This document shows positions 1 through 64,000 of a DNA stretch of 64,000 nt, piece after piece. The position numbers were made by a program, and so were the translations under genes. The notes under the pieces were generated by a model, which worked only from the letters and a program-made list of their open reading frames with translations, ran no database searches and was not told where the DNA came from. Numbering within the stretch: the first letter of the stretch is position 1; each line of letters starts with the position of its first letter. The stretch spans positions 192,001 to 256,000 of the forward strand of contig CAVRAY010000002.1 of the NCBI GenBank assembly GCA_963719225.1, written 5' to 3'. This DNA is from Thermoanaerobaculia bacterium (GTDB lineage: Bacteria; Acidobacteriota; Thermoanaerobaculia; UBA5066).

Positions 1-361
1 TCAGGAACAGGAGGAGCCGGCCGCTCGGGCTTGTCGGCTCCCGGAAGACGCCGCATTGCCTGAGCACGGTCGCACGGTCGTAGTAGATCCTCTCTCCCGC
101 GAGCTTCCCCTCGTCGTCGAAGGTGTACACGCCGCAGAGCGGGAACTCGATGCGCCGGCCGGTGGCCGGGAGATCACGCCACGTGCCGCCGTGCGTGCCG
201 CGAATCAGGCACTCGACGATGACCGCTTCACCCGTCGCGTGCTCCTTCCGGATCTCGATCTGAAGATCCGGAAGGGCCCGGAAAAGGTCCTGGTAGAAGG
301 ACCGGACCGCATCCGGCCCGACGTGGTGCTCGTCCCAGGGCTCGTCCCGCTCTTCGGTCAT
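1..361 (-). CDS. SnoaL-like ester cyclase / NTF2-fold protein (runs off window start; N-terminus looks short)
   Basis: Not in ORF track. Manual translation from ATG 361: MTEERDEPWDEHHVGPDAVRSFYQDLFRALPDLQIEI...RGTHGGTWRDLPATGRRIEFPLCGVYTFDDEGKLAGERIYYD, with the typical GTHxG..PATGR motif. No stop before base 1. Confidence 0.8.
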   Translation of the reverse strand, partial: MTEERDEPWDEHHVGPDAVRSFYQDLFRALPDLQIEIRKEHATGEAVIVECLIRGTHGGTWRDLPATGRRIEFPLCGVYTFDDEGKLAGERIYYDRATVLRQCGVFREPTSPSGRLLLFL

Positions 362-365
362 GAGC

Positions 366-1178
366 TCAACTTCCGCTCTCGGATTTCCCGGGCAGCTGCG
401 TCCTCGAGAAGACCGCCTTGGCGAGCTTCACCGGCACCGAGCGCGGCACGAGGCGGCCCGACGCGATCCACAGCCGGTCGAGAGGATGCGTCACGACGAA
501 AGCCTTCTTTTTTCGTAGCGCCGAAAGACCGACCTTCGCGACCGCCTCCGGCGCCATCTCCGGAAACGGCGTCGCTTCGGCTCCCCGCATGCCCGCGACG
601 GCATGAAAGTTGGTCTTCGTGTAGCCCGGGCAGAGACACGTCACGGTCACGCCGTCCTTCTTCGCCTCCTCGTGCAGGGCGTGCGTGAAGGACAGGACGA
701 AGGCCTTGCTCGCGGCGTACGCGGCGAAGTAGGGCATCGGCAGGAACGCGGCCGTCGACGCGAGGTTGAGAATGGCGCCGCCACGACGCGCGCGCATCTT
801 GACGAGGAAGCGGTGCGTGAGCTCCGCCGTCGCCACGACGTTGAGCTGGAGCATTTCGAGGACGCGCTCGAGCGGAAGGTCGGCCTCGGGGCCGTTCAGT
901 CCGAAGCCGGCGCCGTTCACGAGAATCGACACGGCCTTGCCCGCCCCCTCCGTGGCGGCGAACACGGCCTCGCGCCCTTCCGGCGTCCCGAGGTCGGCGG
1001 CGAGAAACCCCGCCTCGATCCCGTTCGTCCGCGAGAGCTCTGCTGCGAGCCGCTCCAGCCGTCCGCCCGACCGGGCGACGAGGAGGAGGTCGCGGCCCTC
1101 TTCCGCCAGGCGACGGGCCAGCGCCTCGCCGATTCCAGAGGAGGCTCCGGTGACGACCGCGAGCTGGCGACCCGTCAC
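366..1178 (-). CDS. SDR family oxidoreductase
   Basis: TGASSGIG, NGAGFG and YAASK motifs. Confidence 0.93.
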   Translation of the reverse strand: MTGRQLAVVTGASSGIGEALARRLAEEGRDLLLVARSGGRLERLAAELSRTNGIEAGFLAADLGTPEGREAVFAATEGAGKAVSILVNGAGFGLNGPEADLPLERVLEMLQLNVVATAELTHRFLVKMRARRGGAILNLASTAAFLPMPYFAAYAASKAFVLSFTHALHEEAKKDGVTVTCLCPGYTKTNFHAVAGMRGAEATPFPEMAPEAVAKVGLSALRKKKAFVVTHPLDRLWIASGRLVPRSVPVKLAKAVFSRTQLPGKSESGS

Positions 1179-2080
1179 GAATCCTGCCGCGGCACCCTGA
1201 TCACTTCCGACACGCGGTAGCCGAGGAGAGTGCGCAAGACACTCGAGGGAGCGAAGAGGTCGAGGCCGGACGACTTGACGGGGCTCGGCAGGACGGACAG
1301 GACGAGCGGCGGCCCCTCCGCTTCGAGAACGGTGTACGCGCCGAACCAGTTACGGGCGCCGAGCGCCCGGACGTGAGATTCCATTCCGTCCACGCGCAGC
1401 AAAAAGTCCGTCTCCGTCCCGCGCGTCCAGAGGTGAGGCGGGCCAGCCGACGCCTCGTTCGAAATCTGGAAGGCGCGCTTCAAGAGGGAGGCGGCGGGAT
1501 CTCGCAGGAGGTTCGACGAAAGCGAGAAGGGCACGGTCGCCCGCCCGGCGGCCTTGAGCTCGGCGAAGGCGTTCGGCGAGATCCAGAGCGCGGACGAGCC
1601 TGCGATCGTCGCGACGCCCTCGGGCCAGAGGCCCGGCAGGAGGAACTCGGTTGCGGTCGCGAAGTCCGGGAAGAAGAGGGTTCCTCCCACTTCCCGCGAT
1701 TCGTACGCCGCGGGCGGTGCCGCGATGGGCGTCGCGCCCTGGGCCGCGTTCGCGCGGGCCCGCACCCACTCCTCCCGGCGGCGGGCCGAGTCCGGCTTCT
1801 CGGTGCGCACGCGGCCCGACCAACGCAGCCTGAGCCCGGCCTTTCCGAACTCGAGAACTTCCACCTCACGGCGCGCCGACTCGGGCACGTCCTCGTCGTC
1901 GACTCCGGGCAGGTAGGGATCGAGGGCGAGGACGAGCCCGGGCGAGAGAGGCAGCGCGACGAGGCCCGCGCCCCGCAGCGCCGGGGACGCCGGCGCGGCC
2001 TGCGGCTCCCGGGGGGCGCGGCCGCAGGAGACCAGGAGCGCCGCGAGGAGAGCGGGAATGGCGAGACGCGAAAGGGGCAT
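1175..2080 (-). CDS. hypothetical lipoprotein
   Basis: Signal peptide with LLVS-C lipobox; overlaps downstream gene by 4 nt. Confidence 0.7.
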   Translation of the reverse strand: MPLSRLAIPALLAALLVSCGRAPREPQAAPASPALRGAGLVALPLSPGLVLALDPYLPGVDDEDVPESARREVEVLEFGKAGLRLRWSGRVRTEKPDSARRREEWVRARANAAQGATPIAAPPAAYESREVGGTLFFPDFATATEFLLPGLWPEGVATIAGSSALWISPNAFAELKAAGRATVPFSLSSNLLRDPAASLLKRAFQISNEASAGPPHLWTRGTETDFLLRVDGMESHVRALGARNWFGAYTVLEAEGPPLVLSVLPSPVKSSGLDLFAPSSVLRTLLGYRVSEVIRVPRQDS

Positions 2081-2083
2081 GGG

Positions 2084-2917
2084 CTACCGGTTGGCCACGT
2101 CGTTGAGGCGCTCGTCGAAGGGGATCGCATAGACCTCGACGGCGTTGATTTTCTCCCGTTGGGCGCGAAAGCGGTTCAGGGACGAGATGAGCCGCGAGTC
2201 TCCCGACACCGTCGAGGGGACTTCCCGCTCGAACTCCGTGCGGAAGTCGAGAAGGATGCGCGAAAGTCCCGCCTTGAGCGCCGGCGGCTTCCAGTCCACG
2301 TTGTGCGGATCGGCGAGGAACTCGCGGCCCGCCACGTCGAGGCGCGCGTCGAGGTCGCCCGCGTCCCAGGGCTCCTTCGCGAGCGGAGGCCCGCCCCGGC
2401 GCGCCTTCACGAGGGCGAAGTGGATCCGGGCGTCCGTGAACCTCTTGTACGCGAGCGCGGTCATGGCATTGAGCGAAAGCTTCTTCCCGCCGACGACGTA
2501 GGTGGTTTCCGAGTCGAAGCGATGGGCGATGTCCTTCAGGTTGCCCGGCCGGTTGAAGCGCAGGACGCCGCGCAGAGCGCAGGCATTGTGCGCGTTGATC
2601 CAGTAGGCGAGGCGGTCGGGCTCGGTCGGAAACAGATGCGGGTGCGACTCGGGCGACACGCGCGCGATCTCGGCGAGGTACTCCTCGAGAAGAGGCTCGT
2701 CCACCGAGACGGCGGCATAGTCCACGAGGCCGTTCGTCACGACTTTCTCGAGAAGCCGGCCCAGGATCCCGTGGGGAAACTTCCCTGCGGAGGGGACGTC
2801 GGAGACGGCCTTGACCGAAGGCTTCACGACCTCGCACGAGGCTCCCGGCAGGACGACCGCGAGAACGGCGAGAACGGCGGTCGCGCGGAGGCGCGCGGGA
2901 AGAGCGAGGGGCGTCAT
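2084..2917 (-). CDS. DUF547-domain (lipo)protein
   Basis: GLVDY, LAYWINAHNA, DARIHFALV and LSRIL motifs. Confidence 0.85.
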   Translation of the reverse strand: MTPLALPARLRATAVLAVLAVVLPGASCEVVKPSVKAVSDVPSAGKFPHGILGRLLEKVVTNGLVDYAAVSVDEPLLEEYLAEIARVSPESHPHLFPTEPDRLAYWINAHNACALRGVLRFNRPGNLKDIAHRFDSETTYVVGGKKLSLNAMTALAYKRFTDARIHFALVKARRGGPPLAKEPWDAGDLDARLDVAGREFLADPHNVDWKPPALKAGLSRILLDFRTEFEREVPSTVSGDSRLISSLNRFRAQREKINAVEVYAIPFDERLNDVANR

Positions 2918-2924
2918 CGCGCGG

Positions 2925-3725
2925 TCAGCCGACGACGTCTTCCGCGCCGTCGACGCCCAGAACGTTCCCCGAGAGCCACACGGTCTGGGGGGACGACAGG
3001 GCCACGAGGACGCTCGCGACGTCGTTCGGGGTCGTGAGCCGGCCCGCCGGATGGATCGCGAGACAACGCTCGATCATCTGTTCGTTCCCGGGAATCTTCC
3101 GGAGCGCCGGGGTGTCCGTCACGCCCGCCCGAATCGCGTTCACGGCGATCTTCCGCGGCGCGAGCTCGACGGCGAGCTGCCGGCAGTGGCTTTCGAGAGC
3201 GGCCTTCGCGGCCGAGACGGCGCCGTAGGACTTCCAGATGCGGTGGCCGCCCGCCGACGTCATCGCGAAGGCGTGCGCGCCCTCGGGCAGGAAGGAGCCC
3301 GCCACGAGGTCCTGCATCCAGTAGACGAGCGAGTGGGCCATGACGTCGACGGTCATCTCCATCTGGGGTTTCGAGATCCTCTCGCCGGCGTCCGCGGCGA
3401 GGAACGGCTTCAGCGTGCCGAACGCGAGGGAATGCATGACCACGTCGATGCCGGCCCGTCGGCCCTCCGCGTCCAGGACCTTCGCCATCTCGGCGAGAGC
3501 CTCCGCCCTCTTCTCCTCGTCGGCGGCGTTCATGTTGAAGAACACCGCACGGGATCCGGCGGCTTCGATCTCCTGGGTGATGCGCTCCACGTTCGGAAGC
3601 GTCGCCCGCCGGTCGAGGTGCACCCCGAAGACGTTGCGCCCGCTCTTCGCGAGCGCGAGCGAGCAGGCTTCGCCGAAGCCGGAAGACGCGCCGAGGACGA
3701 GCGCCCAGTTGCGGTTGCCGGCCAT
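2925..3725 (-). CDS. enoyl-ACP reductase-like SDR (FabL/FabI-like)
   Basis: LGASSGFG, YGAVSAAKAALE and NAIRAGVTDTPAL motifs. Confidence 0.85.
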   Translation of the reverse strand: MAGNRNWALVLGASSGFGEACSLALAKSGRNVFGVHLDRRATLPNVERITQEIEAAGSRAVFFNMNAADEEKRAEALAEMAKVLDAEGRRAGIDVVMHSLAFGTLKPFLAADAGERISKPQMEMTVDVMAHSLVYWMQDLVAGSFLPEGAHAFAMTSAGGHRIWKSYGAVSAAKAALESHCRQLAVELAPRKIAVNAIRAGVTDTPALRKIPGNEQMIERCLAIHPAGRLTTPNDVASVLVALSSPQTVWLSGNVLGVDGAEDVVG

Positions 3726-3763
3726 CGAGGAATCCTAGCATCGAGCACGAGTTAATCTGGCCG

Positions 3764-4765
3764 GTGATGGAGAACAGCTTTCGTCGGCGGCTTGCGCACG
3801 ACACGCCCATCGTTCTCGACGCGGCGATGGGCACGGAACTTTCCCGCCGCGGCGCCGACACGGCACCTCCGCTCTGGAGCGCCCGGGCTCTCGTCGAGGC
3901 CCCGGAGCTCGTGGAAGAGGTCCACCGGGAGAACGTCGCGGCGGGCGCCGAGATCCTCACCATCGCGAGCTTCCGCCTCCACGCGAGGAACATCAGAGAG
4001 AGTTCTTGCTCCCTCTCGCAGGGGGAGCTCATCGCAAGAGCGGTGGCTCTGGCGCATCGGGCAAGGTCCGAATTCTCTTCGAAGGTGAATAGCGAGGCGA
4101 AGCCGGGGCGTCGAGCCGCCTTCTCGAGCGACGCCGCAACTCACCCTTTTGAGAAGGTCTTCAGCAGCGTCTGGATAGCCGGGTCTCTCGCCCCCCTGGA
4201 GGACTGCTACCGGCCCGATCGGGTTCCGAAGCAAGAAAATATTCTCTCTTCCGAACATTCCGAGATGGCGGCGGCTCTCGCCGCCGCGGGCGTCGATCTC
4301 ATCCTCGTCGAGACGATGAACTCGATTCGCGAGCTCGTGGCCGCGACGGCCGCGGCCGTCTCGACGGGTCTTCCCGTCCTCGCATCGATGGTCACCGACG
4401 GGGAGGGGCGGCTCCTGTCGGGAGAACCGATCGGCGACGCGGCGCAGGCGCTTCTCTCGCTTTCGACGAGCCCCGACGCCCTCGGTGTCAATTGCGTCCC
4501 CGCGCGCCGCATCGGCGCCGATCTCGCCCGCCTCGGAGCCGCGGCGCCCGGAGTCCCTCTCGTCACCTACGGCAATGCCGGGCGGGCGCTCGACGAGTCG
4601 CGCGGGCTCTTCACCGAGCCCATCGACCCGTACGAGTACGCCGCTCTCGCGCGCGGCTGGCTCGCGGCGGGCGCCCGAATCGTCGGCGGCTGCTGCGGCA
4701 CGCACGCCGCGCACGTGAGGGCGCTGCGGTCCCTGCTCGACGAGCGGCCGGGCAAAAAGCCCTAG
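3764..4765 (+). CDS. homocysteine S-methyltransferase family protein
   Basis: LDAAMGTEL, GSLAPLEDCY, GVNC and GGCCGT motifs; carries an in-frame insert near 4073-4155. Confidence 0.9.
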   Translation: MMENSFRRRLAHDTPIVLDAAMGTELSRRGADTAPPLWSARALVEAPELVEEVHRENVAAGAEILTIASFRLHARNIRESSCSLSQGELIARAVALAHRARSEFSSKVNSEAKPGRRAAFSSDAATHPFEKVFSSVWIAGSLAPLEDCYRPDRVPKQENILSSEHSEMAAALAAAGVDLILVETMNSIRELVAATAAAVSTGLPVLASMVTDGEGRLLSGEPIGDAAQALLSLSTSPDALGVNCVPARRIGADLARLGAAAPGVPLVTYGNAGRALDESRGLFTEPIDPYEYAALARGWLAAGARIVGGCCGTHAAHVRALRSLLDERPGKKP

Positions 4766-6693
4766 GGGAAGTACCCGCGGATCGTCTTCGCGCGCAGCTT
4801 CGGATTCCTGAGCTTCACCTCGATCGCGCGGAACTGGTTCTCGCCCTTCGAGGAATTCGTGAGATATCGCAGGAAATACTGAGAGCGCAGCTCCGTCTCG
4901 ATCTTCCGGTAGACCTCCGCCAAAGCCGACGCCTTGCCGATGAAGAACGCCTCGGCTCCCGTGTCGACGGCGAGCTCGCTCATCTTCGCCTTGATGCCGA
5001 AATCGAGGACCGAGAGGTTGAGGCCGATGAAGTAGATCGGCACGCCGGCGGAGCGCGCGTAGCGGCGCAGCGTTCCGTAGTCCGTCCAGGAGTGGTTGTC
5101 GTCGCCGTCCGTGAGGACGACGATCGCCTTGCGCCCGGGCAGCGAGCGGAACTGGTAGAGCGCCATCACGACGGCGTCGTAGAGCGCGGTCTCCCCGGAG
5201 GCGCGCGTCTCGGCGATGGCGCGCTCGAGGTCCGTGGACTTGTGCGTGAGGGACGCGAGGAGAGCGGGACGCTCGCGGAACTCGATGACGAAACCCTGGT
5301 CCTTTTCCTTCGAGACCAGCTTCTGCGCGAATTCGGAGGCCGCCTGGTGGACGAGAGGCATGGCGTCCTTCATCGAGCCCGATCCGTCGATCACGATCCC
5401 GAGGGAAAGGGGGAGAGACTCGGCGAACTCGAAGCTGGAGAGGTCCTGCGTCACGCCGTCCTCGAGCACCGTGAACTCCTCGCGCGGGAGGCCCTTCACG
5501 AGGCGGCCGTCGGAGTCGAAGACCGAGACCGGGAGCTCGACGAGGTTCACCTCGACCTTCGTCATGAAGCGCGATTCGCCCTTCAGGAGCTTGAGATCGG
5601 TGAACTCTTTCCCGTCGGCGTCCGTCGCGGTCGCGCGCATGAGCGTGGCCTTCTGGATCTTCGCCACGGGCACGGTGACCGTGAACGGCGGCTCGGTCCA
5701 CTCCTTCAGCATCGTGTCATCCAGCCAGAGCTGAAGCTTCTTCGCGGCGCCGCCCGCGATGGAATGCAGGGCGACTTTCAGCTCCACGGTGTCCCCGGCG
5801 GCCTTCTGTTTCGGCAGCTCGAGGATCCGGACCGCGAGACGCGAGTCCTTCTCGTTGATCGCCCAGGCGTCGGCGTCCACGAAGTTGCCCTGGACGTCGA
5901 AGCCGAGGACCTTGAGCGTCTGCTTCTTGGGGATCTTCCCGAGGTCGAGCTCGACGGTATAGGGTGCGCGGTTCTTCACGAGGATCTTCTTTTCCCCGAG
6001 GTAGAACTCCACGCGCTTGACGGGCTCCTTCACCTCGCACGCGATCCTCAGGAGGCCGACGGGCACCTCCTGCTCCGGCGCCAGGATCTTCACGAAACCC
6101 GAGGCGCCGGCCGCGAGAGGAGGACGGTTCTCGCTCTCGAGGATCACGGCGGCGGCGGTCGGCAGCCCACCGTCCGCCCCGGCGTCCTCGGCACGGAACT
6201 CGGCCGACATGGCGGGCACCATGAGCGAGATCGCGCGCGTGCCCAAGAGCACTCCCGCGACGCCCTCGAGCCGGAACTGGATGTTGACCGTGCCGGGGGC
6301 GAGAGCGCGAAGAAAGGAGATCGCCACGGGCTTCGACGCGTTCGTCACGTCCGTCGACGAAAGGTCGATGTCGACGGGCACCCGGAAGCTCTCGACGGCC
6401 TGACCCTTGTCGTCCGTCACGTCTCCTGCCAGAAAGAACGAATACACGCGCGGCTGCGCGTTTCCCGCCCCGCGGAGATCCCCCCGGCTGACCGAGAGCG
6501 TGAACTTGACGGCCGTCTTCCCCCCGGTTTTCCCGAGATACTGTTCGCGCACGTCGATCGGGATCGAGATCCCCCGTGCCTGGAGCTGGGTCTTCTGGGC
6601 CCCTCCGGGAGGGCCCGATTGGGGCCGCGCAGGAGGAGCCGAGAGGAAGGCGGCGAGGCCGATGAGCGCGAAGGCGCGGACCCGCTTCGTCAT
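4762..6693 (-). CDS. secreted VWA-domain protein (Acidobacterial VWFA-related type) with Ig-like repeats
   Basis: Signal peptide MTKRVRAFALIGLAAFL; MIDAS DGSGSM; TALYDA and LTDGDD motifs. Start moved to ATG 6693. Confidence 0.88.
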   Translation of the reverse strand: MTKRVRAFALIGLAAFLSAPPARPQSGPPGGAQKTQLQARGISIPIDVREQYLGKTGGKTAVKFTLSVSRGDLRGAGNAQPRVYSFFLAGDVTDDKGQAVESFRVPVDIDLSSTDVTNASKPVAISFLRALAPGTVNIQFRLEGVAGVLLGTRAISLMVPAMSAEFRAEDAGADGGLPTAAAVILESENRPPLAAGASGFVKILAPEQEVPVGLLRIACEVKEPVKRVEFYLGEKKILVKNRAPYTVELDLGKIPKKQTLKVLGFDVQGNFVDADAWAINEKDSRLAVRILELPKQKAAGDTVELKVALHSIAGGAAKKLQLWLDDTMLKEWTEPPFTVTVPVAKIQKATLMRATATDADGKEFTDLKLLKGESRFMTKVEVNLVELPVSVFDSDGRLVKGLPREEFTVLEDGVTQDLSSFEFAESLPLSLGIVIDGSGSMKDAMPLVHQAASEFAQKLVSKEKDQGFVIEFRERPALLASLTHKSTDLERAIAETRASGETALYDAVVMALYQFRSLPGRKAIVVLTDGDDNHSWTDYGTLRRYARSAGVPIYFIGLNLSVLDFGIKAKMSELAVDTGAEAFFIGKASALAEVYRKIETELRSQYFLRYLTNSSKGENQFRAIEVKLRNPKLRAKTIRGYFP

Positions 6694-6749
6694 GAGGCCA
6701 TCGTATGCTGTCTTTCTCAAGCGACACATCCCCCGTTCAGGAGGTTTAA

Positions 6750-8195
6750 ATGCAAGTTCCCTTCCGCCGCACCGCCGGGGCGCTTCTCGGCCTCGCTCTT
6801 CTTGCGGTTCCGGCCCCGGGAAACGCCGCCTCGCCGGCCGGGGCCGACACGTCAAGCGCCTGGCTGGACTCCACGTCCGCACGCTGGAACGAAATCGCCG
6901 AGAAGATCTGGGGCTTCTCCGAGACGGCGCTCCAGGAGACGAAGTCGTCCGCTCTCCTCGCCGACACTCTCGAAAAGGAAGGCTTCAGCGTGACGCGCGG
7001 CGTCGCGGGAATGCCGACGGCGTTCGTGGCTTCAGCGGGAGCTGGCGCGCCCGTCATCGGGGTCCTCGCCGAGTACGACGCGCTGCCCGGCCTTTCACAG
7101 ACGGCAGGCGCGCCGAAGAAGTCGCCGCTCGCCTCCGCGCCAGCTCCCGGCCACGGGTGCGGTCACAACCTCCTGGGCACGGCGGCAGTCGCGGCCGCCG
7201 TCGCGGCGAACCGCACCCGCGTCGCGGGGAAGCTTCCCGGCACGATCCGCGTCTTCGGCACGCCGGCCGAAGAGCAGCTCCTCGGCAAGCCGTTCATGCT
7301 CAGGGACGGCTCTTTCGCGGGAACCGATGCCGTCCTCGCCTGGCACCCAGCGGACGCGAACTACGTGTGCACGAAGCCTTATCTCGCGATCACCGCACTC
7401 GACGTGGAGTTCTTCGGAAAGACGGCGCATGCCGCGATGAACCCCTGGCTCGGGCGGAGCGCGCTCGACGCCGTCGAGCTGTTCGACCACGCCCTCGCGC
7501 TCATGCGGGAGCACGTGCTCCCGACCGCGCGCCTCCATCGCGCGATCAAGAGTGGCGGCCTCGCGGCGAACATCATCCCGGACTATGCCCGCGTCCAGTG
7601 GTTCGTGCGGGACGAGAACGGAGAACGCGTGAACGAGATGGTCGGGCGCCTGAAGAAGGCAGCCGAGGGCGCGGGTCTCGCGACCGAGACGACGTCGAAG
7701 GTGAGCCTTCTCGCCTCGACGCGCGAGCCGCTCTTCAACGCCGAGCTCTCGAAGGTCCTCCAGAGACATCTCGCCCTCGTCGGGGCGCCGAAGTGGGATG
7801 CCGCCGATGTCGCGCTCGCGCGCGGTGTCCAGAAAGAGGTCGGCATTCCCGAGGCCGGCCTTTCGGACACGGTCCTCCCATATGGTCCCGGGCACGGGTC
7901 CGGGGCTTCGTCGGACGTGGGCGAGGTGAGCGCGGCATTGCCGGTCGCCGAGCTCGCGGTCGCGACGGGGGCCGTGGGCCAGCCGTGGCACCACTGGGCC
8001 GTGACGTCCTGCTCGGGGCACGCGCTCGGCCGAAAGGGCATGCTCGTCGCGGCCAAGGTCCTCGCCGCGACGATGACGGATCTCCTGGGCGATGCCGCGA
8101 CCGTCGCCGCCGCGAAGGCCGAGTTTCAGAAGGCGACCGCCGGCAAGCCCTACGTCAGCCCGCTCGCGAAGGACGCGGTGCCGAAGATCTACTGA
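6750..8195 (+). CDS. M20 amidohydrolase (AbgB-like), secreted
   Basis: EYDALPG, GHGCGHNLLG, GTPAEE and SSDVGEVS motifs; signal peptide. Confidence 0.9.
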   Translation: MQVPFRRTAGALLGLALLAVPAPGNAASPAGADTSSAWLDSTSARWNEIAEKIWGFSETALQETKSSALLADTLEKEGFSVTRGVAGMPTAFVASAGAGAPVIGVLAEYDALPGLSQTAGAPKKSPLASAPAPGHGCGHNLLGTAAVAAAVAANRTRVAGKLPGTIRVFGTPAEEQLLGKPFMLRDGSFAGTDAVLAWHPADANYVCTKPYLAITALDVEFFGKTAHAAMNPWLGRSALDAVELFDHALALMREHVLPTARLHRAIKSGGLAANIIPDYARVQWFVRDENGERVNEMVGRLKKAAEGAGLATETTSKVSLLASTREPLFNAELSKVLQRHLALVGAPKWDAADVALARGVQKEVGIPEAGLSDTVLPYGPGHGSGASSDVGEVSAALPVAELAVATGAVGQPWHHWAVTSCSGHALGRKGMLVAAKVLAATMTDLLGDAATVAAAKAEFQKATAGKPYVSPLAKDAVPKIY

Positions 8196-9364
8196 TCGCC
8201 GGGGGCGTCCACCGCGCGAAGCACGCCGTAGTCGACGAGCTTCCGGACGAGCTGCCGTCGCAGGACGAGCCCGTGGTCCTTCTTGATCGCCCTGAGCGCG
8301 TCGGGCACCTTCGAGCCGTCGAAGGCGGGAAGCGCCGGGAGGAGCACGGCGGGGGCATCGATGGGGTCGTAGGCGCTGTAGGTGGCCAGGCGAACGGTCC
8401 CATGTCCGACGCCAATGACGCTGAGGTTGCCGACCTCGAGGCGCTCCGGAAGTGCGTCGCTGGTCACCGCGTCGTAAGCAGCGCGTGCGAGCTGCGCGTG
8501 GAGAGCGACGGTCGCACCTCCGATGCGCTCCACGGCCTTCCACTCCAGGTTCCGGACGATCGCGTCGCATTCGCGGTAGAGCTCCTGCTCGCGTCCGGCC
8601 CAGCTTCCCCAGAGGGACCTGTACCTCTCGGGGCTTACGGTGCCGTCGATCTCGTCGCCCTTGACGGCTTCCGTCCGCCTTTGTGATGGCGGAAGTTTGA
8701 GCGGAAAGTTCACGCGGAGCGCTGCGTGGTCGAAACCGAGGGTGACGAGGCAGTGGATCGCGAGGTTTTCCTCGATGGCCGTCAGCAGCTCCCTGGCCGA
8801 GTCCCAGAACCGCTTCGCCGTGTCCCCGCGCTCGTGCTTGCAGAACCAGGTCATGCAGACGGAATTGCGATGACGCCAGATCCCGCATTCGCCGCCGATC
8901 CGGTCTTCGAGGTAATAGGGGCAGAGCATCGCCTCGCTGTGGCCGAAGACCCCGTCCCCGTGGTCGTACAGGAGGTTGTACGCCCCGCCGGCGCCGACCC
9001 AGAGCGGCGTCACGCCGACTTTCTTTCCGATCCTCTCCACGACGCGGGCCCGCCCTTCGGCCATGTCGGGTGACCCGTCCGCCAGGATCGCCCCGACGAG
9101 AAAGTTGTGAAGCTTCGGCAGGTACGTGCAGCACTTCGTCTTCGGGTTGAAGTAGACCGCGTCACGCTCTCCGTCCGCGCCGCCGGACACGGGCAGCATC
9201 GCGCAGTTCTCGCACGTGGCGTGCGGCTCGGAGGGGATCTTGCCCCCGAGCGCCGCCTCGAGCCAGCGCGCGTGGAGCGGCGCCAGGCCCTTGGCGGGAG
9301 CGTCGGCGATAAAAGGGAGCCGGACCATGGGAGCCCTGGGGCGTGTCACCTGGTCATTGCTCAC
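8189..9364 (-). CDS. Cys-cluster (YkgJ/CxxCxxCC-like) protein with putative C-terminal RRE/PqqD-like domain; candidate peptide maturase, copy 2
   Basis: CENC...KCC...CPYY...CGIWRHRNSVC...FC pattern; C-terminus FDGSKVPDAL...LVRKLVDYGVL; about 85% identical (manual count) to 10618-11796. Confidence 0.75.
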   Translation of the reverse strand: MSNDQVTRPRAPMVRLPFIADAPAKGLAPLHARWLEAALGGKIPSEPHATCENCAMLPVSGGADGERDAVYFNPKTKCCTYLPKLHNFLVGAILADGSPDMAEGRARVVERIGKKVGVTPLWVGAGGAYNLLYDHGDGVFGHSEAMLCPYYLEDRIGGECGIWRHRNSVCMTWFCKHERGDTAKRFWDSARELLTAIEENLAIHCLVTLGFDHAALRVNFPLKLPPSQRRTEAVKGDEIDGTVSPERYRSLWGSWAGREQELYRECDAIVRNLEWKAVERIGGATVALHAQLARAAYDAVTSDALPERLEVGNLSVIGVGHGTVRLATYSAYDPIDAPAVLLPALPAFDGSKVPDALRAIKKDHGLVLRRQLVRKLVDYGVLRAVDAPGDQ

Positions 9365-9372
9365 TAATAGAT

Positions 9373-9522
9373 CTAGGGGGAGGCCTTGTCGATATGCTTG
9401 GGGATCGAAAGATCACCGTGGTCGACCCTCCCCCCGCGGACCTTCCCGCCCTTGGCGGGCTTGACGTCGAGGTTCTTGGCCATTCTCTTTTGAGCCTTAG
9501 GTTTCTCCTTCGCGATTTTCAT
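9373..9522 (-). CDS. double-glycine precursor peptide P10 (core RVDHGDLSIPKHIDKASP, Hcp-like)
   Basis: MKIAKEKPKAQKRMAKNLDVKPAKGGKVRGG|RVDHGDLSIPKHIDKASP; RBS AAAGGAG. Confidence 0.88.
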   Translation of the reverse strand: MKIAKEKPKAQKRMAKNLDVKPAKGGKVRGGRVDHGDLSIPKHIDKASP

Positions 9523-9539
9523 GTCTCTACTCCTTTGAA

Positions 9540-9686
9540 TCAAAGCTTCTTGACGCCGCCGCCGGAGCCCCCCGGCAGTTTGTCCATGCCGCCGCGGACC
9601 GCCCCGCCCCTGGACGGCTTGACCTCGAGGTCCTTGACGGTCTTCTTTCGCGAAGCCTTCGGGTTCTTCTTCGCAACCTTCTTCAT
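9540..9686 (-). CDS. double-glycine precursor peptide P9 (core MDKLPGGSGGGVKKL)
   Basis: MKKVAKKNPKASRKKTVKDLEVKPSRGGAVRGG|MDKLPGGSGGGVKKL; RBS AAAGGAG. Confidence 0.88.
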   Translation of the reverse strand: MKKVAKKNPKASRKKTVKDLEVKPSRGGAVRGGMDKLPGGSGGGVKKL

Positions 9687-9910
9687 GTCCTCGCTCCTTT
9701 CTTCCTGTGTCGGTCGTGGCCTGGCTTCGGCCTTCGCTCGGCCGGAGCATCCTTGAACGGCGGCTCTTCCTCTGTCTTGGGGATCGGGGGACGTTCACCA
9801 AAGACCGTCTTCTGTGCAGCGCCCCCCTTGGGGTCGTTTCGGGGGACGAGGTCCCTGAGGGGTACGAACCCCGGCGACGGCTCCTTCCTGCGGCGCCTTG
9901 GCTTCGTCAT
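9683..9910 (-). CDS. second-type precursor-like peptide Q2 (LRDLVPRNDPKGG leader)
   Basis: MTKPRRRRKEPSPGFVPLRDLVPRNDPKGG|AAQKTVFGERPP...; paralog of 12170-12394; stop overlaps P9 start (ATGA). Confidence 0.75.
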   Translation of the reverse strand: MTKPRRRRKEPSPGFVPLRDLVPRNDPKGGAAQKTVFGERPPIPKTEEEPPFKDAPAERRPKPGHDRHRKKGART

Positions 9911-9917
9911 GCCGGCT

Positions 9918-9988
9918 TCGATGTCGACGGGCACGCGGAAGCTCTCGACGGCCTGGCCGCGGTCATCCGCGCCCGAAAGGAAGAACGA
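9918..9988 (-). repeat. diverged 71-bp copy of an internal segment of the VWA gene (6365-6441)
   Basis: 37/38 nt identical over the first block; encodes SFFLSGADDRGQAVESFRVPVDI versus SFFLAGDVTDDKGQAVESFRVPVDI. Confidence 0.9.
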
Positions 9989-10106
9989 TTTGGGTTTGGC
10001 CGTAGCCCCCACGGACTGTCCCGCCCTTCGCGGGCTTGACCCCGAGGTTCTTCGTCGCCTTGGTAGTCCTTGACTTGGAGGCCGTCTCCCTCGGGGTCTT
10101 TTTCAT
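9963..10106 (-). CDS. double-glycine precursor peptide P8 (core YGQTQIVLPFGRG)
   Basis: MKKTPRETASKSRTTKATKNLGVKPAKGGTVRGG|YGQTQIVLPFGRG; RBS AAAGGAG. Confidence 0.85.
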   Translation of the reverse strand: MKKTPRETASKSRTTKATKNLGVKPAKGGTVRGGYGQTQIVLPFGRG

Positions 10107-10160
10107 GTCGTTTCTCCTTTCTTCCTTTTTCGGCCGTGAACGGGCTCGAGGGACGGTCGA

Positions 10161-10289
10161 CTATTTGGGCCAGTATCTCCCCCCCAGGCCTCCGCGGACG
10201 GTCCCGCCCTTGGCGGGCTTGACCTCGAGGTTCTTGGCCGCCTTCTTCTGAGAAGCCTTCGTGGCGCTTTTCTTCGTGGTCTTCTTCAT
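10161..10289 (-). CDS. double-glycine precursor peptide P7 (core LGGRYWPK)
   Basis: MKKTTKKSATKASQKKAAKNLEVKPAKGGTVRGG|LGGRYWPK; RBS AAAGGAG. Confidence 0.88.
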   Translation of the reverse strand: MKKTTKKSATKASQKKAAKNLEVKPAKGGTVRGGLGGRYWPK

Positions 10290-10377
10290 GTCGTCTCTCC
10301 TTTCTTCCTGTTTCGCTCGTGACCCTGTTTCGAGTGCTTGACGAGCATCCCATGTCGGAGGTGCATCATCTCGGGAT

Positions 10378-10554
10378 TCACTTGACCTTCGTGTTTATCG
10401 ACGCTGCAAGACTCGTGCGAACCCCGAGAGCTTGGAGCTCCACAGCGGTGGGACCTCCGCGAACATCGCCGCTCTTGTCGCGCCTGACCTCGAGATCCTT
10501 GACCGCCTTCCTGTGTGTACCCTTCCCTTCGCCTTTCTTCGTGGTCTTCATCAT
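10378..10554 (-). CDS. double-glycine precursor peptide P6 (core PTAVELQALGVRTSLAASINTKVK)
   Basis: MMKTTKKGEGKGTHRKAVKDLEVRRDKSGDVRGG|PTAVELQ...; RBS GAGGAG. Confidence 0.86.
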   Translation of the reverse strand: MMKTTKKGEGKGTHRKAVKDLEVRRDKSGDVRGGPTAVELQALGVRTSLAASINTKVK

Positions 10555-10617
10555 GTCGTTTCTCCTCTTTTCCTGTTCCAGTCGTGACCCGGCTTCTGCC
10601 TTCTCATCGAGTTCTGG

Positions 10618-11796
10618 TTAGACGTGCTCGTCTTCGGGGGCGTCCACCGCGCGAAGAACGCCGTAGTCGACGAGCTTTCGGACGAGCTCGAGGCTCAGGA
10701 CGAGCCCGTGGTCCTTCTCGATCGCCCGAAGGGCGTCACGCACCTTCGAGCCGTCGAAGGCGGGAAGCGCCGGGAGGAGCGCGGCGGGCGCATCGGTCGG
10801 GTCGTAGGCGCTGTACGTGGCCAGGCGCACGGTCCCATGCCCGACGCCGATGACGTTGAGGTTGCCGATCTCGAGGCGCTCCGGAAGAGCGGAACTCGTC
10901 ACCGCCCGGTACGCGGCGCGTGCGAGCTGCGTGAGGAGAGCGACGGTCGCGCCGCCGATCCTCTCGACGTCCTTCCACTCCATGTCCCGGACGATCCCGT
11001 CGCTTTGGAGGTAGAGCTCCTTCTCGCGTCCGGCCCAGCTTCCCCAGAGGGCCTTGTACCTCTCGGGGCTCACCGTGCCGTCGAGCTCGTCCCCCTTCAC
11101 GGTTTCCGTCCGCTGAGACTTCGGAACCTTGAACGGGAAATTGGTCCGGAGCGCCGCGTCGTCGAAACCGAGGGTGACGAGGCAGTGGATCGCGAGGTTC
11201 TCCTCGACGGCCATCAGCAGCTCGTTGGCCGAGTCCCAGAACCGCTTCGCCGTGGCCCCTCGCTCGTGCTTGCAGAACCAGGTCATGCAGATGGAATTGC
11301 GGTGACGCCAGATCCCGCAGCCGCCGCCCATCCGGTCTTCGAGGTAGTAGGGGCAGCGCATCGCCTCGCTGTGGCCGAAGACCCCGTCACCGTGGTCGTA
11401 CATGAGGCCGTACGCTCCGCCGGCGCCAACGGAGAGCGGCGTCACGCCGACCTTTCTTCCGATCCTCTCCAGAACGCGCGCCTGTCCTTCGGCCATGTCG
11501 GGCGCCTCGTCTGCGAGGATCGCGCCGACGAGAAAGTTGTGAAGTCTCGGCAGGTAGGTGCAGCACTTCGTCTTGGGATTGAAGAAGACCGCGTCCCGGG
11601 CCCCGTCCGCGCCGCCGGGCACCGGGAGCATGACGCAGCTCTCGCATGTGGCGTGGGGCTCGGAGGGGATTTTTCCTCCGAGAGCCGCTTCGAGCCAGCG
11701 CGCATGGAGCGGCGCCAGGTCCTTGGCGGCAGCGCTGGCGATGAAAGGGAGCCGGACCATGGGAGCCCTGGGGCGTGTCACCTGCTCATTGCTCAC
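10618..11796 (-). CDS. Cys-cluster (YkgJ/CxxCxxCC-like) protein with putative C-terminal RRE/PqqD-like domain; candidate peptide maturase, copy 1
   Basis: CESC...KCC...CPYY...CGIWRHRNSIC...FC pattern; paralog of 8189-9364; GTG start just after precursor P5. Confidence 0.75.
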   Translation of the reverse strand: MSNEQVTRPRAPMVRLPFIASAAAKDLAPLHARWLEAALGGKIPSEPHATCESCVMLPVPGGADGARDAVFFNPKTKCCTYLPRLHNFLVGAILADEAPDMAEGQARVLERIGRKVGVTPLSVGAGGAYGLMYDHGDGVFGHSEAMRCPYYLEDRMGGGCGIWRHRNSICMTWFCKHERGATAKRFWDSANELLMAVEENLAIHCLVTLGFDDAALRTNFPFKVPKSQRTETVKGDELDGTVSPERYKALWGSWAGREKELYLQSDGIVRDMEWKDVERIGGATVALLTQLARAAYRAVTSSALPERLEIGNLNVIGVGHGTVRLATYSAYDPTDAPAALLPALPAFDGSKVRDALRAIEKDHGLVLSLELVRKLVDYGVLRAVDAPEDEHV

Positions 11797-11804
11797 TAAT
11801 AGAT

Positions 11805-11942
11805 CTAGGGGGAGGCCTTGTCGATATGCTTCGTGATGAGAAGGTCGCCTCCGCGAACCGCTCCGCCCTTGCCTGGCTTGACGTCGAGGTCCTTGGCCGC
11901 CTTCTTGGCCTTCGAGGGGGTCTTTTTAGTGGTCTTCTTCAT
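11805..11942 (-). CDS. double-glycine precursor peptide P5 (core DLLITKHIDKASP, Hcp-like)
   Basis: MKKTTKKTPSKAKKAAKDLDVKPGKGGAVRGG|DLLITKHIDKASP; RBS AAGGAG. Confidence 0.88.
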   Translation of the reverse strand: MKKTTKKTPSKAKKAAKDLDVKPGKGGAVRGGDLLITKHIDKASP

Positions 11943-11993
11943 GTCGTTTCTCCTTCCTTCCTGTTTCAGTCGTGACCCGAACATGAAACGCAA

Positions 11994-12173
11994 TTAGTGT
12001 TTCCGCCATACCTCAATGACCACTTCCTTAATGTGCTCTCCCTTGATGGGAATGATGTCTCCGAGGCCATGCCCTCCACGGACCGTCCCACCCTTGGCGG
12101 GCTTGACGTCGAGGTTCTTCAGTGCCCTCTTGCGCGAGGCCTTCGCGGCGCTTTTCTTCGTGGTCTTTTTCAT
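11994..12173 (-). CDS. double-glycine precursor peptide P4 (core HGLGDIIPIKGEHIKEVVIEVWRKH, Hcp-like)
   Basis: MKKTTKKSAAKASRKRALKNLDVKPAKGGTVRGG|HGLGDIIPIKGEHIKEVVIEVWRKH; RBS AAAGGAG. Confidence 0.88.
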   Translation of the reverse strand: MKKTTKKSAAKASRKRALKNLDVKPAKGGTVRGGHGLGDIIPIKGEHIKEVVIEVWRKH

Positions 12174-12394
12174 ATCGGTTCTCCTTTCTTCCTGCTTCGG
12201 TCGTGACCCGGCTTCTGCCTTCGTTCCGCCGGAACATCTTTAAGGGGGTGGTTATCTTCTGTCTCGAGGATCTGGGGACGTTCGCCGAAGACCGTCTTCC
12301 CCGCCGACCCCCCCTTGGGGTCGTTTCGGGGGACGAGGTCCCTGAGGGCGACGAACCCGGGCGGCGTCTTCGTCTTGCGGCGGCCCTTCTTCAT
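12170..12394 (-). CDS. second-type precursor-like peptide Q1 (LRDLVPRNDPKGG leader)
   Basis: MKKGRRKTKTPPGFVALRDLVPRNDPKGG|SAGKTVFGERPQ...; start overlaps the GT41 stop and its own stop overlaps the P4 start. Confidence 0.75.
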   Translation of the reverse strand: MKKGRRKTKTPPGFVALRDLVPRNDPKGGSAGKTVFGERPQILETEDNHPLKDVPAERRQKPGHDRSRKKGEPI

Positions 12395-13896
12395 CACGCC
12401 GCCACCGGTGCGGGAAAGCAACCGCGTTCCTCGCCGCTGCCTCGCGCCTCCGAGCGAGATCGCGCGCGCCAGAGCTGGAAATAGACATCCTCGATGCAGC
12501 GCGCGAGCCTCGCGCAGTCGGTGACGGGCGAGGCCTTCAGGCGCTTCCTCATCGTGCGCCGTAGCTCTTCGCGTCTTTCCGCTTTTGCCGCCGATCCCCA
12601 TCGAATGGCCGTCTCGACGTACCCGCGCACGTCCCGGCTGACGAACTTCCCGAGACCGGCGTTTTCCAGCAGCGACGCGCTGGTACGCGAGATCCACCGA
12701 TCCCCCGAGAACGCGACGACCGGAACGCCCTGCCAGATGGCTTCCGTGGTCGTCGTGCCCCCGTTGTACGGGAACGTGTCGAGGGCGAGGTCGATGGCGT
12801 CGTAGTTTCGGAGGAAGTCGTAGTGCTCCGCAGGTCCGAGCATCGCCACGCGCTCGGGCTCGATGCCGCGCCGCGTGAATCGCGCGAGTGTGTGCTTGCG
12901 ATTGCCGGGGTCTCCCAGAGCGGCGTTGGCCAGGAGAAAGCGGCTTCCGGGGCATCGCCTCAGGATCTCGGCCCACGCGGCGACGACGCCGTCGTTGAGC
13001 TTGTAGAGCGACGAGAGACTGCCGAACGTGACGAAGCCGTTCTTGAGCGACGGCGGTGGCGCGACATCGGGGACCGGGTAATTCACCGCGAACGTCAGAG
13101 ACGAGAGCGGGAGCTCGACGACCTGCTCTCCATACCAGTGCTTCTCGCCGTCACGAATGAGCCAACGATCGCCGATCAGCGCATCGAACACGGGCAACCC
13201 GGAGGTTCCGAAGATGTTGAACCACGCCACGACGACTGGAGCCAGCCTCGTCGCGAACAGCGGCAGCCGGCCCACCCGACTGTACTGGTTGAGATCCACG
13301 AGAACGTCGAGCCCCGCCCGGGCGATCCGGCACGCGGCCGCGCCGTTGTCGAGGCGCGAGATGTCGTGGACGTGCGCCCCGCTCGTACGCGCCCGGCGGC
13401 GCACGGCGGAAGGGCGCGACGCGTCGGAAAAAAGGTGGACCTCCACCCTGCCGGGGTCGTGGTGATCGATCAGCCCCCACACCGGCTTCATCCAGTTGTC
13501 TGCGTGGAAAAACGACGAGACGTAGCCGATCTTTAGTACTTTCCTGACCGGGCTGCCGACGACGATCGCCCTGGCGGGCGCGACGGCTCGGGCGCGAACC
13601 GCGTCGCCCAGCGCGCGGCGGACCTTCAGGATCGCCGCGTGGTCCAGGCGCGGGTCGAACGGGGCGATCGTCGCGAGGAGCCGCTGGGCTCGGATGTCCG
13701 TACGAATCCGGAGAGACGCCCGAAGATGCCGGGTCGCCCTCTCGACCTCACCGAGCGCGAAGGTCGCCCGGGCGAGGTAATAACGTGCGGCCGCAGAATC
13801 CGGACTCGCCCGGACGGCCGATTCGAAGACAGCGAGGCCGCTCGCGTACTTGCCGGCCGCGAGCATGCGACGGCCATTCGGGCAGCCGGCGATCAT
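12394..13896 (-). CDS. TPR + GT41 (OGT/SPINDLY-like) glycosyltransferase
   Basis: N-terminal TPR; LKIGYVSSFF, DVLVDL, RLAPVVVAW, VTFGS..LYKLN and DLALDTFPYNGGTTTTEAIWQGVPVV motifs; ATG 13896 overlaps P3 stop (TGATG). Confidence 0.88.
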   Translation of the reverse strand: MIAGCPNGRRMLAAGKYASGLAVFESAVRASPDSAAARYYLARATFALGEVERATRHLRASLRIRTDIRAQRLLATIAPFDPRLDHAAILKVRRALGDAVRARAVAPARAIVVGSPVRKVLKIGYVSSFFHADNWMKPVWGLIDHHDPGRVEVHLFSDASRPSAVRRRARTSGAHVHDISRLDNGAAACRIARAGLDVLVDLNQYSRVGRLPLFATRLAPVVVAWFNIFGTSGLPVFDALIGDRWLIRDGEKHWYGEQVVELPLSSLTFAVNYPVPDVAPPPSLKNGFVTFGSLSSLYKLNDGVVAAWAEILRRCPGSRFLLANAALGDPGNRKHTLARFTRRGIEPERVAMLGPAEHYDFLRNYDAIDLALDTFPYNGGTTTTEAIWQGVPVVAFSGDRWISRTSASLLENAGLGKFVSRDVRGYVETAIRWGSAAKAERREELRRTMRKRLKASPVTDCARLARCIEDVYFQLWRARSRSEARGSGEERGCFPAPVAA

Positions 13897-14069
13897 CAGG
13901 ACTTGAGCCGCGTGTCGTGACTCCACTGAGTGCTTTGAATTTCGATCCAATCCGTGTGTCGCACCTCTCCACCACGGACCGTCGCGCCCTTGGCGGGCTT
14001 GACCCGGAGGTTTCGGACGGGCTTCTTGTGAGCGGCCTTCGGCGCGGTTCTCTTGGTTGTTTTCTTCAT
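13896..14069 (-). CDS. double-glycine precursor peptide P3 (core EVRHTDWIEIQSTQWSHDTRLKS, Hcp-like)
   Basis: MKKTTKRTAPKAAHKKPVRNLRVKPAKGATVRGG|EVRHTDWIEIQSTQWSHDTRLKS; RBS AAAGGAAG. Confidence 0.88.
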   Translation of the reverse strand: MKKTTKRTAPKAAHKKPVRNLRVKPAKGATVRGGEVRHTDWIEIQSTQWSHDTRLKS

Positions 14070-14129
14070 GACGTTCTTCCTTTCTCGAGCGGACTCTCAC
14101 TATGTCGACGGACCTCTTCATGCCCTGCT

Positions 14130-14254
14130 TCATTCCTGGATCTTGGTTATCGGCTTTTTCCCCCCGCGGACGGTCCCGCCCTAGGCGGGCTGACCTCGAG
14201 GTTTCGGACGGCTTTCTTTGCCTTCGACGCGCTTTTCTTCGTGGTCTTGTTCAC
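14130..14254 (-). pseudogene. degenerate precursor P2 (1-nt deletion plus TAG in leader; restored core KKPITKIQE)
   Basis: GTG NKTTKKSASKAKKAVRNLEV, then gtc a-g ccc gcc TAG ggc ggg acc gtc cgc ggg ggg. As written it reads ...SPPRAGPSAGGKSR* (stop at 14147). Confidence 0.75.
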
Positions 14255-14261
14255 GTCGTCC

Positions 14262-14399
14262 TCATTTCGGCCGCCTATCTGGGGGACCGGGGGGGAATCC
14301 TCCGCGGACCGACCCGCCCATGACGGGCTTGACCTCGAGGTCCTTGACCGCTTTCTTGTTAGATGCCTTCGAGGGGTTCTTCTTCGCAGTCTTCTTCAT
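14262..14399 (-). CDS. double-glycine precursor peptide P1 (core FPPGPPDRRPK)
   Basis: MKKTAKKNPSKASNKKAVKDLEVKPVMGGSVRGG|FPPGPPDRRPK; RBS AAAGGAG; first gene after the sigma54 promoter. Confidence 0.88.
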   Translation of the reverse strand: MKKTAKKNPSKASNKKAVKDLEVKPVMGGSVRGGFPPGPPDRRPK

Positions 14400-14440
14400 C
14401 TCTGTTCTCCTTTCTCGCGGTTTGTGACGGGCCCGAGCGA

Positions 14441-14456
14441 AGCAAGGGCCATTCCA
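14441..14456 (-). promoter_or_regulatory. sigma54 (-24/-12) promoter of the precursor array
   Basis: TGGAATGGCCCTTGCT matches GG-N10-GC; about 40 nt upstream of the P1 ATG; adjacent bEBP gene. Confidence 0.8.
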
Positions 14457-14508
14457 TCACTGAGAAGCAGTCGCAGGCGCGCGATGGCGGCGCATTTCAG
14501 GGCTCGAC

Positions 14509-14560
14509 TGTCTCGTTTCAATGCGATGTCGCATCGTTTCGAGTGACCCGTTCCGAGTCG
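14509..14560. promoter_or_regulatory. candidate upstream activator sequence for the bEBP
   Basis: Inverted repeat ATGCGA-TG-TCGCAT (14521-14534) flanked by repeated TCGTTTC, about 80-130 nt upstream of the expected start site. Confidence 0.45.
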
Positions 14561-14591
14561 CCTCGTCGCGCTCGCTGCCGCTCGTGCCCGG

Positions 14592-15566
14592 TCACTTCGT
14601 GTCGCTGAGCTTCCTCTCGAGTCGGGCGCGGGAGATGCCGAGGGCCCGGGCTGCTCTCGTCTTGTTGCCGGAGAGCTCCCGGAGGACCCGGCGGATGTGG
14701 TTCTGCTCGACGGTTCGGAGACTCAGGTCGGTTGCGGGTGCCGGCCGCGCGGCGGAAGGCGGCGCTCCGGAGACGCCGTCGTTTTGGATCGGGACTGAGA
14801 GTTCCTCGATCACGCTGCCCTCGGTCATCGCAATGGCGGCGTGAATGACGAGGTCGAGCTCGCGCAGGTTCCCGGGCCAGTGGTACGAGAAGAGAGCATC
14901 CGCGGCCTTCTGTGAGAGGCCGGAGATGGCCCGTCCCTGCGCATGGGCGGCGCGGCGGATCGAGGCCGCGACGAGCTCGCGCAGGTCGTTCGGCCTCTCG
15001 CGCAGCGGGGGAAGGGTGACCGTGAGCCCCGCGAGCCTGTAGAAGAGGTCGCTCCGGAACTGCTCGGTGTTCGCGAACCGCGCGAGGGCGTGGCGCGTGG
15101 CCGAGATCAGCCGCACGTCCGCCGTGCGCAGGCGCTCGGAGCCGAGCCTCTCGAATTCGCCGTATTCGACCGCCCTGAGGATCTTCGCCTGGGCGAGCGG
15201 GCTCATGTCGGCGATCTCGTCGATGAAGAGGGTGCCGCCGTCGGCGATCTCGAACTTGCCGCGCACCTGCCGCTTCGCGTCCGTGAACGCGCCTTTCTCG
15301 TGGCCGAAGAGCTGGCTGTCGAGGAGCGTGTCGGAGAGGGCGGCGGCGTTGAAAGAGACGAAGGGGGCCGACGCCCTGAGAGAGGAGTTGTGGATGGCCT
15401 GGGCGAGGAGCGTCTTGCCGGTGCCTGACTCGCCGAGGAGGAGGAGCGGAAGCTCGGTCCGGCAGGCGGCGCGCGCCACGTCGAGGCACCGCCGCATCGC
15501 GGCGTCGGCTGTTCGGAAGCTCTCGAGCGTGAGGCGTGCCGCGTCGGGGAAGCTCTCCCGGGTCAC
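14592..15566 (-). CDS. sigma54-dependent transcriptional activator lacking an N-terminal sensory domain (AAA+ and Fis HTH only)
   Basis: GESGTGKT, LFGHEKGAFTDA, LFIDEI, FRSDLFYRL, WPGNLREL and GNKTRAARALGISR motifs; GTG overlaps HlyD stop. Confidence 0.9.
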   Translation of the reverse strand: MTRESFPDAARLTLESFRTADAAMRRCLDVARAACRTELPLLLLGESGTGKTLLAQAIHNSSLRASAPFVSFNAAALSDTLLDSQLFGHEKGAFTDAKRQVRGKFEIADGGTLFIDEIADMSPLAQAKILRAVEYGEFERLGSERLRTADVRLISATRHALARFANTEQFRSDLFYRLAGLTVTLPPLRERPNDLRELVAASIRRAAHAQGRAISGLSQKAADALFSYHWPGNLRELDLVIHAAIAMTEGSVIEELSVPIQNDGVSGAPPSAARPAPATDLSLRTVEQNHIRRVLRELSGNKTRAARALGISRARLERKLSDTK

Positions 15567-16765
15567 CGGATGTTCTCCCTCAGCTGCCGGAGCGGCTCGA
15601 AAGCGTACTCGACGAGAGTCCGACGGCCGACGACGATCCGCGCCATCCCGCGCATTCCCGCGAGGAGCGGTTTGCGCTCTCCGTCCGCCGCGACGGTTTG
15701 CTCGTCCAGGTCGACGAGGACGGGAAATGTCGCCGTCTCGCGGATCCCGACGCCGGAGGGGCTGGCCCACCGGACTGTCCCTCCGCGGACGCCATAGCGC
15801 TGGTACGGGAACGCCTCGAGGAGGAGACGAACGTTCTGGCCGGGGCGAATCCGGGCGAGGCCGCCCTGCGGAAGTGCCAGCTCGGCCTGAAGAGTTTCGG
15901 CGGAGCACGCGACCTCCGCGAGGACGTCGCCGTCACGGACCACAGCTCCTGCCCGCCTCGCCGTGACCCCGAGAACCGTGCCGTCGCAGGGAGAGTTGAC
16001 GGCCAGCTCGTTTCCAAGCCCGTCTCCGCCTGCGGAGGGCGCCTCGCCGCTGAGCGCCCCGATCCTGATTCTCGCCTGCGCGATCTTCTCTGCGAGGACC
16101 CGCTCCTCCTCGTGGAATTCCATCCCTTTGGCCGCCTCGGTGTCGCGGAGCTTTTCGATGGCGCTTCCGGTCGCGCCCCGCTCGGCCTGGAGCTGCTCGA
16201 GCTCCATCACGGCCTGGCTGTGCCGGATCTGGGCGTCGGAGCGCTCGTTCAGGCTCGCGAGCCCCTGGTCGGCGAGCTTCTTCGCGCGCTCGGACTGCTC
16301 CTTCGTCAGGACGAGCTGCTCCCTTTTCAGGGCCAGCATCCGATCGAGATAATCCGCGCGATCGGCGAGGCTCCGGGCCTCCTCGCGCCTCGCGCTCGCC
16401 TCGCTTTCGAATCTCCTCCGGGCATTGGAAAGGCTCTCGGCAAGGCCGCCGAGACCGGCTTCGAGCGCCTTCCGCTCGGACGCCCGGTCGGCGAATTCCT
16501 GTGACCGGATGGCGAAGAGCCTCGCCCCCCTGAGCACCGGGCGCCCCTCGACGGCGAGCACGTCCGTGACGGTTCCCCCGCGCGGAGCGCGGACCGGGTC
16601 GGTGCCGCGCACCGGCACCAGCGCGAACGGGGCAACGACCGTCTCCGGGACCTTGACGGCCACCGAGACGATCGCCGCGGCCACGAAGAGAGCGATCAGG
16701 ATCCAGGCGAGGCTCCGCGCGGCGAACGGCGGCGGGTCGCTCGGGAGAAACGGCGTCTCGTCCAT
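15563..16765 (-). CDS. HlyD-family membrane fusion protein
   Basis: N-terminal TM, coiled coil, AFPYQRYG and LLAGMRGMARIVVGRRTLVEYAFEPL motifs. Confidence 0.92.
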   Translation of the reverse strand: MDETPFLPSDPPPFAARSLAWILIALFVAAAIVSVAVKVPETVVAPFALVPVRGTDPVRAPRGGTVTDVLAVEGRPVLRGARLFAIRSQEFADRASERKALEAGLGGLAESLSNARRRFESEASARREEARSLADRADYLDRMLALKREQLVLTKEQSERAKKLADQGLASLNERSDAQIRHSQAVMELEQLQAERGATGSAIEKLRDTEAAKGMEFHEEERVLAEKIAQARIRIGALSGEAPSAGGDGLGNELAVNSPCDGTVLGVTARRAGAVVRDGDVLAEVACSAETLQAELALPQGGLARIRPGQNVRLLLEAFPYQRYGVRGGTVRWASPSGVGIRETATFPVLVDLDEQTVAADGERKPLLAGMRGMARIVVGRRTLVEYAFEPLRQLRENIR

Positions 16766-19700
16766 CTAGATCCCCAGCTGCTGGCTCGAGAGGTAGTAGT
16801 AGAGGCCCTGGCGGTCCATCAGCTCGTCGTGGATCCCCTGCTCGACCAGACGCCCCTTCTCCAGCACGAGGATGACGTCCGCGTCGCGGATGGTGCTGAG
16901 CCGGTGCGCGATCACGAATGACGTCCGGCCTTCCAGAAGGCGGTCGAGGTTCTCCTTGACCGCCCGTTCCGACTCGCTGTCCAGTGAGCTGGTCGCTTCG
17001 TCGAAGATCAGCACCGGGGGCCGGTTGTAGATGGCACGCGCGATGGCGATGCGCTGCTTCTGTCCGCCGGAAAGAGCGAGGCCCGACTCGCCGACCCGGG
17101 TGTCGTAGCCCAGGGGAAACCTCTCCACGAACTCGTGGGCGCTCGCGACGCGGGCAGCCCAGAGAACCCGGTCCATGTCGGGCTCGGCGTCGCCGAAGGC
17201 GATGTTCCGCGCGATCGTCTCGTCGAAGAGGTAGTTCTCCTGGAGGACGAAGCCGACGCGCCGCCGGAGGTCCCTGTAGTTCAGCTTTTCGAGGTCCACT
17301 CCGTCGAAGAGGATCGATCCCTCGGTCGCCTCCAGGAGGCCGGAGAGGAGCTTGGCGAGCGTCGTCTTGCCGGAGCCGCTTCGGCCGACGACCGCCACCA
17401 TCTTTCCGGGCTCCACGTCGAAGGTGAGACCCTCGAGGATCTTCGGCGACTCGGGCCCGCCGTACTGGAAGCCGACGTTCCTGAGCGAGACCTTTCCCGC
17501 GAGCGTTCGGACCGGAATGAGCGCGGACCGGTCGTCGCCCTGCTCGGGGGTCTGCTCGAAGACGTCGTTCAGGCGGTCGAGGAGGACCGTGCCGTACTGG
17601 AGGTGGTCCCAGGTCGCGAGCAGGATCCCGATCGGCGCGTTCGCGAGGGCCACGAGCGCGTTGAACGCGACTAGCCCGCCGATGGTGAGCGACCCGCGCA
17701 TCACCTGGAGCGCGCCCGCCCACAGAAAGAGGGCGACCGAGAGGAAGCTCACGGCCTGGACGGCGCCCTCGTAGGTCATCACGGTGAAGTCGGCGCGAAA
17801 CTGCTTGCGGGCGAGGCCGAGGAACCGTTCCAGCATCAGCTGCCTGAGTGAGCCTTCGGCTCCGAGCGACTTGACGGTCTCGATCCCCTTGATGGTGTCG
17901 ATCTGATGGGCCGAATACTTTCCGAACGCCTCCTCGAGCGTGTCGAAGACGGGACGGAGCTTCCGCCGCGAATACCTCATCAGGAGGGCGTAGAGGGGAA
18001 CGGTCGCGAGGAAGACTCCCGCGAGGAGGGGGCTGTAGACGAACATCAGGACCACGACTGCGGCGAGCTGGGAGAGGGCGGTCAGGGAGGAGACCCCGTA
18101 CTGGACCAGGAGCTCGCGCACCTGACGGAGGCCCATGAGACGGCGCTGGATGTCCCCCGTCTTCCGCGTCGAGAAGTAGGACATCGGAAGCGACAGGAGG
18201 CGCCGGGTGATGAAGTCGAGCGTCGCGGCGTCGATCCGGACTGCGGCGAAGCTCAACAGGTATCGCTGCAGCACCATCGCCAGGGTCGAGAAAACGAGGA
18301 CGCCTCCCATCCCGAGGAGAAGAATCCGGAGCAACCCCTCGTCGCGCTCGACGAGAACCCGGTCGACGATCACCTGGCTGAAGACCGGCAGCACCATCTG
18401 CAGGATGCTGACGATCAACGCCAGAGCGGCCGCCTTCGCGAGGAGAGCGGCGTGCGGCCGAAAGAAGCGGGTGAGCCACGCGAAGCTCGAGCGTCCCACC
18501 GGAGCCTTCTCGAACGCTTCCGTGTAGTCGAAGAGGGCAGCGTAACCCGTCCACTCCTTCTCGACCTCTGCGCGCGGCAGGAGCCGGAGCCCGACCCCAG
18601 GGTCGGCCAGGCGAACGTCCGCCGGGTTCGTGTCGTAAAGGACGACCCAGTGGTTGCCGCCCCAGTGAAGGATGGCGGGGAGCGGCATCTGGTCCAGGTG
18701 CCGCGCCGAGGCCTTGACGGAGCGCGCGGCGAGTCCCAGCTCCTCGGCTCCGCGGCAGATCGCCCGGAGGCTCGTGCCGTCGGTCGATGTGAAGAGGAGC
18801 TGCCGGATCCGCGCCAGGCTCACCGCGCGGCCGAAGTGGCGACAGACCATCGCCAGGGAAGCCGCGCCGCAGTCCATCTCGTCGATCTGCCGGATGAAGC
18901 GGAAACGGCGGATCCGCCGAGCCTTCTTGGTGAACCGACCGTCCTCCGTCGCGAAGGGAGCGGCGGGCTCCTCGCCCGCTGCTTCGTCCGCCCGGCCGCC
19001 GGCATCCTCGTCGACTTGGTCCGGACCCACCTCCTCCACCGCCGCCTCCGCGGGCAGGAGCTCGTCGGCGAAGTCGAGCGGAACCGTCGCCTCCTTTCGG
19101 TAGTCGTACTGGGCGATACGCCGGCCGATGGCCGCGCGGAACCCGGGATGCGCCTCGGTGACGGCCCGGAAGGCGGTCGGGTGCAGGCTCAGGAGCCGAC
19201 AGGGCGTGACGGCCTCGACTGTGGCCTTTCTCGGTTCTCCCGTGAACGCCGAGATCTCGCCGAAGACATCGCCTTTCCGGAGGTAGGCGATGTTTCGCAG
19301 GTGCCCGTCCTCCTCGGCGAAGGCGCGAAGCCTTCCTTCCTCGACGACGAAAAGAGGTCCTTCCCCGTCTCCCTGTCGGAACACGGTCTCCCCTGCGGCG
19401 ACGGCGATCGTCTCGAACCGGTGGAGGAGCCCGGCGAGGACCGCTGGCGGAAGCGTGGAGAACGGGGTGTAGAGACGGAAGAGGTTCTGGAGGCTCCGGT
19501 ACCGGCTGTGGAGCTCCAGGCAGGTCCGGATCTCGGGATCGCCGGAGAGAAGCTCGTCGAAGGCGCTTCGGTCGAGCCGGAGGACCGTCGCGGCGCTCGA
19601 CGCGCGCACCGTGGCCTGCCGCCTGGCGGAGTCGTCCAGGAGACCCATTTCGCCGAAGCTGTCCCCGGGACGAAGCACGCCGAGCGAAACCTCCTCGCCC

Positions 19701-19948
19701 CGCTCTCCCATCTTCACCGCACGGGCTTTCCCGGCCACGAGGACGAAGAAGGCGTCCGCGGGATCGCCCTCGCGAAGGATGACGGCGCCGAAGGGAAAGG
19801 AGACGGGGACGAACTTCCCGGTCACCGCGGCGCGAGACGCAGGCGAGAGGAACTTCAGGAGCGGCAGGTCGTCGAGGAGGGCCCGCGCCGCCTCCACCTC
19901 CGGCGGGAGGGACGACTTCGCCTTGCTCTTCAAGGCTTCCATAGCCAC
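16766..19948 (-). CDS. peptidase-containing ABC transporter with two cNMP-binding domains, C39 peptidase, TMD and NBD
   Basis: FGEMGLL..RQATV and FGEISAF..RKATV (cNMP); QIDEMDCGAASL, LHWGGNHWVV, LADP (intact C39 Cys/His/Asp); GRSGSGKT, LSGGQKQR, IFDEATS. Confidence 0.94.
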   Translation of the reverse strand: MAMEALKSKAKSSLPPEVEAARALLDDLPLLKFLSPASRAAVTGKFVPVSFPFGAVILREGDPADAFFVLVAGKARAVKMGERGEEVSLGVLRPGDSFGEMGLLDDSARRQATVRASSAATVLRLDRSAFDELLSGDPEIRTCLELHSRYRSLQNLFRLYTPFSTLPPAVLAGLLHRFETIAVAAGETVFRQGDGEGPLFVVEEGRLRAFAEEDGHLRNIAYLRKGDVFGEISAFTGEPRKATVEAVTPCRLLSLHPTAFRAVTEAHPGFRAAIGRRIAQYDYRKEATVPLDFADELLPAEAAVEEVGPDQVDEDAGGRADEAAGEEPAAPFATEDGRFTKKARRIRRFRFIRQIDEMDCGAASLAMVCRHFGRAVSLARIRQLLFTSTDGTSLRAICRGAEELGLAARSVKASARHLDQMPLPAILHWGGNHWVVLYDTNPADVRLADPGVGLRLLPRAEVEKEWTGYAALFDYTEAFEKAPVGRSSFAWLTRFFRPHAALLAKAAALALIVSILQMVLPVFSQVIVDRVLVERDEGLLRILLLGMGGVLVFSTLAMVLQRYLLSFAAVRIDAATLDFITRRLLSLPMSYFSTRKTGDIQRRLMGLRQVRELLVQYGVSSLTALSQLAAVVVLMFVYSPLLAGVFLATVPLYALLMRYSRRKLRPVFDTLEEAFGKYSAHQIDTIKGIETVKSLGAEGSLRQLMLERFLGLARKQFRADFTVMTYEGAVQAVSFLSVALFLWAGALQVMRGSLTIGGLVAFNALVALANAPIGILLATWDHLQYGTVLLDRLNDVFEQTPEQGDDRSALIPVRTLAGKVSLRNVGFQYGGPESPKILEGLTFDVEPGKMVAVVGRSGSGKTTLAKLLSGLLEATEGSILFDGVDLEKLNYRDLRRRVGFVLQENYLFDETIARNIAFGDAEPDMDRVLWAARVASAHEFVERFPLGYDTRVGESGLALSGGQKQRIAIARAIYNRPPVLIFDEATSSLDSESERAVKENLDRLLEGRTSFVIAHRLSTIRDADVILVLEKGRLVEQGIHDELMDRQGLYYYLSSQQLGI

Positions 19949-20928
19949 GTGACCCTGTTGTCGACCTCGCGCGCGACGAGGCCTTCGAGGAGGCTGGACT
20001 CCGCCTTTTCCTTTACCTCGGGATCGTCCGGCATCGGCGGAATCTTCGCGCGGAGCGAGACGAGCACGAACTCGTCGCCGACGCTCACCGGACCGACGAG
20101 CTCTCCCGGGCGCGCCGAGAGCAGGACGTCCCGGACCTCAGGCTCAGCCTCGTCGAGAAACTCCACGCCTTCCTCCGTGGCTTCGCCGATTTCCTCCGCC
20201 AGCCTTTCGAGGGCGACTCCCTCCTGTCGCACCGCCATCGCCGCCTCGCGCGCGGCGTCCTCGCCGGGAAGCCTCAGGACGCTGCAGTCGATGCGGGTCC
20301 AATCGGTGAGGTGCGCCTTGACCCGCGCCGCCAGCGCATCGGGAGTGAGCACCTCATCGCGAAACCGCTCGTACGAGAGCTCCAGGCGAGCGAAGACCTC
20401 CCGCCGCTCGACGAGCGTCCCGGTCGGGCCTGGTTCTTCGTCGGGAGCCTGCGTCCGTTCCTTCTCCCTTTCCCCGATCGCGGCCCGCCCCGCGAGCTGC
20501 CGCGCCAGACGCTCCAGCTCTCCGGAACACACGGCCTCGCCGAGGACGGCCAGCTCGACCTGGCGAGGATCCACCTGGGGCTTGGCCGGAAGGACGAAGT
20601 CCGGAAGGCGGTCGCGGAGGAGGCTGGCGTGAATCCAGTCGAGCCAGGTCTCCGCGTCGAGGCGCCAGCGCGCGAGCCAGCGTTCCAGCTCCTCCGCGGT
20701 GATGAGGTCCCGCTCGTACCGGAAGTCGTCCGCGGCCCCGTCGATCTCATCTTGAGGAATGACGGCTTCCGCGGCCGTGTCCGCAAAGGCGAGAAGAGCG
20801 AGGTTGTCGAGAGCCCGCTCCTCGATCTCCTTCCAGTCGCCCCGCAGCTCCGCAGCCAGGACGACGTCCTCCCACCGGAAGACCCGGCCACCCGCGCAAA
20901 ATACGTCCCGCCCGAAGAGATCCTGCAC
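19930..20928 (-). CDS. acidic PpiC/SurA-related (peptidyl-prolyl isomerase-like) protein, type I secretion/peptide maturation associated
   Basis: EIDGAADDFRYERDLITAEELERWL and LLSARPGELVGPV resemble PPIase-like partners of cNMP-HlyB/HlyD systems; very Glu/Asp-rich. Confidence 0.7.
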   Translation of the reverse strand: MQDLFGRDVFCAGGRVFRWEDVVLAAELRGDWKEIEERALDNLALLAFADTAAEAVIPQDEIDGAADDFRYERDLITAEELERWLARWRLDAETWLDWIHASLLRDRLPDFVLPAKPQVDPRQVELAVLGEAVCSGELERLARQLAGRAAIGEREKERTQAPDEEPGPTGTLVERREVFARLELSYERFRDEVLTPDALAARVKAHLTDWTRIDCSVLRLPGEDAAREAAMAVRQEGVALERLAEEIGEATEEGVEFLDEAEPEVRDVLLSARPGELVGPVSVGDEFVLVSLRAKIPPMPDDPEVKEKAESSLLEGLVAREVDNRVTWLWKP

Positions 20929-21086
20929 CTCGGCCTCGCTGGCGCCGGTCAGCCGCCCGAAAACGCGCCGCGATTCAGGACGCGCCTTTTCCCTTCAGGC
21001 GGAATAGCCGCAGCGAATGATAGGGCGATTTGAGATCGAGTCGCACCCAAATTCCGCGGCTCAGGCGCGGCGATACACGGCCACGG

Positions 21087-22097
21087 CTATGCCGCGGCGC
21101 GTGTGGCGTGCGTCGCGAAGAACTCCTCGACGGCATCGAGAAACGCCTGCGGGCTCTCGAGCGAGGCGATGCGGCGGCGCAGCTCTCCCCCGTTCGGCAG
21201 GCCGTGCGTGTACCAGCCCGTAAACGTGCGGAGCTTCCCGAGGACGGCCTTCGGCGCGTCCGCGTCGTTTCTCTGGATGAGTCGGAAGTGGTCGAGGATC
21301 ACGTCCCGCCGCTCTTCGAGCGTCGCCTGGCGATAGGGTCGGCCCTCGAGAAGCTCGGCCGCCTGCCTGAAGATCCACGGGTTCTTCATCGTCGCGCGTC
21401 CGCACATCACGGCGTCGCAGCCGGTCTCCTTGAACATCGCGAGGACGTCCTCGGGCGTCTGGACGTCGCCGTTTCCGACCACGGGAATCCTCACGGCTTC
21501 CTTGAGGCGCGCGATGCGGCTCCAGTCCGCGCGGCCCGTGTACATCTGTTTCGCCGTCCGCGCGTGGAGCGCGACGGCCGAGACACCCTCGCCTTCGCAG
21601 ATGCGGCCCAGCTCGAGGTAGTTGATCGTGTCGTCCGTCACGCCGAGCCGGAATTTCACCGTGAGAGGCGTCGTGGGGAGCGACTTCCGGCAGGCTCCGA
21701 TGATTTCCTTCGCCCGTCCGAGATCGCGCATGAGCCCCGCTCCCGCGCAGCCCTTCAGAACCTTGTTCGCGGGGCACCCCATGTTGATGTCGCAGACGTC
21801 CACGCCCATCTCCTCGACGCGCTCGGCGGCGATCTCCATTCTGGCGGCGTCCGCTCCGTAAATCTGAACGGAGAGCGGACGCTCGGCGGGATCGAAACGA
21901 AGCAGCCTCTCCGTCTTGCGGTTTCCGCGCGTCAGACCTTCGGACGAGACGAATTCCATGGTCACGAGGCCCACCCCCCCGATGCGCCGGAGGAGGAGCC
22001 GGTAGGTCATGTCCGTGATTCCCGCCATCGGGGCGAGGATCAGCGGCGGATCGACGGCACAGGGACGCGTCCCGGCGCCGCCGTAGACGAGGGCCAT
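21087..22097 (-). CDS. dusB: tRNA-dihydrouridine synthase B
   Basis: LAPMAGITD, DINMGCP, TVKFRLG, LHART and GNGDV motifs. Confidence 0.93.
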   Translation of the reverse strand: MALVYGGAGTRPCAVDPPLILAPMAGITDMTYRLLLRRIGGVGLVTMEFVSSEGLTRGNRKTERLLRFDPAERPLSVQIYGADAARMEIAAERVEEMGVDVCDINMGCPANKVLKGCAGAGLMRDLGRAKEIIGACRKSLPTTPLTVKFRLGVTDDTINYLELGRICEGEGVSAVALHARTAKQMYTGRADWSRIARLKEAVRIPVVGNGDVQTPEDVLAMFKETGCDAVMCGRATMKNPWIFRQAAELLEGRPYRQATLEERRDVILDHFRLIQRNDADAPKAVLGKLRTFTGWYTHGLPNGGELRRRIASLESPQAFLDAVEEFFATHATRAAA

Positions 22098-22107
22098 ACC
22101 CGGAAGT

Positions 22108-22986
22108 TTACTGACCCGTGGCCTTCGCGGCCGGCGCCGCTCCCGGCGCTGCGGGGTTCGCCGAGCCCTCGACCTCGAAGGAGCCCTGGTAGAGCGCGAA
22201 CGCGCCCGGCACGACCTTCTGCTCGCGCGTGAGGCCGACGACGTACGCGTGCCGCCCCTCAGCGAGGTTCTCGATCCAAACGGGGTCCGCCTTCGTGAGC
22301 GTCACCTCGGGCTGCGTGTCGAGCTTGTAGCGCAGGCGACATGTGTCGGGCACGGTCTGCTCGGCGACGGGACAGCCGGTGACGAGGACGTCGAGGAGGA
22401 CTTTCCCGGCCGCGCCTTTCACCTTGCCGCGCGGAGAGACGATCGTGAGCACCGGCGTACCCGGCTCGACCGTATTCTTGCCGTCCTTTTCGCCGACGTG
22501 GAACGTGACCATCGCGAGAGCCGAAGGCTCCTTGATGGCCTCGCCCCACGGCCGGACGGGGAAGATCCTCACGGTGTGCGTACCCCTCGGGAGGCTCTTG
22601 AACGTGTACGGCTTCGTCGCATCGTGCCAGGGGAACATGACGCTGATGTTGTCGACGAGGATCTCCAGGTGCTGCCCGCTCTTCGTCGCCTCGTCCTGGA
22701 ACGTCTCGAAGTTCGTGAGCTCCACCTTGAGAGTGACCGGCGCTCCCTTTGCGGGGGGCTGACCGGCCTCGGGCTGCGGCACCGGGATGACTTCATCCGG
22801 AGCGGGCGCCACGATCTTGAGCGTGACCGGCCCGGTCGGGCCGCGCCCGTCCGCGAAGCCCTGCAACGGCGACTTCGGATCCTTCGGGGTCGCCGTCTGG
22901 GCCGAGAGAGGCCGGACGAGGACGAATGCGAGGCCCAGGGCGAGGATCTTGACCACGCGTGAGAGAGTCGGGTTCGCTGTATTCAT
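22108..22986 (-). CDS. hypothetical secreted beta-rich protein
   Basis: Signal peptide (…RPLSA-Q); GQHLEILVDN…GTHTVRIFPVRPWGEAIK. Confidence 0.7.
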   Translation of the reverse strand: MNTANPTLSRVVKILALGLAFVLVRPLSAQTATPKDPKSPLQGFADGRGPTGPVTLKIVAPAPDEVIPVPQPEAGQPPAKGAPVTLKVELTNFETFQDEATKSGQHLEILVDNISVMFPWHDATKPYTFKSLPRGTHTVRIFPVRPWGEAIKEPSALAMVTFHVGEKDGKNTVEPGTPVLTIVSPRGKVKGAAGKVLLDVLVTGCPVAEQTVPDTCRLRYKLDTQPEVTLTKADPVWIENLAEGRHAYVVGLTREQKVVPGAFALYQGSFEVEGSANPAAPGAAPAAKATGQ

Positions 22987-23086
22987 GGCGGAACGCGCAC
23001 TCCTTACAAGCTGATGTCCCGTCTGCCTGACGGCATCTCGGGTCGGGGAGGATACCAGCAAGAACGGGGCCGGCTCGAAAGCCCCC

Positions 23087-23716
23087 TCAGAACCGCTTCC
23101 AGCCGCTCGGAACCGTGAACAGGCCGGGATCAGCCCCCACTCGCACGTTCGTCAACGTCACGGTCGATTTCCGCGTCGTCCCGTTCGGTTCGCTCGTTTC
23201 GCGGTCGTAACGCGTCACGAGGCCGTCGAGGTCCGCCGTCACCCAGTATGTCGTCGTCGGTGACCCGGGCACCGCAGGATCGTCGTCGAACCGCCAGAGC
23301 GCGCACACGTGACCTGCGAACACCTCGTCTCCTTCACGATGGTAAATGGTGAGGTTTCGCCGCGCCGCCTCCGCTTTTTCGTCGAATCCCGGGGCAAGCG
23401 GGATTCCGCCGGGAAGCTCGCCGGCCGCCTCCGCGAACGGCACGTCCCGCGCCGTCTTCGAGGCCGGATCGAGGCGAAACGCCTTGCGGGCCGCCAGGTC
23501 GAGGACGAGCGCCGGGCCGTCCGCGGGTCCCTTGCGCCTGAGGTCGCGCAGCACAGCGAGGTCGAACGCGGCCTTCTCGACGCCGTCGGTCTTCAGCGTC
23601 ACGCGCGCGCGGTACCCGTGCGTCTTGGTGCGTGGAGGCGCGCCGAAAGGATCGGCGGCGCAGCCCGAAAGAAGCACGACGAGGACCCCCGGAAAAAAGG
23701 GCGGAGGCCGCCTCAA
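23087..23716 (-). CDS. hypothetical lipoprotein (DUF4412-like)
   Basis: TTG start overlapping upstream stop; LLSG-C lipobox; ends DPGLFTVPSGWKRF. Confidence 0.65.
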   Translation of the reverse strand: MRRPPPFFPGVLVVLLSGCAADPFGAPPRTKTHGYRARVTLKTDGVEKAAFDLAVLRDLRRKGPADGPALVLDLAARKAFRLDPASKTARDVPFAEAAGELPGGIPLAPGFDEKAEAARRNLTIYHREGDEVFAGHVCALWRFDDDPAVPGSPTTTYWVTADLDGLVTRYDRETSEPNGTTRKSTVTLTNVRVGADPGLFTVPSGWKRF

Positions 23717-24750
23717 GAGCGTCTCCTGGGAGGCGCGCCCGGCACCTCGAGGCCGTGGAAGCGCTGGAGGGCGGCCAGCGAGCGAAGCGTGACCCAGCGT
23801 GAGAGCTCGCCCGTGCGCTCGAGCGCGACCGGAAGCCGTTCCGGACACGCGCGTTCGAGCGTCCAGCGCGCGCGGTGGTCGGCGCGCGAGGCGAGCTGTG
23901 CGAGAGCGAGGGCGAGGATCGGCTCGCGCCGCGCCTCCGGGGGAAGCACCAGGGAAAGCGCGTACAACATCTCGACGAGATCCGTCTCGTCGCCGCACGG
24001 AAAGCCGGGCATGAGGAGCGACGCCGGCGCGCCGGGAGCGAGCGCAGCCGGAAGCTCGGCCTCGAGAAGACGGGCCGTGAGGAAGGAGACGGCCTCGAGG
24101 ACACGATCGCTTTTCACGTCGTCGGGAATCGAGGAGAAGAGCAGGAGGTCCTTCTCCGTTCGTCCGCGCCCGCCGAGCGCTCGCGCGGCGAGGGCGTCGG
24201 CGCCCTCCAGGACCCGCGCGTCGCGCTCCCACCCGATTCGCGAAAGGACGCGGAGCGCCGCGCGAAAGAGCGTGGCGTCGAGATCCGTCTCCTCGCGGCG
24301 TTCGATCGCGACGAGCGTCTTCTCCCAGCGGGCGAGGAGGACGTCTCCCGCGTGGCGAAGCGGAGGGAGCGAGCCGTCCGCACCCACCTCGGTGAGGAAC
24401 AGCGCGAGCCACACGCCGCCGTCGTAGCGGCGCTCGAGCGCCGCGGCCCCCGCGCCCGGGGCGAGTCTCGCTCGGAGGAGCGCGAGCACCTCACGCACGA
24501 ACGGCTCGCGCGGGAATCCCTGCTTCGCCTTCTTCAGGTCCGGATCTCTCGGGGGGCGGCCGAGCAGGTCGCGAAGAGCCACGTAGCGGGCCGCGGGGCT
24601 TTCGCGCGAGACGAGCCAGTCGATCGTCGACAAGGGGACGGCAAACGGCCCTTCCGGAAGAGGTCGTGCCGCGCGCCGGCGGCGCACGGCGCCCTCCGGC
24701 CGCCCTCGAGCGGATCGCGACATCGACTGCGAGGATAATCCAGCCCGCAT
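23713..24750 (-). CDS. hypothetical protein, prenyltransferase/squalene-cyclase-repeat-like (true start probably near 24640)
   Basis: IDWLVSRESPAARYVALRDLLGRP…GFPCGDETDLVEML…RWTLE…SRWVTLRSLAAL. Confidence 0.6.
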   Translation of the reverse strand: MRAGLSSQSMSRSARGRPEGAVRRRRAARPLPEGPFAVPLSTIDWLVSRESPAARYVALRDLLGRPPRDPDLKKAKQGFPREPFVREVLALLRARLAPGAGAAALERRYDGGVWLALFLTEVGADGSLPPLRHAGDVLLARWEKTLVAIERREETDLDATLFRAALRVLSRIGWERDARVLEGADALAARALGGRGRTEKDLLLFSSIPDDVKSDRVLEAVSFLTARLLEAELPAALAPGAPASLLMPGFPCGDETDLVEMLYALSLVLPPEARREPILALALAQLASRADHRARWTLERACPERLPVALERTGELSRWVTLRSLAALQRFHGLEVPGAPPRRRS

Positions 24751-25525
24751 GAACTTCTTCGAGGCTTCCTCGACGCGAGTCGTCGGTCACCGAGGTTCTC
24801 CCACGAAGGCGCTCGAAAACACCTTCGACAGCTTCGACCGCGCCGAGGCCGAAGGCGCCGACGGTTTCGAGCTCGACGTGAGGCTCACGCTGGACGGCGA
24901 GGCCGTCGTCCACCACGACGCCGAGATCGTTCTCTCGGGCCGGCGCGTTCCGCTCGCGACTCTGACGATCCCCGAGCTCGAGGAGAACCCGATCGTACGC
25001 GGCGACCTTCAGGGGTTCGTCCCGACGCTCCGCGACGTCTTCCTGCGATACGGCTCTTCGGGTCGCTATCTCGTCGAGCTGAAGTCCGGGCCGTCGCCGC
25101 GCCCTTCGCTCCTCGAGTTCCGGGTCGCGGCTCTCCTGTCGCAGCTCGCTCTGCTCGAAAGGGCCGTCGTCCTATCCTTCTCGCCCGACTCGCTTCGCCG
25201 CATCCGCGAGATCGAGCCCAGGATCGTGACGTGCCTCAACTACGACGGCATGGCGCACCGGCCCGAAGGGCGGCTCTGGCCCGACCTTCCCAAGGGCTGT
25301 TCCGCCATCGGCCCGAATGTCATGCTCGTTTCGGACCCGCTCTTCGAACGCGCGAAGGCCGAAGGGATCTCCGTCCACGTCTGGACCGTGAACGATCCCG
25401 CGCTCGCCGCGCACCTCGCGCGCCTGGGCGCCGCGAGCGTCATCTCGGACGACGTCTCGGTCACGGGGCCCGCGATCCGCGAGGTGACCGGCGCGCTTCC
25501 TCCGCTCGCCGTGGTCCGATCGTGA
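24749..25525 (+). CDS. glycerophosphodiester phosphodiesterase
   Basis: GHRG, ENT, ELDVRLTLDG..VVHHD and VWTVND motifs. Confidence 0.92.
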   Translation: MNFFEASSTRVVGHRGSPTKALENTFDSFDRAEAEGADGFELDVRLTLDGEAVVHHDAEIVLSGRRVPLATLTIPELEENPIVRGDLQGFVPTLRDVFLRYGSSGRYLVELKSGPSPRPSLLEFRVAALLSQLALLERAVVLSFSPDSLRRIREIEPRIVTCLNYDGMAHRPEGRLWPDLPKGCSAIGPNVMLVSDPLFERAKAEGISVHVWTVNDPALAAHLARLGAASVISDDVSVTGPAIREVTGALPPLAVVRS

Positions 25526-25540
25526 GCCGGCGGGAGCTCT

Positions 25541-25615
25541 TGGTCGGGGTGGGCGGGATCGAACCGCCGACCCCCTGCTCCCAAAGCAGGTGCGCTACCA
25601 CTGCGCTACACCCCG
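25541..25615 (-). tRNA. tRNA-Pro(TGG)
   Basis: CGGGGTGTAGCGCAGTGGTAGCGCACCTGCTTTGGGAGCAGGGGGTCGGCGGTTCGATCCCGCCCACCCCGACCA; cloverleaf with encoded CCA. Confidence 0.96.
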
Positions 25616-25634
25616 TCCGGTAGGATTCTGAGCG

Positions 25635-26396
25635 ATGGCATCGAAGAAGTCGAAGGCAAGCGTCGTCCTCCTCCACGGCCTGGGCGGTTCTTCGGAGGAC
25701 TGGAAAGAGGTCGCGACCCTCCTCGCGAAGGACTTCACGGTGGAGGCCCTCGACCTTCCGGGCTCGCCAATCGGTCCCGGGCCTTCGACGGGCTACGAGC
25801 CGGAGGCCCTCGCGCGCTGGGTCCTCGGCAAGATCCCGGAGGAGCCCGTGCTTCTCGCGGGCCATTCCCTCGGCGGGCGCGTGGCCGGCGAGGTGGCCGC
25901 GCTCGCGCCGGAACGCATTCGCGCGCTGGCCCTCGTCTCCCCGCTGGGCTCCGCGTCGTACGGCCTCACCGACCGCCTCAAGTGGATCGCGATGTCCCGG
26001 CGCGCGGTCATCGACAGCGTGCCCGAGAGCTCCCTCAGGAACGCCGCGGGCTACGGGTTCTCGGTCGACGGGGCCGGACGCGCGGGCTTCGTCGAACGGA
26101 CACTCGCCGCGCGGACGGGGCCGCGGCGCGAGGAAGTCGTTCTCGCGATGGAGAAGCTCGTGGACGGCGTCCTCGGGGCTCGGCCGCTCGCGGAGAGGCT
26201 CTCGAAAACGTCGATGCCTCTCCTCCTCGTGACGGGCGCGCGCGACCCCCTCGCGCCTGCCGACGAGATACGCGCGATTCTGGCGACGCGAAAGGACGCG
26301 ACGTTTCTCGTGCTGCCCGGGATCGGGCACTACGCGCTTCTGGAGGACCCTCCGCGCCTCGCGACGACGCTTCGCGATTTCTTCGCGGACGCCTGA
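25635..26396 (+). CDS. alpha/beta hydrolase
   Basis: LLHGLGG, DLPG, GHSLGG and GH motifs. Confidence 0.9.
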
Positions 26397-27187
26397 GAGC
26401 GCGCGGGCGGCGCGAGCGCCTCCAGCCAGTCCTCCGGCAGCCGGCCGTGGAGCGCGGCGCTCTGCGCCGCGAAGAGCGCCGCCAGCCCCTTGCGTGAGGC
26501 CGCGAGGAGCCTCGCGAGCTGTTCCTCGTCGAACGGTTCGCGCTCGGCGGTTCCCTGGATCTCGACGAACCGCCCGCGCGACGTTCCCACGACGTTCACA
26601 TCGACGTCGACCGCCGAATCCTCCTCGTAGTCGAGGTCGAGGAGGATGCGCCCCCTCGCGACGCCGAGAGAGATCGCGGCAACGGCCTCGCGCAGGGGGT
26701 TCGCCCGCAGGTCGCCAGCCTTCGCGAGCGACGCGCACGCCAGAGCGAGGGCGACGTACGCGCCCGTGACGGACGCGCAGCGGGTTCCGGCGTCCGCGAC
26801 GAGCACGTCGCAGTCGAGCGTGACCGTGCGATCCGCGAGGCGGGAGCGGTCCACGATTCCGCGCAGAGCGCGGCCGATGAGGCGCTGGATCTCGAGCGTC
26901 CTTCCGGACTGCCTGCCGCGGGCCGCTTCGCGTGGGCTCCTCTCGAGCGTCGCCCGCGGCAGCATTCCGTATTCCGCCGTCACCCACCCGAGTCCGGTCT
27001 TCTGCAGAAAGGGCGGGACCTTCGCCTCCACCGAGGCCGTCACGAGGACCTCCGTGCGCCCCTGCGTTACGAGGCAGGAGCCTTCCGCGTGTGGAACGGC
27101 ATCACAGACGATCGTCACGGGCCGGAGGTCGAGAGGTCCCCGTCCGTCGGGGCGCGGGGGGCCATCGGCGGAATGGGCGGAAGTCAT
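26330..27187 (-). CDS. rph: ribonuclease PH
   Basis: RPDGR…[14 protein letters not shown]…[16 protein letters not shown]…[18 protein letters not shown]…LDLDYEEDS. Confidence 0.95.
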
Positions 27188-27219
27188 CGCGGGATTCTGG
27201 CGCAACGGCGGGCCGCTCG

Positions 27220-28041
27220 CTAAGGGAGATCCACGAGCGTCAGATCCGCCGCGGGACGGCCCAGAAACCGCCCCGCAACGCGGCGCAGGCGCTCGGACGC
27301 GTCGGTCACGAGGAGGCGCGTCGTTCCGGGAGAGGACTCGGCCCGGCGCGAGCCCGCGGGCAGCGCCGACTCGACGGCATGCGCCGTCGTCTCGGCGGAG
27401 TTCACGAGAATCGTGCCCTCGGGCAGCGAAAGAGCGATCGTTCGGGTCAGGAGCGGATAGTGCGTGCAGCCGAGGACGACGACCCGCGCGCCGGCGCCAG
27501 GCACGTCCGCGAGATAGCGCGCCGCCGCCGATCGTGCGACTTCGTTTTCGGTCCAGCCCTCCTCGGCGAGCGGCACGAAGAGCGGGCAGGCCGTGTGCAC
27601 GACCTTCCGCTCCGGATCGAGCGCACGGATGGCGCGGCCGTAGGCGTCGGAGGCGACGGTCGCCTCGGTCGCGAGAACCGCGATCGGTCCCCGGACTCCG
27701 CCGACATCGGAGGCACGCGCCGCGGCGACGGCGGCCCCGGCGCCGGGCGCGACGACTCCCACGACCGGCACGGTCGACATTTCCTCGATGACGTCGAGCG
27801 CGAGGGCCGATGCCGTGTTGCAGGCCACGACCACGGCCTTGACGTCCTGCGACAGCAAGAAGCCGATTGCGCGCTGCGCGTAGCGGCGGACCGTTTCGGG
27901 CGACTTCGTGCCATACGGCAGCCGCGCGGTGTCGCCGAGATAGAGGAGGTCCTCGTGGGGCATCCGCCGCGCGACGGCCTCGAGCACCGTGAGGCCGCCA
28001 ACCCCCGAATCGAAGAGACCGATCGGCCTGGGGTCGCTCAT
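27220..28041 (-). CDS. murI: glutamate racemase
   Basis: [20 protein letters not shown] and LGCTHYP motifs. Confidence 0.96.
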
Positions 28042-28775
28042 GTTCGTTCCGCCGGCGCACGCCGACGCGGTACGGGCGGAACGGCTGAGGGGCTGGGCGA
28101 TGGCGCGGCCGGCGACGGCGAGACGGCGGGAGAGGGTGTCGCCGTCGGCGCCTGCAGCGCCGGCTCTTCGGCGGCCCGCCTGAGATCGGGGGCGATCGGA
28201 TGCTGGAGGTCCACGTGGCCGCCGAGAGTTTCCGCGGCCTCTCCGGCGACGAGCAGCACGACGCGCGTCACCGCCGGGAGGTTCTTCGCGAGGGTCACGG
28301 CGAGCGCCTGGATCGCGGAGTCCTCTTCGTGAGAGCCGGCTTGCCAGCGCGGGCCGGCGGGCGTTCCGGGCTCGCGCGGCGCCGAGGAAGGCGGCGGCGC
28401 AAGGTCGATGACGGCGATTCCCTCCCGCAGGAGATAAGCCCCGCGCAGAGACCACCCCTCGGGAAACGGCCTCACGAGCTCCTGACGACGCGGCCCGTCC
28501 ATGACCGCAGCGGCGACGGACCGGAGGAGCGCCACATCGTCGACCGCCGCGGGAACGTCCCGCGCTTCCGGGTGCAGCCGATCGTCGGCGGCGGACTCGA
28601 AGTAGAGCGAGACCTGCCGGGCCGGGATGGGAGTCGGCGGAATCACCGCCGTCGGCCTGAGCGTGGGAACGGCTGCCGCGGCCGGCGAAGGCGCCTTGAG
28701 GCGCCGCCCCAGGAGAAGGGCCGAGAGAAGCAGGAGGAGCAGGACGACGAGCGCGAGGGCGAGACGGCGCGGCAT
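28038..28775 (-). CDS. GerMN-domain protein
   Basis: N-terminal TM; VSLYF and ETLGGHVDL motifs; typical amidase-GerMN-murI-rph order. Confidence 0.8.
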
Positions 28776-28788
28776 GGGACGGCCGTGC

Positions 28789-30312
28789 CTAGCTCTTGCC
28801 GGGAGTCTTGGGTGCGTACGGCACGGGAGCCACGGAGTCCGCGGTGCGGAAATATGTGTCGAGGCTCCCCGCGAGGGTTTCCGCCACCTGGCGCCGGAAC
28901 TCCTCCGACCCGATGCGGACCTCCTCCTCCGGGTTCGTGATGAACGCGACCTCCAGGAGGACCGCCGGAGCGTTGACGCCCACGAGGACGCGGAACGGAG
29001 CCTGCTTCACGCCACGCGTCGTGATCCCGAGCAGCCGGTTGAAGTCGGCCTGCACGATCTCCGCGAGCCGTGCGGAAGCCGAGAGATGCTGGTTCTGCGC
29101 GAGGTCCCAGAGGATCAGGTCGAGATCGCGCACGGCGGCGTTCTTCTCCGCCGTATCGGGCGTCGCGGCGATGGCCGCGTTTTCGCTCTCGGCCAGGAGA
29201 GCCGCGGCTCGATCGGAAGCGTCCAGCGACAGGTAATAGACCTCGGTTCCATGCGCCGTCGCAGCACGCGACGCGTTGCAGTGAATCGAGAGGAAGACGT
29301 CCGCCTTCGCGGCGTTCGCTTGAGAGGCGCGGTCGTCGAGGCCGACCGTGGCATCGGAAAGGCGCGTCGTGACGACGCGATAGCCGCGGCGTTGGAGGGT
29401 TTCCTGGATCGTCTTGGCGAGCGCGAGCGTGGCGTCCTTCTCGAGGAGCCCGCCGGGGCCCTTCGCCCCTTCCTCGACGCCGCCGTGTCCTGGATCCAGG
29501 ACGATGGTCTTGGGCCTCGAAGCTTGTGACGGCGCCGGCGCCACGGGGCGCGGGCCCGAGGCCGCGGAGCCCGCCTTCACGACGTCCACGACGAGGCGTG
29601 GCGGCGACCCGAGCGCGTAGACGTTCGGCACGAGACTTTTTTCCCGGAACACGATCGTGATGTCGCCGCCCCTGACGAGGAGGCGCGCGATGCGTGACGA
29701 GTCGAGGACTCTCTCCGGGGGCTGCATCACGAGGTGCGCATTCGGGACGTGAAGGACGACCCCGTCGGCACTCTTCTCGACGGCGTACGACGGCGTCTGC
29801 GAAAAGCGCAGCACGAGCTTCGTCGTCTCGCCGAGATCGGCAACCGAGGACTCCACCATGATCTCGGCCGTCTCCGACCTTCGGACCGACAACGTCCGCG
29901 TGACGCGATCCCACGAGAGGGTCAGGCCGGTCATCGGCCCGATCACTTTCTGGAAGAACTCGGCATCCGCCCAGGCGAGAGCTCCGTGGCCGCGCACGGG
30001 CAGGCTCAGAGAGACGAGCTTCGTGTCCACGACGGCGAGAGCCGCGTCCAGGCCGAAGACCGCCGTGTGCCCCTTCAGCTTGACCTCGTAGGACCGGGTC
30101 TTCTCGTCGAACGTCATCGACCCCTCGAGAGCGGCGACGGCGTCGTTCACGGAAACGTACGTCCGGCCCTCCCGTTCTTCCAGGCGCAGGCTCGCCGGAG
30201 GCCTGTCCGGACGAGTGAAAGTCGCGGTTGCCTCCTGGCCGTGCGCTGTGGCGGCGAACAGGCACAGCGCCGCCAGGGTGGCGCAGGAAGAGAGGCGCGC
30301 GCGACGATTCAC
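28789..30312 (-). CDS. N-acetylmuramoyl-L-alanine amidase (Amidase_3 with AMIN domain)
   Basis: LDPGHGG, EKD, SIHCNA and PAVLLEVAFITN motifs. Confidence 0.93.
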   Translation of the reverse strand: MNRRARLSSCATLAALCLFAATAHGQEATATFTRPDRPPASLRLEEREGRTYVSVNDAVAALEGSMTFDEKTRSYEVKLKGHTAVFGLDAALAVVDTKLVSLSLPVRGHGALAWADAEFFQKVIGPMTGLTLSWDRVTRTLSVRRSETAEIMVESSVADLGETTKLVLRFSQTPSYAVEKSADGVVLHVPNAHLVMQPPERVLDSSRIARLLVRGGDITIVFREKSLVPNVYALGSPPRLVVDVVKAGSAASGPRPVAPAPSQASRPKTIVLDPGHGGVEEGAKGPGGLLEKDATLALAKTIQETLQRRGYRVVTTRLSDATVGLDDRASQANAAKADVFLSIHCNASRAATAHGTEVYYLSLDASDRAAALLAESENAAIAATPDTAEKNAAVRDLDLILWDLAQNQHLSASARLAEIVQADFNRLLGITTRGVKQAPFRVLVGVNAPAVLLEVAFITNPEEEVRIGSEEFRRQVAETLAGSLDTYFRTADSVAPVPYAPKTPGKS

Positions 30313-30381
30313 CCCGGGATTATGGCGATTCTCCGGCTGGAGAGATGCCCCGCGCTTCTGCTAGACTCGAACGTCACGATT

Positions 30382-30743
30382 GGGGGCGTCCCGGTTTCGA
30401 CGGGGCATTCAGCGATCGAGGAGCACGCCGAGCACGGCCGTTCGCTCGTAAAAACGACGGTCAACAACCAGCTGCCAACAACAGCGACCTCGCTCTCGCG
30501 GCCTAATTAAGCCGTGACGGGCGCCGGGGAGCCCGTCCGGGGCGCCTCGGCGTTTGACGCGAAATCCGGGCTGGGGCCGCCTCCGCCACCTGAAGAGGCG
30601 TCCCGAGAGTTTCAGGTTCGCTGTCGCGCCCGGTCGTCCGGACCTGAAGACGCGGCGGCTAAAAAAACAAGTCCGGACTGAGCGTGGAGAATCTCGACGT
30701 TCGGGCGCTTCGGACGGGGGTTCGACTCCCCCCGCCTCCACCA
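30382..30743 (+). ncRNA. ssrA: tmRNA; tag peptide (A)ANNSDLALAA
   Basis: 5' GGGGGCGTCCCGGTTTCGAC; 3' GGTTCGACTCCCCCCGCCTCCACCA; tag ORF gcc aac aac agc gac ctc gct ctc gcg gcc taa from 30474. Confidence 0.95.
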
Positions 30744-30747
30744 TTTC

Positions 30748-30776
30748 GAGGGGGATCCGCAAAAGGGTCCCCCCTC
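30748..30776 (+). terminator. GC hairpin after ssrA
   Basis: GAGGGGGATCC-GCAAAA-GGGTCCCCCCTC imperfect stem-loop; weak U tract. Confidence 0.45.
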
Positions 30777-30809
30777 GGCCTTTCGCAAGCCAGGAGGTCA
30801 GAATGTACC

Positions 30810-30841
30810 TTGACACGGTATACCGCGATACGGTATATCGT
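30810..30841 (+). promoter_or_regulatory. higBA promoter with tandem palindromic operators
   Basis: TTGACA at 30810; perfect palindrome CGGTATACCG (30816-30825); second copy ACGGTATATCGT (30830-30841). Confidence 0.65.
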
Positions 30842-30846
30842 CGTGG

Positions 30847-31137
30847 ATGGCGATCCGGGGCTTTGCCGCTGTCGTCGTGGAGAGGTTCTTTCGACAGGGC
30901 CGACTCGGCCCGGGCGTGAGGTGGTCTGGCGTGGCGAAGGTCGCGGCCCGCAAGCTCGACATGCTGGACTACGCAGTCCAGCTGGCGGACCTCGCCTCTC
31001 CTCCCGGGAACCGTCTCGAACCCTTGAAAGGGGATCTGGCGGGTTTTCATGGCATTCGGATCAACGACCAATGGAGAGTCGTCTTCCGTTGGACCTCCTC
31101 CGGCCCGACGGACGTCGATGTCAGGGACTACCACTGA
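30847..31137 (+). CDS. higB: HigB/RelE-family toxin
   Basis: LASPPGNRLEPLKGDLAGFHGIRINDQWRVVFRW…DYH. Confidence 0.93.
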   Translation: MAIRGFAAVVVERFFRQGRLGPGVRWSGVAKVAARKLDMLDYAVQLADLASPPGNRLEPLKGDLAGFHGIRINDQWRVVFRWTSSGPTDVDVRDYH

Positions 31138-31153
31138 GAGCCGAGGTGTGAAG

Positions 31154-31453
31154 ATGAGTGACCGCGCGCGACGCCGCAAGCCGACATCCCCCGGGGAGAT
31201 TCTCCGCGACGAGTTTCTCGTCCCGCTCCGGCTGAGCCAGAAGGCCCTAGCCGTCCACCTGGGATGCGACGTCAAGGTCGTGAACCGCATCGTCAACGGC
31301 CGGTGCGCCGTGACGGCGGAGATGGCGCTGAGGCTCGGCGCGGCCTTCCGGACTTCGCCGGACTTCTGGATGAACGCGCAGAAGGCCGTCGATCTCTACG
31401 AGGCCGCCGGGCAGGTCCAGGCCCTGCCGAGACCTCTCCTAAAGGCGAGCTGA
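31154..31453 (+). CDS. higA: HigA antitoxin (HTH)
   Basis: PTSPGEILRDEFL…VTAEMALRL…SPDFWMNAQ; ATG at 31154. Confidence 0.93.
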   Translation: MSDRARRRKPTSPGEILRDEFLVPLRLSQKALAVHLGCDVKVVNRIVNGRCAVTAEMALRLGAAFRTSPDFWMNAQKAVDLYEAAGQVQALPRPLLKAS

Positions 31454-31515
31454 GGCCGAGTCCAACAGGCACCAGCTCCGCTTGACGCGGCGTCCGGGGT
31501 CCCGTACCTTGATCG

Positions 31516-31911
31516 GTGGTGAATAGCCCCGAACGAGCCGATCCCCTCGTATTTCTCGTCGTGACGTCGGTGGGCACGGAAGAGCAGGCGCTCGAGATCG
31601 CGCAGCGCCTCGTCGAGAGCCAGCTCGCCGCGTGCGTGAACATCCTCCCCGGCGTGCGGTCGGTCTTCCGCTGGAAGGGAAAAGTCCAGCACGAGGGCGA
31701 GTTCCTGCTCGTGACCAAGACGCGCGCGGAGAACTTCGAGCGCGTACGGCAGGTCATTCGGGAGCTCAACGCCTACGAGCTTCCCGAAATCCTCGGGTTT
31801 CCCGCGAGCCACGCCGACGAGGCCTTCGCAGCCTGGGTCGCCGCGAGCTCCACGGGTGTCGAGACCCCGTCGGAGGACGAGGACGAGCCGGGGGAAGCGA
31901 CCATCGATTGA
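31516..31911 (+). CDS. cutA: divalent-cation tolerance protein CutA
   Basis: LAACVNILPGVRSVFRWKG…KT…YELPEIL. Confidence 0.92.
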   Translation: MVNSPERADPLVFLVVTSVGTEEQALEIAQRLVESQLAACVNILPGVRSVFRWKGKVQHEGEFLLVTKTRAENFERVRQVIRELNAYELPEILGFPASHADEAFAAWVAASSTGVETPSEDEDEPGEATID

Positions 31912-31931
31912 CACGTCCTGCCGTTCTCAGG

Positions 31932-32753
31932 ATGGAGCGAGACGCCCGGTCCGGTCCCCGTGTCCGCTCGGGGACGTGTCTTCTGGGATGCCTTGCGGCG
32001 GGCTTCTTGTTCGCAACACCGGCCGGCGCGGTCGACGTCACGGTCGTGCTGAGTGCCGTCGCCGACGCCACGATCTTCGAGGAAAACGTGGACGCGAGTG
32101 ATGCGAAGAGCCCCGGCCTCTTCGCCGGGCGCAACAATCACGACGAGATCCGCCGCGCCTTCCTCCGCTTCGACGTTGCCAACGGCGTTCCCTCGGGCAT
32201 CGTCGTCTCGGCCGTGAAGGTGCGCTTGAGCCTGACGCGTTCGAACTCGGGGTTCGTCTTCGCGTCCCTCTTCCGCGTGTCGGCCCCCTGGGGCGAGGGC
32301 ACCTCGAACGCCGGGGTCCCGGGAGGGATGGGCGCCCCGGCGACGCCGGGCGACGTCACGTGGACGAGCCGCGTCTATCCGGCCTCGCTCTGGCTCAACC
32401 CCGGGGGCGACGCGGCGTCTGCCCCGACCGCGACGACTCTCATCGGAAGCTCTCTCCAGAGTTACGACTTCGCGACGACTTCCCAATTGGTTTCCGACGT
32501 CCAGGGCTGGCTCGACCAGCCCGCGACGAATTTCGGCTGGCAGCTCCGCATGGACGAGGCGCAGATCGCGCCCACCGCCAAGCGCTTCGGCTCGCGCGAG
32601 GACACGTTGCAGCCGCTCCTCTTCGTCACGTACGACGACGCGAGCGCCCCCGCTCCGCCGGCAGGCGTGCCGGCGCTGAACACGCCGAGTCAGGCGGCTC
32701 TCGCGCTCCTCCTCGCCGCGAGCGGCGCGCGCCTGCTCAAACGCGCGGCCTAA
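31932..32753 (+). CDS. secreted DNRLRE-like domain protein with IPTL-CTERM-like sorting tail
   Basis: Signal peptide; ADATIFE…RRAFLRFDV…VQGWLDQPATNFGW…RFGSRE…PLL; tail VPALNTPSQAALALLLAASGARLLKR. Confidence 0.75.
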   Translation: MERDARSGPRVRSGTCLLGCLAAGFLFATPAGAVDVTVVLSAVADATIFEENVDASDAKSPGLFAGRNNHDEIRRAFLRFDVANGVPSGIVVSAVKVRLSLTRSNSGFVFASLFRVSAPWGEGTSNAGVPGGMGAPATPGDVTWTSRVYPASLWLNPGGDAASAPTATTLIGSSLQSYDFATTSQLVSDVQGWLDQPATNFGWQLRMDEAQIAPTAKRFGSREDTLQPLLFVTYDDASAPAPPAGVPALNTPSQAALALLLAASGARLLKRAA

Positions 32754-33982
32754 ACCGCCGCGAGCGCGTTCTCGAGATCCTGGAGGATGTCCTCGACGTC
32801 CTCGATGCCGACCGAGACGCGCACGAGGCCGGGCGTGATGCCGCGCCGGAGGCGCTCGTCGGGCTCGACGCTCGCATGTGTCATCGAGGCCGGGTGCGAG
32901 ATGAGACTCTCCACGCCGCCGAGCGACTCGCCGAGCGCGCAGATCACGACGCGGTCGAGGAGGCTCTTCGCCGCCTCGACGGACCCGAGATCGAAAGAGA
33001 TCATTCCGCCGTACCCCGACATCTGGCGCGCCGCGACGGAGTGGCCGGGATGGGACTCGAGGCCCGGGTAGAAGACTTTCCGGACCTTCGCGTGGGAGGC
33101 GAGCCAGGCGGCCACGGTGCGCCCGTTCGCGTCGTGGGCGCGCATGCGTACGGGCAGCGTCTTGATGCCCCGCGAGACGAGAAAGGAGTCGAACGGCGAC
33201 AGGATCGCGCCTGCCGCGTTCTGCGTGAAGCCGATCTTCTCTCCGTCCTTCGGGTCCGCGCAGATCACGGCGCCGCCCACCGAATCCGAATGGCCGTTCA
33301 GATACTTCGTCGTGGAATGGACGACGACGTCACACCCGAGAGCGAGCGGTTTCTGGAAGAACGGCGTGGCGAACGTGTTGTCGACGACGACCCGGATCTT
33401 CGCGCCGATCCTCCGTCCCTCGTCGCGCGCGACGGCGGCGAGGGCAGCGAGGTCGGAGATCTCCATGGTCGGGTTCGTGGGCGTCTCGACGAAGAGCATC
33501 CGCGTCGCCTTCGTCACGGCCGCCCGCACGATCCCGGGGTCCGTCGTGTCGACATAGTCGAACGTCACGCCGAAGTTCGCGAGGATCTTCGAGAAGAACC
33601 GGTACGTGCCGCCGTAGGTGTTGCGGCTCACGAGCACGTGGTCGCCCGCCCGGACGAAGCTGAGCATGAGGGACGTCTCGGCGGCCATCCCGGACGCGAA
33701 CGCGTGCGCCGTCGCGGAGCCGTCCGCTCCCCCCTCGAGCGCGGCGAGCTGGGTTTCGAGGGCGAGACGCGTGGGGTTCTTCGTGCGCGCGTACTCGTAG
33801 CCCTGGCGCGGCTTGCCGAAGCTCTCCTGGACGAACGTGGACGTCTGGAAGATCGGAACGGCCACCGCTCCGGTGAGCGGCTCGGGTTCCTGTCCGGCGT
33901 GCACGCACGTCGTCGCGAACCCGGGCACGCGCGGCTTGCGGGGCGCCTTCCGGAGCATCTCGGTGCCACTCTTCGTCTTCAT
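32750..33982 (-). CDS. cystathionine gamma-lyase/synthase (MccB/MetB family)
   Basis: YEYARTKNPT, ETPTNP, VDNTF, HSTTKYLNGHSD and ESLGGVESL motifs. Confidence 0.93.
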   Translation of the reverse strand: MKTKSGTEMLRKAPRKPRVPGFATTCVHAGQEPEPLTGAVAVPIFQTSTFVQESFGKPRQGYEYARTKNPTRLALETQLAALEGGADGSATAHAFASGMAAETSLMLSFVRAGDHVLVSRNTYGGTYRFFSKILANFGVTFDYVDTTDPGIVRAAVTKATRMLFVETPTNPTMEISDLAALAAVARDEGRRIGAKIRVVVDNTFATPFFQKPLALGCDVVVHSTTKYLNGHSDSVGGAVICADPKDGEKIGFTQNAAGAILSPFDSFLVSRGIKTLPVRMRAHDANGRTVAAWLASHAKVRKVFYPGLESHPGHSVAARQMSGYGGMISFDLGSVEAAKSLLDRVVICALGESLGGVESLISHPASMTHASVEPDERLRRGITPGLVRVSVGIEDVEDILQDLENALAAV

Positions 33983-34917
33983 CCGAGAATCCCCTTGCTC
34001 ACGTACCGCTCGGCGCCGTCCGGCAGCAGCGTCACGACGCGCTTGCCGGGACCGAGGCGGCGCACGATCCTCCGCGCGGCCGCGGCGTTGCAGCCGGAGG
34101 ATCCGCCCACGAGGAGCCCCTCCGTGCGCGCGATCTCGAGGACTGTCGCGAAGGCCTCGGCGTCGTCAATCGTGATGATCTCGTCCGCGAGCGAAGGGTC
34201 CCAGATCTCGGGAAGAAACGACGCCCCGATCCCCTCCACCTTGTGAGGACCCGGCTTTCCTCCTCCGAGGATCGAGCCCTGCGGCTCGACGGCGACTTTC
34301 AGGAGAGCGGGCAGGCGCTCGACCAGAAACCGCGCGACCCCGACGAACGTGCCCGTCGAGCCCGCCCCGATGACGATCGCGTCGAGGCGTCCCTCGCATT
34401 GCTCGAGGATCTCGGGGCCCGTCGTCTCGTAGTGCACGCGCGGGTTCGAGGGGTTCGCAAACTGCTGCGGCACGTACGCGCCGGGGATCTCCTTCGCGAG
34501 CGCGTGCGCCTTGTCGATCGCGCCCTTCATGCCGAGCGCGTCGGCCGTCTGCACGACGCTGCCGCCGAGCGCGGTCATGATCTTCTGCTTCTCGATCGAG
34601 AATCTCTCGGGCACGCAGAGGATGACGCGGTACCCGCGCGCGACTCCCACGAGCGCCAGGCCGATGCCCGTGTTCCCGGCCGTCGGCTCGATGATCGTTC
34701 CACCCGGTTTCAGGAGACCCTTCTCCTCGGCGTCGCGGATCATCCCGATGCCGATGCGGTCCTTCACCGAGCCGCCGGGGTTCAGGAACTCGCACTTGGC
34801 GAGGATCTCGGCCGCGCCGCCCCCCGCAAAGCGCGACAGCCGGACCATCGGCGTTCCGCCGACGAGATCCAGCGCCGAATCGGCGACGACGAGCGGACGC
34901 GCAGCGAGGACGGTCAT
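33979..34917 (-). CDS. cysteine synthase / OAS-dependent cystathionine beta-synthase (CysK/MccA family)
   Basis: KCEFLNPGGSVKDR, EPTAGNTG and PDGAERY motifs; paired with gamma-lyase. Confidence 0.92.
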   Translation of the reverse strand: MTVLAARPLVVADSALDLVGGTPMVRLSRFAGGGAAEILAKCEFLNPGGSVKDRIGIGMIRDAEEKGLLKPGGTIIEPTAGNTGIGLALVGVARGYRVILCVPERFSIEKQKIMTALGGSVVQTADALGMKGAIDKAHALAKEIPGAYVPQQFANPSNPRVHYETTGPEILEQCEGRLDAIVIGAGSTGTFVGVARFLVERLPALLKVAVEPQGSILGGGKPGPHKVEGIGASFLPEIWDPSLADEIITIDDAEAFATVLEIARTEGLLVGGSSGCNAAAARRIVRRLGPGKRVVTLLPDGAERYVSKGILG

Positions 34918-34969
34918 TTGAGCCGGAGAACTTTAGCAGCGCGCGTGACGCGCGCGCTGCTACCCCCAC

Positions 34970-35257
34970 CTATCGGGCCGGCCTTCTCTCTCTGTAGCAG
35001 TCGCGGCAGTAGACGGGCTTGCCGTTCGTCGGGTTGAACGGCACCTGCGTCGTCTTGCCGCACGCGTCGCACGTCACGTTGTAGAGCTGCCGCGCGCCGC
35101 CGTCGCCGAAACCGCCGGTCTTGCGCTTGTCGCGGCAGTTCTTGCAGCGCTTGGGCTCGTTCGAGAAGCCCTTCTGCGCGTAGAACTCCTGCTCGTTCGC
35201 CGTGAAGATGAAGGGTGTGCTGCAGTCGATACAGGGGATGGTCTTGTCCGTGTACAT
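34970..35257 (-). CDS. zinc-ribbon + CxxC-x17-CxxC domain protein
   Basis: CIDC…FTANEQEFY…PKRCKNCR…CDAC…VPFNPTNGKPVYCRDCY. Confidence 0.92.
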   Translation of the reverse strand: MYTDKTIPCIDCSTPFIFTANEQEFYAQKGFSNEPKRCKNCRDKRKTGGFGDGGARQLYNVTCDACGKTTQVPFNPTNGKPVYCRDCYRERRPAR

Positions 35258-35580
35258 CAGAACTCCAGGGAAGGTCTCCGATTCCGTATCGGAGAGCCGT
35301 TTGGGTATCGCGGGCGCGGCTCCACGCGGAGCAGCGGCCGCCGGGTTTGGGTGAGGGAAACCTTCACCGGCTCCGGGACTTCAGGAGGCTTCGGTGGGGC
35401 CGTTTCCCAGATGGGGCCCCGGGGGTTGGAAATAAGGGGGAACCTCCTTGACCAAGACCGGCCATGACTTTTCTGCCGGTGAAAACATCGGGAATGGCCC
35501 GCGAACTCTCCTTGGCGTTATCCATCAATGAGAAACAAGAACCGCCACAAAAGCAAGAGAAAAGTTGAAGAGACCGTTTC

Positions 35581-35913
35581 TCATCCCAGCCGCACGTGGT
35601 CGGTCAGCCGGGTTCCGCCCGCCCAGACGGCCCCCACGATCAAAGCGGGTCCTTTCACCTTCTTCACGGGAAGAAAGGTCGCGGCGTCCACCAGGTCGAG
35701 CGCCTCGATCTTGAGGCGCGGCTCCATCTCGAGCGCCACCCGTGCCGCCGCGAGGAGCTTTCCCGCTTTCCGCTCGCCCAACGCATGGAGGAGCTGTGCC
35801 GCCAGGAGGGCGCGGAACAGCGCGGGGGCGGCTTTCCGCTCCTCGGGCGAGAGCCCGGCGTTCGCCGGGGAGATCGCGAGGCCATCGCTTTCGCGATCCT
35901 CCAGGGCCGCCAC
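35581..35913 (-). CDS. stand-alone, degenerate C-terminal domain of pantoate-beta-alanine ligase (PanC fragment)
   Basis: RESDGLAISPANAGLSPEER…G.TRLTDH versus PanC RE.DGLA.SSRN..LS..ER…RLIDN; GTG start after dNK stop. Confidence 0.65.
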   Translation of the reverse strand: MAALEDRESDGLAISPANAGLSPEERKAAPALFRALLAAQLLHALGERKAGKLLAAARVALEMEPRLKIEALDLVDAATFLPVKKVKGPALIVGAVWAGGTRLTDHVRLG

Positions 35914-35917
35914 GGCG

Positions 35918-36580
35918 TCACTTCTTCGAGCCGCGCGGCACGTAGATCTGGGTGCCCCGGAAGGGGCGGGTGACCTGCGCGATGAGGTCTTCGAGGTCGC
36001 CCTTCCTCTCGACGAAGTCGATCTCGTTCGTCTCGACGACGAGCAGCGGGCAATCCCGGAAGTGATAGAAGAAATAGTTGTACGCCTCGACGAGGGACTT
36101 GAGGTACTCGGGCGCGATCGTCTTCTCGAAGGCGCGCCCCCGCTTCCGGATGCGGCCGAGGCAGGTCTCGACGCTCGCCGTGAGGTGCACGACGAGGTCG
36201 GGACGCGGCACGCTCGCGGCGAGCGTGGCATAGAGCTTGTCGTAGAGCGCGATCTCGGCGTCGTTCAGCGTCAGGTAGGCGAAGATCTTGTCCTTCGCGA
36301 ACGTGTAGTCCGCGATCACGAGGTTCCGGAAGAGATCGATCTGGGCGATCTCCTGCTGCTGGCGAAAGCGGGAGAGCAGGAAGTAGATCTGGGTCTGGAA
36401 CGCCGCGCCCTTCTTTCCCGCGTAGAAGTCCGCGAGGAACGGGTTCGTGACGTCCTCGAGGATCTGCGTGCCGCTGAAACGCTTCGCGAGGAGCCCCACG
36501 AGCGACGTCTTTCCGACGCCGATCGGGCCCTCGATCGCGATGTGGCGAAGCGGGAATTCCTTCGGGGTGGGCGCCGGCAC
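35918..36580 (-). CDS. deoxynucleoside kinase family protein
   Basis: IEGPIGVGKTSL, NPFLADFY, FLLSRF and RIRKRGRAFE motifs. Confidence 0.92.
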   Translation of the reverse strand: MPAPTPKEFPLRHIAIEGPIGVGKTSLVGLLAKRFSGTQILEDVTNPFLADFYAGKKGAAFQTQIYFLLSRFRQQQEIAQIDLFRNLVIADYTFAKDKIFAYLTLNDAEIALYDKLYATLAASVPRPDLVVHLTASVETCLGRIRKRGRAFEKTIAPEYLKSLVEAYNYFFYHFRDCPLLVVETNEIDFVERKGDLEDLIAQVTRPFRGTQIYVPRGSKK

Positions 36581-36592
36581 GAGAGCGCGAGT

Positions 36593-37447
36593 TTAGCGCC
36601 TGAGGAAGACGTCGCCGGCGCCGCAGACGAAGACCGCGACCGACAGCCAGCCGTTCGCCGTGAAGAACGCGCCGTTCACGCGCGAAAGGTCCTTCTCCGA
36701 GACGAGGGCGTGCTGACGAACGAGAAAAAGGCCCGCGAGGAGAACCCCGAGCCCGAAGAGGAGGCCGCCATTGGCCAGGACGAAGGCGCCGTAGAGGAGC
36801 GCGAGCGAGACCGCGTGGAAGAACGTCGAGAGGTCGAGGGCACGGCGGGCGCCGAAACGCGCCGGCAGCGAGAAGAGGCCGTTTTCGCGGTCGAACGCCT
36901 CGTCCTGGAGGCTGTAGATCACGTCGAAGCCCGCGACCCAGAAGAGGACGGAAAGACCGAGCACGAGAGGCGTCGCCGCGAACCGACCCGTCACGGCGAT
37001 CCAGGCGCCCACAGGAGCGATCGCGAGGCCGAGTCCGAGGACGAGATGGGAGAGCGCGCTCAGGCGTTTCGTGAACGAGTAGCCGAGAACGATCGCGAGC
37101 GCGAGCGGCGAGAGCGCGAAGCACAGGGGATTCAGAAGCCAGGCGGCCACGAGGAACGCCGCGGCCGAGAGCGCGCAGAAGACGGAGGCGGCCGTCACCG
37201 AGACGGAGCCCGCCGGGATCTCGCGCGCGGCGGTCCGGGGGTTCCTCGCATCGACGTCCCGGTCCACGATCCGGTTGAAGGCCATCGCCGAAGAGCGCGC
37301 GCCCGCCATGGCCAGGACGATCAACGCCAGCGTCCGGACCTCGGGCACGCCGCGCGCGGCGAGCACGGCCGCGAGCAGCGCGAACGGCATCGCGAAGACC
37401 GTGTGCGAGAACGTGACGAGGGAAAAGAACCTCCCGACGCCCTTCAC
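36593..37447 (-). CDS. UbiA/MqnP-like aromatic prenyltransferase
   Basis: HTVFAMPF, NRIVDRDVDARNPRT, YSFTKR and FDVIYSLQD motifs. Confidence 0.92.
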   Translation of the reverse strand: MKGVGRFFSLVTFSHTVFAMPFALLAAVLAARGVPEVRTLALIVLAMAGARSSAMAFNRIVDRDVDARNPRTAAREIPAGSVSVTAASVFCALSAAAFLVAAWLLNPLCFALSPLALAIVLGYSFTKRLSALSHLVLGLGLAIAPVGAWIAVTGRFAATPLVLGLSVLFWVAGFDVIYSLQDEAFDRENGLFSLPARFGARRALDLSTFFHAVSLALLYGAFVLANGGLLFGLGVLLAGLFLVRQHALVSEKDLSRVNGAFFTANGWLSVAVFVCGAGDVFLRR

Positions 37448-38067
37448 GTGCCGCCCGTCCAGCGGTAGTCGTCCGTGTCGATCCCGACGTCGAGGAGGTC
37501 GGCGACGCGCAGCAGGTAGGCGTCGAGGAGGTCATCCGCCTCGCGCGCCGCGTAGAACGCCGGGACGACGGGCGCGACGATGCCGCCCGCCCGCGTGACG
37601 CGCACGATGTTCTCGGCGTGCACGAGAGACAGCGGCGTCTCGCGAAGGCCGAGGACGAGCCGGCGCCGCTCCTTCAGGCAGACGTCGGCCGCGCGCTGCA
37701 GGAGACCACGCGACGTGCCGTGCGCGATCGCGGCGAGCGTCCCCGCCGAGCACGGCAGGACGGCCATCCCGCGCGTCTTGAACGAGCCCGAGGAGATCGG
37801 TGCGTCCACGGCGCTCTCGGCGTGCAGGACAAGCTTCGCGCGCGACGCTTCGGGGAGGTCCGCGGAATCGAGAAGCGCTTCGACGGACGTGATCCCCGCG
37901 TCGATCTCCGTGCGTGCCACGAGAAGCGCGCGCGGCGAGACGACGACGTGAAGGTGCGTGAGGTCGGGCGAGGCCGCAAAGACCTTCAGCGCACGCAGTC
38001 CGAGGCGCGTGCCGCTCGCCCCGGAGATGCCGAGGATCAGGTCGCGCTTCCCTCCCGCCGCCGCCAT
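37444..38067 (-). CDS. ubiX: flavin prenyltransferase
   Basis: GISGASG, ISSGSF, PCSAGTL, RAADVCLKERR, RETPL and PAFY motifs. Confidence 0.93.
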   Translation of the reverse strand: MAAAGGKRDLILGISGASGTRLGLRALKVFAASPDLTHLHVVVSPRALLVARTEIDAGITSVEALLDSADLPEASRAKLVLHAESAVDAPISSGSFKTRGMAVLPCSAGTLAAIAHGTSRGLLQRAADVCLKERRRLVLGLRETPLSLVHAENIVRVTRAGGIVAPVVPAFYAAREADDLLDAYLLRVADLLDVGIDTDDYRWTGGT

Positions 38068-38424
38068 TCCTCGATTGTCCTACGCGACAGCTTTTCCTGT
38101 CGCCTTCTCCCCATTTCGTGCGGGAGGGGAGAAGAGATCTTCTCAGAAGGAAATAGGGCCTGGGCCGACGGGTCGCATGACAGGAGAACTTGACGCCGAG
38201 CCGCGGCGCTCAAATCTTCCTTCTAAGAAGAATTCCCCGGGGCGCCAACGACTTGCGACTCATGCCGCACTCGAGGCACGCCTCGTGCGATGCGCGGGGC
38301 GGAGGTGATGGATGACCTAGACCCCTGAACGCGCACCCGGGCGCGCCCGGGAATCAGCGGAAGGAACACCCGAACCCCGATGTCCTGAATTTCCACAACG
38401 AAACGAAACCAAAAGGAGTTTCCA

Positions 38425-38838
38425 ATGGCTCTCCGTCCGATCGTCCGCGCGCTCGTCGTGCCCGTCCTCGGGCTCTCGCTGTCCGGCATCGCCTCGCATC
38501 CGGTCCTGGCCGAAGGCGAGCCTCCGGCCGCGCACAAGCTGGTCAACATCAATCAGGCGACGTCCGCCGAGCTCGCGCGTCTGCCGCGCGTCGGCGTGAA
38601 GCTCGCCGACCGGATCGTCGCGCACCGCAAGGAGCACGGTCCGTTCCGGCGCATCGAGGACCTCATGGAGGTCAAGGGTGTCGGGGAGAAGTTCTTCTCC
38701 ACGCTGAAGCCCTATCTCGCCGTGTCCGGCCCCACGACGCTCGCCGAGAAGGTGTCCTCGAAGGGTTCTCGCGGCGCCACGAGCAAAGCGAAAAAGTCAG
38801 GGAACCCCGCCTCGAAAGCCCAAAAGGCGAAGGCCTGA
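38425..38838 (+). CDS. comEA: ComEA-family helix-hairpin-helix DNA-binding protein
   Basis: Signal peptide; VNINQAT…LPRVG…A.RIV…GPF…EDLMEVKGVGEK. Confidence 0.88.
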   Translation: MALRPIVRALVVPVLGLSLSGIASHPVLAEGEPPAAHKLVNINQATSAELARLPRVGVKLADRIVAHRKEHGPFRRIEDLMEVKGVGEKFFSTLKPYLAVSGPTTLAEKVSSKGSRGATSKAKKSGNPASKAQKAKA

Positions 38839-38903
38839 CGGAGCGGGCGGCCCGCGCGGAGCTTCCGCCGGGCCGCCCCTCCTCTTCCCGGAGAAGGCCG
38901 AAC

Positions 38904-39488
38904 ATGCGCGGCACCTCCCTCACCGAGCTCGTCCTCGTCCTCGCCATTCTCGGGCTCTTCTTCGCGCTGAGCCTCCCGCCCTTCACGGACTTCCTCGCCG
39001 AAGAGGGGCTTCAGGCCGCCGCCCGCGAGGTCTCTGCCATCTTCACCGCCGCCCGCGGCCGCGCCATTTTCCAGAGCGTCGACGTGGGCGTGAAGTGGAT
39101 GAACAGCGGCGGAGATCTCGTCCTGTCCGTCTATCAGGACGGCAACGGCAACGGCGTCCTGACCGCCGACATCAACAAGGGCGTCGACCGCCTCGTCGCG
39201 GGCCCCTACTGGATGCGCGGGAAATATCCCGGCATCACGTTCTCCTTCGTCCCCGGCTTCAACGGCCTCGACCCTGGCGGCGCTCCGATCGGCAGCCTGA
39301 CCGATCCCCTGCGCTTCGGAAAGTCGGACATCTGCACGTTCTCGCCTGTCGGCAAGGCCTCGCCCGGCTCGGTCTACCTCTCGAACAGGAAAGGCCGCCA
39401 GGCGGCCGTACGCGTCACCCCGTCGAACGCGAAGATCCAGATCTTCACGTGGCACGGCAAGTCCATCAAATGGATCAAGAGATGGTGA
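38904..39488 (+). CDS. GspH/FimT-like pseudopilin
   Basis: RG|TSLTELVLVLAILG prepilin motif. Confidence 0.85.
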   Translation: MRGTSLTELVLVLAILGLFFALSLPPFTDFLAEEGLQAAAREVSAIFTAARGRAIFQSVDVGVKWMNSGGDLVLSVYQDGNGNGVLTADINKGVDRLVAGPYWMRGKYPGITFSFVPGFNGLDPGGAPIGSLTDPLRFGKSDICTFSPVGKASPGSVYLSNRKGRQAAVRVTPSNAKIQIFTWHGKSIKWIKRW

Positions 39489-39493
39489 CCGTC

Positions 39494-40213
39494 TCAGTCG
39501 GCGGGAAGCGCCGCTTCCGCGACGGCGAGCCGCTCTTTCGTCCCCAGATCGAACCAGACTCCGTCGTCGGGCGTCCGGTACGGGACCAGGGCGAAGGCGC
39601 CGTCCCTGGCGCGCGCGGAAGGCGCGAGGACGTTCCTGGCGAGCTCGGCAAAGCCGGGGGGAATGCGCGTGACGAGGGGCGGGTTCGCGGCCTGGAGTCC
39701 CGTGAAGAGCCAGGGCCCCTCCCCTCCGGAAGGACGTTCGCCTCCGACGGCGAGGAGCCGCCCGCGCGGATCCGACCAGAGCGGCGTCGAGACACCGGGG
39801 CTCTCGTTCGGGAGAACGGCGAGCGCCGAGAGGACGCCCGGCCCGTGGCGAGCCGCGAGGAGGCGTCCGAGCGGGAGCGTCGTCGCGACGTCGCCGTTCG
39901 CGACGAGGAAAGGCCCCGTCCCCAGAAGGCACCGCGCGTGGGCGAGCCGAATGCCTCCGGCGGTGCCCAGGATCTCCTCTTCGAAAGACCATGCGACGGG
40001 GATTCCCTCGTACGACTCTCCGACGGCGCCGCGCAGCTCCTCCGCGAGATGGTGCGCGTTCACGACGAAGGCCTCCGCCCCTTGTCCGAGAAGGTGATCG
40101 AAAACGTGAAACAGGATCGGGCGGCCCTTGAGCGGGAGGAGAGGTTTGGGCGTTGCGCTTGTTTCGGGGCGGAAACGCGTGCCGAAGCCGGCCGCGAGGA
40201 CGAGGGCGATCAT
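39494..40213 (-). CDS. sugar-phosphate nucleotidyltransferase (MurU-like)
   Basis: LAAGFGTRFRP…PKPL, LGTAGG, NGDV and WFDLGT motifs. Confidence 0.88.
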   Translation of the reverse strand: MIALVLAAGFGTRFRPETSATPKPLLPLKGRPILFHVFDHLLGQGAEAFVVNAHHLAEELRGAVGESYEGIPVAWSFEEEILGTAGGIRLAHARCLLGTGPFLVANGDVATTLPLGRLLAARHGPGVLSALAVLPNESPGVSTPLWSDPRGRLLAVGGERPSGGEGPWLFTGLQAANPPLVTRIPPGFAELARNVLAPSARARDGAFALVPYRTPDDGVWFDLGTKERLAVAEAALPAD

Positions 40214-40245
40214 CCGGGCTGAAGGATAGCCTCACAATACGGGCC

Positions 40246-41913
40246 GTGCCCGGCCCCATCCGCTATCGGCTCTCCGGCGTGCGCGCCCGCGCGCCGAAGA
40301 GCGTGGACATCCCCCTCGTCGCGCGTGTCCTCGGCGTCCCGCCCGAGAGCCTCTCCGATCTCGTGCTCATCCGTCGCTCCCTGGACGCGAGGCAGAAACC
40401 GGCGCTCTTCTGGGACCTCACGGTGGAATTCTCGTCGGACGCGCCGCTCGCGCCGCGGCTGACGGCTCCCCTGCGCCTGTCCGAGGCGCCCGCGGCCCGC
40501 GCCCCGGAGCTGCTGCTCCCTCCCGCCGAGCGCGCGGCCCGGGTGGCCGTCGTCGGCACCGGGCCGGCCGGCCTCTTCGCGGCCCTCGCTCTCGTGGACG
40601 CCGGCATCCCGGTCACGGTCCTCGAGCGCGGGGACCCGGCCGAGGACCGGTACCGTACGGTGCAGAAGTTCTGGACGTCCGGCGTCTTCGATCCCGAGTC
40701 GAACGTCCAGTTCGGAGAGGGAGGCGCCGGCACGTTCAGCGACGGCAAGCTGACCTGCGGCAAGCGTCACGACAGGATCGCGGTCGTCCTCGAGACGCTG
40801 CACCGCTTCGGGGCTCCTGCGTCGATTCTCGTGGACGCCAAGCCACACATCGGCACGGACCGCCTCGTCGTCGTCCTGCGCAACATCCGCAAGCACCTCC
40901 TCGAGCATGGCGCGACGCTGCGCTATCGCGCGAAGGTCACGGACTTCGCGACGAAGGGCCCGGACAACCGGCTGACGGCCCTGACGCTGGCGTCGGGAGA
41001 GGAGATTCCGGCGGAGCTCGCGATCCTCGCGCTCGGACATTCCGCGCGCGACACGATGGACATGCTTTTCTGCCGCGGCGTCGCGATGACGCGCAAGCAC
41101 TTCGCGATGGGCCTTCGCATCGAGCACCCGCAGGACGCCGTGGACCTCATCCAGTACGCGCAGATCTCGTCGGCCTGCGGCGTGATGCCCGCGGATTACA
41201 AGCAGGCGCACGTCGCGTCGAACGGACGCGGGATTTACACCTTCTGCATGTGTCCGGGCGGCGAGGTCATCGCGTGCTCCTCCGAGCCCTCGGGCGTCGT
41301 GACGAACGGCATGTCGCGCTACAAGCGCTCGTCCGGCTACGCGAACGCAGGGTTGGTCGTCCAGACGCGCGACGAGGACTTCGACGCGCTGGGCGGCGAG
41401 GCGCTCTTCCGCGGCCGCGACCTCCAGCGCCGTGTCGAGGAGGCAGCCTACAGGGCAGCCGGCGAAACGTACGCCGCTCCGGCGCTCCGCGTCACGGACT
41501 TCCTGAAGAGCCGCACGTCGCGCATCTCGCCGCGGGACATTCTCGCGACGACATACGGGCCCGCGGCCGTGCCGTGCCTCTTCGACGGCATCCTGCCCGA
41601 CCCCTATCTCGACGCCCTCGCCGAGGGCCTGCGCGCCTTCGACGAGAGGATGCCGGGCTTCATCTCGGACGAGGCCGTGCTCCTCGCCCCGGAGTCGCGC
41701 ACGTCCTCGCCCGTCCGCATCGAGCGGAACGGATGGTGCGAGTCGCCGACCGTCCCCGGCCTCTTTCCCGCAGGCGAAGGCGCGGGCTTCGCGGGCGGCA
41801 TCGTCTCGGCCGCCCTGGACGGCCTCCGCGTCGCCGCGCACGCACGCGCGAAGCTTGCGGGCGAGCCCTTGCCCGAGGAGAAGTCCACGACGTACACGGG
41901 GCCGGAGTACTGA
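40246..41913 (+). CDS. uncharacterised FAD-dependent dehydrogenase
   Basis: GTGPAG, FGEGGAGTFSDGKL, KPHIGTD, FCMCPGG and GEGAGFAGGIVSA motifs; start set to GTG 40246. Confidence 0.9.
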   Translation: MPGPIRYRLSGVRARAPKSVDIPLVARVLGVPPESLSDLVLIRRSLDARQKPALFWDLTVEFSSDAPLAPRLTAPLRLSEAPAARAPELLLPPAERAARVAVVGTGPAGLFAALALVDAGIPVTVLERGDPAEDRYRTVQKFWTSGVFDPESNVQFGEGGAGTFSDGKLTCGKRHDRIAVVLETLHRFGAPASILVDAKPHIGTDRLVVVLRNIRKHLLEHGATLRYRAKVTDFATKGPDNRLTALTLASGEEIPAELAILALGHSARDTMDMLFCRGVAMTRKHFAMGLRIEHPQDAVDLIQYAQISSACGVMPADYKQAHVASNGRGIYTFCMCPGGEVIACSSEPSGVVTNGMSRYKRSSGYANAGLVVQTRDEDFDALGGEALFRGRDLQRRVEEAAYRAAGETYAAPALRVTDFLKSRTSRISPRDILATTYGPAAVPCLFDGILPDPYLDALAEGLRAFDERMPGFISDEAVLLAPESRTSSPVRIERNGWCESPTVPGLFPAGEGAGFAGGIVSAALDGLRVAAHARAKLAGEPLPEEKSTTYTGPEY

Positions 41914-41931
41914 GGCCTCACGCCGGTTGCT

Positions 41932-43176
41932 TCACGCCCTTGGCCGTTTCGTGACGTGGATCAGGGCGGCTGACGCGAACGCGATCATCAGCGGGTCCGT
42001 GAAGGGAATCCGGAACCGCATCACCACCTGATGCGGGATGTGGGCGAGCCAGATGACGAGAAAGTAGCCGAGGACCCAGATCGTGACGAACCGGTCCCGC
42101 TTCCAGTGCCCTACGAGACCGAGCGCGGCAAGGGTGTAAAGCAGAATGTTGAGGCCCGCGCTGCCGGCGACGGCCGCCCTTCCGTACTCTCGCGGGTCGA
42201 GCCACGGGCGCCAAAACCGCCAGGCCTTCCGGCATGCGAATCCAACCGCCTCGGCCGGATCCCGATCGATGTTCGCGAGGCCCTCGTAAAGCCACGCGCG
42301 GCTTCGTTCCCTCGGTGACCGGCCGGGCGTCGCGATCGCGCGCGCGACCGCGGGTGTCAATTCGGTCTCGAACGCGAGTGCGGCGCGGCGATAGTCGGCC
42401 GCGTCCTGAATGCGCATGATGCGATCCATCTCCGGGTGCGAGCCGCGCCAGAAGCTGAAGCCCGCTGCGTCATTCACGAAAATCAGCTCGTGATAGCGCA
42501 TGGCATTGCGCACGATCCACGGCAGCAACACGACAGCAGCTCCGAGAACGAGAGTGCCCGCCGAGGCCCACCGCGGCTTTCCGATTCCACGCGCGAAGAG
42601 CAACGTGCAGCCGGCGAACGCAATCGCCACGAGTCCAGCCGGTCGCGTCAGTGCCGCGAGCGCGAACGCGCCTCCGCCGAGCAGGGCGCTCCTGGTGTTG
42701 CCGTCTCCAAGAGCTTTCAGGAACCCCCAGGTCCCGAGGGTCAGGAAGAACATGAACAGGGGTTCCGTCCTGACGTCACCGACGCCGAGAATGAAGAACG
42801 GATTCAGCGCCGCGAGGAGAGCTGACACGGTTGCAGCCCCCGAGGACGCGAAGAGCAGCCAGGCGATCTCGCCGAGGACGAGCGCGGTGCCCGAATCACA
42901 TGCGGCAAGCGCGACTTTCACTACGACGACACGCTCGGGCTGACAGAGCGTCGTCGCCGCGATGAAGAAAGGAAGAGCCGGCGCGCGAAAGAAGGGAAGG
43001 GTCCCGCGATCCGGATATTCGTGCTCCCGGCAAAGATGACTGGCCGTCGCGAGATAGTCCCGCTCATCCCCGAACGAAACGGCGCCGGGGCCGTTCACCG
43101 AGATCGCCCCCACACGGACGGCAAAGGCAACCGCGAAGATCGCGAGCCGCAGCCTCCTGTACGGGCATTCCATCAT
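41932..43176 (-). CDS. GT-C (ArnT/PMT-like) membrane glycosyltransferase
   Basis: GDERDY, FRAPALP, TEPLF, LTRP, PWIVRN and RFRIP motifs; multiple TMs. Confidence 0.8.
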   Translation of the reverse strand: MMECPYRRLRLAIFAVAFAVRVGAISVNGPGAVSFGDERDYLATASHLCREHEYPDRGTLPFFRAPALPFFIAATTLCQPERVVVVKVALAACDSGTALVLGEIAWLLFASSGAATVSALLAALNPFFILGVGDVRTEPLFMFFLTLGTWGFLKALGDGNTRSALLGGGAFALAALTRPAGLVAIAFAGCTLLFARGIGKPRWASAGTLVLGAAVVLLPWIVRNAMRYHELIFVNDAAGFSFWRGSHPEMDRIMRIQDAADYRRAALAFETELTPAVARAIATPGRSPRERSRAWLYEGLANIDRDPAEAVGFACRKAWRFWRPWLDPREYGRAAVAGSAGLNILLYTLAALGLVGHWKRDRFVTIWVLGYFLVIWLAHIPHQVVMRFRIPFTDPLMIAFASAALIHVTKRPRA

Positions 43177-43288
43177 TCGTGAGGCATCGCTGCTGAAGGC
43201 GCCACGGCCTCACGTTACCGCTTCATCGCGAAACTCGACGTGTTCCGTCGACGCCCGAACGGGTTATGCCGTGTAAAGATTCCTCCCG

Positions 43289-45244
43289 ATGCGCCGCGTC
43301 CTCGTCGGCACTGCCGGCCACATCGACCACGGGAAGAGCGCGCTCGTCCGGGCGCTCACGGGGACGGATCCCGACCGCCTGCCCGAGGAGAAGGCGCGCG
43401 GGATCACGATTGACCTCGGGTTCGCGCACGCGACGTGGGACGGGACGACGTTCTCGTTCGTGGACGTGCCCGGGCACGAGAAGTTCGTGCGCACGATGGT
43501 GGCGGGGGCGCAGGGCGTGGACCTCGTCCTCCTCGCGGTCGCCTCCGACGACTCCGTCATGCCGCAGACGCGCGAGCACCTCGACATCCTGAAGCTCCTG
43601 GGCGTGACGTCCGGCGTCGTCACCCGCACGAAGAGCGACCTCGTCGACGCGGAGACCGGCGCGCTCGTCGAGGAGGAGATCCGCGACCTCGTGAAGGGCT
43701 CCTTTCTCGCGAACGCCCCGATCCAGGCCGTGTCCGCGGTGACCGGCGAGGGACTCGAGGCCCTGCGCCGTCACCTGACGATCGCCGCGGCACATCTCGC
43801 GCGCGAGGACCGGAGCCGCCGCACGGCCCGGGTCTTCCTCGACCGCGCCTTCACGATGAAGGGCTTCGGCCCCGTCGTGACGGGCACGCTCGACGGGGGG
43901 CGCCTCGCCCCCGAGGACTCGCTCACGCTTTTTCCCGAAAGGCTCGACGTGAGGGTGCGGCGGCTCGAAGTGCACGGCGAGGAGCGCGCGCACGCCGAGG
44001 CGGGCGAGAGGACGAGCCTGAACCTCGCCGGCGTCGAGCGCGCGACGCTGCGCCGCGGCCAGGCCCTCGTCGCGCGCGGGGGGCTCGAGCCTTCCTCCGT
44101 CCTCACGGTCGAAATCACGTGGCTCCCGTCCGCCGTCTCTCCGATCGAGGACGGCGCGCGGCTGCGCGTCCACCTCGGCACGACCGACGTCGCCGGGCGT
44201 GTCCACCGCCTCGGTGGAAGCGTCGAGGCTCCGGGCGGCCGCGCGTTCTCTCCCGGCTCGACCGGCTTCGCGCAGATCACTCTCGACGCGCCGCTGCCCG
44301 CCCGCCCGGGCGACCGGTTCGTTCTCCGCCGTCCCTCGCCTGCCGCGACGGTCGGCGGCGGGCGCGTGCTCGACGCCGGGCGCCCGCGCCTTCGGCGCCG
44401 GAGCGGCGCGGACCTCGAGCGCGTGCTCTCGGTCCTCGGGAAGGGTGACGAGAGGGACCTCGCGGAGCTCTTCATCCTCGAAGCCGGCCCGGGAGGCCTC
44501 ACCGCGGCGCGTCTCGCTCTTCGGCTCGGCGTGGCCGCTTCCGCGGCGGCGGCCCTGCTCGATGCGCTCGCCTCCTCGGGAAAAGCTCTCCGCATCGCGC
44601 CCGCGCTCTACGCCCACGCGAGCGTTGCGTTCTCCCTCGGCGAGCGGGTGACGGCCGCGTTCGCCGAGCGCCGGAAGAGCGGCACCGCGTCCGCTTCGTT
44701 CGGCAAGGGCGAATTCGCGGAGCGCCTCGCCCGCGGACTCTCTCCGGCCGCCGTGGACGGCTGGATCGCCGTTCTCGCCGCTTCGAAAAAGCTCGCGCTC
44801 GACGGCGACCGCATCGCACCGCCCGGCGCGAGGGCCGCCGATCTCGAGGGAGCCGCCGCGTCCTTCGCCGCGAAGATCGAAGCTGCCTATCGCGCGGCGG
44901 CTTTCGAGCCCCCGAAGCTCTCGGATCTCGCGGCCAACGTCGGCACGAAAGCGGCCGTCGTGGACGGCCTCGTGTCGCACCTCGTGAAATCCGGAATCCT
45001 CGTGCGCCTCTCGCCCGACCTCGTCGTCCACCGGGACGTCTCGGCCGCGGCGGAAAAGAAGCTCGAGTCGGTGCGGGGGCAGACGCTTGGCGTCGCCGGC
45101 TTCCGGGATCTCCTCGGGCTCACGCGCAAGACGCTCATCCCGCTCCTCGAGCACTTCGACGCGAAGAAGCTCACCCGCAGATCGGGGGACGTCCGAAAGG
45201 TCGAAGAGACCGTCAGCGTGCCGAAGCGCGCAGGTTCTTCTTGA
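43289..45244 (+). CDS. selB: selenocysteine-specific elongation factor
   Basis: GHIDHGKS, DRLPEEKARGITIDLGF, DVPGHEKF; C-terminal winged helix GLTRKTLIPLLEHFD. Confidence 0.95.
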   Translation: MRRVLVGTAGHIDHGKSALVRALTGTDPDRLPEEKARGITIDLGFAHATWDGTTFSFVDVPGHEKFVRTMVAGAQGVDLVLLAVASDDSVMPQTREHLDILKLLGVTSGVVTRTKSDLVDAETGALVEEEIRDLVKGSFLANAPIQAVSAVTGEGLEALRRHLTIAAAHLAREDRSRRTARVFLDRAFTMKGFGPVVTGTLDGGRLAPEDSLTLFPERLDVRVRRLEVHGEERAHAEAGERTSLNLAGVERATLRRGQALVARGGLEPSSVLTVEITWLPSAVSPIEDGARLRVHLGTTDVAGRVHRLGGSVEAPGGRAFSPGSTGFAQITLDAPLPARPGDRFVLRRPSPAATVGGGRVLDAGRPRLRRRSGADLERVLSVLGKGDERDLAELFILEAGPGGLTAARLALRLGVAASAAAALLDALASSGKALRIAPALYAHASVAFSLGERVTAAFAERRKSGTASASFGKGEFAERLARGLSPAAVDGWIAVLAASKKLALDGDRIAPPGARAADLEGAAASFAAKIEAAYRAAAFEPPKLSDLAANVGTKAAVVDGLVSHLVKSGILVRLSPDLVVHRDVSAAAEKKLESVRGQTLGVAGFRDLLGLTRKTLIPLLEHFDAKKLTRRSGDVRKVEETVSVPKRAGSS

Positions 45245-46106
45245 CGACGCGCTCGCTCTTTTTCTTCGCCGAATCGAGCGTGTAGTCGAGCGTCGCGTCG
45301 AGCGTCATCCAGCACGAGACCGGACGGCCGCCCGAGCGCGCCGGCGTGAACCGCCACTTGGAGGCGAACCGCTTCATCCAGATCCCGAGGAGAGGTTCCG
45401 TCTCGCCGGTGGGCAGGAAGCGGCTGACGACCCCCTGCTCCGAGACCTCGACGAGCACCGTGGTGCGGGCCCTGACGCGAGCCGCGTCGAAGCTCCAGGG
45501 AGTCTTCTCCGGCGAGGGCAGAACGTCCACGTCCTCGATCGAGACGGCGACGGGGTCCTTGGGCTCGATGTCGCGGGGATATAGCGCCATCCACCCGTCG
45601 CCGGAGGTGTCACGGACCGTGGGAACGAGCGGATCCCCCTTGCGCAGCGCCTCGAGCGTGAAACCCGTGAAGATCCCCTTCTCGAGCGAGATCGCGAGGT
45701 CGATCGAGTACGTCGCCCACGTCTGAACGGGCTGAGAGCCCTTCTTCGCGGGCGTGAACCGCCAGCGGGGAACGAGCGCCGCGAGCGGCGCCGCGAGCCC
45801 CTTGAGCGGCGGCTCGACGGGAACGGCTTCCACGACGCGACCCGTCTCGAGGAGATGGAGGGAAAGAACGAGCGGTTGGCGCGTCTCGAGGTCCTGGGGA
45901 TTCGCCCTCTCCAGGAGCTTCGGCGCCTCGTCGAACGGCCGGAAGAGCGGGTGAGCGTACACGACCTCGGCGGCCGTCACACGCATGGGATCGGGCAGCG
46001 CGTCGACGGGGCGGGCCGCGGGGAGCGGTGCCGGCACGGACACCTGCGCGCGCGCGAGCCCCGCACCTGCGAGGATCGCGAAAACGACGAGGAAAAAGGG
46101 GCGCAT
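45213..46106 (-). CDS. secreted protein with two TonB-C-like domains
   Basis: Signal peptide; twice WRFTPA(K/R)xG..PV..W. Confidence 0.65.
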   Translation of the reverse strand: MRPFFLVVFAILAGAGLARAQVSVPAPLPAARPVDALPDPMRVTAAEVVYAHPLFRPFDEAPKLLERANPQDLETRQPLVLSLHLLETGRVVEAVPVEPPLKGLAAPLAALVPRWRFTPAKKGSQPVQTWATYSIDLAISLEKGIFTGFTLEALRKGDPLVPTVRDTSGDGWMALYPRDIEPKDPVAVSIEDVDVLPSPEKTPWSFDAARVRARTTVLVEVSEQGVVSRFLPTGETEPLLGIWMKRFASKWRFTPARSGGRPVSCWMTLDATLDYTLDSAKKKSERVVKKNLRASAR

Positions 46107-46144
46107 CTCCGCGATTCTAGCGGCACGCAAGGTCGGGCAGCCCG

Positions 46145-48904
46145 TCACTTCGTCTCCGCCCAGTTTCGGCCCGTGCCGACGGCCACCGTGAGGGGCACGC
46201 CGAGCTCCGCCGCGCCTTCCATCGTCGTCTTCGCGAGCGCCGCCGTCCTTTCGGCCAGGGCTTCCGGGCATTCCAGGACGAGCTCGTCGTGCACCTGAAG
46301 GAGAAGTCGCGCCTCGGGAATTTCGCGCGAGAGCGCCGCGCTCAAATTGATCATCGCCTTCTTGATGAGATCGGCCGCCGAGCCCTGGAAGGGCGCGTTC
46401 ATCGCCATGCGCTCCGCGTTCGCGCGGACGTTGTGGTTGCGGTCGTGGAGGCCGGGGATGGGTCTCACGCGGCCGAAGATCGTCTCGGTGCCGCCGGTCG
46501 CGCGCGCCTTCTCGAGGATCGCGTCGAGGCACGCGCGAATCCGCGGAAACCGGTCGAAGTAGGCGGTGATGAACGTCTTCGCCTCGCCCCGCGAGACCCC
46601 GAGCTGCGCGGCGAGCGCGAACGGACCCATGCCGTAGAGCACGCCGAAGTTGATCGTCTTGGCGCTGCGCCTCTGATTCCCCGTGACCGCTTCCGGCGCG
46701 ACCGAGAAGATCCTCGCCGCCGTCGCGCGGTGCACGTCCTCGCCGCGCCGGAACGTTTCGAGCAGCGCCTCGTCTCCCGCGAGATGGGCGAGAAGGCGCA
46801 GCTCGATCTGCGAGTAATCGGCGGCGACGAGGATGCATCCCTCAGCCGCGACGAAGGCGCGGCGGATCGCGAGGCCCGCCTCCGTGCGGATCGGGATGTT
46901 CTGGAGGTTCGGCGCGTTCGAGGAGAGGCGCCCGGTGGCGGCGACGGCCTGGTCGTACCGCGTGTGGATGCGCCCGTCCCCCGCGATCGAGCCCGGGAGC
47001 GCGTCCACGTAAGTGCCTTTGAGCTTCGAGATCTCCCGCCACTCGAGGACGAGGCCCGGCACCGGCCCCGACGACAGCGCGGCGAGCTCTTCGAGGACGT
47101 CCGAGCCCGTCGCCCAGGATTTCGTCTTGGCGGTCTTCTTCACGGCCGGGTAGCCGAGCTTCTCGAACAGGATTCGCCCGAGCTGCGGAGGCGAGCCGAT
47201 GTTGAACGGCTCCCCCGCCGCCTCGTGGATCTTCCGTTCGAGCTCGGCGAGGCGCGCGTCGAACTCCTTCGAGAGCACCGCGAGGACGCCGCGGTCCACG
47301 GCGACCCCCGCGATCTCCATGCGCGCGAGGACGGGGACGAGCGGCAGCTCGAGCTCCTCGAGGACGCGGGCGAGAGGCGAACCTGGGGCGAGGCGGGGAA
47401 GGAGCGCGTCCATGAGCGCGAGCGGGAGGCGCGCACGGGGAGCGAGGAACCGCCGGCCGGCTTCGGAGGCGAGGACCTCGAGAGTCGCGGGGCCGCCCGA
47501 AGCGAGCTCCTTCAGCGTCGGGACCGCCTCCGGCGGGAGATTCAGGATGCCGCGCGCGTCGCCGACGAGGTCGTGCGCATGGACGCCCGGCGAGACCACG
47601 TAGCTCGCGAGCATGGAGTCGGAGACCCGCGCGGGAGGCGCAATGCCGAGCGCGTCGGCCGCGAGAAAGAGGCGCTTGGAATCGTGGGCCACGACGAGAA
47701 CGCGCGCAAAGATCTCCGCGAGCGCCTTCGTGCCCGCGCCGTCGATCGCGAAGGCGGCGGTCTCGCCGCCGGGGACGGCCACGACCGCCGCGAGCGGCGG
47801 CGCCGGCCAGGGACAGCCGGGCCCGCACTCCACGTGGACCGCGGCGCGGCCGGCGCGCGCGGCGGCCTCGACGGGCGCGGCGAGGCCGGCGGCGTCCGCG
47901 ATCCACCGCACGTCCTCCTGAGATGCGTTCGAAGAGGGAGATTCTTCGAAAAGCGAGAGGGTCGCGGGCTCGGAGACAGCTGTCGCCTTCCCGGCGGTGC
48001 CCTTCGACGAAATTCCCGATTCGAGCAGCTCTTTCTTCAGCTTCGCGAAGCCCAGCTCCTCGTAGAACGCCGCGAGCTCTTTCACCGCATCGTCGGTAAG
48101 CGGCCGGATGCGGAAGTGCTCGAGAAGCTCCGCGGGAGCGGCGGGCAGGGGCCGATCGCAGCGCACGGTCGCGAGCGCTCTCGATCGGAACGCGTCCTCC
48201 CGACCGCCCGCCAGGGTCTCCTTGCGCTTGCCTTTCACCTCTTCCAGCCGGGCGTAGACGTCCTCGAGCGAGCCGAACGTCGAGATGAGCTCCTTCGCCG
48301 TTTTCTCGCCGATCCCCCGGACGCCGGGGATGTTGTCGGACGAGTCGCCCATGAGCGCGAGGACGTCGACGACCTGCGACGGCTTCACGCCGAAGAACTC
48401 CTTCACGCCCTTCTCGTCGAGCACGGCGTCTTTCGCGGGGTGGTAGACGGCGACGTCCGGGTCCTTCACGAGCTGGAACAGATCCTTGTCCGCCGAACAG
48501 ATTTCCGCGTGGAAGCCGGCCTCCTTCGCAACGCATGCGATCGACCCGATGAGATCGTCCGCTTCGTACCCCGCCTCTTCGACGACGGCGAGGCCGAGCA
48601 GGCGGCAGAGCCGCTTGGCATCCTCGATCTGCGGCACGAGGTCGTCGGGCATGGCCTGCCGCTGGGCCTTGTACGTCGCATCCATCTCCGCCCGGAACGT
48701 CTTCTCGTACCGGTCGAAAGCGACCGCGACGGCCGCCGGCTTGCGGTCCGTCGCGTACTTCCGCCACATGTTGAGGAACCCGTAGACCGCGTTCGTCGGC
48801 CGCCCTCCGGGCCCGGTCAGCCCGCGGATCGCGTAGAACGCACGGTAGAGATAGTTCGAGGCGTCGATCAGGGCGATCGTGGGGCGGGGATTCTGGTCGG
48901 TCAT
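46145..48904 (-). CDS. polA: DNA polymerase I
   Basis: YRAFYA, EADD, DNIPGVRGIGEKTA, ATGRLSS..PNLQNIP, ADYSQIELR, KTINFGVLYG and QVHDEL motifs; start at MTDQNP. Confidence 0.96.
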   Translation of the reverse strand: MTDQNPRPTIALIDASNYLYRAFYAIRGLTGPGGRPTNAVYGFLNMWRKYATDRKPAAVAVAFDRYEKTFRAEMDATYKAQRQAMPDDLVPQIEDAKRLCRLLGLAVVEEAGYEADDLIGSIACVAKEAGFHAEICSADKDLFQLVKDPDVAVYHPAKDAVLDEKGVKEFFGVKPSQVVDVLALMGDSSDNIPGVRGIGEKTAKELISTFGSLEDVYARLEEVKGKRKETLAGGREDAFRSRALATVRCDRPLPAAPAELLEHFRIRPLTDDAVKELAAFYEELGFAKLKKELLESGISSKGTAGKATAVSEPATLSLFEESPSSNASQEDVRWIADAAGLAAPVEAAARAGRAAVHVECGPGCPWPAPPLAAVVAVPGGETAAFAIDGAGTKALAEIFARVLVVAHDSKRLFLAADALGIAPPARVSDSMLASYVVSPGVHAHDLVGDARGILNLPPEAVPTLKELASGGPATLEVLASEAGRRFLAPRARLPLALMDALLPRLAPGSPLARVLEELELPLVPVLARMEIAGVAVDRGVLAVLSKEFDARLAELERKIHEAAGEPFNIGSPPQLGRILFEKLGYPAVKKTAKTKSWATGSDVLEELAALSSGPVPGLVLEWREISKLKGTYVDALPGSIAGDGRIHTRYDQAVAATGRLSSNAPNLQNIPIRTEAGLAIRRAFVAAEGCILVAADYSQIELRLLAHLAGDEALLETFRRGEDVHRATAARIFSVAPEAVTGNQRRSAKTINFGVLYGMGPFALAAQLGVSRGEAKTFITAYFDRFPRIRACLDAILEKARATGGTETIFGRVRPIPGLHDRNHNVRANAERMAMNAPFQGSAADLIKKAMINLSAALSREIPEARLLLQVHDELVLECPEALAERTAALAKTTMEGAAELGVPLTVAVGTGRNWAETK

Positions 48905-48933
48905 CGAGGAGCGGCCTCGGGCGGCGCGCGCGA

Positions 48934-50520
48934 TCACTCTACACTCGGGGCGGGCTCTCGCGAACGGGCCCCGACGTCCACGTCGGGCGGCGCGAGGTCG
49001 CGGCGGGCGAGCCGCAGCGCGAGGCGGACCGTGGGCCACACGGGGGGATCTGCCGGGAGCCGAAGGCGGATCGGCCCGCTCAGCGGCGCCTGGGCCACCG
49101 CCGCCTTGACGGCCGCGATCTCCGCAGGCCCATACGTAAACCGGTAGGCCGCGCGCGCCTCGCGCTCCTTTCGCCAGTGTCCGGCGTCGAGCGTCAGGAA
49201 CAAGAGCAGGGCGGCGGCGGCGAGCGTCGCCCCCTGCGCCTTTTCGCCCAGAGTCGCGGCGACCGCCGCGAATCCGGCAAGCGCCGCCGCGAAAAGAGCC
49301 GGCACGAGGCACGCGAGGTAGCGTGCCTCCACGGGATAGTCGTTCAGCGACATGAGAAGGACGGGCCAGATCGCGAAGAGCGCGAGCGCCCGGCGCGTCC
49401 GGTCGCGCGGGAGGACGAGCGCGAGCAGGAGTCCGAGAAGAACGAAGGCGGCGGGGCCTGCGCCGAGCGTCCAGTCGTCACGGAGAAAGCTCCCGAACGC
49501 CGCCAGCTTCGCGAGCGGGTTCCGCTCGGGCGCGTCGGTCGGCTGGAAGATCTGCCGGTACCAGCCGCGCACGTTCGCGGGGTCGAGACACCACGCGGCC
49601 GGAGGCAGGAGGCCGAAGACGACGAGATCGCGGAACGTTCCGGAAGCGGCGATCCATGCGTCCGAGAGGGCCCGCCGGCGCGCGGCGCCGAGGAGGATCA
49701 GGAGAACGAAGGCCCCCCAGAGGACGTTCGACACGCTCGGCACGCGCGACGCGAGGGTGTCTCCCCCTCGTGCTTCGAGAAAGAGCCGGATCGCCGCGAG
49801 AGCCGCCGCAAGTCCGAGGATTCCCGCACCCGCGCCGCGCGCGAAAACGGCACGCGCCGTCTTACCGAGGAGTCTTCGCGCGTCGGGACTTTCCTCCGCG
49901 AGCACGACGGCGAGGAACGTCGCGAGCACGAAGAATCCATAGTGGTACTTCAGGAAAAAGAGCGCGGTCCCGGCGAGGAACGCGGCCCGCTGCGCGCGAC
50001 GTGAAGGGCGCTGCGAAAAACAGAGCCACGCGACGAGCGTCAGCGACCCTCCGAGGCTCTCGAGCATCGGCCATGCGGAGATCTCGAGGAGCATCGGAGA
50101 TCCGAGGAACACAATCGCGACGAGGAAAGCCGTCGCGGCCGCCGCGAGGAGCCCGCCCGGAATCAGGCGGCGCACGAGGAGAAACCCCGCGGCGGGCGCG
50201 AGGACGAACGCCACGAAGCTCGGCAGGCTCGCGGCGGGAAGCGACGGCCCGAAGGCGGCCTGGAAGGGCGCGCTCGCGAAGGCCCAGGCCGGCCCCCACC
50301 AGTGCCGGCTGAGGAGGAGACCCAGCGCGTCGAAAGGACGCAGGAGCCTCAGATCGTCCACGAGGTCGAGACCCTCGGTCGCGTGCAACGCGGCGTCCCA
50401 ACCGAGAGAAAAGACCGACTGTCTCTCCAGCGCTTGCCCGCGAAACGAAAGCGCCGCGGCGAAGGCTAGCGCGACGAGAACCGCAGCCAGCGTTTTCTCG
50501 ATAGTTTCTTCGCGCCGCAT
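48934..50520 (-). CDS. polytopic membrane protein, probable GT-C glycosyltransferase
   Basis: WDAALH, MLES, FLKYHYG and ARYL motifs; many TMs. Confidence 0.6.
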   Translation of the reverse strand: MRREETIEKTLAAVLVALAFAAALSFRGQALERQSVFSLGWDAALHATEGLDLVDDLRLLRPFDALGLLLSRHWWGPAWAFASAPFQAAFGPSLPAASLPSFVAFVLAPAAGFLLVRRLIPGGLLAAAATAFLVAIVFLGSPMLLEISAWPMLESLGGSLTLVAWLCFSQRPSRRAQRAAFLAGTALFFLKYHYGFFVLATFLAVVLAEESPDARRLLGKTARAVFARGAGAGILGLAAALAAIRLFLEARGGDTLASRVPSVSNVLWGAFVLLILLGAARRRALSDAWIAASGTFRDLVVFGLLPPAAWCLDPANVRGWYRQIFQPTDAPERNPLAKLAAFGSFLRDDWTLGAGPAAFVLLGLLLALVLPRDRTRRALALFAIWPVLLMSLNDYPVEARYLACLVPALFAAALAGFAAVAATLGEKAQGATLAAAALLLFLTLDAGHWRKEREARAAYRFTYGPAEIAAVKAAVAQAPLSGPIRLRLPADPPVWPTVRLALRLARRDLAPPDVDVGARSREPAPSVE

Positions 50521-50573
50521 CGCGCGCCGAGTCTATCGGCCCGGTTCACCCGTACAATCGAGGACGAGGCGCG

Positions 50574-51689
50574 ATGTCCGCTCTCCCGTCTCCCTCGTCG
50601 ATCCCTCCCGCTCCTCCCGCGCCACCGGTGACGAACGGGCGGCTCGCGTCCGCCCTTCTCGCGCTCGCGGCCGCGGAAGAGCCGGCGAGCCGACGCGCCG
50701 CCGAATACCGCGCCGCCGCCAGGACGCTTCGCCAGCTCGGCGTCGATCTCTTCGGGCGCCGTGTCGCGGTCGTCGCCCTGCCGGGCGTTTCGTCCCGGGC
50801 CGCCGACGCGATCGCGGCGTTCCTCGCATGCGGCTCGGACGAGAACGTGGGCGACGCCCTCGCCGCGATGCTCGACCACGCCGATCCCGGCGCGCACCGC
50901 AAGGCGGACTTTCTCTCGCGCGCGGACGTGGAACGGATCCTCTCGGCGCCGACGGGAATCTCTCACGCGGATCTGCGCGGCGACGCTCATCTCCACACGG
51001 ACCGTTCGGACGGCCGGATGCTGCTCGCGGCTCTCCACCGCGCGCTCGAGGCGCGCGGCGACACCTATGCCCTCCTGACGGACCATGCGCGCGATTGCGC
51101 CGTCGCGGGCGGGCTCTTTCCCGCGGACTTCCGCGCCCAGCGGCGCGAGGTGGACGCCTTGAACGTCCGCGCCGGGACCTTCGCGATGTTCGTCGGAGCC
51201 GAGGCGAACATCGCCGAGGACGGATCGCTCGACGTGACGCCCCGGAGCGTCCCGGAGCTCGACGCCGTCGTCGCCTCCGTGCACACGGACCTGAGGAGCA
51301 CGCGGGACCAGACGGCGCGGCTCGTGCGCGCCGTCGAGACTCCGGGCGTCGCCGTCCTGGGCCACCCGAAGGGCCGCCTCTACGACATGCGCAGCGGCGT
51401 GCGCGCCGACTGGCCGCGGGTCTTCGCGACAGCCGCGGCATGCGGCGTGGCCATCGAGCTGAACGGATGCCCCGAACGCCTCGACCTGCCGCCCGTGCTC
51501 GCGCGGATCGCGGTCCAGGCGGGTTGTCTCTTTTCGATCTCGAGCGACGCGCACGCGGCCGCGCATCTCTCGTTCCTCGACTACGGCCTCGCCGTCGCGC
51601 GCCTCGCTCAGGTACCGAAGGAATGCGTCGTGAACACGTGGTCCCGCGACCGCTTCCGGGACTGGCTCGAAGAGCGCCGCGCCGGCTGA
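50574..51689 (+). CDS. PolX-derived HhH + PHP phosphoesterase protein lacking the polymerase core
   Basis: N-terminal YRAAARTL…LPGV; PHP HLHTDRSDG, TDH, EANI, SVH, GHP, ELNG.PERLD, SSDAH. Confidence 0.82.
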   Translation: MSALPSPSSIPPAPPAPPVTNGRLASALLALAAAEEPASRRAAEYRAAARTLRQLGVDLFGRRVAVVALPGVSSRAADAIAAFLACGSDENVGDALAAMLDHADPGAHRKADFLSRADVERILSAPTGISHADLRGDAHLHTDRSDGRMLLAALHRALEARGDTYALLTDHARDCAVAGGLFPADFRAQRREVDALNVRAGTFAMFVGAEANIAEDGSLDVTPRSVPELDAVVASVHTDLRSTRDQTARLVRAVETPGVAVLGHPKGRLYDMRSGVRADWPRVFATAAACGVAIELNGCPERLDLPPVLARIAVQAGCLFSISSDAHAAAHLSFLDYGLAVARLAQVPKECVVNTWSRDRFRDWLEERRAG

Positions 51690-51695
51690 GGGCAA

Positions 51696-52727
51696 TCAGT
51701 CGTAGATGATCGACCCGGGATCGAAGCGATCCCCCGTGTCCGGCCCGCTCCACGTCCCGTGGTTCAGGTCGTAGTGCCAGCCGAAGGAGGTGTACGGCAC
51801 GCGGAAATACGTTCCGATCGTGAGCAGGGCCTTCCCCCACCATTTCGCTTCCGGCACGCCCGCCGCGAGGAGGATCTCGCGCAGGTTGAGGCCCAGCTCG
51901 ACGCCGACGTTCCGCTCGCGGAGCGGCGCCGCCGAATAGCGATAGCCCTTGGTCCCGTAAGTCAGTGAAAGCAGGAGGAAACGGGCCGGCCCCGCCCCGG
52001 CGCCGACACGCGGCAGAAAGCCCGCGAGCTTGAGGTCCGCCGAATAGATCTCCTTCGAGTAGTCATCGCCGTACCCGCCGTACCGGCAGCACGGGTCGGG
52101 TTTCAGGGCCTTCACGTAACCGAAACGAAGGCCGACCGTGTCCTCCAGGCTCCACGCGTCGAGACCCGTCGCGAGGGCCGCCCCGATCGCGTTCGCGGCG
52201 ATGTCTTCCCAGGCGAAGCCGTACTGCGAGAAACCGTCGCCGATCTCGATGAGAGCGCCCGCCGTCACCATGACGCCGAGGGCGAGGCCGCGTGCCTGGG
52301 CGGGCGTCTTGCCGAGGGACCGGTAGATGTTCTGCAGCGCGAGAGTCGAGACGTAGCCGAGGAAGACGTGCGACGCCTTGTCGGCCCCGCCGGCGTATGT
52401 GTCGCGCTGGAACCAGCGCTCGTTCGCGACTTCGAAAGTCGAACGGGACGACGTGCGCCACCAGGCGAAGTACCCGACGACCGGGAAGCCGACGAGAACC
52501 GCCGCCGTCACGAGCGAGGTCTTGCGGTCGAAGAGTCGCGGCGGCGCCGGAACGGAAGCCGCGGCCGCGAGCGGCGGAGGCGGAGGCTCTCCGGCGAGGT
52601 GGAAGCCGTCGGGAGCGCGCTCGAAGGCGTCCGCGGGCCGGTCGAATCCGAGGATCGCCGCCGACAGCCGGCCGGAGAGGACGAAAAGGAGCGCAGCGAA
52701 GGCCGCGGCGCGACGCCGCACCCTCAC
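51696..52727 (-). CDS. DUF2279/YfiM-like protein
   Basis: GGADKASH, EIGDGFS..GFAWEDIAANAIG and DDYSKEIY motifs; GTG overlaps upstream stop. Confidence 0.72.
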   Translation of the reverse strand: MRVRRRAAAFAALLFVLSGRLSAAILGFDRPADAFERAPDGFHLAGEPPPPPLAAAASVPAPPRLFDRKTSLVTAAVLVGFPVVGYFAWWRTSSRSTFEVANERWFQRDTYAGGADKASHVFLGYVSTLALQNIYRSLGKTPAQARGLALGVMVTAGALIEIGDGFSQYGFAWEDIAANAIGAALATGLDAWSLEDTVGLRFGYVKALKPDPCCRYGGYGDDYSKEIYSADLKLAGFLPRVGAGAGPARFLLLSLTYGTKGYRYSAAPLRERNVGVELGLNLREILLAAGVPEAKWWGKALLTIGTYFRVPYTSFGWHYDLNHGTWSGPDTGDRFDPGSIIYD

Positions 52728-53362
52728 AGGGTCAGGTGGCGGGCCTTCGCGAGAGAGCGCGTCTTCTCGAGGGCCTCCGCGGCCCTTTTCTCGAGGTCGT
52801 CGGCATCCTCGCGGAATCCCCGCGAAAGGTCCGGGGCGGAGACGCCCGGCAGGTTGATCCTGACGTTCGCGAGCGCGCCGAGCGTCGCGCCGTGGAGGAG
52901 GAGGGCCGCGACCCACGCGTCGGACGCCGCGTTCGGGTTGCCCTTTTCGAGCACCACGGGCGCGGTCTTCAGGGCCTCGTGCGCGAAGAAGGCCGTCTGC
53001 ATCGGCACCGTGGTCGCGAGGAGGTTCGCCTCGTCGACCGCGCGCGTCCTTTCCGCCGCGGCCTCCGGCGTGTCCTTCGGAAGGCGCCTCGCGGCCACGA
53101 CGGCGTCGAAGGCCTTCGTGTCCGCGTCGACGAGCTCGAGGAGGCGGACGCGGGCCTCCTCGAGCCGGGGGGCGACGGGTTCGAGCTCCAGCCACGAGGT
53201 GCGGTATTTCTCCTTGCCGAGCGTGAGGCGAACGACCATCGCGAGAAGAGCCGCGCCCGAGGCCCCGGTCGCGGCCGCGGCAGAGCCCCCGCCCGGAGCC
53301 GGGGCGTCGGACGCGAGGGCCGAAGAGAAATCGGAGACGGAGAGCGTCACGAGATCCGTCAT
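52724..53362 (-). CDS. formiminotetrahydrofolate cyclodeaminase/cyclohydrolase family
   Basis: LASDAPAPGGGSAAA, DADTKAF, GNPNAASD and NVRINL motifs. Confidence 0.9.
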   Translation of the reverse strand: MTDLVTLSVSDFSSALASDAPAPGGGSAAAATGASGAALLAMVVRLTLGKEKYRTSWLELEPVAPRLEEARVRLLELVDADTKAFDAVVAARRLPKDTPEAAAERTRAVDEANLLATTVPMQTAFFAHEALKTAPVVLEKGNPNAASDAWVAALLLHGATLGALANVRINLPGVSAPDLSRGFREDADDLEKRAAEALEKTRSLAKARHLTL

Positions 53363-54651
53363 GACGCGCGCGAGCCTAACAGGTCGCCGCGGGAGACCAC
53401 GTGCTCTCCCCCGACGAAAACGTCCGACACGAGGTTGACGCCCCAGTGATAGACGAGGTGCTCGAGAGAGGGAGCGTCGAGAAGGACGATGTCGGCGCGC
53501 TTGCCCACGTCGAGGGACCCTCGCACCTTCGCCTCGTCGACCGACGCGGCCGCGTTTAGGGTCATCGCCGTGAGCGTCTCCTCAACGGTGAGGCCCATGC
53601 CGAGGGAGGCGAGGAACGCGACGGCAGGCAGCGACTCGGTGTAAGAGGACCCCGGGTTGCAGTCCGTCCCGAGCGCGACCGCGACGCCGCGCTCGATCAT
53701 CCGGCGCGCCGGCGCGTAGCGGTTCATCCGCAGAAAGACGCTCGTGCCGGGGAGAAGGGTCGCCACGACTCCGGCCCTGGCCATCGCGTCGATGCCGCTG
53801 TCCGTCGCATAGAGGAGGTGATCGGCGGAAAGCGCCGAGACCTCGGCCGCGAGGGAAGCGCCGCCGAGAGGCGTCAGCTCGTCGGCATGGACGCGCGCCC
53901 CGAGCCCCAGGGCCTTTCCGGCCTCGAGGATCGCACGCGATTCTTCCACGGAGAAGACGCCCTCCTCGCAGAAGACGTCGACGAAACGCGCGCCCCCTTC
54001 CGCGAGGGCGGGGAGGATCTCGGCGCGGCATTCCTCGACGTAACGGCGCTTGAGAGCGTCCGATGAGCGGCGCTCCGGCGGAACTTCGTGGGCGGGCAGC
54101 GCCGTGGCCGCGACGCCGACCGGATGGCCTTTCGCGCCCGAGAGCAACGCGCGAAGCTGCTTTTCTTCGTTCGGAAGGTCGAGGCCGTATCCCGTCTTCG
54201 CCTCGCAGAAGGTCGTCCCGTGCCCGAGCATGAGGTCGAGGCGCCGACGCACGTTCCTCCGGAGCGTCTCCTCGGAGGCGGCACGCGTCGCCGAGACGGT
54301 CGCGAGGATGCCGCCGCCTTTGGCGGCGATCTGGGCGTACGTCTCCCCTTTCAGGCGGCGGTTGAACTCTTCCTCGCGGAACCCTTCCCACGGCAGATGT
54401 GTGTGCGCATCGACGAAACCGGGCACGGCCGTCCTGCGGCGGCCGTCCAGAACGGTTTCCTCCGCTCCGGGAATCTCCCCGTAGAGGCGCGCGAACTCCA
54501 GATCCGTGCCCGCGAAGGCGACGAGGCCGTTCTCCACGAGGAGCGCCGCGTCCCTGATGCGACGGATGGCGCCCTGGGCGGCGCCGGCGCGGGCCGAAAC
54601 TCCCTCCGGTGTCGCCAGCTCGGCGAGATGCCGGACGGACAGCCGATTCAG
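53359..54651 (-). CDS. hutI: imidazolonepropionase (probable CTG start at 54651)
   Basis: PGFVDAHTH, GGGILATV, EAKTGYG, DVFCE, HADE, SADHL and TDCNPGS motifs; frame stays open upstream of the ORF-track start. Confidence 0.92.
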   Translation of the reverse strand: MNRLSVRHLAELATPEGVSARAGAAQGAIRRIRDAALLVENGLVAFAGTDLEFARLYGEIPGAEETVLDGRRRTAVPGFVDAHTHLPWEGFREEEFNRRLKGETYAQIAAKGGGILATVSATRAASEETLRRNVRRRLDLMLGHGTTFCEAKTGYGLDLPNEEKQLRALLSGAKGHPVGVAATALPAHEVPPERRSSDALKRRYVEECRAEILPALAEGGARFVDVFCEEGVFSVEESRAILEAGKALGLGARVHADELTPLGGASLAAEVSALSADHLLYATDSGIDAMARAGVVATLLPGTSVFLRMNRYAPARRMIERGVAVALGTDCNPGSSYTESLPAVAFLASLGMGLTVEETLTAMTLNAAASVDEAKVRGSLDVGKRADIVLLDAPSLEHLVYHWGVNLVSDVFVGGEHVVSRGDLLGSRAS

Positions 54652-55163
54652 GCCGTCTCTCCCTCGCGCTTCTTCGGCCGATGGATGGAGATCGAGCTTT
54701 CGAGCTCGTCCTCTTCCTTGTCGAAGTTCAACACCTGCTGGAAGAGGTCGATCGTGCTCTGGAGCTTCAGCTGGAAGTTGCGCCTCTCCATGCGCAGCTC
54801 GCGGATCTTCTTCTCCGTCTCGGCCATCCGCACGAACGACTGCTGCACCATCCGATCGGCTTTTGCCTCGGCCTCCCCCACGATGCGGCCGGCGTCCTTC
54901 TCGCTCGACTCACGCAGGCTGTCGGCCGAGCGCTGGGCGAGAAGGAGCGTCTCCTTCAACGTGGCTTCCGTGTCGCGGTGCCTGGTGTTCTCCTCGCGAA
55001 GCCGCGCGTTTTCGCGCTCGAGCTGGTCCAGCTCGCGAGACATCTCCTCGAGGTCCTCGGCGAGAGCCTCGAGAAACTGCGTCACGTCTGCGGGGTCGAA
55101 GCCGCGAAAGCGCTTCGGAAAGAGCCTCTTGCGGATCTCGAGCGCGCTGATTGTGGGTCTCAT
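54648..55163 (-). CDS. divIVA: DivIVA-domain protein
   Basis: ISALEIRKRLFPKRFRGFDPADVTQFL followed by coiled coil. Confidence 0.9.
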   Translation of the reverse strand: MRPTISALEIRKRLFPKRFRGFDPADVTQFLEALAEDLEEMSRELDQLERENARLREENTRHRDTEATLKETLLLAQRSADSLRESSEKDAGRIVGEAEAKADRMVQQSFVRMAETEKKIRELRMERRNFQLKLQSTIDLFQQVLNFDKEEDELESSISIHRPKKREGETA

Positions 55164-55192
55164 GGGAGGATTATAAACCCTTTGGACTCAAA

Positions 55193-55867
55193 TCAATGCA
55201 CGCGAAAGTCACGTCCCGTGTCGACGACCGTGAAGCGCCGGCGACGAAACGGATTCCGCATTCGCGGGAAGCGCGGCCCTCCGCCCCTGAAGCCGCGGAC
55301 GAAGAGCCACGCCACCGGCAGGCCGCCGAGGACGAAGAGAAGGCGCAGGGGCGAGCGCGTTGCTTGCAGTTCGGAGAAGACGGCCAGGACGAGCGCGAGG
55401 ATTGCGAAGCCCAGACGGGTCATCGGAAGAACGCCGAAGAACGTGAGCTTCTGAGAGGGTCCCTCGAGCATCCACGCGAAGATCAGGGCGAGGAGCGGCG
55501 GCGTGAACCCGGCGCCGCCTCCCACGAAGAGCCCGAGCATCGCGGCTGCCGCGGTCGCCCACAGGAGGAAGAGCGCGTACCGCCTCGAGCCCCATCGCGG
55601 CTCGATCTCGCTGCCGAAGCTCCAGGCCAGGAGGAGGTCGAACAGGACGCTCACGATCGACGTCTCGAGGAACGCGTACGTGACGAGCCGCCAGACCTGT
55701 CCCGCGAAAACGGCTCCTGGCACGAGGGCGAGCCACATTGCCGCTCCGGGGGCCGCGAGGGTCAGCAGATAGCCCGCCGCGACGAGGACGAGCAACGCGC
55801 GGGTGACCGGCGGGATACGACGCCAGCCCGGCGGCGTGACGAACCGCATCTGGTACGACGGCCTCAT
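55193..55867 (-). CDS. rhomboid-like membrane protein (catalytic motif not evident)
   Basis: PPVTRALL…QVWRLVTYAFL…FGSEIEPRWG. Confidence 0.7.
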   Translation of the reverse strand: MRPSYQMRFVTPPGWRRIPPVTRALLVLVAAGYLLTLAAPGAAMWLALVPGAVFAGQVWRLVTYAFLETSIVSVLFDLLLAWSFGSEIEPRWGSRRYALFLLWATAAAAMLGLFVGGGAGFTPPLLALIFAWMLEGPSQKLTFFGVLPMTRLGFAILALVLAVFSELQATRSPLRLLFVLGGLPVAWLFVRGFRGGGPRFPRMRNPFRRRRFTVVDTGRDFRVH

Positions 55868-55921
55868 CGCTCGCAGGTTATCAAGAGGAACCCGGAACCC
55901 TCCGACTCGCCTATTCCCCTT

Positions 55922-56611
55922 CTAAGAAATCCCTCTCTTCGTTTCCCGCGCCCCGAAAATCGCGCTGCCGACCCGTACGAGCGTCGCACCCTCCTCGATG
56001 GCGGCCTCGAAGTCGTCGCTCATCCCCATCGAGAGCTCCTCGAGGCCGAGCGTTTCGCCGAGGCGCCGGAGGGTCGCGAAGTGCTCGCGCGAGCTTCCCG
56101 GGGGCGGGATCGTCATGAGCCCTCTGAGGTCGAGCGACGGCAGCGCCTTCACGGACGCCACGAGCTGCGCAGCCGCATCCGGCCCGACGCCCGCCTTCGT
56201 GGTTTCTTCGCCCAGCCGGACCTGAACGAGGACGGGAAGGCGCTTCCCCGCCGCTCGCGCTGCGCGGTCGAGCCGCCGGGCGAGATCGTCGGAGTCGACC
56301 GTTTCGACGATCGCGGCGATCTTCGCGGCCCGGTTCGCCTTGTTCGACTGGATCGGCCCGATGAGGTGGCCCGCTGCATCCGCCGGCAGGCGCGGAAATT
56401 TATCCTCCGCCTCCTGCACGCGGTTTTCGCCGAATGCGCGCACGCCTGCCGCATGGGCCGCGAGGAGGTCGGAGAGCGGATACGTCTTTCCGACGGCGAC
56501 GAGGAGGACGGAGTCCTTCGCCCGGCCGCACCGCGCGGCGGCCTCGGCGATGCGCCGCGTGACGTCGGCGACGCGCGCGGCGATCTCCTTCTCCCGCGTC
56601 AGATCCGGCAT
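55922..56611 (-). CDS. yggS: PLP homeostasis protein
   Basis: VAVGKT, FGENRVQE, HLIGPIQSNK, GLMTIPP, LSMGMSDD and VRVGSAIFG motifs. Confidence 0.94.
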   Translation of the reverse strand: MPDLTREKEIAARVADVTRRIAEAAARCGRAKDSVLLVAVGKTYPLSDLLAAHAAGVRAFGENRVQEAEDKFPRLPADAAGHLIGPIQSNKANRAAKIAAIVETVDSDDLARRLDRAARAAGKRLPVLVQVRLGEETTKAGVGPDAAAQLVASVKALPSLDLRGLMTIPPPGSSREHFATLRRLGETLGLEELSMGMSDDFEAAIEEGATLVRVGSAIFGARETKRGIS

Positions 56612-56615
56612 CGCG

Positions 56616-57026
56616 TCACGAGCGCGAAGGGAGAGTCGCGTCGAGCGCGCGGTTCGCGAGAGCGTCCGCTTCGCTGTTCTCCTCGCGCCGGACGTGGACG
56701 ATGCAGAGGCGCTCGATCCCGCGCGCCTTCCGACGCGCCTCCTCCAGGAAGGAGGCGAGATGCGGCGCCTTCATCCGGTACTCACCGGAGAACTGCCTCA
56801 GGACGAGCTGGCTGTCGGCACGGATCTCGACGTCGCGGGCGCCGGAGGCGAGAGCGAGGTCGAGGGCCGCGAGAAAGCCGCGCCATTCGGCGACGTTGTT
56901 CGTCGTCGTGCCGAGCCTCCTCGAATCCGAGAGTCCCGCGGGCGACCAGACCCCGTAGGATGCGGGTCCCGGATTCCCCCGCGACGCCCCGTCGAAGTAC
57001 AGGACGAGGCGCTCCTGGGCCTTCAC
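56616..57026 (-). CDS. rnhA: ribonuclease HI
   Basis: FDGASRGNPG, TNNVAEW, DSQLV and HVRREENSEADALAN motifs. Confidence 0.92.
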   Translation of the reverse strand: MKAQERLVLYFDGASRGNPGPASYGVWSPAGLSDSRRLGTTTNNVAEWRGFLAALDLALASGARDVEIRADSQLVLRQFSGEYRMKAPHLASFLEEARRKARGIERLCIVHVRREENSEADALANRALDATLPSRS

Positions 57027-57742
57027 GGAATCCAGTAGAGGATCCGCTTGCAGCTTTCGCAGAAGACCGTCTCTTTCGAAAGCCTGAGGTCCGAGAGAAG
57101 CTGCGGGCGAAGTCGTACGTGGCACGCCGAACAGGCGGCCGTCTGCGGCCCGACCATGTCGACGCGGGCCACCGCCACACCGGAGCGCTTGTGCCGGATC
57201 TGCTCGAACGTCTTGAGGAGCCGCGGCTCGAGCTCGGCCCTCAGGCTCTTGGCCCGCGCGTTCGCCCGGGCGATCTCGGCGTCGAGGACGGCCTGCTCCG
57301 CCCGCCACTCCTTCATCTGCTCCTCGTATCCCGCCTCTTCGGCGGGGAACTCCTCGTCACGCCGATCCAGCTCCGTCGAAGATCCGGCGACCGTCTCGTC
57401 GAGGGACAGGAGCTCGTCCTCCCGGGTCCTCACCTCGCGCTTGATCCCGTCGATCTCGTTCAGCAAAGCGCTGTATTCGCGGCTCGTCTTCACCGACTGG
57501 AGCTGCTGCTGGTACTTCTTGAGGTGCTCGTTGAGATCCTGGACTTCGCCGTCAAGCGTCTTCTTGCGCTCCTCGGCCTGCGAGAGGACGGCCCCGGCGG
57601 CTTCCCGCTGGCGTCGCGCGTCCCGGTAGGCCGCCTCGATGTGGACGAGGTGGTCCGGGGTCTTGTCCCGGCGTTCGGTTTTCTGGTGAACCTCGAGAAG
57701 AACCTCCTGGAGCAGAAAGAGCCTGTCGAGCGGACTCGTCAT
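57023..57742 (-). CDS. coiled-coil C4 zinc-ribbon protein (HP0958/CT398-like)
   Basis: VKTSREYSALLNEI; CSAC…CESCKRILY. Confidence 0.88.
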   Translation of the reverse strand: MTSPLDRLFLLQEVLLEVHQKTERRDKTPDHLVHIEAAYRDARRQREAAGAVLSQAEERKKTLDGEVQDLNEHLKKYQQQLQSVKTSREYSALLNEIDGIKREVRTREDELLSLDETVAGSSTELDRRDEEFPAEEAGYEEQMKEWRAEQAVLDAEIARANARAKSLRAELEPRLLKTFEQIRHKRSGVAVARVDMVGPQTAACSACHVRLRPQLLSDLRLSKETVFCESCKRILYWIP

Positions 57743-57789
57743 CGTCGCGCTCACCTCGTCATTCCGATCATCTGAACCCCCTAGAAACG

Positions 57790-57813
57790 AAAAAGGGCGC
57801 CTCAACGGCGCCC
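57790..57813 (-). terminator. intrinsic terminator downstream of tRNA
   Basis: GGGCGCC-GTTGA-GGCGCCC-TTTTT on the minus strand. Confidence 0.75.
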
Positions 57814-57914
57814 GGTTGGACGGATCCCCGGCACTCGAAAGCGCCCGTGGGATCGGAAATGTTTCGTCGCGCCCGGATGTCTGTCTCCCTCTCGGTCCCG
57901 TCGGAACCGTCCGG

Positions 57915-57987
57915 TGGGTCCGCCTGGATTCGAACCAGGGACCCGCCGGTTATGAGCCGGTGGCTCTGACCGCTGAGCTACGGACCC
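57915..57987 (-). tRNA. tRNA with CAT anticodon, probably tRNA-Ile2 (lysidine); elongator Met is the alternative
   Basis: GGGTCCGTAGCTCAGCGGTCAGAGCCACCGGCTCATAACCGGCGGGTCCCTGGTTCGAATCCAGGCGGACCCA; follows rpoD as ileX does in E. coli; 3' end reads CCG, so CCA is not encoded. Confidence 0.9.
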
Positions 57988-58014
57988 CGACGGCCGAAGG
58001 GCAATGATAGCACG

Positions 58015-59763
58015 CTACTGCCCGACATCCACGAACGGCCGCAGCTTCTTCGCCCGCGACGGGTGCCGCAGCTTCCGGAGCGCCTTGCTCTCGATCTGCC
58101 GGATGCGCTCGCGCGTCACGTTGAAGCTCTTCCCCACTTCCTCGAGCGTGTGCTCCGACCCGTCGCCGACTCCGAAGCGCATGCGCAGGACCTGCTCCTC
58201 GCGCGGGGTGAGCGTCTTGAGCGTCCTCCGTGTCTGGTCCTTGAGGTTCGCGACGATCACGGCGTCGATCGGCGAGATGACCTGGCGGTCCTCGATGAAG
58301 TCGCCGAGGTGCGAATCCTCCTCCTCCCCGATGGGCGTCTCGAGGGAGATCGGCTCCTGCGCGATCTTCATGATCTTGCGGACCTTCGACGCGGGCATGT
58401 CCATCCGCTTGGCGATCTCCTCGGCGGTCGGCTCGCGGCCGAGCTCCTGCACGAGCGAGCGCTGCGTGCGTGTGAGCTTGTTGATCGTCTCGATCATGTG
58501 GACCGGGATTCGGATCGTGCGCGCCTGGTCCGCGATCGCGCGCGTGATGGCCTGGCGGATCCACCACGTCGCGTACGTCGAGAACTTGTAGCCGCGGCGG
58601 TACTCGAACTTCTCGACGGCCTTCATGAGGCCGATGTTCCCCTCCTGGATGAGGTCGAGGAACTGGAGCCCGCGATTCGTGTACTTCTTCGCGATGGAGA
58701 CGACGAGGCGCAGGTTCGCGACGATGAGCTCCTGCTTGGCCTGGTCGGCCTCGCCCTCGCCTTCGCGGATGAGCTTCATCGTCCGCTTGATCTCGTCGTG
58801 GTCGATCCGGTACTTCTCCTCGAGCTCCTTGAGCATTTGCCGGTACTTTCCGACGCGCCGCTTGTAGAAGTCGCGCCGGACCTCGTTCTTCTCCTTCTTG
58901 AGGTTCCCGACGTCCTGCCGGATCGTGGCCTCGGGCATCGCGAACTGCCGGTCGAGGTCCTTCAGCATGTTGACCATGCGCAGGAGCGTCGCCGGCGTGA
59001 AGTCGATCGCGTGGATGAGGCGCGCGATCTCGGAGATGCGCCGGTCGATCGCCGGATCGACGACGGGGACGGGCTTCGTGGGCGGCACGGGCTTCCCCGC
59101 CGCCTTCGCCTTCGCATGGACGAGCGCCTTGACGGTGAGCTTCTTCGGCTTCAGCGCCGGCCTCTTGCGGTCGGCGAGCTTCCGAAGCTCTCCGTCGAGT
59201 CTCGCGATCTTCTCGAAGTGTTTCTGGATCGATCCGATGCGGTTCGCCGTGCGCGGATCGATCTCGTCGGCCTCCTCGAGGGCGGCTGCGGCGAATTCCA
59301 GGAACCCGCGCGCGACGTTCTTGTCCTTCTTCGCCTGCTCGACGATCTTCAGGATCTCGCCGAGGACGACCTTGTTCGTCGAGAGCGCGCGGTAGATCTT
59401 CGCTTCGCCGTTCTCGATGCGACGGGCGATCGAGACCTCGCCTTCGCGGTCGAGAAGCTTCACCGTGCCCATCTCGCGCAGGTACATGCGCACCGGGTCG
59501 TTCGTCTTCTCGACGGTCGCCGGGTCCGGCACCGTCGTCTCGGAGCCGGCGGCCGGTCCGGCCTTCTTCGTCGCCTTCTCGGGGACGTCCACGACTTCGA
59601 TGCCGTAGTCCCCGAACCGGATGTAGATCTCATCCAGCTCGTCCGGAGCGTTCGCGAGCTCCTCGGGCAGGGCCTGGTAGATCTCATCGTAGAGCAGGTA
59701 GCCCCGCTCCTTGCCGAGGTTGATCAGCGTTCTGACTTCGGGGTGCTTTTCTTCTACCGTCAC
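58015..59763 (-). CDS. rpoD: RNA polymerase primary sigma factor
   Basis: Region 1.1; [36 protein letters not shown] and [16 protein letters not shown] motifs. Confidence 0.97.
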
Positions 59764-59806
59764 CGACTTCTCACTTCCACGCGCGCCCGGGAGACCCCGG
59801 GGCGCT

Positions 59807-61670
59807 TCAAATCCGACTCGCGGTTTCCGCCTTAAGTTCCGCCTTCAGGCGCCGGATCTCCTCGACGAGGGCCTGTTTTCGGCGGTAAGCCGCTTCGCGC
59901 CCTTCCACGTTTCCTGCCGCCGCGGCGGTCTGGATCTCCGGCTGGAGGTTTTTTGCCGAGTCCTCCAGAAACCGTATCTTCAATTGCAGCAATGGGATAT
60001 GAATACGACTGAGCCCGCTGTTCTGTTCGCTTTTGTCCCCGTTCGTGTCCCGGCTTTTTTCTCCGCTCTCGCCCGGGGTTTCCGCCCTCGAATTGCCTGA
60101 CTGGAGCAGCAACTCTGCGGCGAGGGGACCCGCATCTGCTCCAAGATGTGACGTAAACTCGGAAAAATCAAGGGTTGCGGGTTCCTCCCCACGAGCCTTG
60201 AGAGCAATAAGTATCTCTTTTGCAATAGGATGCGTGAAAATCTCCGGCGGGAGCCTGACGGCCAGGGCCGCGCTCTCGGGCCAGTCGGTGAGAAGTGCCG
60301 AGAGCACACGTGCCTCCCCCTCCGGCAGGTCCAGGAAAGGGCGGCTTTCCACGGCCCCCGGAGAAGGCTTAACCGGCGCGGGCGCCGTTTTCTTCCCCGA
60401 CGGGACGAGGACGGAAAAGGGGGACGGCGCTGGCCCGGGAGAGCCCGAAAAGGAGTTCGTGGCGAAGGAGAGGATCGGGAGCGGCCGACAGGATATCGGC
60501 GGCTTCCCGCAGTTTCGCGGCGCGCTCCGTCGGGTCCGGCGCGCCCGAGGGAGGAATCCTCTCCAGGAGGGTTTCGAGGAGAGAAGGGCACGCGGCAATG
60601 GCCGCTTTCAACGCCTCCGCGCCGCGCGCGGAAAGGTACGAGTCGGGGTCGTGTCCATCCGGCAGGGCGAGATGCCTCACGTTCACCCCGCGTGCGAGGA
60701 GGAGCGGGAATGCCTTGTAGGCGGCCGCGAGGCCTGGCGCGTCGCCGTCGTACGCGACGATCACCGTCGCCGCCTGTCGCGCGAGGAGGTCGGCCTGAGC
60801 GGGCGTGAGCGCCGTTCCCATCGAGGCGACGGCATTCGGAGCGCCCGCGCGCTCGCACGCGATGCGGTCGAAATACCCCTCGACCAGGAGGACGGTGTCC
60901 TCCTTCCGGATCGCCTCTTTCGCGCGGTCGAGGCCGTAGAGGAGCTTGCCCTTTGAGAACCGCGCCGTCTCCGGCGAATTGAGGTACTTCGGCTGGTCGT
61001 CCCCGAAGGCGCGCGCCCCGAAGCCCAGGAGCTCGCCGCGCGCGTCGCGGATCTCGATCGTGAGGCGGTTCCGGAAGCGGTCGTACACGCGGCCCGTCTC
61101 CGGGTTCTTCTGGAGAAGGCCCGCCTCGAGGGCCGTGTCTTCCTGGACGCGCGGAGCGAGCGAGATTTTCAGCGCGTCCCACGCGTCGAGGGCCGCACCG
61201 AGACCATACGCGCGCGCATCGTCCAGCGAGAGGCCGCGTCTTTCGAGGAGCGCCCGGGCGGCCTCGTGCCGCTCCAGGTTCGCGCGGAAGAAAGCGGCCG
61301 AGAGCGAAAGCGCTTCCGCGACGCGCGTTTCCTTCCCGCGGTCCGCGCGCGTGCCGCCGCGGCGCATCGGGAGCGTGATGCCGGCGAGGCGCGCGAGGTA
61401 GGCGACGGCCTCCGGGAACTCGAGGCGCTCGGTCTCCCTCACGAACGTGATCGCGTCGCCCTTGGCGCCGCATCCGAAGCAGTAATAGAAGCCCTTGTCG
61501 GGATGTACGTGAAAGGAAGGCGTCTTCTCGCCGTGGAACGGGCACAGGCCTTTCCACGAGCGGCCGGCCTTCTTCAGCGACGTCGTGGCGCCGACGAGCT
61601 GGACGAGGTCCGTCGCCGCGAGGACGTCGCGCTTCACGTCGTCCGTGATGTCGTAGACGGGCTCAGACAT
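59807..61670 (-). CDS. dnaG: DNA primase, split by an apparent frameshift near 60415-60423
   Basis: [11 protein letters not shown]…[18 protein letters not shown] and YDGD (60369-61670); C-terminal helical domain continues in another frame to 59807. Confidence 0.88.
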
Positions 61671-64000
61671 CCAGCCTCGCGATCGTGACGGCCCGCCCGC
61701 CTTCCTGCGCGTCGCCCCAGCGATACGACGCGACCCCGGGATGGGTTTGGAGAAACTCGCGAACGGCCGCGGCGAGGCGCCCGGTGCCGTGTCCGTGAAC
61801 GAGGCGGAGCGCGCCTTTGCCGGAAAGGAGAGCGTCGTTGATCGCCTTCTCGACGACTGGCAGGGCTTCGTCGACGCGCTGACCGACGAGGACGACTTCC
61901 TGGGTCGCGACGGCGCCTGAAGATTGTGGCGGGGGAGTCGCCGCCCCTCTCGCGGCGAGGACGGGAGCGCGGACCGATACCGCCCGGCCCGATGGAGCCG
62001 GAGACAGGGAAGCCGCCGCCACCCTCAGGCGCTTGCCCTTGACCTCGACCTCAGCCTCGCCCCGGCCCGCGTCCAGCGCGAGGAGCCGGCCGGTGGTCCC
62101 GAGACTCGCGACGCGGACCTCCATGCCGACGGACACGGGCCCGGATTCGCGAGGAGGCTCATCCCCTCCGAAGAGCGCGAGAGCGGCTTCGCGCGCCGAC
62201 TGCGTGACCGTCATGAGCGCGCCCCTCGAGATCGACCGGCCCGCCTTGAGGTCCTCGCGCATGCGTTCGAGCTCCTGGCGCGTCTTCTCGCGCAGCATCG
62301 CGAGCGCCCGGTCGATCTGCTCTCTCGCCTTCTCCTTCACGCGCGCGCGTTCCGCGGCGAGCCGGGCGCGTTCTTTCTCGAGCTCCAGGAGGCGCGCCCC
62401 GGCCTCCTGGGCGGCCCGCTTCGCGCGGTCCGCCTCTTCGCGGGCGCGGCGCGTCTCGGCCTCGAGCCGCGTGAGGGCCGTGTCGGCGGCCTCCCATTTC
62501 GCGCCGAGGCGCTTTTTCGCGGCGGAAAGGACGCGCGCCGGAAGGCCCGCCTTCTCGGCGACGGCGAGAGCGCGCGACCGCCCGCTCGCCCCGGGACGCA
62601 CGCGGAACGTGGGCCGTCCAGCCTTCTCGTCGAACTCCATCGCCGCCGAGAGGACAAAGGGGCGATCCTGCGCCCACTCCTTCACGAGGGAAAGGTGCGT
62701 CGTCGCCACGCCGACGCCTCCGCGCGCGAGGTCCTCCTCGAGAACCGCGATCGCGAGCGCCGCGCCCTCGTCGGGATCGGTGCCGCTGCCGAGCTCGTCG
62801 ATGAGGACGAGGCTCCTCGGGGTCGCCTCGGAAAGGACGCGCGCAGTGCGCGTCATCGCCGCCGCGAACGACGAGAGATCGCCGAGGAGATCCTGCGCGT
62901 CTCCCGCGACGACGAGCACCTTGTCGAAGACGGGAAGCGTCGAGCCGGCCGCGGCCGGAATCGCGAAGCCCGACTGCGCGAGGAGCGCGAAGAGGCCGAC
63001 CGTCTTCATCGCGACGCTCTTGCCGCCCGCGTTCGGTCCGGAGAGGAGGAGAAGGCGCGATCCCTCGGGCAGCTCCAGGTCCAGAGGCACCGCGTCGGCG
63101 TGGCGTTCCTCGAGCTCGCCGAAGACGTCCGCACGGAGGTCCGCGAGGCGCCGGTCGAGAAGGGGATGGCGCGCCGCCCGAAGGACGAGGCGGTCCGAGA
63201 AGTCGGGGAAGACGCCCGCGACGCGGGACGAGAATTCCGCGCGCGCCTGATACGCGTCCAGCTCGGTGAGGACGTCGACGGCAGCCAGGAGCTCCTCGCG
63301 CCGCGACGAGAACCGCGCCGTGAGCGCGACGAGGATGCGGTGCACTTCCTCGCGCTCCTCTTCGACGGCCTCCGCGAGAGCGTTGTTGTCGTCGACGACG
63401 TCGAGGGGCTCGACGAAGATCGTCTGCCCCGAGCCCGACCGCTCGTGAAGGAGTCCTCCGACGAGCTCGCGGCGATCCGTGCGGACGGGCAGGCAATAGC
63501 GCCCGCCCTTCTCGGTGACATAGCCGCCGGAGAGCGCGTCCGGATGCGCCCGCGCAACCTCCTCGAGCTTCCGGACAACCTCCTTGCGGAGGCGCTGGAT
63601 CGACGAGCGGATCGCGTAGAGCCGCGCCGACGCCGTGTCCTTGACGCGCCCGTCGGGCTCGAACGTGGGCTCGCGCTCCGAGAGGAGGTCCTCGAAGGAT
63701 GCGAGGGGAAAAAGGAGATCGCCGAGGTGGGGGAGCTCGAGGTCGGGTACGGGAACGGCGGCGCGCGCACCTTCCGCCCGCTCGACGAGAAGGAAGAGGT
63801 CGAGGAGGTCTTCAGGCGCGAGCGCGCGGCCTTGGGGACCGAGCCGCGAGACGAGCGGCGCTCCCTCGTCGAGCCCGCCGAGCGGCACCGGCGGCCGGAG
63901 CGCGCGCCGGCTCACGAGATCCCGCGTGACCCCGAGCCGCCGCACGACCTCGAACGCGTTCGGCGACGGCGCGGCGCCCAGGAGCCGGTCGCGGCCGCGC
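61663..64000 (-). CDS. mutS2: MutS2 endonuclease (5' end outside window)
   Basis: SGSGQTIFVEP, SGPNAGGKS, LSSFAA, DELGSGTDP, TTH; Smr domain VHGHGTG. Confidence 0.93.
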   Translation of the reverse strand, partial: RGRDRLLGAAPSPNAFEVVRRLGVTRDLVSRRALRPPVPLGGLDEGAPLVSRLGPQGRALAPEDLLDLFLLVERAEGARAAVPVPDLELPHLGDLLFPLASFEDLLSEREPTFEPDGRVKDTASARLYAIRSSIQRLRKEVVRKLEEVARAHPDALSGGYVTEKGGRYCLPVRTDRRELVGGLLHERSGSGQTIFVEPLDVVDDNNALAEAVEEEREEVHRILVALTARFSSRREELLAAVDVLTELDAYQARAEFSSRVAGVFPDFSDRLVLRAARHPLLDRRLADLRADVFGELEERHADAVPLDLELPEGSRLLLLSGPNAGGKSVAMKTVGLFALLAQSGFAIPAAAGSTLPVFDKVLVVAGDAQDLLGDLSSFAAAMTRTARVLSEATPRSLVLIDELGSGTDPDEGAALAIAVLEEDLARGGVGVATTHLSLVKEWAQDRPFVLSAAMEFDEKAGRPTFRVRPGASGRSRALAVAEKAGLPARVLSAAKKRLGAKWEAADTALTRLEAETRRAREEADRAKRAAQEAGARLLELEKERARLAAERARVKEKAREQIDRALAMLREKTRQELERMREDLKAGRSISRGALMTVTQSAREAALALFGGDEPPRESGPVSVGMEVRVASLGTTGRLLALDAGRGEAEVEVKGKRLRVAAASLSPAPSGRAVSVRAPVLAARGAATPPPQSSGAVATQEVVLVGQRVDEALPVVEKAINDALLSGKGALRLVHGHGTGRLAAAVREFLQTHPGVASYRWGDAQEGGRAVTIARLDV

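Follow-up and report, generated by a model that had tools for sequence, protein, structure and literature searches.

The locus described here raises the question of what two paralogous cysteine-rich proteins do when their genes are interspersed among small genes encoding double-glycine peptides. Both lie in the window, a 64,000-nucleotide stretch of a Thermoanaerobaculia genome (GenBank assembly GCA_963719225.1, contig CAVRAY010000002.1, positions 192,001 to 256,000). We consider, at roughly three chances in four, that they are leader-dependent peptide maturases, and they are likely to represent a new type of peptide-modifying enzyme.

The operon and its two paralogous genes

Both genes lie on the minus strand where the original prediction placed them (Table 1). 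Their operon also encodes nine double-Gly precursors, a glycosyltransferase of the GT41 type and an exporter with a C39 peptidase; GG leaders, C39-ABC transporter and HlyD adaptor occur together in one cluster. What we take to be the catalytic Cys, His and Asp motifs of the C39 peptidase are visible in the exporter, and the box at 14442-14456 is presumably of the sigma-54 -24/-12 type. Scans for sigma-70 promoters and terminators gave results at chance level.

The genome carries two copies of the family, both within the window, with 85% identity over 391 aa (dS 0.32, dN 0.084, dN/dS 0.26); purifying selection acts on both. Each gene had been described as starting 8 nt after a KHIDKASP precursor, which holds for the longest ORFs (GTG at 9364 and 11796) and fails for the probable starts: the database entries (P0001 and P0003) begin at ATG 9328/11760 and the MTRP/MTSP-like starts of close relatives correspond to GTG 9349/11781, so that the true gap between precursor and maturase gene is probably 23 or 44 nt.

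Elsewhere, homologues do not generally lack neighbouring precursors: of 76 homologues, 28 have a precursor-like ORF at most 330 nt upstream, compared with 2 of 267 control genes, as called by a classifier tuned by eye on these same loci, yet 25 of the 76 rows have no precursor in their own locus. A link between maturase and precursor across phyla is supported. A C39 domain is found near only 17 of 79 homologues.

Table 1. Features of the two genes and their surroundings (window coordinates).
Feature	Coordinates	Strand	Remarks
Maturase copy 1, longest ORF	8189..9364	-	391 aa; probable start 9349 or 9328
Predicted RRE domain, copy 1	about 8195-8452	-	
Double-Gly precursor	9373..9522	-	Core a Hcp piece (profile columns 46-63); Hcp likeness runs past stop
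Double-Gly precursor	9540..9686	-	Gly-rich core; Hcp match only p=0.02
Variant small ORF	9683..9910	-	L.DL.P...GG...FG type; conserved companion of these clusters
Copied piece of VWA-domain gene	9918..9969	.	52 nt, 88% copy of window 6365-6416
Double-Gly precursor	9963..10106	-	Core end overlaps copied piece of nearby VWA gene
Double-Gly precursor	10161..10289	-	8-residue core
Double-Gly precursor	10378..10554	-	Core not Hcp-like
Maturase copy 2, longest ORF	10618..11796	-	392 aa; probable start 11781 or 11760
Predicted RRE domain, copy 2	10630..10887	-	Residues 304-389
Eight-cysteine domain, copy 2	11272..11646	-	C51 to C175; distant PF03692/YkgJ relative
Double-Gly precursor	11805..11942	-	Core a Hcp piece (columns 51-63); Hcp likeness runs past stop
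Double-Gly precursor	11994..12173	-	Core contains Hcp piece (columns 71-82)
Second variant small ORF	12170..12394	-	L.DL.P...GG...FG type
TPR + GT41 glycosyltransferase	12394..13896	-	Start overlaps stop of precursor 13896-14069
Double-Gly precursor	13896..14069	-	Core a Hcp piece (columns 17-32)
Pseudo-precursor	14147..14254	-	Frameshifted, decayed leader copy
Double-Gly precursor	14262..14399	-	First of array; Pro-rich core
Candidate sigma-54-type -24/-12 box	14442..14456	-	57 nt before first precursor
Sigma-54-dependent activator	14592..15578	-	AAA + Fis HTH; start approximate
HlyD-family adaptor	15563..16765	-	
Peptidase-containing ABC exporter	16766..19948	-	2 cNMP domains + C39 + ABC
PpiC-like protein	19930..20928	-	Weak match to TIGR04500, putative peptide maturation protein

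Domains of the paralogues

Both copies have the same layout: an N-terminal eight-cysteine, YkgJ-like domain, a helical middle and a C-terminal, predicted RiPP recognition element (RRE) fold. As first reported from the DNA, they share the cysteine pattern (C51-x2-C54-x23-C78C79, C148PYY, C160GIWRHRNSxC170, C175) and the C-terminal FDG...DAL...LVRKLVDYGVL. All eight cysteines are invariant across a 95-row alignment of homologues (A1), as are E46, M56, P83, W163, R166, T172, K176 and R179; the block TWFCKHxRG is also conserved, and the family has a W-rich middle domain.

Judged by profile comparison, the family is a distant member of the YkgJ/CxxCxxCC superfamily, the likeness that had been proposed. 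A profile of 23 YkgJ domains matches 91 of the 95 members (pairwise p<1e-3) and none of the 95 when reversed; hhalign gives a local E of 5.7e-4 and a probability of 29%, with the CC, CP, C-x-I and R..C positions in correspondence; PF03692 matches 24 of 95 weakly in Pfam (best E 0.0033), and the named neighbours of the family in the Atlas are PF03692 clusters. The two window proteins have no PF03692 match at E<=1, do not reach the curated cut-off of the family proper and carry a 23-residue spacer, not the short CxxCxxCC. The FliB-type likeness stood only by way of YkgJ: YkgJ and FliB-like domains align with an hhalign probability of 96.6%, whereas direct similarity is marginal (model NF038110 matches 0/95 at E<=1, hhalign gives 1.4% and 0.2%, and a FliB-like profile is matched by 3/95). 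Membership in FliB itself is ruled out by the missing NF038110 match and by the cysteine spacing. The radical SAM motif is CX3CX2C; it is absent from the window proteins, and no Radical_SAM profile matches among the 95 members.

Other searches named no relative. Pfam and NCBIfam scans of the window's two proteins gave nothing beyond E 0.23, PDB sequence searches found no match for the protein and, with the profile, only a Clp protease (E 0.6), and Foldseek with the full-length model found nothing at E<=0.001. A separate model of the N-terminal domain (residues 26-218, pLDDT 89) had no match in viral structures and none at Z>=5 in a fold search that speaks only for the families it lists (best VIA, Z 4.0, helix-only matches); these matches neither name nor exclude a fold.

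The last 85 or so residues are predicted to take an RRE fold. In the full-length model (pLDDT 90.5, pTM 0.88) three beta strands are followed by three helices, and the tail resembles TigE (Z 7.8, rmsd 3.2, 88 aligned), MccB (Z 7.5, rmsd 2.9, 79 aligned), MibB (Z 6.7, rmsd 2.8, 79 aligned) and PbtF (Z 6.5, rmsd 3.3, 76 aligned), 11 of the best 13 fold matches being peptide-biosynthesis proteins; every RRE-like Z is below 8, and winged helices outside RiPP pathways have the same fold. The PqqD/RRE tail of the original prediction is thus upheld by fold and not by sequence profile, PqqD or any RRE family matching 0/95 members in Pfam (E<=0.1) and PqqD/RRE models 0/95 in NCBIfam (E<=1). When copy 2 was co-modelled with precursor 11805-11942, 4Fe-4S and SAM, the predicted complex scored 0.19 (mark 0.32) and counts neither way.

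Peptides, lysines and the proposed reaction

Four of the nine precursor cores in the window, those of the KHIDKASP peptides and two others, are fragments of Hcp, the T6SS tube protein, a likeness that had escaped the earlier description. The window's Hcp matches span profile positions 36-76, with stops inside; they are not full-length Hcp domains within a T6SS cluster, the genome's T6SS cluster being on another contig. Related cores together tile 144 of 157 Hcp columns, and two genomes (G029 and G039) have Hcp-like cores with no full Hcp or TssC found. A recent capture from the genome's own hcp genes was rejected (5-8 identities per core, no DNA match among the matches listed), as was the notion that Hcp likeness generally continues beyond the stop, such continuation being seen in only 2 of 30 genes, both in the window. 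A leader fused to full-length Hcp was not found among longer proteins (2 matches in 7993 scored, which is weak evidence), and the non-Hcp cores could not be assigned to other families: with 35 proteins scanned against Pfam and 25 against NCBIfam, no core was matched.

We infer that the predicted RRE tail would grip the peptides encoded nearby by their double-glycine leader, that their lysines would be N-methylated with the help of SAM and a metal centre, probably [4Fe-4S], and that the C39 exporter would then remove the leader and secrete the cores. That the enzyme is a lysine N-methyltransferase using Fe-S and SAM is the likeliest of the chemistries considered but a tentative proposal, to which we give somewhat less than an even chance. 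Lysine is present in 89 of 93 double-Gly cores (4 lack it, against 13 expected), falls within the last four residues of 56 of the 93 (34 expected) and is the sole residue pattern common to the cores, as counted by cores lacking each residue. Lys-rich tails (18-48% Lys) occur in the peptides preceding 14 homologues, a count that is partly circular since the class was chosen with a Lys filter; three are poly-Lys (L049, L055, L068), and in a quick version of the homologue tree the Lys-tail homologues were not recovered as one supported clade.

The enzyme may also be a leader-dependent maturase that catalyses a different reaction, for example hydroxylation, transfer of an aminocarboxypropyl group, cross-linking or a change without a mass shift, with lysine or another residue as target; this reading is possible though rather unlikely. 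The RRE fold and the precursor context would serve it equally; the 23-residue spacer, the TWFCKHxRG block and the W-rich middle domain differ from FliB, which also forms MTA, possibly by a radical route according to its authors (PMC8598068). Since FliB is the only characterised superfamily member found in the literature searched, the superfamily may hold other chemistries. The Hcp-like cores, moreover, show no net gain of lysine over Hcp (148 observed against 145 expected; 67 cores, 1162 aligned residues). Against this, no residue pattern but lysine is common to the cores, and the poly-Lys tails leave few alternative targets.

It is improbable that the proteins are non-catalytic, as Zn-stabilised, leader-binding chaperones or sensors that hold aggregation-prone beta-strand peptides until the exporter or another enzyme takes them over. 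Eight cysteines could hold two Zn, the Hcp cores are strand pieces of highly varied sequence, and other enzymes do occur in the clusters (GT41 in the window, two ApyD-like B12 radical SAM genes in L118); however, the invariant non-cysteine residues look like an active site, and in many loci the gene stands beside a single peptide, without exporter or other enzyme. Equally improbable is that the winged-helix tail has a folded protein as its target, as those of PKMT2 and Rv2067c may, the peptide genes being frequent neighbours only: the same fold is found in PKMT2 (Z 6.0), Rv2067c (Z 4.5) and ribosomal oxygenases, many rows lack a local precursor, and of five such genomes three yielded no more than full-length Hcp or weak, incomplete matches and one yielded nothing, but the excess of upstream precursors over controls, the at least three unrelated leader types that the gene follows (Lys-rich, acidic, NHLP-like), the three database proteins in which leader and Hcp-like core are joined in frame directly to the RRE (P0075, P0235 and P0082, the first and last 62% identical) and a leader plus Hcp-core gene elsewhere in one stand-alone genome (L203) all argue against it.

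Returning to the leader-dependent maturase, a broader reading is at present a long shot: soil bacteria of several phyla would capture pieces of Hcp genes behind a common leader as a growing exported library, the maturase would methylate their lysines leader-dependently, and the peptides, as mimics of strands, would poison or sense T6SS tube assembly, or that of a related contractile tail, in neighbours. The substrates are unusual in their own right: exported peptides covering nearly all of Hcp suggest an unrecognised interference with, or signalling about, type VI secretion.

Comparison with known systems

The literature searched, which lay outside bioRxiv supplements and most subscription journals, holds no description of this enzyme-peptide system. 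Term searches found no PF03692, YkgJ or FliB in the text and 10 supplementary files of the RRE-Finder paper (PMC7470986), two scanned files excepted, and no match in PMC12452194. If the maturase reading is right, YkgJ/CxxCxxCC would be a new catalytic superfamily in RiPP chemistry, and a large, almost unstudied family would gain a defined substrate, short peptides suited to co-expression and mass spectrometry, so that the mechanism of FliB-type Fe-S enzymes would become directly testable; a leader-directed enzyme tolerating highly varied cores would also be a peptide-engineering tool.

The resemblances and differences are as follows: (i) FliB (NF038110) has eight conserved cysteines in an N-terminal YkgJ-type domain, one [4Fe-4S] cluster and the motif CX4CX3CC, and methylates lysine with SAM in the cytosol before export (PMC8598068); the maturases share the eight cysteines and a similar length and would likewise act on Lys-bearing substrates before export, but they have no match to the FliB HMM, carry C-x2-C-x23-CC and a predicted C-terminal RRE fold, and have small peptide genes and an exporter beside them rather than flagellin. 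(ii) Compared with YkgJ/PF03692, they have a long first-motif spacer and are longer by about 200 residues, which comprise a helical domain and the predicted RRE. (iii) As in TigE, MccB, MibB/NisB, PbtF, ThcOx, TbiB1 and ApyD (10.1101/2023.10.30.564719), a three-strand, three-helix recognition fold, here predicted, is fused to a catalytic domain, here putative, and the gene adjoins precursor genes as in RRE-dependent RiPP maturases; unlike the known ones, the catalytic superfamily is not found in RiPP pathways in the literature searched, and the predicted RRE is C-terminal and undetected by the Pfam models tried. (iv) The NHLP cassette (TIGR03794/03796) and class II bacteriocins share the GG leader, the C39-ABC exporter, the HlyD adaptor and constant leaders with variable cores; here, in contrast, the exporter contains a pair of cNMP domains and is accompanied by a PpiC-like protein, the leaders are Lys-rich and many cores are pieces of the structural protein Hcp. 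(v) With T6SS Hcp/TssD (PF05638, TIGR03344) the cores align gap-free, one being identical at 16 of 18 positions to the Hcp encoded in a T6SS locus (L190), although they are 13-30-residue pieces that follow an export leader and lie away from any T6SS cluster.

Two paralogous candidate enzymes and their superfamily

The two enzyme genes of the window are 85% identical across 391 residues, and the 4.75-Mb genome has no further copy; their closest named relatives (loci L001 and L002) are Thermoanaerobaculia, and dS (0.32) and dN (0.084) indicate that both are under purifying selection. Every motif quoted in the original prediction is present in both ORFs, while the 8-nt gap to the KHIDKASP precursor genes holds for the longest ORFs only, and not for the starts given by databases and relatives (9349 or 9328; 11781 or 11760).

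A protein search gave 170 matches among 7995 scored candidates, and the best 120 of these all lack a Pfam label. In an alignment of copy 2 with 94 of the matches, eight cysteines (C51, C54, C78, C79, C148, C160, C170 and C175) and E46, M56, P83, W163, R166 and T172 are invariant. In a scan of genomes, 264 relatives came to light; the 79 loci retrieved span Acidobacteriota, Myxococcota, Chloroflexota, Gemmatimonadota, Methylomirabilota, Pseudomonadota and others; occurrence is patchy, with the gene in 8 of 41 kin genomes. The family is real, selected, widespread and unnamed. In three Chloroflexota loci (L009, L014, L031) the homologue and an EcsC-family gene converge tail to tail, and no precursor is present locally.

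The proposed resemblance to YkgJ/CxxCxxCC proteins was borne out: PF03692 matches 24 of the 95 aligned members weakly, and a profile built from 23 YkgJ domains matches 91 of 95 (pairwise p<1e-3) versus 0 of 95 when reversed. In hhalign the YkgJ profile aligned with CC, C148, C160, R166 and C170, and Atlas neighbours are consistent with this kinship. The likeness to FliB, the flagellin lysine N-methyltransferase, survives in part: FliB-like domains match YkgJ with 96.6% probability, placing the enzyme family in FliB's superfamily via YkgJ, but it is not a FliB, as none of the 95 members matches NF038110 and direct comparison with FliB-like domains gives a probability of just 0.2–1.4%.

The confidently predicted structure (pLDDT 90.5, pTM 0.88) agrees with an RRE-like tail: residues 304–389 are modelled as three strands and three helices whose best fold matches among 48,161 chains are RRE domains (TigE, Z 7.8; MccB, 7.5; MibB, 6.7; PbtF, 6.5; then ThcOx, TbtB, McbB, NisB and TbiB1), every Z lying below 8. 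The same fold occurs in PKMT2, a lysine methyltransferase (Z 6.0), and in another methyltransferase, Rv2067c (4.5).

Features of the window and of related loci
Feature	Position	Observation
M20 amidohydrolase gene	6750–8195	Overlaps end of enzyme copy 1 tail to tail by 7 nt (8189–8195)
Enzyme copy 1	8189–9364 (-)
Enzyme copy 2	10618–11796 (-)
KHIDKASP precursors	9373–9522; 11805–11942
Core end, spacer and enzyme start (~88 nt)	9328–9415; 11760–11846	One base differs between copies, versus 26% synonymous-site difference of the paralogous genes; either gene conversion or functional constraint. Hcp frame: four stop codons inside 11 codons
Small ORFs (L.DL.P...GG...FG, basic tail)	9683–9910; 12170–12394	Type also in L001, L024, L059, L118
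VWA-domain gene piece	6365–6416	Source of the copy below
VWA copy	9918–9969	52 nt, 88% identical, inside precursor array
Core overlapped by VWA copy	9963–10106	Overlapped at its end, in a different frame
Inverted repeat	14520–14533	14 bp, ATGCGA-N2-TCGCAT, ~65 nt upstream of the sigma-54-type box; possible activator site
AT-skewed segment	58001–60000	Skew -0.27, equal in strength to the precursor array
Mixed cores	window 10378–10554; L005 11160–11363; L118 7405–7590	Hcp piece seemingly mixed with other motifs
Poly-Lys peptides	L049 9823–9990; L055; L068	Directly upstream of homologue; Tat-like signal, I-x-Q-P-N-G-G, tail of 8–10 Lys
ApyD-like B12 radical SAM genes	L118 7974–13010	Two, between Hcp-core precursors and homologue
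Hcp cores behind NHLP-type leader	L047 9524–9898; L053 9443–9832
T6SS cluster (L126)	G000:C1:3140000–3167000	Genome carrying the window; TssK, L, M, A, G, two Hcps; TssC match in several frame-shifted pieces, either decay or sequencing error

Precursors beside the enzyme

Of the 76 homologues with sufficient (330-nt) flank, 28 are preceded by a precursor-like ORF that ends no more than 330 nt upstream, versus 2 of 267 other genes of the same loci; both control matches look like genuine precursors, and the contrast is optimistic because the classifier was tuned by eye on these loci. Fourteen of the 28 are double-Gly precursors with leaders that, by eye, include Lys-rich, acidic and NHLP-like ones (the last with TIGR03793 at E 3e-10, below its cut-off), and the other 14 have a hydrophobic leader ending in I-x-Q-P-x-G-G, followed by a tail with 18–48% Lys. 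Tails are poly-Lys in L049, L055 and L068, the L049 peptide resembling a Tat target. Labelled by eye as whole loci (76 rows, three of the 79 loci being short or interrupted and dropped), 37 are double-Gly, 14 Lys-tail and 25 without a precursor; a C39 domain is present in 17 of 79. The ApyD-like genes of L118 score 677 and 682 bits (cut-off 750).

In P0075, P0235 and P0082, natural C-terminal fusions, a leader and an Hcp-like core (Hcp being the T6SS tube protein) are joined in frame behind the RRE; the 62% identity of P0075 and P0082 is an argument that the fusion has been retained, with the caveat that all three proteins share one assembly source. In P0006 the leader is joined at the N-terminus and the C-terminus is broken, perhaps through a frameshift or assembly error. 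The genome of one stand-alone homologue carries a leader plus Hcp-core gene elsewhere (L203); no clear one was found in 4 of the 5 such genomes tested.

The same-strand gene set of the window comprises a PpiC-like gene, a cNMP-cNMP-C39-ABC exporter, HlyD, a sigma-54 activator and a TPR-GT41 gene, together with nine precursors with a Lys-rich double-Gly leader, two variant small ORFs and one decayed leader. A sigma-54-type box lies 57 nt ahead of the first precursor. Of 7 related loci tested, 2 show a box of this kind after the activator (background 0.5% per 100 nt). The L.DL.P...GG...FG small ORF type, which gave no match in a family search, is a conserved companion of these clusters across several lineages and may be a decoy or regulator. 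A genome-wide leader search found nothing in the AT-skewed segment.

Origin of the cores

The KHIDKASP precursor at 9373–9522 matches PF05638 Hcp at E 0.0018. Against shuffles, a profile of 27 full-length Hcps matched 30 of 90 cores of at least 8 residues at p<=0.005 (three shorter ones were excluded), versus 2 of 90 for the reversed profile; by source these were 17 of 61 from enzyme-found loci (reversed 2), 4 of 9 from the window (reversed 0) and 9 of 20 from Hcp-chosen loci. Database relatives of the precursors numbered 113, of which 101 were parsed, and 36 of their 89 unique cores match Hcp (reversed 0), spanning 144 of 157 profile columns, with columns 46–77 inflated because the query contained Hcp-like cores. 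JGI labels several of these short proteins Hcp.

A metagenome scan returned T6SS Hcps adjoining TssC in L179 and L190, to which the core of precursor 9373–9522 is identical at 15–16 of 18 positions (16 for L190), 8 of them imposed by the search pattern. At the DNA level its gene and the L179 hcp are identical at 63 of 92 positions and the likeness continues beyond the stop, from which we infer that both KHIDKASP genes are longer Hcp pieces shortened by stop codons; their relatives in L167, L173 and L175 retain six extra residues. Derivation from own-genome hcp genes was considered and rejected. Short Hcp matches number 13 in genome G029 and 7 in genome G039; neither a full Hcp nor TssC was found in these two genomes. 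With the NHLP-type leaders of L047 and L053, Hcp pieces stand behind at least three leader types. The mixed cores seem to carry motifs of pilin-like DUF1559 or Flp proteins, a likeness unsupported by Pfam and NCBIfam scans. The VWA copy, with protein likeness reaching ~24 codons, has the look of a gene fragment taken up recently behind a leader; judging from this one case, such capture of DNA pieces seems to be continuing.

Proposed chemistry and known systems

The family probably represents a novel kind of RiPP maturase. The tail with the predicted RRE fold would bind the leader, and the Cys domain would hold a metal centre and modify the core ahead of export; RREs are described as adding the precursor as a fourth strand (10.1101/2023.10.30.564719). 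As the modification we propose Lys N-methylation, at a probability of about 0.4, on the basis of FliB chemistry, of Lys as the one residue common to nearly all partners (89 of 93 cores) and of the poly-Lys tails. FliB, the sole characterised relative found, has eight conserved Cys and one [4Fe-4S] and methylates many Lys, with no sequence consensus (PMC8598068). Lys occupies the last four core positions in 56 of 93 cores versus 34 expected. Against this proposal, the family is linked to FliB indirectly, Lys content itself served to select the Lys-tail class, and the Hcp-like cores show no Lys excess (148 versus 145 from Hcp itself), although four columns lean to Lys. A different chemistry performed by the enzyme is somewhat less probable than Lys N-methylation. 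It is improbable that the protein is an escort, and just as improbable that its substrate is unrelated to the neighbouring peptides. The poly-Lys peptides of L049, L055 and L068 are the simplest test substrate for the enzyme.

In the literature searched, covering a minority of subscription papers, no paper linked the YkgJ/CxxCxxCC superfamily with RiPPs, nor Hcp with leader peptides. Maturases fused to an RRE and export by way of a double-Gly leader belong to kinds already known; what is new is the catalytic domain, together with the cores derived from Hcp.

Follow-up and report, generated by a model that had tools for sequence, protein, structure and literature searches.

The closest described relatives of the locus considered here are systems of peptide export and peptide maturation, together with the tube-forming protein of type VI secretion systems (T6SS). 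Class II bacteriocins, microcins and peptide pheromones, which use exporters of the TIGR01193/TIGR03796 type, have a double-glycine (GG) leader, an ABC transporter with a C39 peptidase domain, an HlyD protein and TolC-like genes elsewhere, and a passage of PMC8939145 describes the GG as the cleavage site of the C39 peptidase. Prochlorosins and the NHLP/Nif11 RiPPs combine a conserved leader with hypervariable cores in many precursors; the genes of multi-precursor RiPPs can be tandem or scattered through the genome, as stated in a part of PMC10783134. PpiC-type partner proteins of the TIGR04500 family include MirC, which, according to an excerpt of PMC13097080, is required for maturation in the rosaritide system. 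The tube protein is Hcp/TssD (PF05638, TIGR03344; PDB 1Y12), and stretches of 12-18 residues in four cores of the locus align to its conserved motifs.

Features of all these systems recur in the window, the 64,000-nucleotide stretch of DNA from a Thermoanaerobaculia bacterium that was analysed as a whole. Nine intact GG-leader peptide genes (P1 and P3 to P10) and one broken gene (P2) lie on the minus strand, as does every feature of the window located below, downstream of genes for a peptidase-containing ABC transporter (PCAT), an HlyD-type protein and a sigma-54 activator. The PCAT (16766..19948) was assigned with Pfam, its TIGR03796 and TIGR01193 (NCBIfam) matches being under cut-off. It contains two cNMP-binding domains, a C39 peptidase, an ABC membrane domain and an ABC ATPase; the catalytic motifs of the C39 domain, the sole one detected in the host genome, are in place (C360, H433, D449). 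Beside it is a gene for a PpiC/SurA-like protein (19930..20928; PF13145, E 1.2e-5), a distant relative of the peptide maturation family TIGR04500 (E 7e-8, under cut-off). The HlyD-type periplasmic adaptor is encoded at 15563..16765 (PF13437, E 9e-17; TIGR01843), and 13 OEP-domain (TolC-type) matches were found elsewhere in the genome. The sigma-54 activator (14592..15566, start approximate) has AAA+ and Fis HTH domains (PF00158, E 1e-58; PF02954) and a nearly absent N-terminal sensor region. When sigma-54 promoter boxes were scanned for, a single site with 1 mismatch came up, inside P6, where 1.6 would be expected; scans for sigma-70 promoters and terminators stayed at chance level. No immunity gene or two-component sensor was seen in the locus.

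Leader alignment, leader search and repeat analysis agree on a conserved leader joined to a hypervariable core in many copies. The consensus of GG leaders has hydrophobic residues at -4, -7 and -12; the leaders of the host genome have Val at -4 in nine of nine, Val at -12 in most and mostly Gly at -7, and V-R-G-G ends the leader in all nine intact precursors. P1 (14262..14399) has a Pro-rich core that is not Hcp-like, and P2 (14147..14254), with a frame shift and a stop close to the leader end, is either a pseudogene or an assembly error. Neither P6 (10378..10554), the core of which has a near-twin in peptide P0181, nor P7 (10161..10289), with a core of eight residues, is Hcp-like. A second type of GG peptide (L-x-D-L-x-P...KGG, then GKxxFG), overlooked by the sequence-only reading that had drawn attention to the array, is encoded at 12170..12394 and again at 9683..9910, the latter copy falling with P9 in repeat family D7. 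This type is also present at the exporter operons of genomes G017, G029, G061 and G039.

Candidate tailoring enzymes are interspersed with the peptide genes. One is a glycosyltransferase with TPR and GT41 (O-GlcNAc-transferase-like) domains (12394..13899, start approximate; PF13844, E 2e-37), and a GT41 gene likewise adjoins the array of G017. The other is a Cys-rich protein with conserved N-terminal cysteines and a predicted C-terminal RiPP recognition element (RRE), present in two copies (10618..11796 and 8189..9364) that are 85% identical. In the structure model of copy 1 (pLDDT 91; YkgJ lead 0.81), residues 291-378 align with TigE (Z 7.7), MccB (7.5), MibB (6.9) and the PbtF RRE (6.3), all middling Z values; the protein is a candidate maturase, predicted to bind the leader via its putative RRE. 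Tailoring enzymes differ between loci, with GT41, B12 radical SAM, GT4-type and JmjC proteins represented.

It had been proposed from the sequence alone that several cores mimic separate segments of Hcp, and this was borne out for P3, P4, P5 and P10. Scored against a profile built from 41 Hcp proteins of the host's genus, with 1000 shuffles per core, the P3 core (13899-13967; gene 13896..14069) matches Hcp positions 21-38, a loop and the second strand (26.1 bits, z 9.2). The P4 core (11997-12071; gene 11994..12173), which has a closer relative in G137, matches positions 76-87, a helix end and the fourth strand (18.5 bits, z 5.2). The P5 core (11808-11846; gene 11805..11942) matches positions 56-68 (21.5 bits, z 9.1), and that of P10 (9376-9429; gene 9373..9522) positions 51-68 (22.7 bits, z 9.1). 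For these four, p was 0.001-0.002 against shuffles, all 3000 length-matched segments of real host-genome ORFs scored lower, and the reversed cores reached 6.9-13.9 bits versus 18.5-26.1 bits for the native ones. In the predicted fold of Hcp each of them contains a strand, an observation that also agrees with strand interference. The remaining five of the nine cores were not significant against the same profile, among them P8 (9963..10106; p 0.17) and P9 (9540..9686), whose GGSGG had been read as an echo of Hcp and proved no better than chance (p 0.13 against shuffles, 0.06 in a second control test). In a scan of 24,736 Pfam families, T6SS_HCP (PF05638) was the sole family matching P10 (19.0 bits, E 0.0018) and P5 (12.9 bits, E 0.13), both under its cut-off of 23.5 bits; the other seven peptides, including P3 and P4, had no Pfam match, and a PDB sequence search with P10 gave none. 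The segments of Hcp1 quoted earlier agree with the chain of PDB 1Y12, and the recounted identities are likewise 10/19 for P10 (with the preceding Gly) and 8/13 for P5.

Three different Hcp motifs are matched (regions 21-38, 51/56-68 and 76-87), as had been claimed, and their order differs from the gene order, so that the array does not represent a single hcp gene broken into pieces. P5 and P10 have 27 3' bases in common, and after each comes one copy of the duplicated Cys-rich gene. All four Hcp-like cores are therefore real, but only three are independent, because P5 and P10 stem from one duplication.

The host genome has four hcp genes of its own, and the array cores are not DNA copies of them. 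Direct capture from host hcp was rejected: outside the array blastn found nothing longer than chance words of 15 bases, and the best in-frame identity was 37-67%. The cores share 5-9 identical residues with any full-length Hcp compared, the host's included. A leader fused to full-length Hcp was considered as ancestor and also rejected, in a weak test in which the one match among 14 candidates was plain Hcp. G029 and G136, of different genera, have one identical 16-residue core (pS 0.55, pN 0; pairs were chosen at 70% or higher amino-acid identity, which biases pN downwards). The same pS/pN pattern would result if conserved hcp genes had been captured again and again.

The resemblance extends well beyond the host. 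When 1.84 billion representatives were searched with nothing but the leader, 24 of the 71 peptides newly found had Hcp-like cores, and in eight genomes outside the building of the leader profile 16 of 42 peptides were Hcp-like. Among 276 distinct cores, 70 scored at least 18 bits against Hcp, while none did so when reversed and no real-protein segment did in five draws. The check proposed earlier, profile scoring with shuffled controls and homologous arrays, thus found cores that beat their shuffles and homologous peptides strongly enriched for Hcp-like cores. Peptides with such cores come from several phyla. The Lys-rich leader profile had no match in 300 further genomes sampled across the phylum, and other leaders are common in more distant lineages. 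No RNA run turned up as a holder, and four of nine DNA runs yielded only short or diverged contigs. About two thirds of the cores family-wide, and five of nine in the window, match no segment of the Hcp profile. Hcp is covered most deeply in two places, positions 12-24 with the GES...HK loop and positions 59-71 with the DKASP motif, which leads from strand to helix. Short PF05638 matches in public clusters (52-62 residues) are probably such peptides and not broken hcp genes.

Other machines are sampled as well. One core matches VgrG (NF033848, E 1.6e-4; TIGR03361, E 0.0035), in a genome where neither Hcp nor TssC was found, and another matches Tox-PAAR-like (E 0.0042); core L152 combines a pilin-like motif with one from Hcp. 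The gp19-type tube profile is matched by 9 of the 276 cores, two of them Hcp cross-matches. VgrG (4/276) and pilin-like (3/276) counts are not above the nominal chance of about three, so this likeness resides in individual matches; four other gene families yielded 0, 0, 1 and 1 of 276. Non-Hcp cores were mostly blank against Pfam, PHROGs and NCBIfam, needle-like cores had no family match, and genome searches with PF09392 and PF07596 matched no peptide core. No search confirmed the likenesses that had been suspected to Hcp of the Vibrio type, to the ends of T3SS needles and to Flp pilin.

The array lies on contig C2, outside any T6SS cluster, whose host locus was placed near 3.14-3.17 Mb of contig C1. 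TssC was found in three of nine array-rich genomes versus 46 of 151 overall, which shows no association with possession of a T6SS and, together with the host's own locus, weakens the idea of an anti-T6SS defence peculiar to unarmed cells. On inspection by eye, a Sec-type signal peptide is present in 14 of the 40 full-length Hcps of the host's genus (nine genomes, six without TssC). Judged from these sequences, the host lineage appears to export Hcp surfaces separately from the T6SS weapon.

Taken together, the earlier interpretation is partly supported, and linear-motif mimicry fits best, with assembly poisoning second and a split tube unlikely. We assign a probability of roughly 45% to the reading, drawn from sequence comparison, that leader-tagged peptides with Hcp signature motifs are exported and act outside the cell as mimics, either signals or decoys, aimed at proteins that detect bacterial injection machines. 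This reading follows from the enrichment found by leader alone, the preference for signature motifs over strands, the sampling of other machines, the lack of a link with T6SS ownership, the identical core in two genera and the Sec-signal Hcps. The sigma-54 activator is predicted to control the array; the leader would be bound and the peptide modified by the Cys-rich RRE protein, possibly also by the GT41 protein, and precursors would be cut after the double glycine and exported through PCAT, HlyD and a channel of TolC-like type with its gene elsewhere. New members may arise by duplication of a leader cassette and swapping of the core, cores being retained for their likeness to motifs that are conserved, in many bacteria, in the tube, the spike and related subunits. 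What the peptides trigger or occupy may be a motif-binding receptor or sensor, of the producer or a neighbour. A receptor or binding partner for the cores was sought and none was identified; the only candidate, adjacent Ser/Thr receptor kinases, failed in G029, where windows of 1-10 kb around 61 kinases take in 3-10 of 32 dispersed peptides (p 0.19-0.35). More tentative is a broader claim: that in several phyla bacteria export whole libraries of short peptides, probably modified, which impersonate conserved signature motifs of the injection machines of rivals (chiefly Hcp, but also VgrG, PAAR-like and contractile-tube proteins), implying bacterial pattern-recognition receptors that are triggered or jammed.

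The cores could instead be assembly inhibitors that pair with or misfold subunits of the Hcp/gp19 type and so blunt rival T6SSs, contractile injection systems and phage tails. The predicted strand in P3, P4, P5 and P10 speaks for this, as do the gp19-type tube, VgrG and PAAR-like segments sampled by the family, and sharing only 5-9 residues with full-length Hcps could spare the host's own tube. Family-wide, however, strand makes up 47% of matched residues in 79 Hcp-like cores versus 51% of Hcp columns, 48 of the 79 are under half strand and 20 hold at least five helix residues, so that strands are not enriched, loops and helix are covered equally or deeper, and the strand-specific poisoning suggested earlier loses ground. 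Assembly of T6SS tubes takes place in the cytoplasm of the attacking cell, a compartment that an exported 8-30-mer would have to reach; the host and two more array genomes possess a T6SS, and the strand of P5 and P10 probably lies within the sheet of the Hcp fold. On this evidence inhibition is unlikely. Less likely again is a prochlorosin-like diversity generator for which hcp-like pieces are raw material, with cationic antimicrobial or signalling products and the Hcp likeness a mere record of origin. It would account for the core swap after duplication (P9 has a different core at a position paralogous to that of P4), the many padded, truncated or unmatched cores, the varying tailoring enzymes and the K or R within the last three residues of 175 of the 276 cores. 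A random source, however, would not yield in-frame Hcp signature motifs in roughly one core out of three across phyla when four other gene families give next to none; identity to Hcp is higher at conserved columns than at others (54% vs 34%), and no donor at the DNA level turned up in the host. That the exported peptides co-assemble as a split Hcp, in the form of a ring or tube, is very improbable. In G029, with up to 46 leader matches, cores tile 158 of 162 Hcp positions, but the tiles overlap up to 7-fold and the loci were partly retrieved through Hcp matches. The whole host set covers 48 of 162 positions, one region doubly, the leader search having detected no further copies in the genome, and other genomes cover 6-107 positions within the regions read.

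A full-text literature search, with most subscription papers outside its reach, found no published description of such Hcp-core peptides. The export hardware is ordinary; a family with cores drawn from the conserved structural motifs of another machine was not found in the literature searched. Should the peptides be ligands, then bacteria would have hitherto unknown sensors for attack by a T6SS, for which the peptides could serve as ready probes, and if receptors for the motifs exist, these would be a prokaryotic counterpart of flagellin-epitope sensing. If inhibitors, they would be natural sequence-guided blockers of T6SS or tail tubes. T6SS annotation is affected too, since short PF05638 matches may be misread as broken hcp.

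Compared with the known systems, the array departs from each in a definable way. Neither Pfam nor NCBIfam has a family that matches its Lys-rich leader, and its cores are segments of secretion-machine proteins, unlike class II bacteriocin-type systems. The PpiC/SurA-like protein scores far under the TIGR04500 cut-off (32 vs 180 bits), and the array is without a graspetide synthetase. Hcp itself is a full-length domain of about 160 residues, which is absent here; the four peptides present core fragments of 13-25 residues (best PF05638 score 19.0 bits) behind an export leader, for which the 160-residue fold is impossible. From prochlorosins and NHLP/Nif11 RiPPs the array differs in having no LanM or YcaO, no Nif11 or NHLP leader match and no Cys in its nine cores; and whereas the cores of those peptides are free sequence, the variable cores of the array include recognisable Hcp motifs.

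The variable ends (cores) that follow the double-glycine (GG) leader in peptides P3, P4, P5 and P10 of the window array are Hcp-like. PF05638, the Hcp family, was the sole Pfam family matched by P10 (E 0.0018) and by P5 (E 0.13), and the remaining seven peptides had no Pfam matches. When scored with a profile of 162 positions, derived from 41 Hcp proteins of the same genus, four of nine cores beat their shuffles (P3, P4, P5 and P10; z 9.2, 5.2, 9.1 and 9.1, respectively), as the sequence-only reading had proposed. None of 3000 real-ORF segments of matching length reached the score of any of these four, and sequence reversal abolished their signal. The identities to Hcp1 given in that reading proved correct on the 1Y12 chain; the fainter echo it had noted in P9 did not stand out from its own shuffles (p 0.13).

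The closest named relatives of the window proteins belong to Thermoanaerobaculia, which makes an acidobacterium of this class the probable host. The export operon, on the minus strand, runs from a PpiC-like gene (19930-20928) through an ABC transporter with a peptidase domain (16766-19948; two cNMP domains, C39 and ABC) and HlyD (15563-16765) to a sigma-54 activator (14592-15566); the array follows. The C39 domain of the transporter, the only one found in the genome, retains the Cys, His and Asp motifs; TolC-like genes lie elsewhere. Two ORFs upstream of the operon (22249-22962 and 23087-24412, minus strand) matched neither Pfam nor NCBIfam. The array consists of nine intact Lys-rich precursors, whose leaders end in V-R-G-G, the broken copy P2, a pair of GG peptides of a second, conserved type, one TPR-GT41 glycosyltransferase and two Cys-rich proteins (85% identical). 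P5 and P10 are twins because the block from the second-type peptide through the Cys-rich gene was duplicated in tandem. P9 and P4 occupy paralogous positions, yet their cores are unrelated, suggesting that a core was replaced there. The second peptide type (KGG, then GKxxFG; 9683-9910 and 12170-12394, minus strand) was seen again at the exporter operons of relatives G017 (five copies), G029, G039 and G061, and as a constant member it may be regulatory.

Across 41 genomes, PF05638 gave short matches in G029 (14) and G039 (9), neither of which yielded a full-length Hcp; those fetched were mostly GG peptides. A leader-only alignment was built so that the choice of cores would not be circular. Within the order, its profile matched 13 of 151 genomes, nine of them with at least seven copies. 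One unpublished genome, G025, enters the genome tallies alone. Hcp-like cores (p<0.01) occurred in 58 of 131 peptides from fetched regions, a figure inflated by the G017, G029 and G039 loci, which were partly picked on Hcp matches. The enrichment anticipated for homologous arrays was also found in eight genomes reached via the leader only (16 of 42 peptides). Among 1.84 billion representatives the leader profile matched 79 proteins; after two without a usable GG and six already known were dropped, 24 of the remaining 71 had Hcp-like cores. Around the best 79 of 252 relatives of the Cys-rich protein, 21 of 112 GG-type short ORFs, in 17 loci, were Hcp-like (a few loci in this survey duplicate peptides counted earlier); some have another leader, and Rokubacteria, Methylomirabilis, Gemmatimonadales and Polyangiaceae are among the record titles. 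In the pooled set, 70 of 276 distinct cores reached at least 18 bits, compared with no reversed cores and no real-protein segments. The nearest neighbours of P10 in the ESM Atlas are clusters whose proteins are 52-62 residues long and are assigned in part to PF05638. A separate leader class of KLKLKRETL type, excluded from the profile, carries Cys-containing cores (L041:18036, L042:5699, L049:14410, L051:212, L051:6599 and L051:12744), one adjoining a LanC-like gene; these are probably lanthipeptide precursors.

The host has hcp genes of its own, and the cores are not copies of them. Its T6SS locus (C1:3140700-3167400; L008, L009) carries two tandem hcp genes and a tssC copy split into three pieces, perhaps by assembly indels; solo hcp genes lie at C2:483705-484112 and C1:3227963-3228340, and a gp19-like (phage-type tube) gene at C1:3290929-3291318. 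Cores gave zero blastn matches to host hcp genes, with best in-frame DNA identities of 37-67%, and shared at most 8 identical residues with host Hcp. Family-wide, cores compared with some 160 full-length Hcps had a median best identity of 59%, with 3 of 70 cores at 80% or more. The T6SS marker TssC was found in 3 of 9 array-rich genomes versus 46 of 151 overall; thus, arrays occur regardless of a T6SS. Nine cross-genome core pairs (overall pS 0.17, pN 0.05) suggest selection on the peptide, although their choice at 70% identity or more biases the estimate; one core was 16/16 identical across genera at pS 0.55. The Hcp likeness is thus real, and the peptides form a widespread, selected-looking family with a proposed function.

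At p<0.01, where about 3 of the 276 cores are expected by chance, 92 matched Hcp, 9 gp19-type tube (two being Hcp cross-matches), 4 the spike protein VgrG and 3 a DUF1559-like pilin; four comparison families, one itself tube-like and secreted, gave 0, 0, 1 and 1. Given that chance level, VgrG and pilin likeness rest on single cases. These include a 40-residue core in L232 (VgrG models NF033848, E 1.6e-4, and TIGR03361, E 0.0035; one of 27 proteins scanned), from a genome in which searches found neither Hcp nor TssC, and a core in L152 combining pilin-like and Hcp motifs. A G093 core matched Tox-PAAR-like (E 0.0042; one of 54 scanned, plus two unrelated weaker matches). The scans did not confirm a possible likeness of some cores to needle and Flp proteins. 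The non-Hcp motifs NPQP, DGSV, LPAVQ, PTAVE and PPGP recur across genomes and phyla (cores in L078, L087, L100, L159, L168, P0133, P0141, P0177, P0183, P0194 and P0198); the search for their source proteins gave only a weak H-X9-DG match (E 0.029).

We favour, at a probability of roughly 0.45, a reading in which the cores are exported and would act as linear-motif mimics of Hcp, because the coverage pattern fits it best: on the host Hcp model (pLDDT 87), coverage peaks at the GES...HK loop and the DKASP motif. Inhibition of tube assembly by strand poisoning is a less probable alternative; each of the four Hcp-like window cores includes a strand, but strands are not enriched, making up 47% of matched core residues versus 51% of columns, with a mean core depth of 16.9 over helix, 9.7 over loops and 9.0 over strands, and 48 of 79 cores being less than half strand. 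That the likeness merely records origin, with no mimic function, seems unlikely. Still more improbable is the split tube raised by the sequence-only reading: G029 cores do tile 158 of 162 Hcp positions (overlapping up to 7-fold), but those of this genome span only 48 of 162, and the leader search showed no further copies in it.

The peptides are predicted to be cleaved, exported and probably modified, and would then bind a partner. No receptor was found for the cores; neighbouring Ser/Thr kinases were considered, but in G029 they showed no significant adjacency to the leader peptides (61 kinase genes, 46 leader matches, 5 Mb). Modification appears likely because the Cys-rich protein, a candidate maturase (model pLDDT 91), has a C-terminal domain aligning with RRE-bearing RiPP enzymes (Z 6.3-7.7) and a lead towards YkgJ (0.81). 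At other loci the tailoring-type enzymes are of the B12 radical SAM, GT4 or JmjC kind.

By eye, 14 of 40 full-length Hcps of the genus have an apparent Sec signal peptide, several in genomes in which no TssC was found. Such Hcp domains (L019, L022, L025-L028, L034, L035 and L040 in genus relatives; L274 in G152) may form a T6SS-independent secreted family, and the lineage thus seems to expose Hcp surfaces extracellularly via two routes. Conserved ORFs of ~165 aa that encode a signal peptide and weakly resemble the gp19 tube (E 1e-5 to 1e-2) were seen in L131-L138, and most family f2 genomes have similar weak matches. G156 encodes signal-peptide proteins with a T3SS-needle-like helical end (L271:1495-2130, minus strand; L272; PF09392 E 0.001, TIGR02105 E 0.08).

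Full-text searches, mainly of open papers, returned no peptide family with Hcp-derived cores, nor did a term search within a 2026 review of T6SS accessory factors (PMC13584744). The export cassette itself is of a known kind (PMC8939145, PMC13097080, PMC10783134).

Follow-up and report, generated by a model that had tools for sequence, protein, structure and literature searches.

The window analysed here, 64,000 nt from the genome of a Thermoanaerobaculia bacterium, carries an array of nine intact double-glycine precursor genes (P1 to P9), a broken copy (P1b), two Q genes and two X genes. The array is set in a cluster encoding a sigma54 activator, a C39 transporter, an HlyD-type protein and an enzyme with a predicted RiPP recognition element (RRE) (Table 1). 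A C39 ABC transporter and HlyD linked to GG-leader precursors, as identified with Pfam, place the locus among the putative double-glycine/PCAT export clusters; its TIGR03796 score is below cut-off (529 vs 853). Sites like the sigma54-type promoter-like site of the window also occur in the loci L030, L109, L111 and L035. No sigma70-like promoter and no coding-strand terminator-like site was found at the array.

Table 1. Features of the array and its surroundings (positions in the window)
Feature	Position	Strand	Remarks
PpiC-like peptide-maturation protein	19930..20928	(-)	Rotamase_2 E=1.2e-5; TIGR04500 E=7e-8, below cut-off
ABC transporter: 2 cNMP domains, C39 peptidase, permease, ATPase	16766..19948	(-)	PF00027, PF03412, PF00664, PF00005
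HlyD-type adaptor	15563..16765	(-)	PF13437 E=9e-17
sigma54 activator, AAA + Fis HTH; approximate start	14592..15560	(-)	PF00158 E=1e-58, PF02954
sigma54-type -24/-12 promoter-like site, putative function	14441..14456	(-)	variant matches once in genome
P1 precursor, Pro-rich core, weak block	14262..14399	(-)	L030 has related core
P1b, broken precursor, leader frameshifted	14150..14254	(-)	
P2 precursor, RBS only; core similar to Hcp profile 21-36	13896..14069	(-)	p=0.007 vs shuffles
TPR + GT41 glycosyltransferase	12394..13896	(-)	PF13844 E=2e-37
Q1, second GG-leader peptide; last ~17 codons = block; stop overlaps P3 start	12170..12394	(-)	
P3 precursor; 3' half of core similar to Hcp 76-89	11994..12173	(-)	
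Block copy preceding P4, 37 nt	11943..11979	(-)	
P4 precursor; core similar to Hcp 56-68; shortened by stops vs L109	11805..11942	(-)	
X1, Cys-rich protein, X2 paralogue (85% aa)	10618..11796	(-)	
Block copy preceding P5, 49 nt, contains 23-nt exact repeat	10555..10603	(-)	
P5 precursor, core of PTAVE type family	10378..10554	(-)	4/141 cores start PTAVE
Block copy preceding P6, 42 nt	10290..10331	(-)	
P6 precursor, core 8 aa; leader end at 10188	10161..10289	(-)	
Block copy preceding P7, 40 nt	10107..10146	(-)	
P7 precursor; core = VWA-derived DNA read out of frame	9963..10106	(-)	
Captured VWA-gene piece	9918..10015	(-)	88% in 9918-9969; match weaker as far as leader-end 9-mer 10007-10015
Q2 peptide; tail = block preceding P8	9683..9910	(-)	
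P8 precursor, Gly-rich core	9540..9686	(-)	
P9 precursor, RBS only; core similar to Hcp 51-68	9373..9522	(-)	PF05638 E=0.0018; p=0.003
X2, Cys-rich N-terminal part + predicted C-terminal RRE (res. 304-391)	8189..9364	(-)	
Donor-segment homologue inside VWA gene	6365..6476	(-)	microhomology at 6468-6476
Neighbouring VWA gene	4762-6882		

The precursor leaders are Lys-rich, 30-34 aa long and without family match. None of the nine precursors matched an NHLP or Nif11 model and none of the cluster proteins a LanM, cyclodehydratase or YcaO model (Pfam and NCBIfam in both cases). Cys is absent from all nine cores. Resemblances suspected for some cores, to gp19, to Flp pilin (PTAVE) and to DUF1559 (PAVQK), were not confirmed by Pfam and are leads only.

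The structure model of X2 has a pLDDT of 91. Residues 304-391 of this predicted model align with TigE (86 aligned, rmsd 3.1) at a middling Z of 8.1, and the same segment aligns with MccB (Z 7.5), followed by MibB, PbtF, TbtB, NisB and TbiB1. An RRE fold is thus predicted in the cluster enzyme X. A Foldseek search of X gave nothing at E<=0.001, and an Atlas search gave YkgJ as the single lead (0.81). The X family occurs in several phyla.

The initial annotation described a constant block ahead of most P genes, and indeed the full block precedes six of the nine intact precursors (P3-P8); the P1 copy is weak, and P2 and P9 retain only a purine-rich RBS. The motif or a variant is present at all seven sites listed there, and positions 10581-10603 and 12200-12222 are identical over exactly 23 nt, as stated. 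Both Q genes are read through the block, as also proposed, with their stops overlapping the next ATG: GGGTCACGA is the Q-gene tail overlapping the following start codon. Of the constant unit of about 130 nt, what stands is a common unit of ~130-150 nt (block, RBS and leader); near-identity does not, the window leaders being 58-84% identical at the DNA level. A repeat finder returned a 143-nt unit six times, with 68-85% identity to the reference. In the 4.75-Mb genome, a block HMM trained on the array's own copies gave seven matches at E<=0.0015, all within the array, the next having E=2.4; the bare 9-mer is common, with 89 genome copies, four of them in the array.

The edges of this unit differ. 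On the right, similarity had been said to stop after the VRGG codons, and identity falls to chance level from the first base onward. Averaged over the pairs among 30 units from four loci, identity reaches 1.00 at the first two codon positions of R-G-G and drops to 0.23-0.41 at each of the 18 bases past GG. Identity at leader-end wobble positions is 0.28-0.44, so that conservation acts at the protein, not the DNA, level. In four metagenomes from four studies, at least 38 of 308 contigs lose their match at 10188/10189, the GG end of P6, and continue into dissimilar sequence (agreement 0.43-0.69). The left edge is variable (8-49 nt, or an entire Q gene). Synonymous divergence is 0.21 in the block vs 0.28-0.43 in the remainder of Q, and the block may therefore serve a regulatory role. 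No consensus pairs were detected in the RNA of 20 block copies, whose individual folds are weak and inconsistent.

Among 96 X-containing loci the block was found in five, which are the five closest relatives by X identity. Between these close relatives the block is conserved and array content is not static. Recombinational expansion, as suggested in the initial annotation, agrees with array sizes at orthologous loci of three (L109, with one Q and one X), nine (the window) and fifteen precursors (L030, with two broken copies, six Q and two X); this is a cross-species comparison, no sequencing run having covered half of the array.

Leaders and cores have different histories. In L030, leaders 9070/9632 and 7189/9857 form two sister pairs (support 99/96 and 99/90), each 92% identical, whose cores are unrelated (p=0.84 and 0.83, respectively); the leader tree is short, with 102 columns and 6 of 27 branches starred. 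Conversely, three related GGWD cores are carried by leaders just 74-78% identical. Across 435 pairs, leaders accompanying related cores have an identity of 0.76 and those accompanying unrelated cores one of 0.74. The leaders of P3 and its L109 orthologue are 96% identical and the spacer behind both genes is shared, but the two diverge after a common GGAGAG, and in P0249 the GGTVRGG sequence is repeated within the core. Core families are kept per slot across loci, Hcp 47-73 before X and the WI-type before GT41, and swapping must thus be slow. Six syntenic L035/L053 pairs point to selection on cores (pS 0.30, pN 0.12, p=3.5e-5); for another dN/dS comparison of cores the pairs were chosen by hand.

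The P7 core is a captured piece of the neighbouring VWA gene, out of frame and joined at a leader-end microhomology. Among ten post-GG segments this is the one with a genome match, 3.5 kb away (68 bits, E=1e-12; shuffles gave at most 33 bits). The P7 leader-end 9-mer has its sole >=8/9 match within 1929 nt of the VWA gene 60 nt upstream of the piece, compared with 46 nt in P7. This microhomology is a single event, with an estimated chance occurrence of ~2%, and a DNA-level donor is known for this capture only. No clear further self-capture was found in the G017 array part (2.4 kb) or the G041 array (7.4 kb), with 40 candidates scored in each, and the genome's own hcp genes gave no match as DNA donors of the window's Hcp-like cores. 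Together with the sister leaders carrying unrelated cores, the captured piece supports the core swapping put forward in the initial annotation.

It also weighs against an alternative in which plain tandem duplication was followed by core indels and point changes, the edge reflecting selection only and no core being exchanged or captured. Free wobble positions at the leader end and slot-conserved cores would be expected, point changes and stops distinguish P4 from its L109 orthologue, and prochlorosin core diversity has been proposed to be indel-driven (PMC10783134). This alternative nevertheless appears unlikely since it could give rise neither to the VWA piece nor to the sister leaders with cores of different Hcp regions.

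Hcp is the recurrent source of likeness among the cores. Four of the nine window cores match Hcp (TssD, PF05638) segments and five are not Hcp-like. In a set of 91 cores, from X-retrieved loci (those from Hcp searches excluded to avoid circularity; cores <5 aa and duplicates dropped), 35 match the Hcp profile at p<=0.01, from 16 of 30 loci, compared with 0/91 for reversed cores. Together these pieces cover 147 of 162 profile positions. Some precursors escaped the leader filter, such as the first one of L109. Pfam named T6SS_HCP for 14 of 85 cores (those <8 aa dropped) vs six scattered other matches, and 23 of 56 cores were Hcp-like in a second set. Hcp-like cores also occur in G041 and G051, two genomes in which neither TssC nor full-length Hcp was detected. 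The matches span Hcp segments of 9-32 aa; unlike Hcp itself, the cores are fragments too short for the Hcp fold, placed behind an export leader, and the full-length tube-protein domain is absent from them. A literature search weighted to non-subscription papers found no description of Hcp-fragment cores or of leader-end capture.

Such pieces could also descend from an ancestral fusion of a leader with full-length Hcp, trimmed by repeated deletions, the later capture being incidental. Their tiling of most of the profile agrees with this, as do the several pieces starting near the Hcp N-terminus, the 5 of 35 that end at its C-terminus, and P3, which resembles an internal Hcp deletion. On the other hand, P3 would need two independent deletions of a long ancestor, and the cores resemble several Hcp subtypes, as judged by eye. 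Moreover, none of 59 profile matches is a leader with a full Hcp (the profile included core columns), nor is any of four longer matches, itself a weak test. We regard this origin as slightly less probable than tandem duplication.

Integrons, CRISPR arrays, shufflons and DGRs share with this array the alternation of constant and variable parts and a variable array length. Insertion by a dedicated cassette system (integron-, shufflon-, CRISPR- or RT-like), targeting cores or units to GGGTCACGA or the leader end, would fit the right edge, exact to the base, several left edges clustering at 35-49 nt, the weak P1 block, which seems to start near the predicted sigma54 start site, and the resolvases near two G017 satellite loci, but it is very improbable, given a left edge that is not fixed, repeats that are diverged and without consensus fold instead of near-identical or structured, a block not found in distant clusters of the same architecture, and no dedicated enzyme found. 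No recombinase, Cas1 or RT was detected among 45 window ORFs (chosen in part with a codon filter; five are unnamed), and the sole RT match (PF00078) in the genome is ~670 kb away. The resolvases adjoin the G017 satellite arrays together with IS elements. The initial suggestion that the 9-mer is a recombination site is thus not retained, the block having been found in close relatives only, and the likening to a repeat/spacer array is not supported: unlike spacers, the cores are passed on by descent, keep to their slots and are under purifying selection. An RNA-templated duplication starting at the sigma54 start site was considered and rejected, as block edges often lie upstream of it and the units nearest the promoter in L109 and L111 have no block.

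We favour, with a probability of roughly 0.6, a mechanism based on ordinary recombination: the shared block and leader would likely provide the homology stretch over which units are duplicated and cores exchanged, a piece of another gene being occasionally grafted behind the VRGG codons. Constancy of the front part would follow from its tasks: it carries the RBS and the overlap of stop and start, and its leader has to be recognised by the C39 peptidase and, probably, by the RRE of X; the sharp edge at GG would mark the limit of this selection. Judged from sequence, the array likely builds a library of predicted-secreted peptides. The least certain steps concern the cores that persist, mostly Hcp segments, which might be exported, perhaps modified by X and GT41, and might mimic Hcp and signal about or interfere with the type VI or contractile-tube machines of neighbours. 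This Hcp-mimic role is doubtful. Rather unlikely is the fuller scenario of a natural peptide-display library, where leader ends would scavenge gene fragments by microhomology, selection would keep copies of tube proteins, and the secreted, possibly modified Hcp mimics would block rival type VI systems, act as decoys for them or report on them, also in bacteria whose own genomes show no detectable T6SS.

Several known peptide systems resemble this array in part. NHLP and Nif11 precursors arose through intragenic recombination that refashioned larger proteins, according to Haft et al. 2010 (PMC2887384); they share a leader up to Gly-Gly, a hypervariable core, many paralogues per genome and PCAT with HlyD. 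As described there, it is their leader that derives from another protein, whereas here the cores do, and the array locus has neither LanM nor YcaO and a Lys-rich leader without family match. Prochlorosins also combine a constant leader with diverse cores in peptide libraries, with recombination and indels invoked, but are lanthipeptides made by ProcM, and the text available does not describe their cores as pieces of known proteins (PMC10783134). Cyanobactin cores are likewise exchanged in a constant background; these cassettes, <30 bp long, lie inside one precursor between flanks of ~100% identity, in contrast to the diverged whole-gene array described here (PMC3062557).

The origins of hypervariable RiPP cores are usually hard to test because the cores have no recognisable source. 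Here about four in ten are traceable to Hcp and one to a neighbouring gene, with its junction, which makes core birth and swapping measurable. Should type VI or contractile tubes be their target, the peptides would represent a novel class of signals or countermeasures between bacteria, and X an uncharacterised family of leader-binding enzymes.

The array combines a constant front with varying size, leader-core incongruence, one capture and Hcp-like cores under selection (Hcp being the type VI tube protein). On the minus strand, a PpiC-like gene, a C39 ABC transporter with two cNMP domains, HlyD and a sigma54 activator are followed by the array, which is composed of nine intact double-glycine precursors (P1-P9), a broken one (P1b), two second GG-leader peptides (Q1 and Q2), a TPR-GT41 glycosyltransferase and two copies of X, a Cys-rich protein without annotation. 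The sigma54-type site is the sole match of that variant in the genome (G000, where the window spans C2:192001-256000), and sites resembling it are present in the compared loci L030, L109, L111 and L035, L030 (Thermoanaerobaculia) being the closest homologous locus. No further leader copy was found outside the array by a leader HMM search of the genome.

Coordinates of features in the window and in compared loci and genomes
Feature	Location	Observation
sigma54-type site	window 14441-14456	
P4/X1 junction	window 11783-11828 (approx.)	46 bases identical to P9/X2, among them stops giving a shorter core than in L109
P9/X2 junction	window 9351-9396 (approx.)	as P4/X1
RT	L156 1126-2634	at the end of G000:C2, remote from the array
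Second array	L214 6450-14100 (G017:C28)	10 leader matches; an IS element and a Ser/Thr kinase-TPR gene break it up; adjoined by a resolvase; 3 of 7 tested cores Hcp-like at p<=0.01
Satellite precursor locus	L215 6335-13481	7-9 kb from gp19-like tube genes (L215 and L216)
Satellite precursor locus	L216 6290-16845	one of L215 and L216 has GT41 plus an epimerase, the other a JmjC enzyme
Single precursor	L217 6878-7650 (G017:C29)	directly upstream of an orphan Hcp-like gene
Orphan Hcp	L128 ~1450-1950 (G004)	N-terminal extension resembles a signal peptide by eye; TssC not found in G004
TssC gene of a T6SS	G000:C1:3152913-3153762	split across several frames (real breakage or sequencing indels)
Low-complexity stretch	G000:C1:~57600-61900	poly-A/K; resembles an assembly artefact

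The initial annotation had described a constant block before most precursor genes, and its motif positions, as well as the 23-nt identity between 10581-10603 and 12200-12222, were found as claimed. The block precedes 6 of the 9 intact precursors and, taken whole, is confined to the array locus, while its bare 9-mer has 89 genome copies. Similarity does end abruptly after the VRGG codons, with an identity of about 0.26 at the first base past GG (30 units). Among 308 matched metagenome contigs from 4 studies, at least 38 loose ends, with low mutual agreement, fell at 10188/10189; since these contigs mix paralogues and species, the ends show the boundary and not strain turnover. A 151-nt contig agrees with 11713-11863 except for a single difference, which makes it improbable that the short core and stops of P4 are an assembly error.

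As proposed from the sequence, Q1 and Q2 are read through the block, which forms the final ~17 codons of Q, the stop overlapping the next start. Block copies without Q retain a tail of variable length (8, 14, 16, 16, 37, 40, 42 and 49 nt in the window; 13-66 nt in the L030, L109 and L111 copies). Over 96 loci fetched with X, a block HMM matched well in L030, L109, L110 and L112 and weakly in L111. Q-like genes with unrelated tails are present in five distant loci. The Q-like GG peptides of the distant clusters (L035, L039, L053, L057 and L058), which begin with a conserved ..KGG-x(3-6)-[VIL]FG and whose tails are free, form a second, conserved peptide class.

The initial annotation also saw the block motif as a possible regulatory or recombination site. 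No consensus RNA fold of it was found. Across 8 intact Q genes (pairs not independent), pS is 0.21 in the block versus 0.28-0.43 elsewhere, which fits an embedded RBS, gene conversion or a cis-element. Wobble positions are free where the leader ends (identity 0.28-0.44); the constant part is thus conserved as V-R-G-G protein and not as a DNA site. Residues 304-391 of the confidently predicted X model resemble RRE-containing RiPP proteins in structure, and the Cys-rich part of X gave no clear structural match. This predicted RRE (RiPP recognition element) offers a reason for leader constancy besides export, leader binding being putative. The X1 and X2 proteins are only 85% identical; gene conversion is possible for the shared P4/X1 and P9/X2 junctions.

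Expansion is borne out by array size, which differs between homologous loci: 3 precursors in L109, 9 intact in the window and 15 in L030. L109 keeps the gene order of the window from dus to the neighbouring VWA gene and has 1 Q and 1 X; L030 carries 2 broken precursors, 6 Q copies and 2 X. The genome G017 has 13 additional leader matches at four further places. Core swapping is likewise supported, leader and core histories disagreeing in L030, where two well-supported sister-leader pairs (92% identical) bear unrelated cores. Three related cores sit on leaders just 74-78% identical, and leader identity barely predicts core relatedness (0.76 for related versus 0.74 for unrelated cores). P3 and its counterpart in the corresponding L109 slot have a leader (96% identical) and the downstream spacer in common, but their cores diverge past a shared GGAGAG, the L109 core following Hcp 6-26 and P3 matching Hcp 76-89. 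The core family stays with the slot across loci, so exchange is slow.

Each core was scored against its own shuffles with an Hcp profile based on 131 full-length proteins. With p<=0.01, 35 of 91 unique cores matched, including P2, P3, P4 and P9, versus 0/91 reversed cores. The matching cores are spread over 16 of 30 loci and together cover 147 of 162 profile positions; Pfam concurs on Hcp for 14/85. In a second set, with a profile that included core columns, 23/56 were Hcp-like (19/50 among new ones), and the nearest Atlas neighbours of P9 are 52-62-aa clusters with partial Hcp annotation. The sequence repertoire of the cores is limited: 41 five-mers are found in at least 3 of 141 cores, a count inflated by related cores, versus at most 1 in shuffles. 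Six syntenic core pairs gave pS 0.30 and pN 0.12, and dN/dS was 0.30 over 16 hand-picked pairs. The genomes G041 (99% complete) and G051 (96%) contain 12 and 7 partial Hcp matches, but in neither did the searches detect full-length Hcp or TssC; G000 itself carries T6SS genes together with four hcp-like genes. A fusion of leader and full Hcp did not occur among 59 profile matches or 4 longer ones.

Among 10 post-GG segments, only that of P7 had a genome match, a 52-nt stretch with 88% identity to the VWA gene, which lies 3.5 kb away. The match scores 68 bits, against <=33 bits for 5 shuffles. Upstream of this stretch the similarity continues in the reading frame of VWA, interrupted by two short deletions, and the P7 core is an out-of-frame reading of it. 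In 1929 nt of VWA, a single >=8/9 match to the P7 leader-end 9-mer sits at the place that a crossover would require (60 nt upstream in VWA versus 46 nt in P7). The piece is slightly nearer some relatives' VWA alleles (64/71) than the resident one (60/71), so that a foreign or an old donor is possible. The capture evidence is a single event.

The 45 window ORFs scanned (5 of them unnamed) yielded no recombinase or RT, and the sole RT match in G000, at C2:869 kb, is presumably of group II intron type. Pointing the other way, two satellite loci of G017 have resolvases and IS elements on their flanks. We infer that homologous recombination inside block and leader would enlarge and reshuffle units, that microhomology at the GGTVRGG codons may let in new DNA, and that the edge would be fixed by selection on the RBS, coupling, and RRE and C39 recognition. 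The initial observation is real, and of its interpretation expansion and swapping are supported and the recombination-site reading is not, a regulatory role of the block being possible. Precursors that join a constant leader to a hypervariable core are already known (PMC2887384, PMC10783134 and PMC3062557); our literature search found no description of cores built from fragments of another protein, or of capture at the leader end. One could speculate that the exported cores mimic Hcp.

Follow-up and report, generated by a model that had tools for sequence, protein, structure and literature searches.

The island and its precursor genes

The window, i.e., the whole stretch of 64,000 nucleotides analysed here, carries an island that measures about 12.9 kb and is flanked by an M20 peptidase gene on one side and by the next core gene on the other. 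Genomes G003 and G017 have no island at this site. The island encodes a PpiC-like protein, a cNMP-C39-ABC exporter, an HlyD protein, a sigma-54 activator, a TPR-GT41 protein, two E proteins, two Q peptides and a set of Lys-rich double-glycine precursors, nine of them intact and one broken (Table 1). The broken copy (14124-14250) has a frameshift and a stop in its leader; it may be a pseudogene or result from a sequencing error.

Table 1. Coordinates of the features discussed (positions in the window)
Feature	Position	Strand	Remarks
Resident VWA-domain gene	4762..6693	-	TIGR03436 acidobact_VWFA above cut-off
Segment of the resident VWA-domain gene matching the piece	6365..6441	-	
M20 peptidase	6750..8195	+	left island border
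E2	8189..9328	-	Cys-rich; no Pfam/NCBIfam family; end overlaps M20 end as in L075
Two precursors of the likely resident block	9373..9686	-	core RVDHGDLSIPKHIDKASP matches Hcp (Pfam E 0.0018, below cut-off)
Q2 peptide gene	9683..9910	-	start of the likely resident block
Piece of a VWA-domain gene, probably a congeneric ortholog	9918..9988	-	71 nt; codons 85-110; 6-nt deletion
Precursor P8	9963..10106	-	34-aa Lys-rich leader ending VRGG; core YGQTQIVLPFGRG
Stretch between P8 leader and piece	9989..10004	-	16 nt
Two precursors between E1 and P8	10161..10554	-	
E1, second copy	10618..11760	-	85% aa to E2; closest to the first E copy of G017; likely imported
Q1 and two precursors	11805..12394	-	Hcp-like cores: DLLITKHIDKASP (p 0.007), ...KGEHIKEVVIE... 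(p 0.017)
TPR and GT41 glycosyltransferase	12394..13896	-	stop overlaps Q1 start
Two precursors and one broken leader copy	13896..14399	-	core EVRHTDWIEIQSTQWS... Hcp match p 0.010
Sigma-54 activator, HlyD, cNMP-C39-ABC exporter, PpiC-like protein	14592..20928	-	

The VRGG end of the leader is invariant in 18 of 18 aligned precursors. Exporter and membrane fusion domains are found nearby (PF03412, PF00664, PF00005 and PF13437), and the C39-ABC transporter is the predicted agent of leader cleavage and export. As to modifying enzymes of the RiPP type, the GT41 protein is present; TIGR04500 scored 32 bits against a cut-off of 180. The only lead for the E protein is YkgJ/CxxCxxCC (score 0.81). Its relatives occur in 9 of 61 genomes, the close ones only in G017 (two copies) and G005, and the two closest E-bearing records in genome_contigs are Thermoanaerobaculia. 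In one database record (P0123) the leader runs in frame into an E protein, which may be a fusion or a read-through.

The Q peptides (9683-9910 and 12170-12394) differ from the variable precursors in that the core after KGG is conserved across G000 (the genome of the window), G017 and G041; a distinct function, possibly a regulatory one, is conceivable. G017 contains 28 matches to the leader. No relatives of the precursors were found in viral_contigs. G041 has a further type of precursor (L069:677-1547 and L065:7621-7815), whose leader carries LKLxRETL and whose Cys-containing cores do not match Hcp.

The VWA piece in the P8 slot

One precursor of the array, P8, ends in a stretch of DNA that resembles part of a neighbouring gene. 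When the whole 4.75-Mb assembly was searched, 9918-9969 matched 6365-6416 of the resident VWA gene at 46 of 52 nt (E 1.4e-12); the next-best non-self match had an E of 0.008. The first block is identical at 37 of 38 positions and, with one 6-nt gap, the match spans 9918-9988 and 6365-6441 on the same strand, 3553 nt apart, just as the initial annotation had described it. The matching codons lie in the N-terminal region, far ahead of the VWA domain (residues 434-587). Translated in the frame of the VWA gene, the piece reads SFFLSG--ADDRGQAVESFRVPVDI, and 8 of its 11 mismatches to the resident gene are at third codon positions, in line with the earlier remark that many differences are synonymous. 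An apparent Thr-to-Ala change vanishes with optimal placement of the gap. The gap, judged from the alignment, reflects bases lost from the piece: they are retained in the resident gene and in 16 of 16 orthologous segments compared.

Read in the frame of P8, i.e., out of the VWA frame, the piece supplies the last eight residues, IVLPFGRG, together with the stop, as had been proposed; 26 of these 27 nt derive from it, and its other 45 nt lie beyond the stop. The stop depends on a GAT codon that is absent at that place in all orthologs compared. GAT makes up 27 of 206 Asp codons in seven window genes, and the GAT behind the P8 stop could have arisen by chance. The 16 nt between leader and piece had no match in a slot search of 63 family genomes and are likely the stump of P8's former core. 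At its other end the piece stops 7 nt before the Q2 start codon at 9910, hence indeed at the junction just ahead of the duplicated Q2 block. The repeat formed by Q1 and Q2 reaches 9923 and thus overlaps the piece by 6 nt; similarity to the GT41/Q1 boundary starts where the piece ends, just before Q2. The piece takes up 71 of the 94 bases of the slot between two conserved modules. A slot of 94 nt is of ordinary size; slot lengths in the arrays vary widely.

Provenance of the piece

The P8 slot matches 21 of 63 family genomes, and the non-self matches cover the piece only, never its flanks. In at least 16 of the 20 other genomes the match lies at the coordinates of the VWA ortholog. Most of the congener loci examined have this ortholog next to M20. 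Across the 71 bases of the alignment, the piece has 11 mismatches to the resident gene, 9 to L075, 8 to G017 and 7 each to G003 and G025; all seven to G003 are at third codon positions. Not a single base is private to the piece among 17 segments compared: each is present in at least one of them. The differences follow codon position (8 of 11 third) and not adenines, i.e., not the pattern of a diversity-generating retroelement. We infer that the piece is a recent fragment of a functional VWA ortholog from another species of the genus. The suggestion of a diverged VWA homolog under selection as donor is thereby sustained: the piece is nearer to the orthologs of congeners than to the resident gene, and it has no private base. 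The exact donor was not found among the orthologs compared. A pattern containing the 6-nt deletion had 0 matches in genome_contigs, where the own genome was possibly left out, and G017 has no VWA piece outside its VWA gene.

The duplicated block and its assembly

In L075 and L076, two nearly identical loci of one lineage, a single block GT41-Q-P-P-E lies directly against M20-VWA, and the piece is absent; a comparison of orthologous loci had been asked for in the initial annotation. In G000 the block is present twice, and P-P-P8-piece separates the two copies. In run X4, a contig has M20 joined directly to an E gene. The end of E2 matches the M20-overlapping end in L075, the 3' flank of E1 closely matches that of the first E of G017, and E1 differs from the latter at 33 of 193 fourfold sites, compared with about 0.30 for the flanking core genes M20, VWA and SDR (Fisher p 2.8e-4). 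These three observations moderately support the reading that E2 is probably the resident copy and that the E1 block was probably imported. E1 and E2 differ from each other at 23% of fourfold sites. In the E tree a clade of E1 and E2 is not rejected (p-AU 0.122), and the tree singles out no sister of E1. Microhomology is weak, with 4 of 6 bases at the distal join and none at the proximal one. As to intermediates, no locus with E-P-P-P followed by M20-VWA was found, and in G017 the arrays lie elsewhere than next to M20.

The assembly does contain the piece, and the data from sequencing runs speak neither for nor against the assembly at 9918-9988. Matching by words yielded 22 runs with word fractions of no more than 0.09 and no RNA run among the matches listed. 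Among the matches listed for the 8 of 22 runs examined, no contig bridges either join; the run contigs over 9918-9969 continue as VWA gene sequence (again among the matches listed). A degenerate pattern for the P8/VWA join had 0 matches in metagenome_contigs. About 200 kb of C2, the contig of the window, occur twice: C2:6294-223464 and C2:608067-801307 are syntenic, inverted and roughly 70-85% identical, and the second copy lacks the island. One arm of this doubled stretch probably derives from another species of the genus that is included in the assembly. The VWA copy in the second arm was considered as donor of the piece and dropped, as it differs from it at 23 positions.

Other slots of the arrays

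When 24 internal slots (from G000, G017, L075 and L077) were compared with 18 island and flanking genes, five proved traceable at the DNA level, all to adjacent genes: P8 to VWA, three to the 5' end of GT41 and one to the 5' end of E. A comparison of 72 core-plus-flank DNAs with the window's own genome, the island being masked, gave one strong match inside a core, that of P8. Five other matches with E<1e-5 lay at least 60 nt past the GG, and 1 of 360 shuffled queries reached that level. Two window slots (searched against 29 genus genomes) and four slots of G017 (against 5 genomes) had no matches other than to themselves. Short-peptide tblastn is too weak for tracing donors: P8 failed to return VWA, and Hcp came first for 7 of 61. 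A stretch of 43 nt after the last precursor on C6 of G017 (L030:2265-2307) is 86% identical, in reverse orientation, to internal sequence of a gene of G000 (C1:3812758-3812799, E 2.7e-6); it may be a further scrap, left at the end of an array.

Because the traced slots lead to neighbours and the searches found no distant donor inside a core, the array would appear to turn over by duplication and deletion, leaving scraps of neighbours behind; in P8 such a scrap seems to have replaced part of the core.

Hcp-like cores

What the other cores have in common is visible at the protein level. Pfam T6SS_HCP was the sole match for 3 of 16 peptides, two of them from the window, all below the cut-off; the window peptides score 19 and 12.9 bits against a cut-off of 23.5. 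Among 50 hand-picked peptides it was the best Pfam match in 17, no other family occurring twice, and one reached 23.5. A profile built from 52 Hcp proteins of the genomes examined, with significance judged by shuffling (p<=0.01), matched 22 of 72 cores. Without G041 (its loci were chosen through Hcp), G051 and duplicates, 13 of 42 remain, including 3 of 9 window cores. P8's own core is not among the matches (p 0.27).

A larger sample of database proteins consisted of the best 120 of 167 near-length matches plus 3 longer ones, from which 7 unparsed or too short sequences and 4 duplicates were dropped to give 112 cores. In this sample 44 of 112 match Hcp and together cover 141 of its 162 positions. 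A repeat on the same cores gave 40 of 112 for Hcp against 0-1 of 112 for eight control profiles, a figure that is possibly overstated, as the query profile held Hcp-like cores and the control families are less diverse. The best solved-structure matches of one peptide include chains named hcp1, EvpC and hemolysin-coregulated protein.

The likeness to Hcp mostly stops at the stop codon of the core; read-through alignments rarely pass it, and for this reason the Hcp-like cores look old and maintained by selection. A match running through stops at 9340-9462 turned out to be mostly a truncated core. Three longer proteins bear the leader among the matches listed, none of them a full Hcp fusion. G041 (99% complete) has 13 partial Hcp matches and G051 (96%) has 9; full-length Hcp and TssC were not found in either. 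Judged by these alignments, the conserved content of the array is Hcp segments behind predicted export leaders, distinct from P8. The idea of gene pieces behind a constant leader thus finds support at the protein level, for a donor, Hcp, that the initial annotation had not named.

Some further observations concern Hcp and the type VI sheath. At L058:1085-1940 (C29 of G017), a divergent Hcp-like gene is preceded, about 300 nt upstream, by a single precursor that itself has an Hcp-like core. L050 (G005) has two tandem Hcp-family genes with N-termini that, by eye, resemble signal peptides. In G000 the main TssC (VipB) match, C1:3152913-3153762, is split over several frames, the sheath gene being broken or mis-sequenced, and an Hcp match at C1:3228008-3228301 is in two pieces.

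How the end of P8 may have arisen

Most likely, the piece is a scar of transfer and deletion that made the new core end of P8. A stretch of the locus of a related species would have integrated in tandem ahead of the resident Q2-P-P-E2 block, and the piece would be the leftover of the junction. Donor DNA in which the E1 block runs on into its own VWA gene would have recombined by homology upstream and would have been joined, without homology, through codon 110 of the donor VWA gene to the beginning of the resident block. A deletion would then have removed the donor M20 gene and the start of VWA and fused the remainder to the P8 leader, so that the end of the core was replaced by an out-of-frame tail with its own stop. 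P8 would be a by-product of the duplication-and-deletion turnover of the array. This scheme requires two separate junctions. A scar fits best because the donor gene is 3.5 kb away and points the same way, the piece borders directly on the duplicated block, and the other traced slots hold ends of adjacent genes.

The initial annotation had left the choice between a scar of duplication or transfer and a general capture of foreign gene pieces behind the leader. Of the two, the scar is the likelier. A capture process that puts short foreign gene pieces straight into the slot, the VWA piece being a recent one and the Hcp cores older and selected, is unlikely, even if the way in which the piece fills its slot, and the ordinary size of that slot, would suit it. 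The many registers at which Hcp-like cores start, and their wide coverage of Hcp (in the best 120 of 167 relatives plus 3), would suit it as well, as would the Hcp pieces of G041 and G051, where full Hcp and TssC were not found, and, weakly, the lack of a fusion of leader and full-length Hcp among the matches listed. A random donor, however, is expected to lie within 3.6 kb in about 0.15% of cases (4.75 Mb). No integrase, Cas1 or reverse transcriptase family was found among the seven large genes of the island, the slots are of no uniform length, and the Hcp likeness mostly ceases with the core. At the DNA level general capture finds no support, as the five traceable slots of 24 all derive from adjacent genes and none from a distant one. 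No other core had a distant DNA donor in the searches run, an outcome that had been named beforehand as favouring a one-off scar.

The transfer scar shares its geometry with a simpler event, a tandem duplication in place of the genome's own Q-to-VWA segment with later divergence of the copies, and the E tree would permit this. We nevertheless consider it quite improbable. The two E genes have diverged at nearly a quarter of their fourfold sites, yet the piece has no private substitutions and retains its third-position bias, whereas a non-coding copy of such age should decay without codon bias; moreover, the piece is nearer to other species than to the resident gene. Least probable of all is an assembly chimera, in which sequence of a relative living alongside was wrongly joined in, as the piece or as the doubled block. 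The recurrence of C2:6k-223k in inverted form at C2:608k-801k, a contamination of 6.21% and the fact that P8 is on record from one contig only (P0058) would be compatible with it. It is made less likely by the 23 differences between the piece and the VWA segment of the second copy, by the 6-nt deletion, which is absent from all orthologs, by the position of the joins, neither of which is in a repeat, and by the 99.9% identical repeats that the window's arm has in common with C1.

Comparison with known systems

Integration in which one end recombines by homology and the other is joined illegitimately is described in PMC3240628. In homology-facilitated illegitimate recombination and in tandem duplications made by transformation (PMC3240628; PMC3784515), foreign DNA comes to lie beside the homologous locus with a novel junction and old and new alleles in tandem, as here. 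Here, by contrast, the event is deduced from sequence only, and a second deletion presumably shortened the join, which now codes for part of a core. A foreign origin of the inserted DNA is indicated by its mismatches, which number 7 for each of two congeners and 11 for the resident gene, and an unduplicated locus without the piece exists in L075/L076, i.e., in one lineage.

The precursors of prochlorosins (ProcA) and cyanobactins combine a conserved leader with variable cores in many genes (PMC10783134; PMC13500794). In the same sources, the prochlorosin leaders end in Gly-Gly, the genes are in tandem, and the cores are said to diversify by insertion-deletion events. The island differs in having neither LanM nor YcaO, in cores that match segments of one structural protein, Hcp, and in one core that was traced to a named neighbouring gene. 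With the double-glycine substrates of peptidase-containing ABC transporters (PCATs) the precursors share the GG-ending leader, and the island has the C39-ABC exporter and HlyD; what differs is the very Lys-rich leader, an exporter with two cNMP-binding stretches, and the company of GT41, a Cys-rich orphan and a PpiC-like protein.

The cores align with motifs of the Hcp/TssD tube protein (PF05638) along most of its length, but they comprise only 7-33 residues, stand behind an export leader and also occur in genomes in which no full Hcp or TssC was found; with one exception among 50 hand-picked peptides, they fall short of the Pfam cut-off. In CRISPR arrays and integrons, repeat-like conserved modules alternate with variable slots, as here. 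Unlike these, the island has no acquisition enzyme among its seven large genes, its slots are not uniform in length, and their contents do not trace to a range of distant DNA sources.

Biological meaning

The diversification of cores behind a constant leader is usually inferred. In P8 the end of a core was traced to a named gene, with a likely transfer as its source. Taken alone, P8 is probably a modest, one-off scar. The arrays might also be seen as a library that repeatedly samples foreign Hcp segments and delivers secreted Hcp mimics against the type VI systems of competitors, the VWA piece being an off-target product. This reading is doubtful. If it were true, the mimics would block, decoy or report on the type VI tubes of competitors, and the VWA piece would show a new core born from a gene piece.

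More than one third of the sampled cores are Hcp pieces in many registers, also in genomes in which no type VI system was found. For Hcp-derived peptides behind double-glycine/C39 leaders no description was found in the literature searched, outside of which lie most subscription papers. The family is a surprising one, and any role assigned to its peptides is conjectural. Should these peptides turn out to act on Hcp tubes, bacterial competition would include a counter-measure or signal of a new kind.
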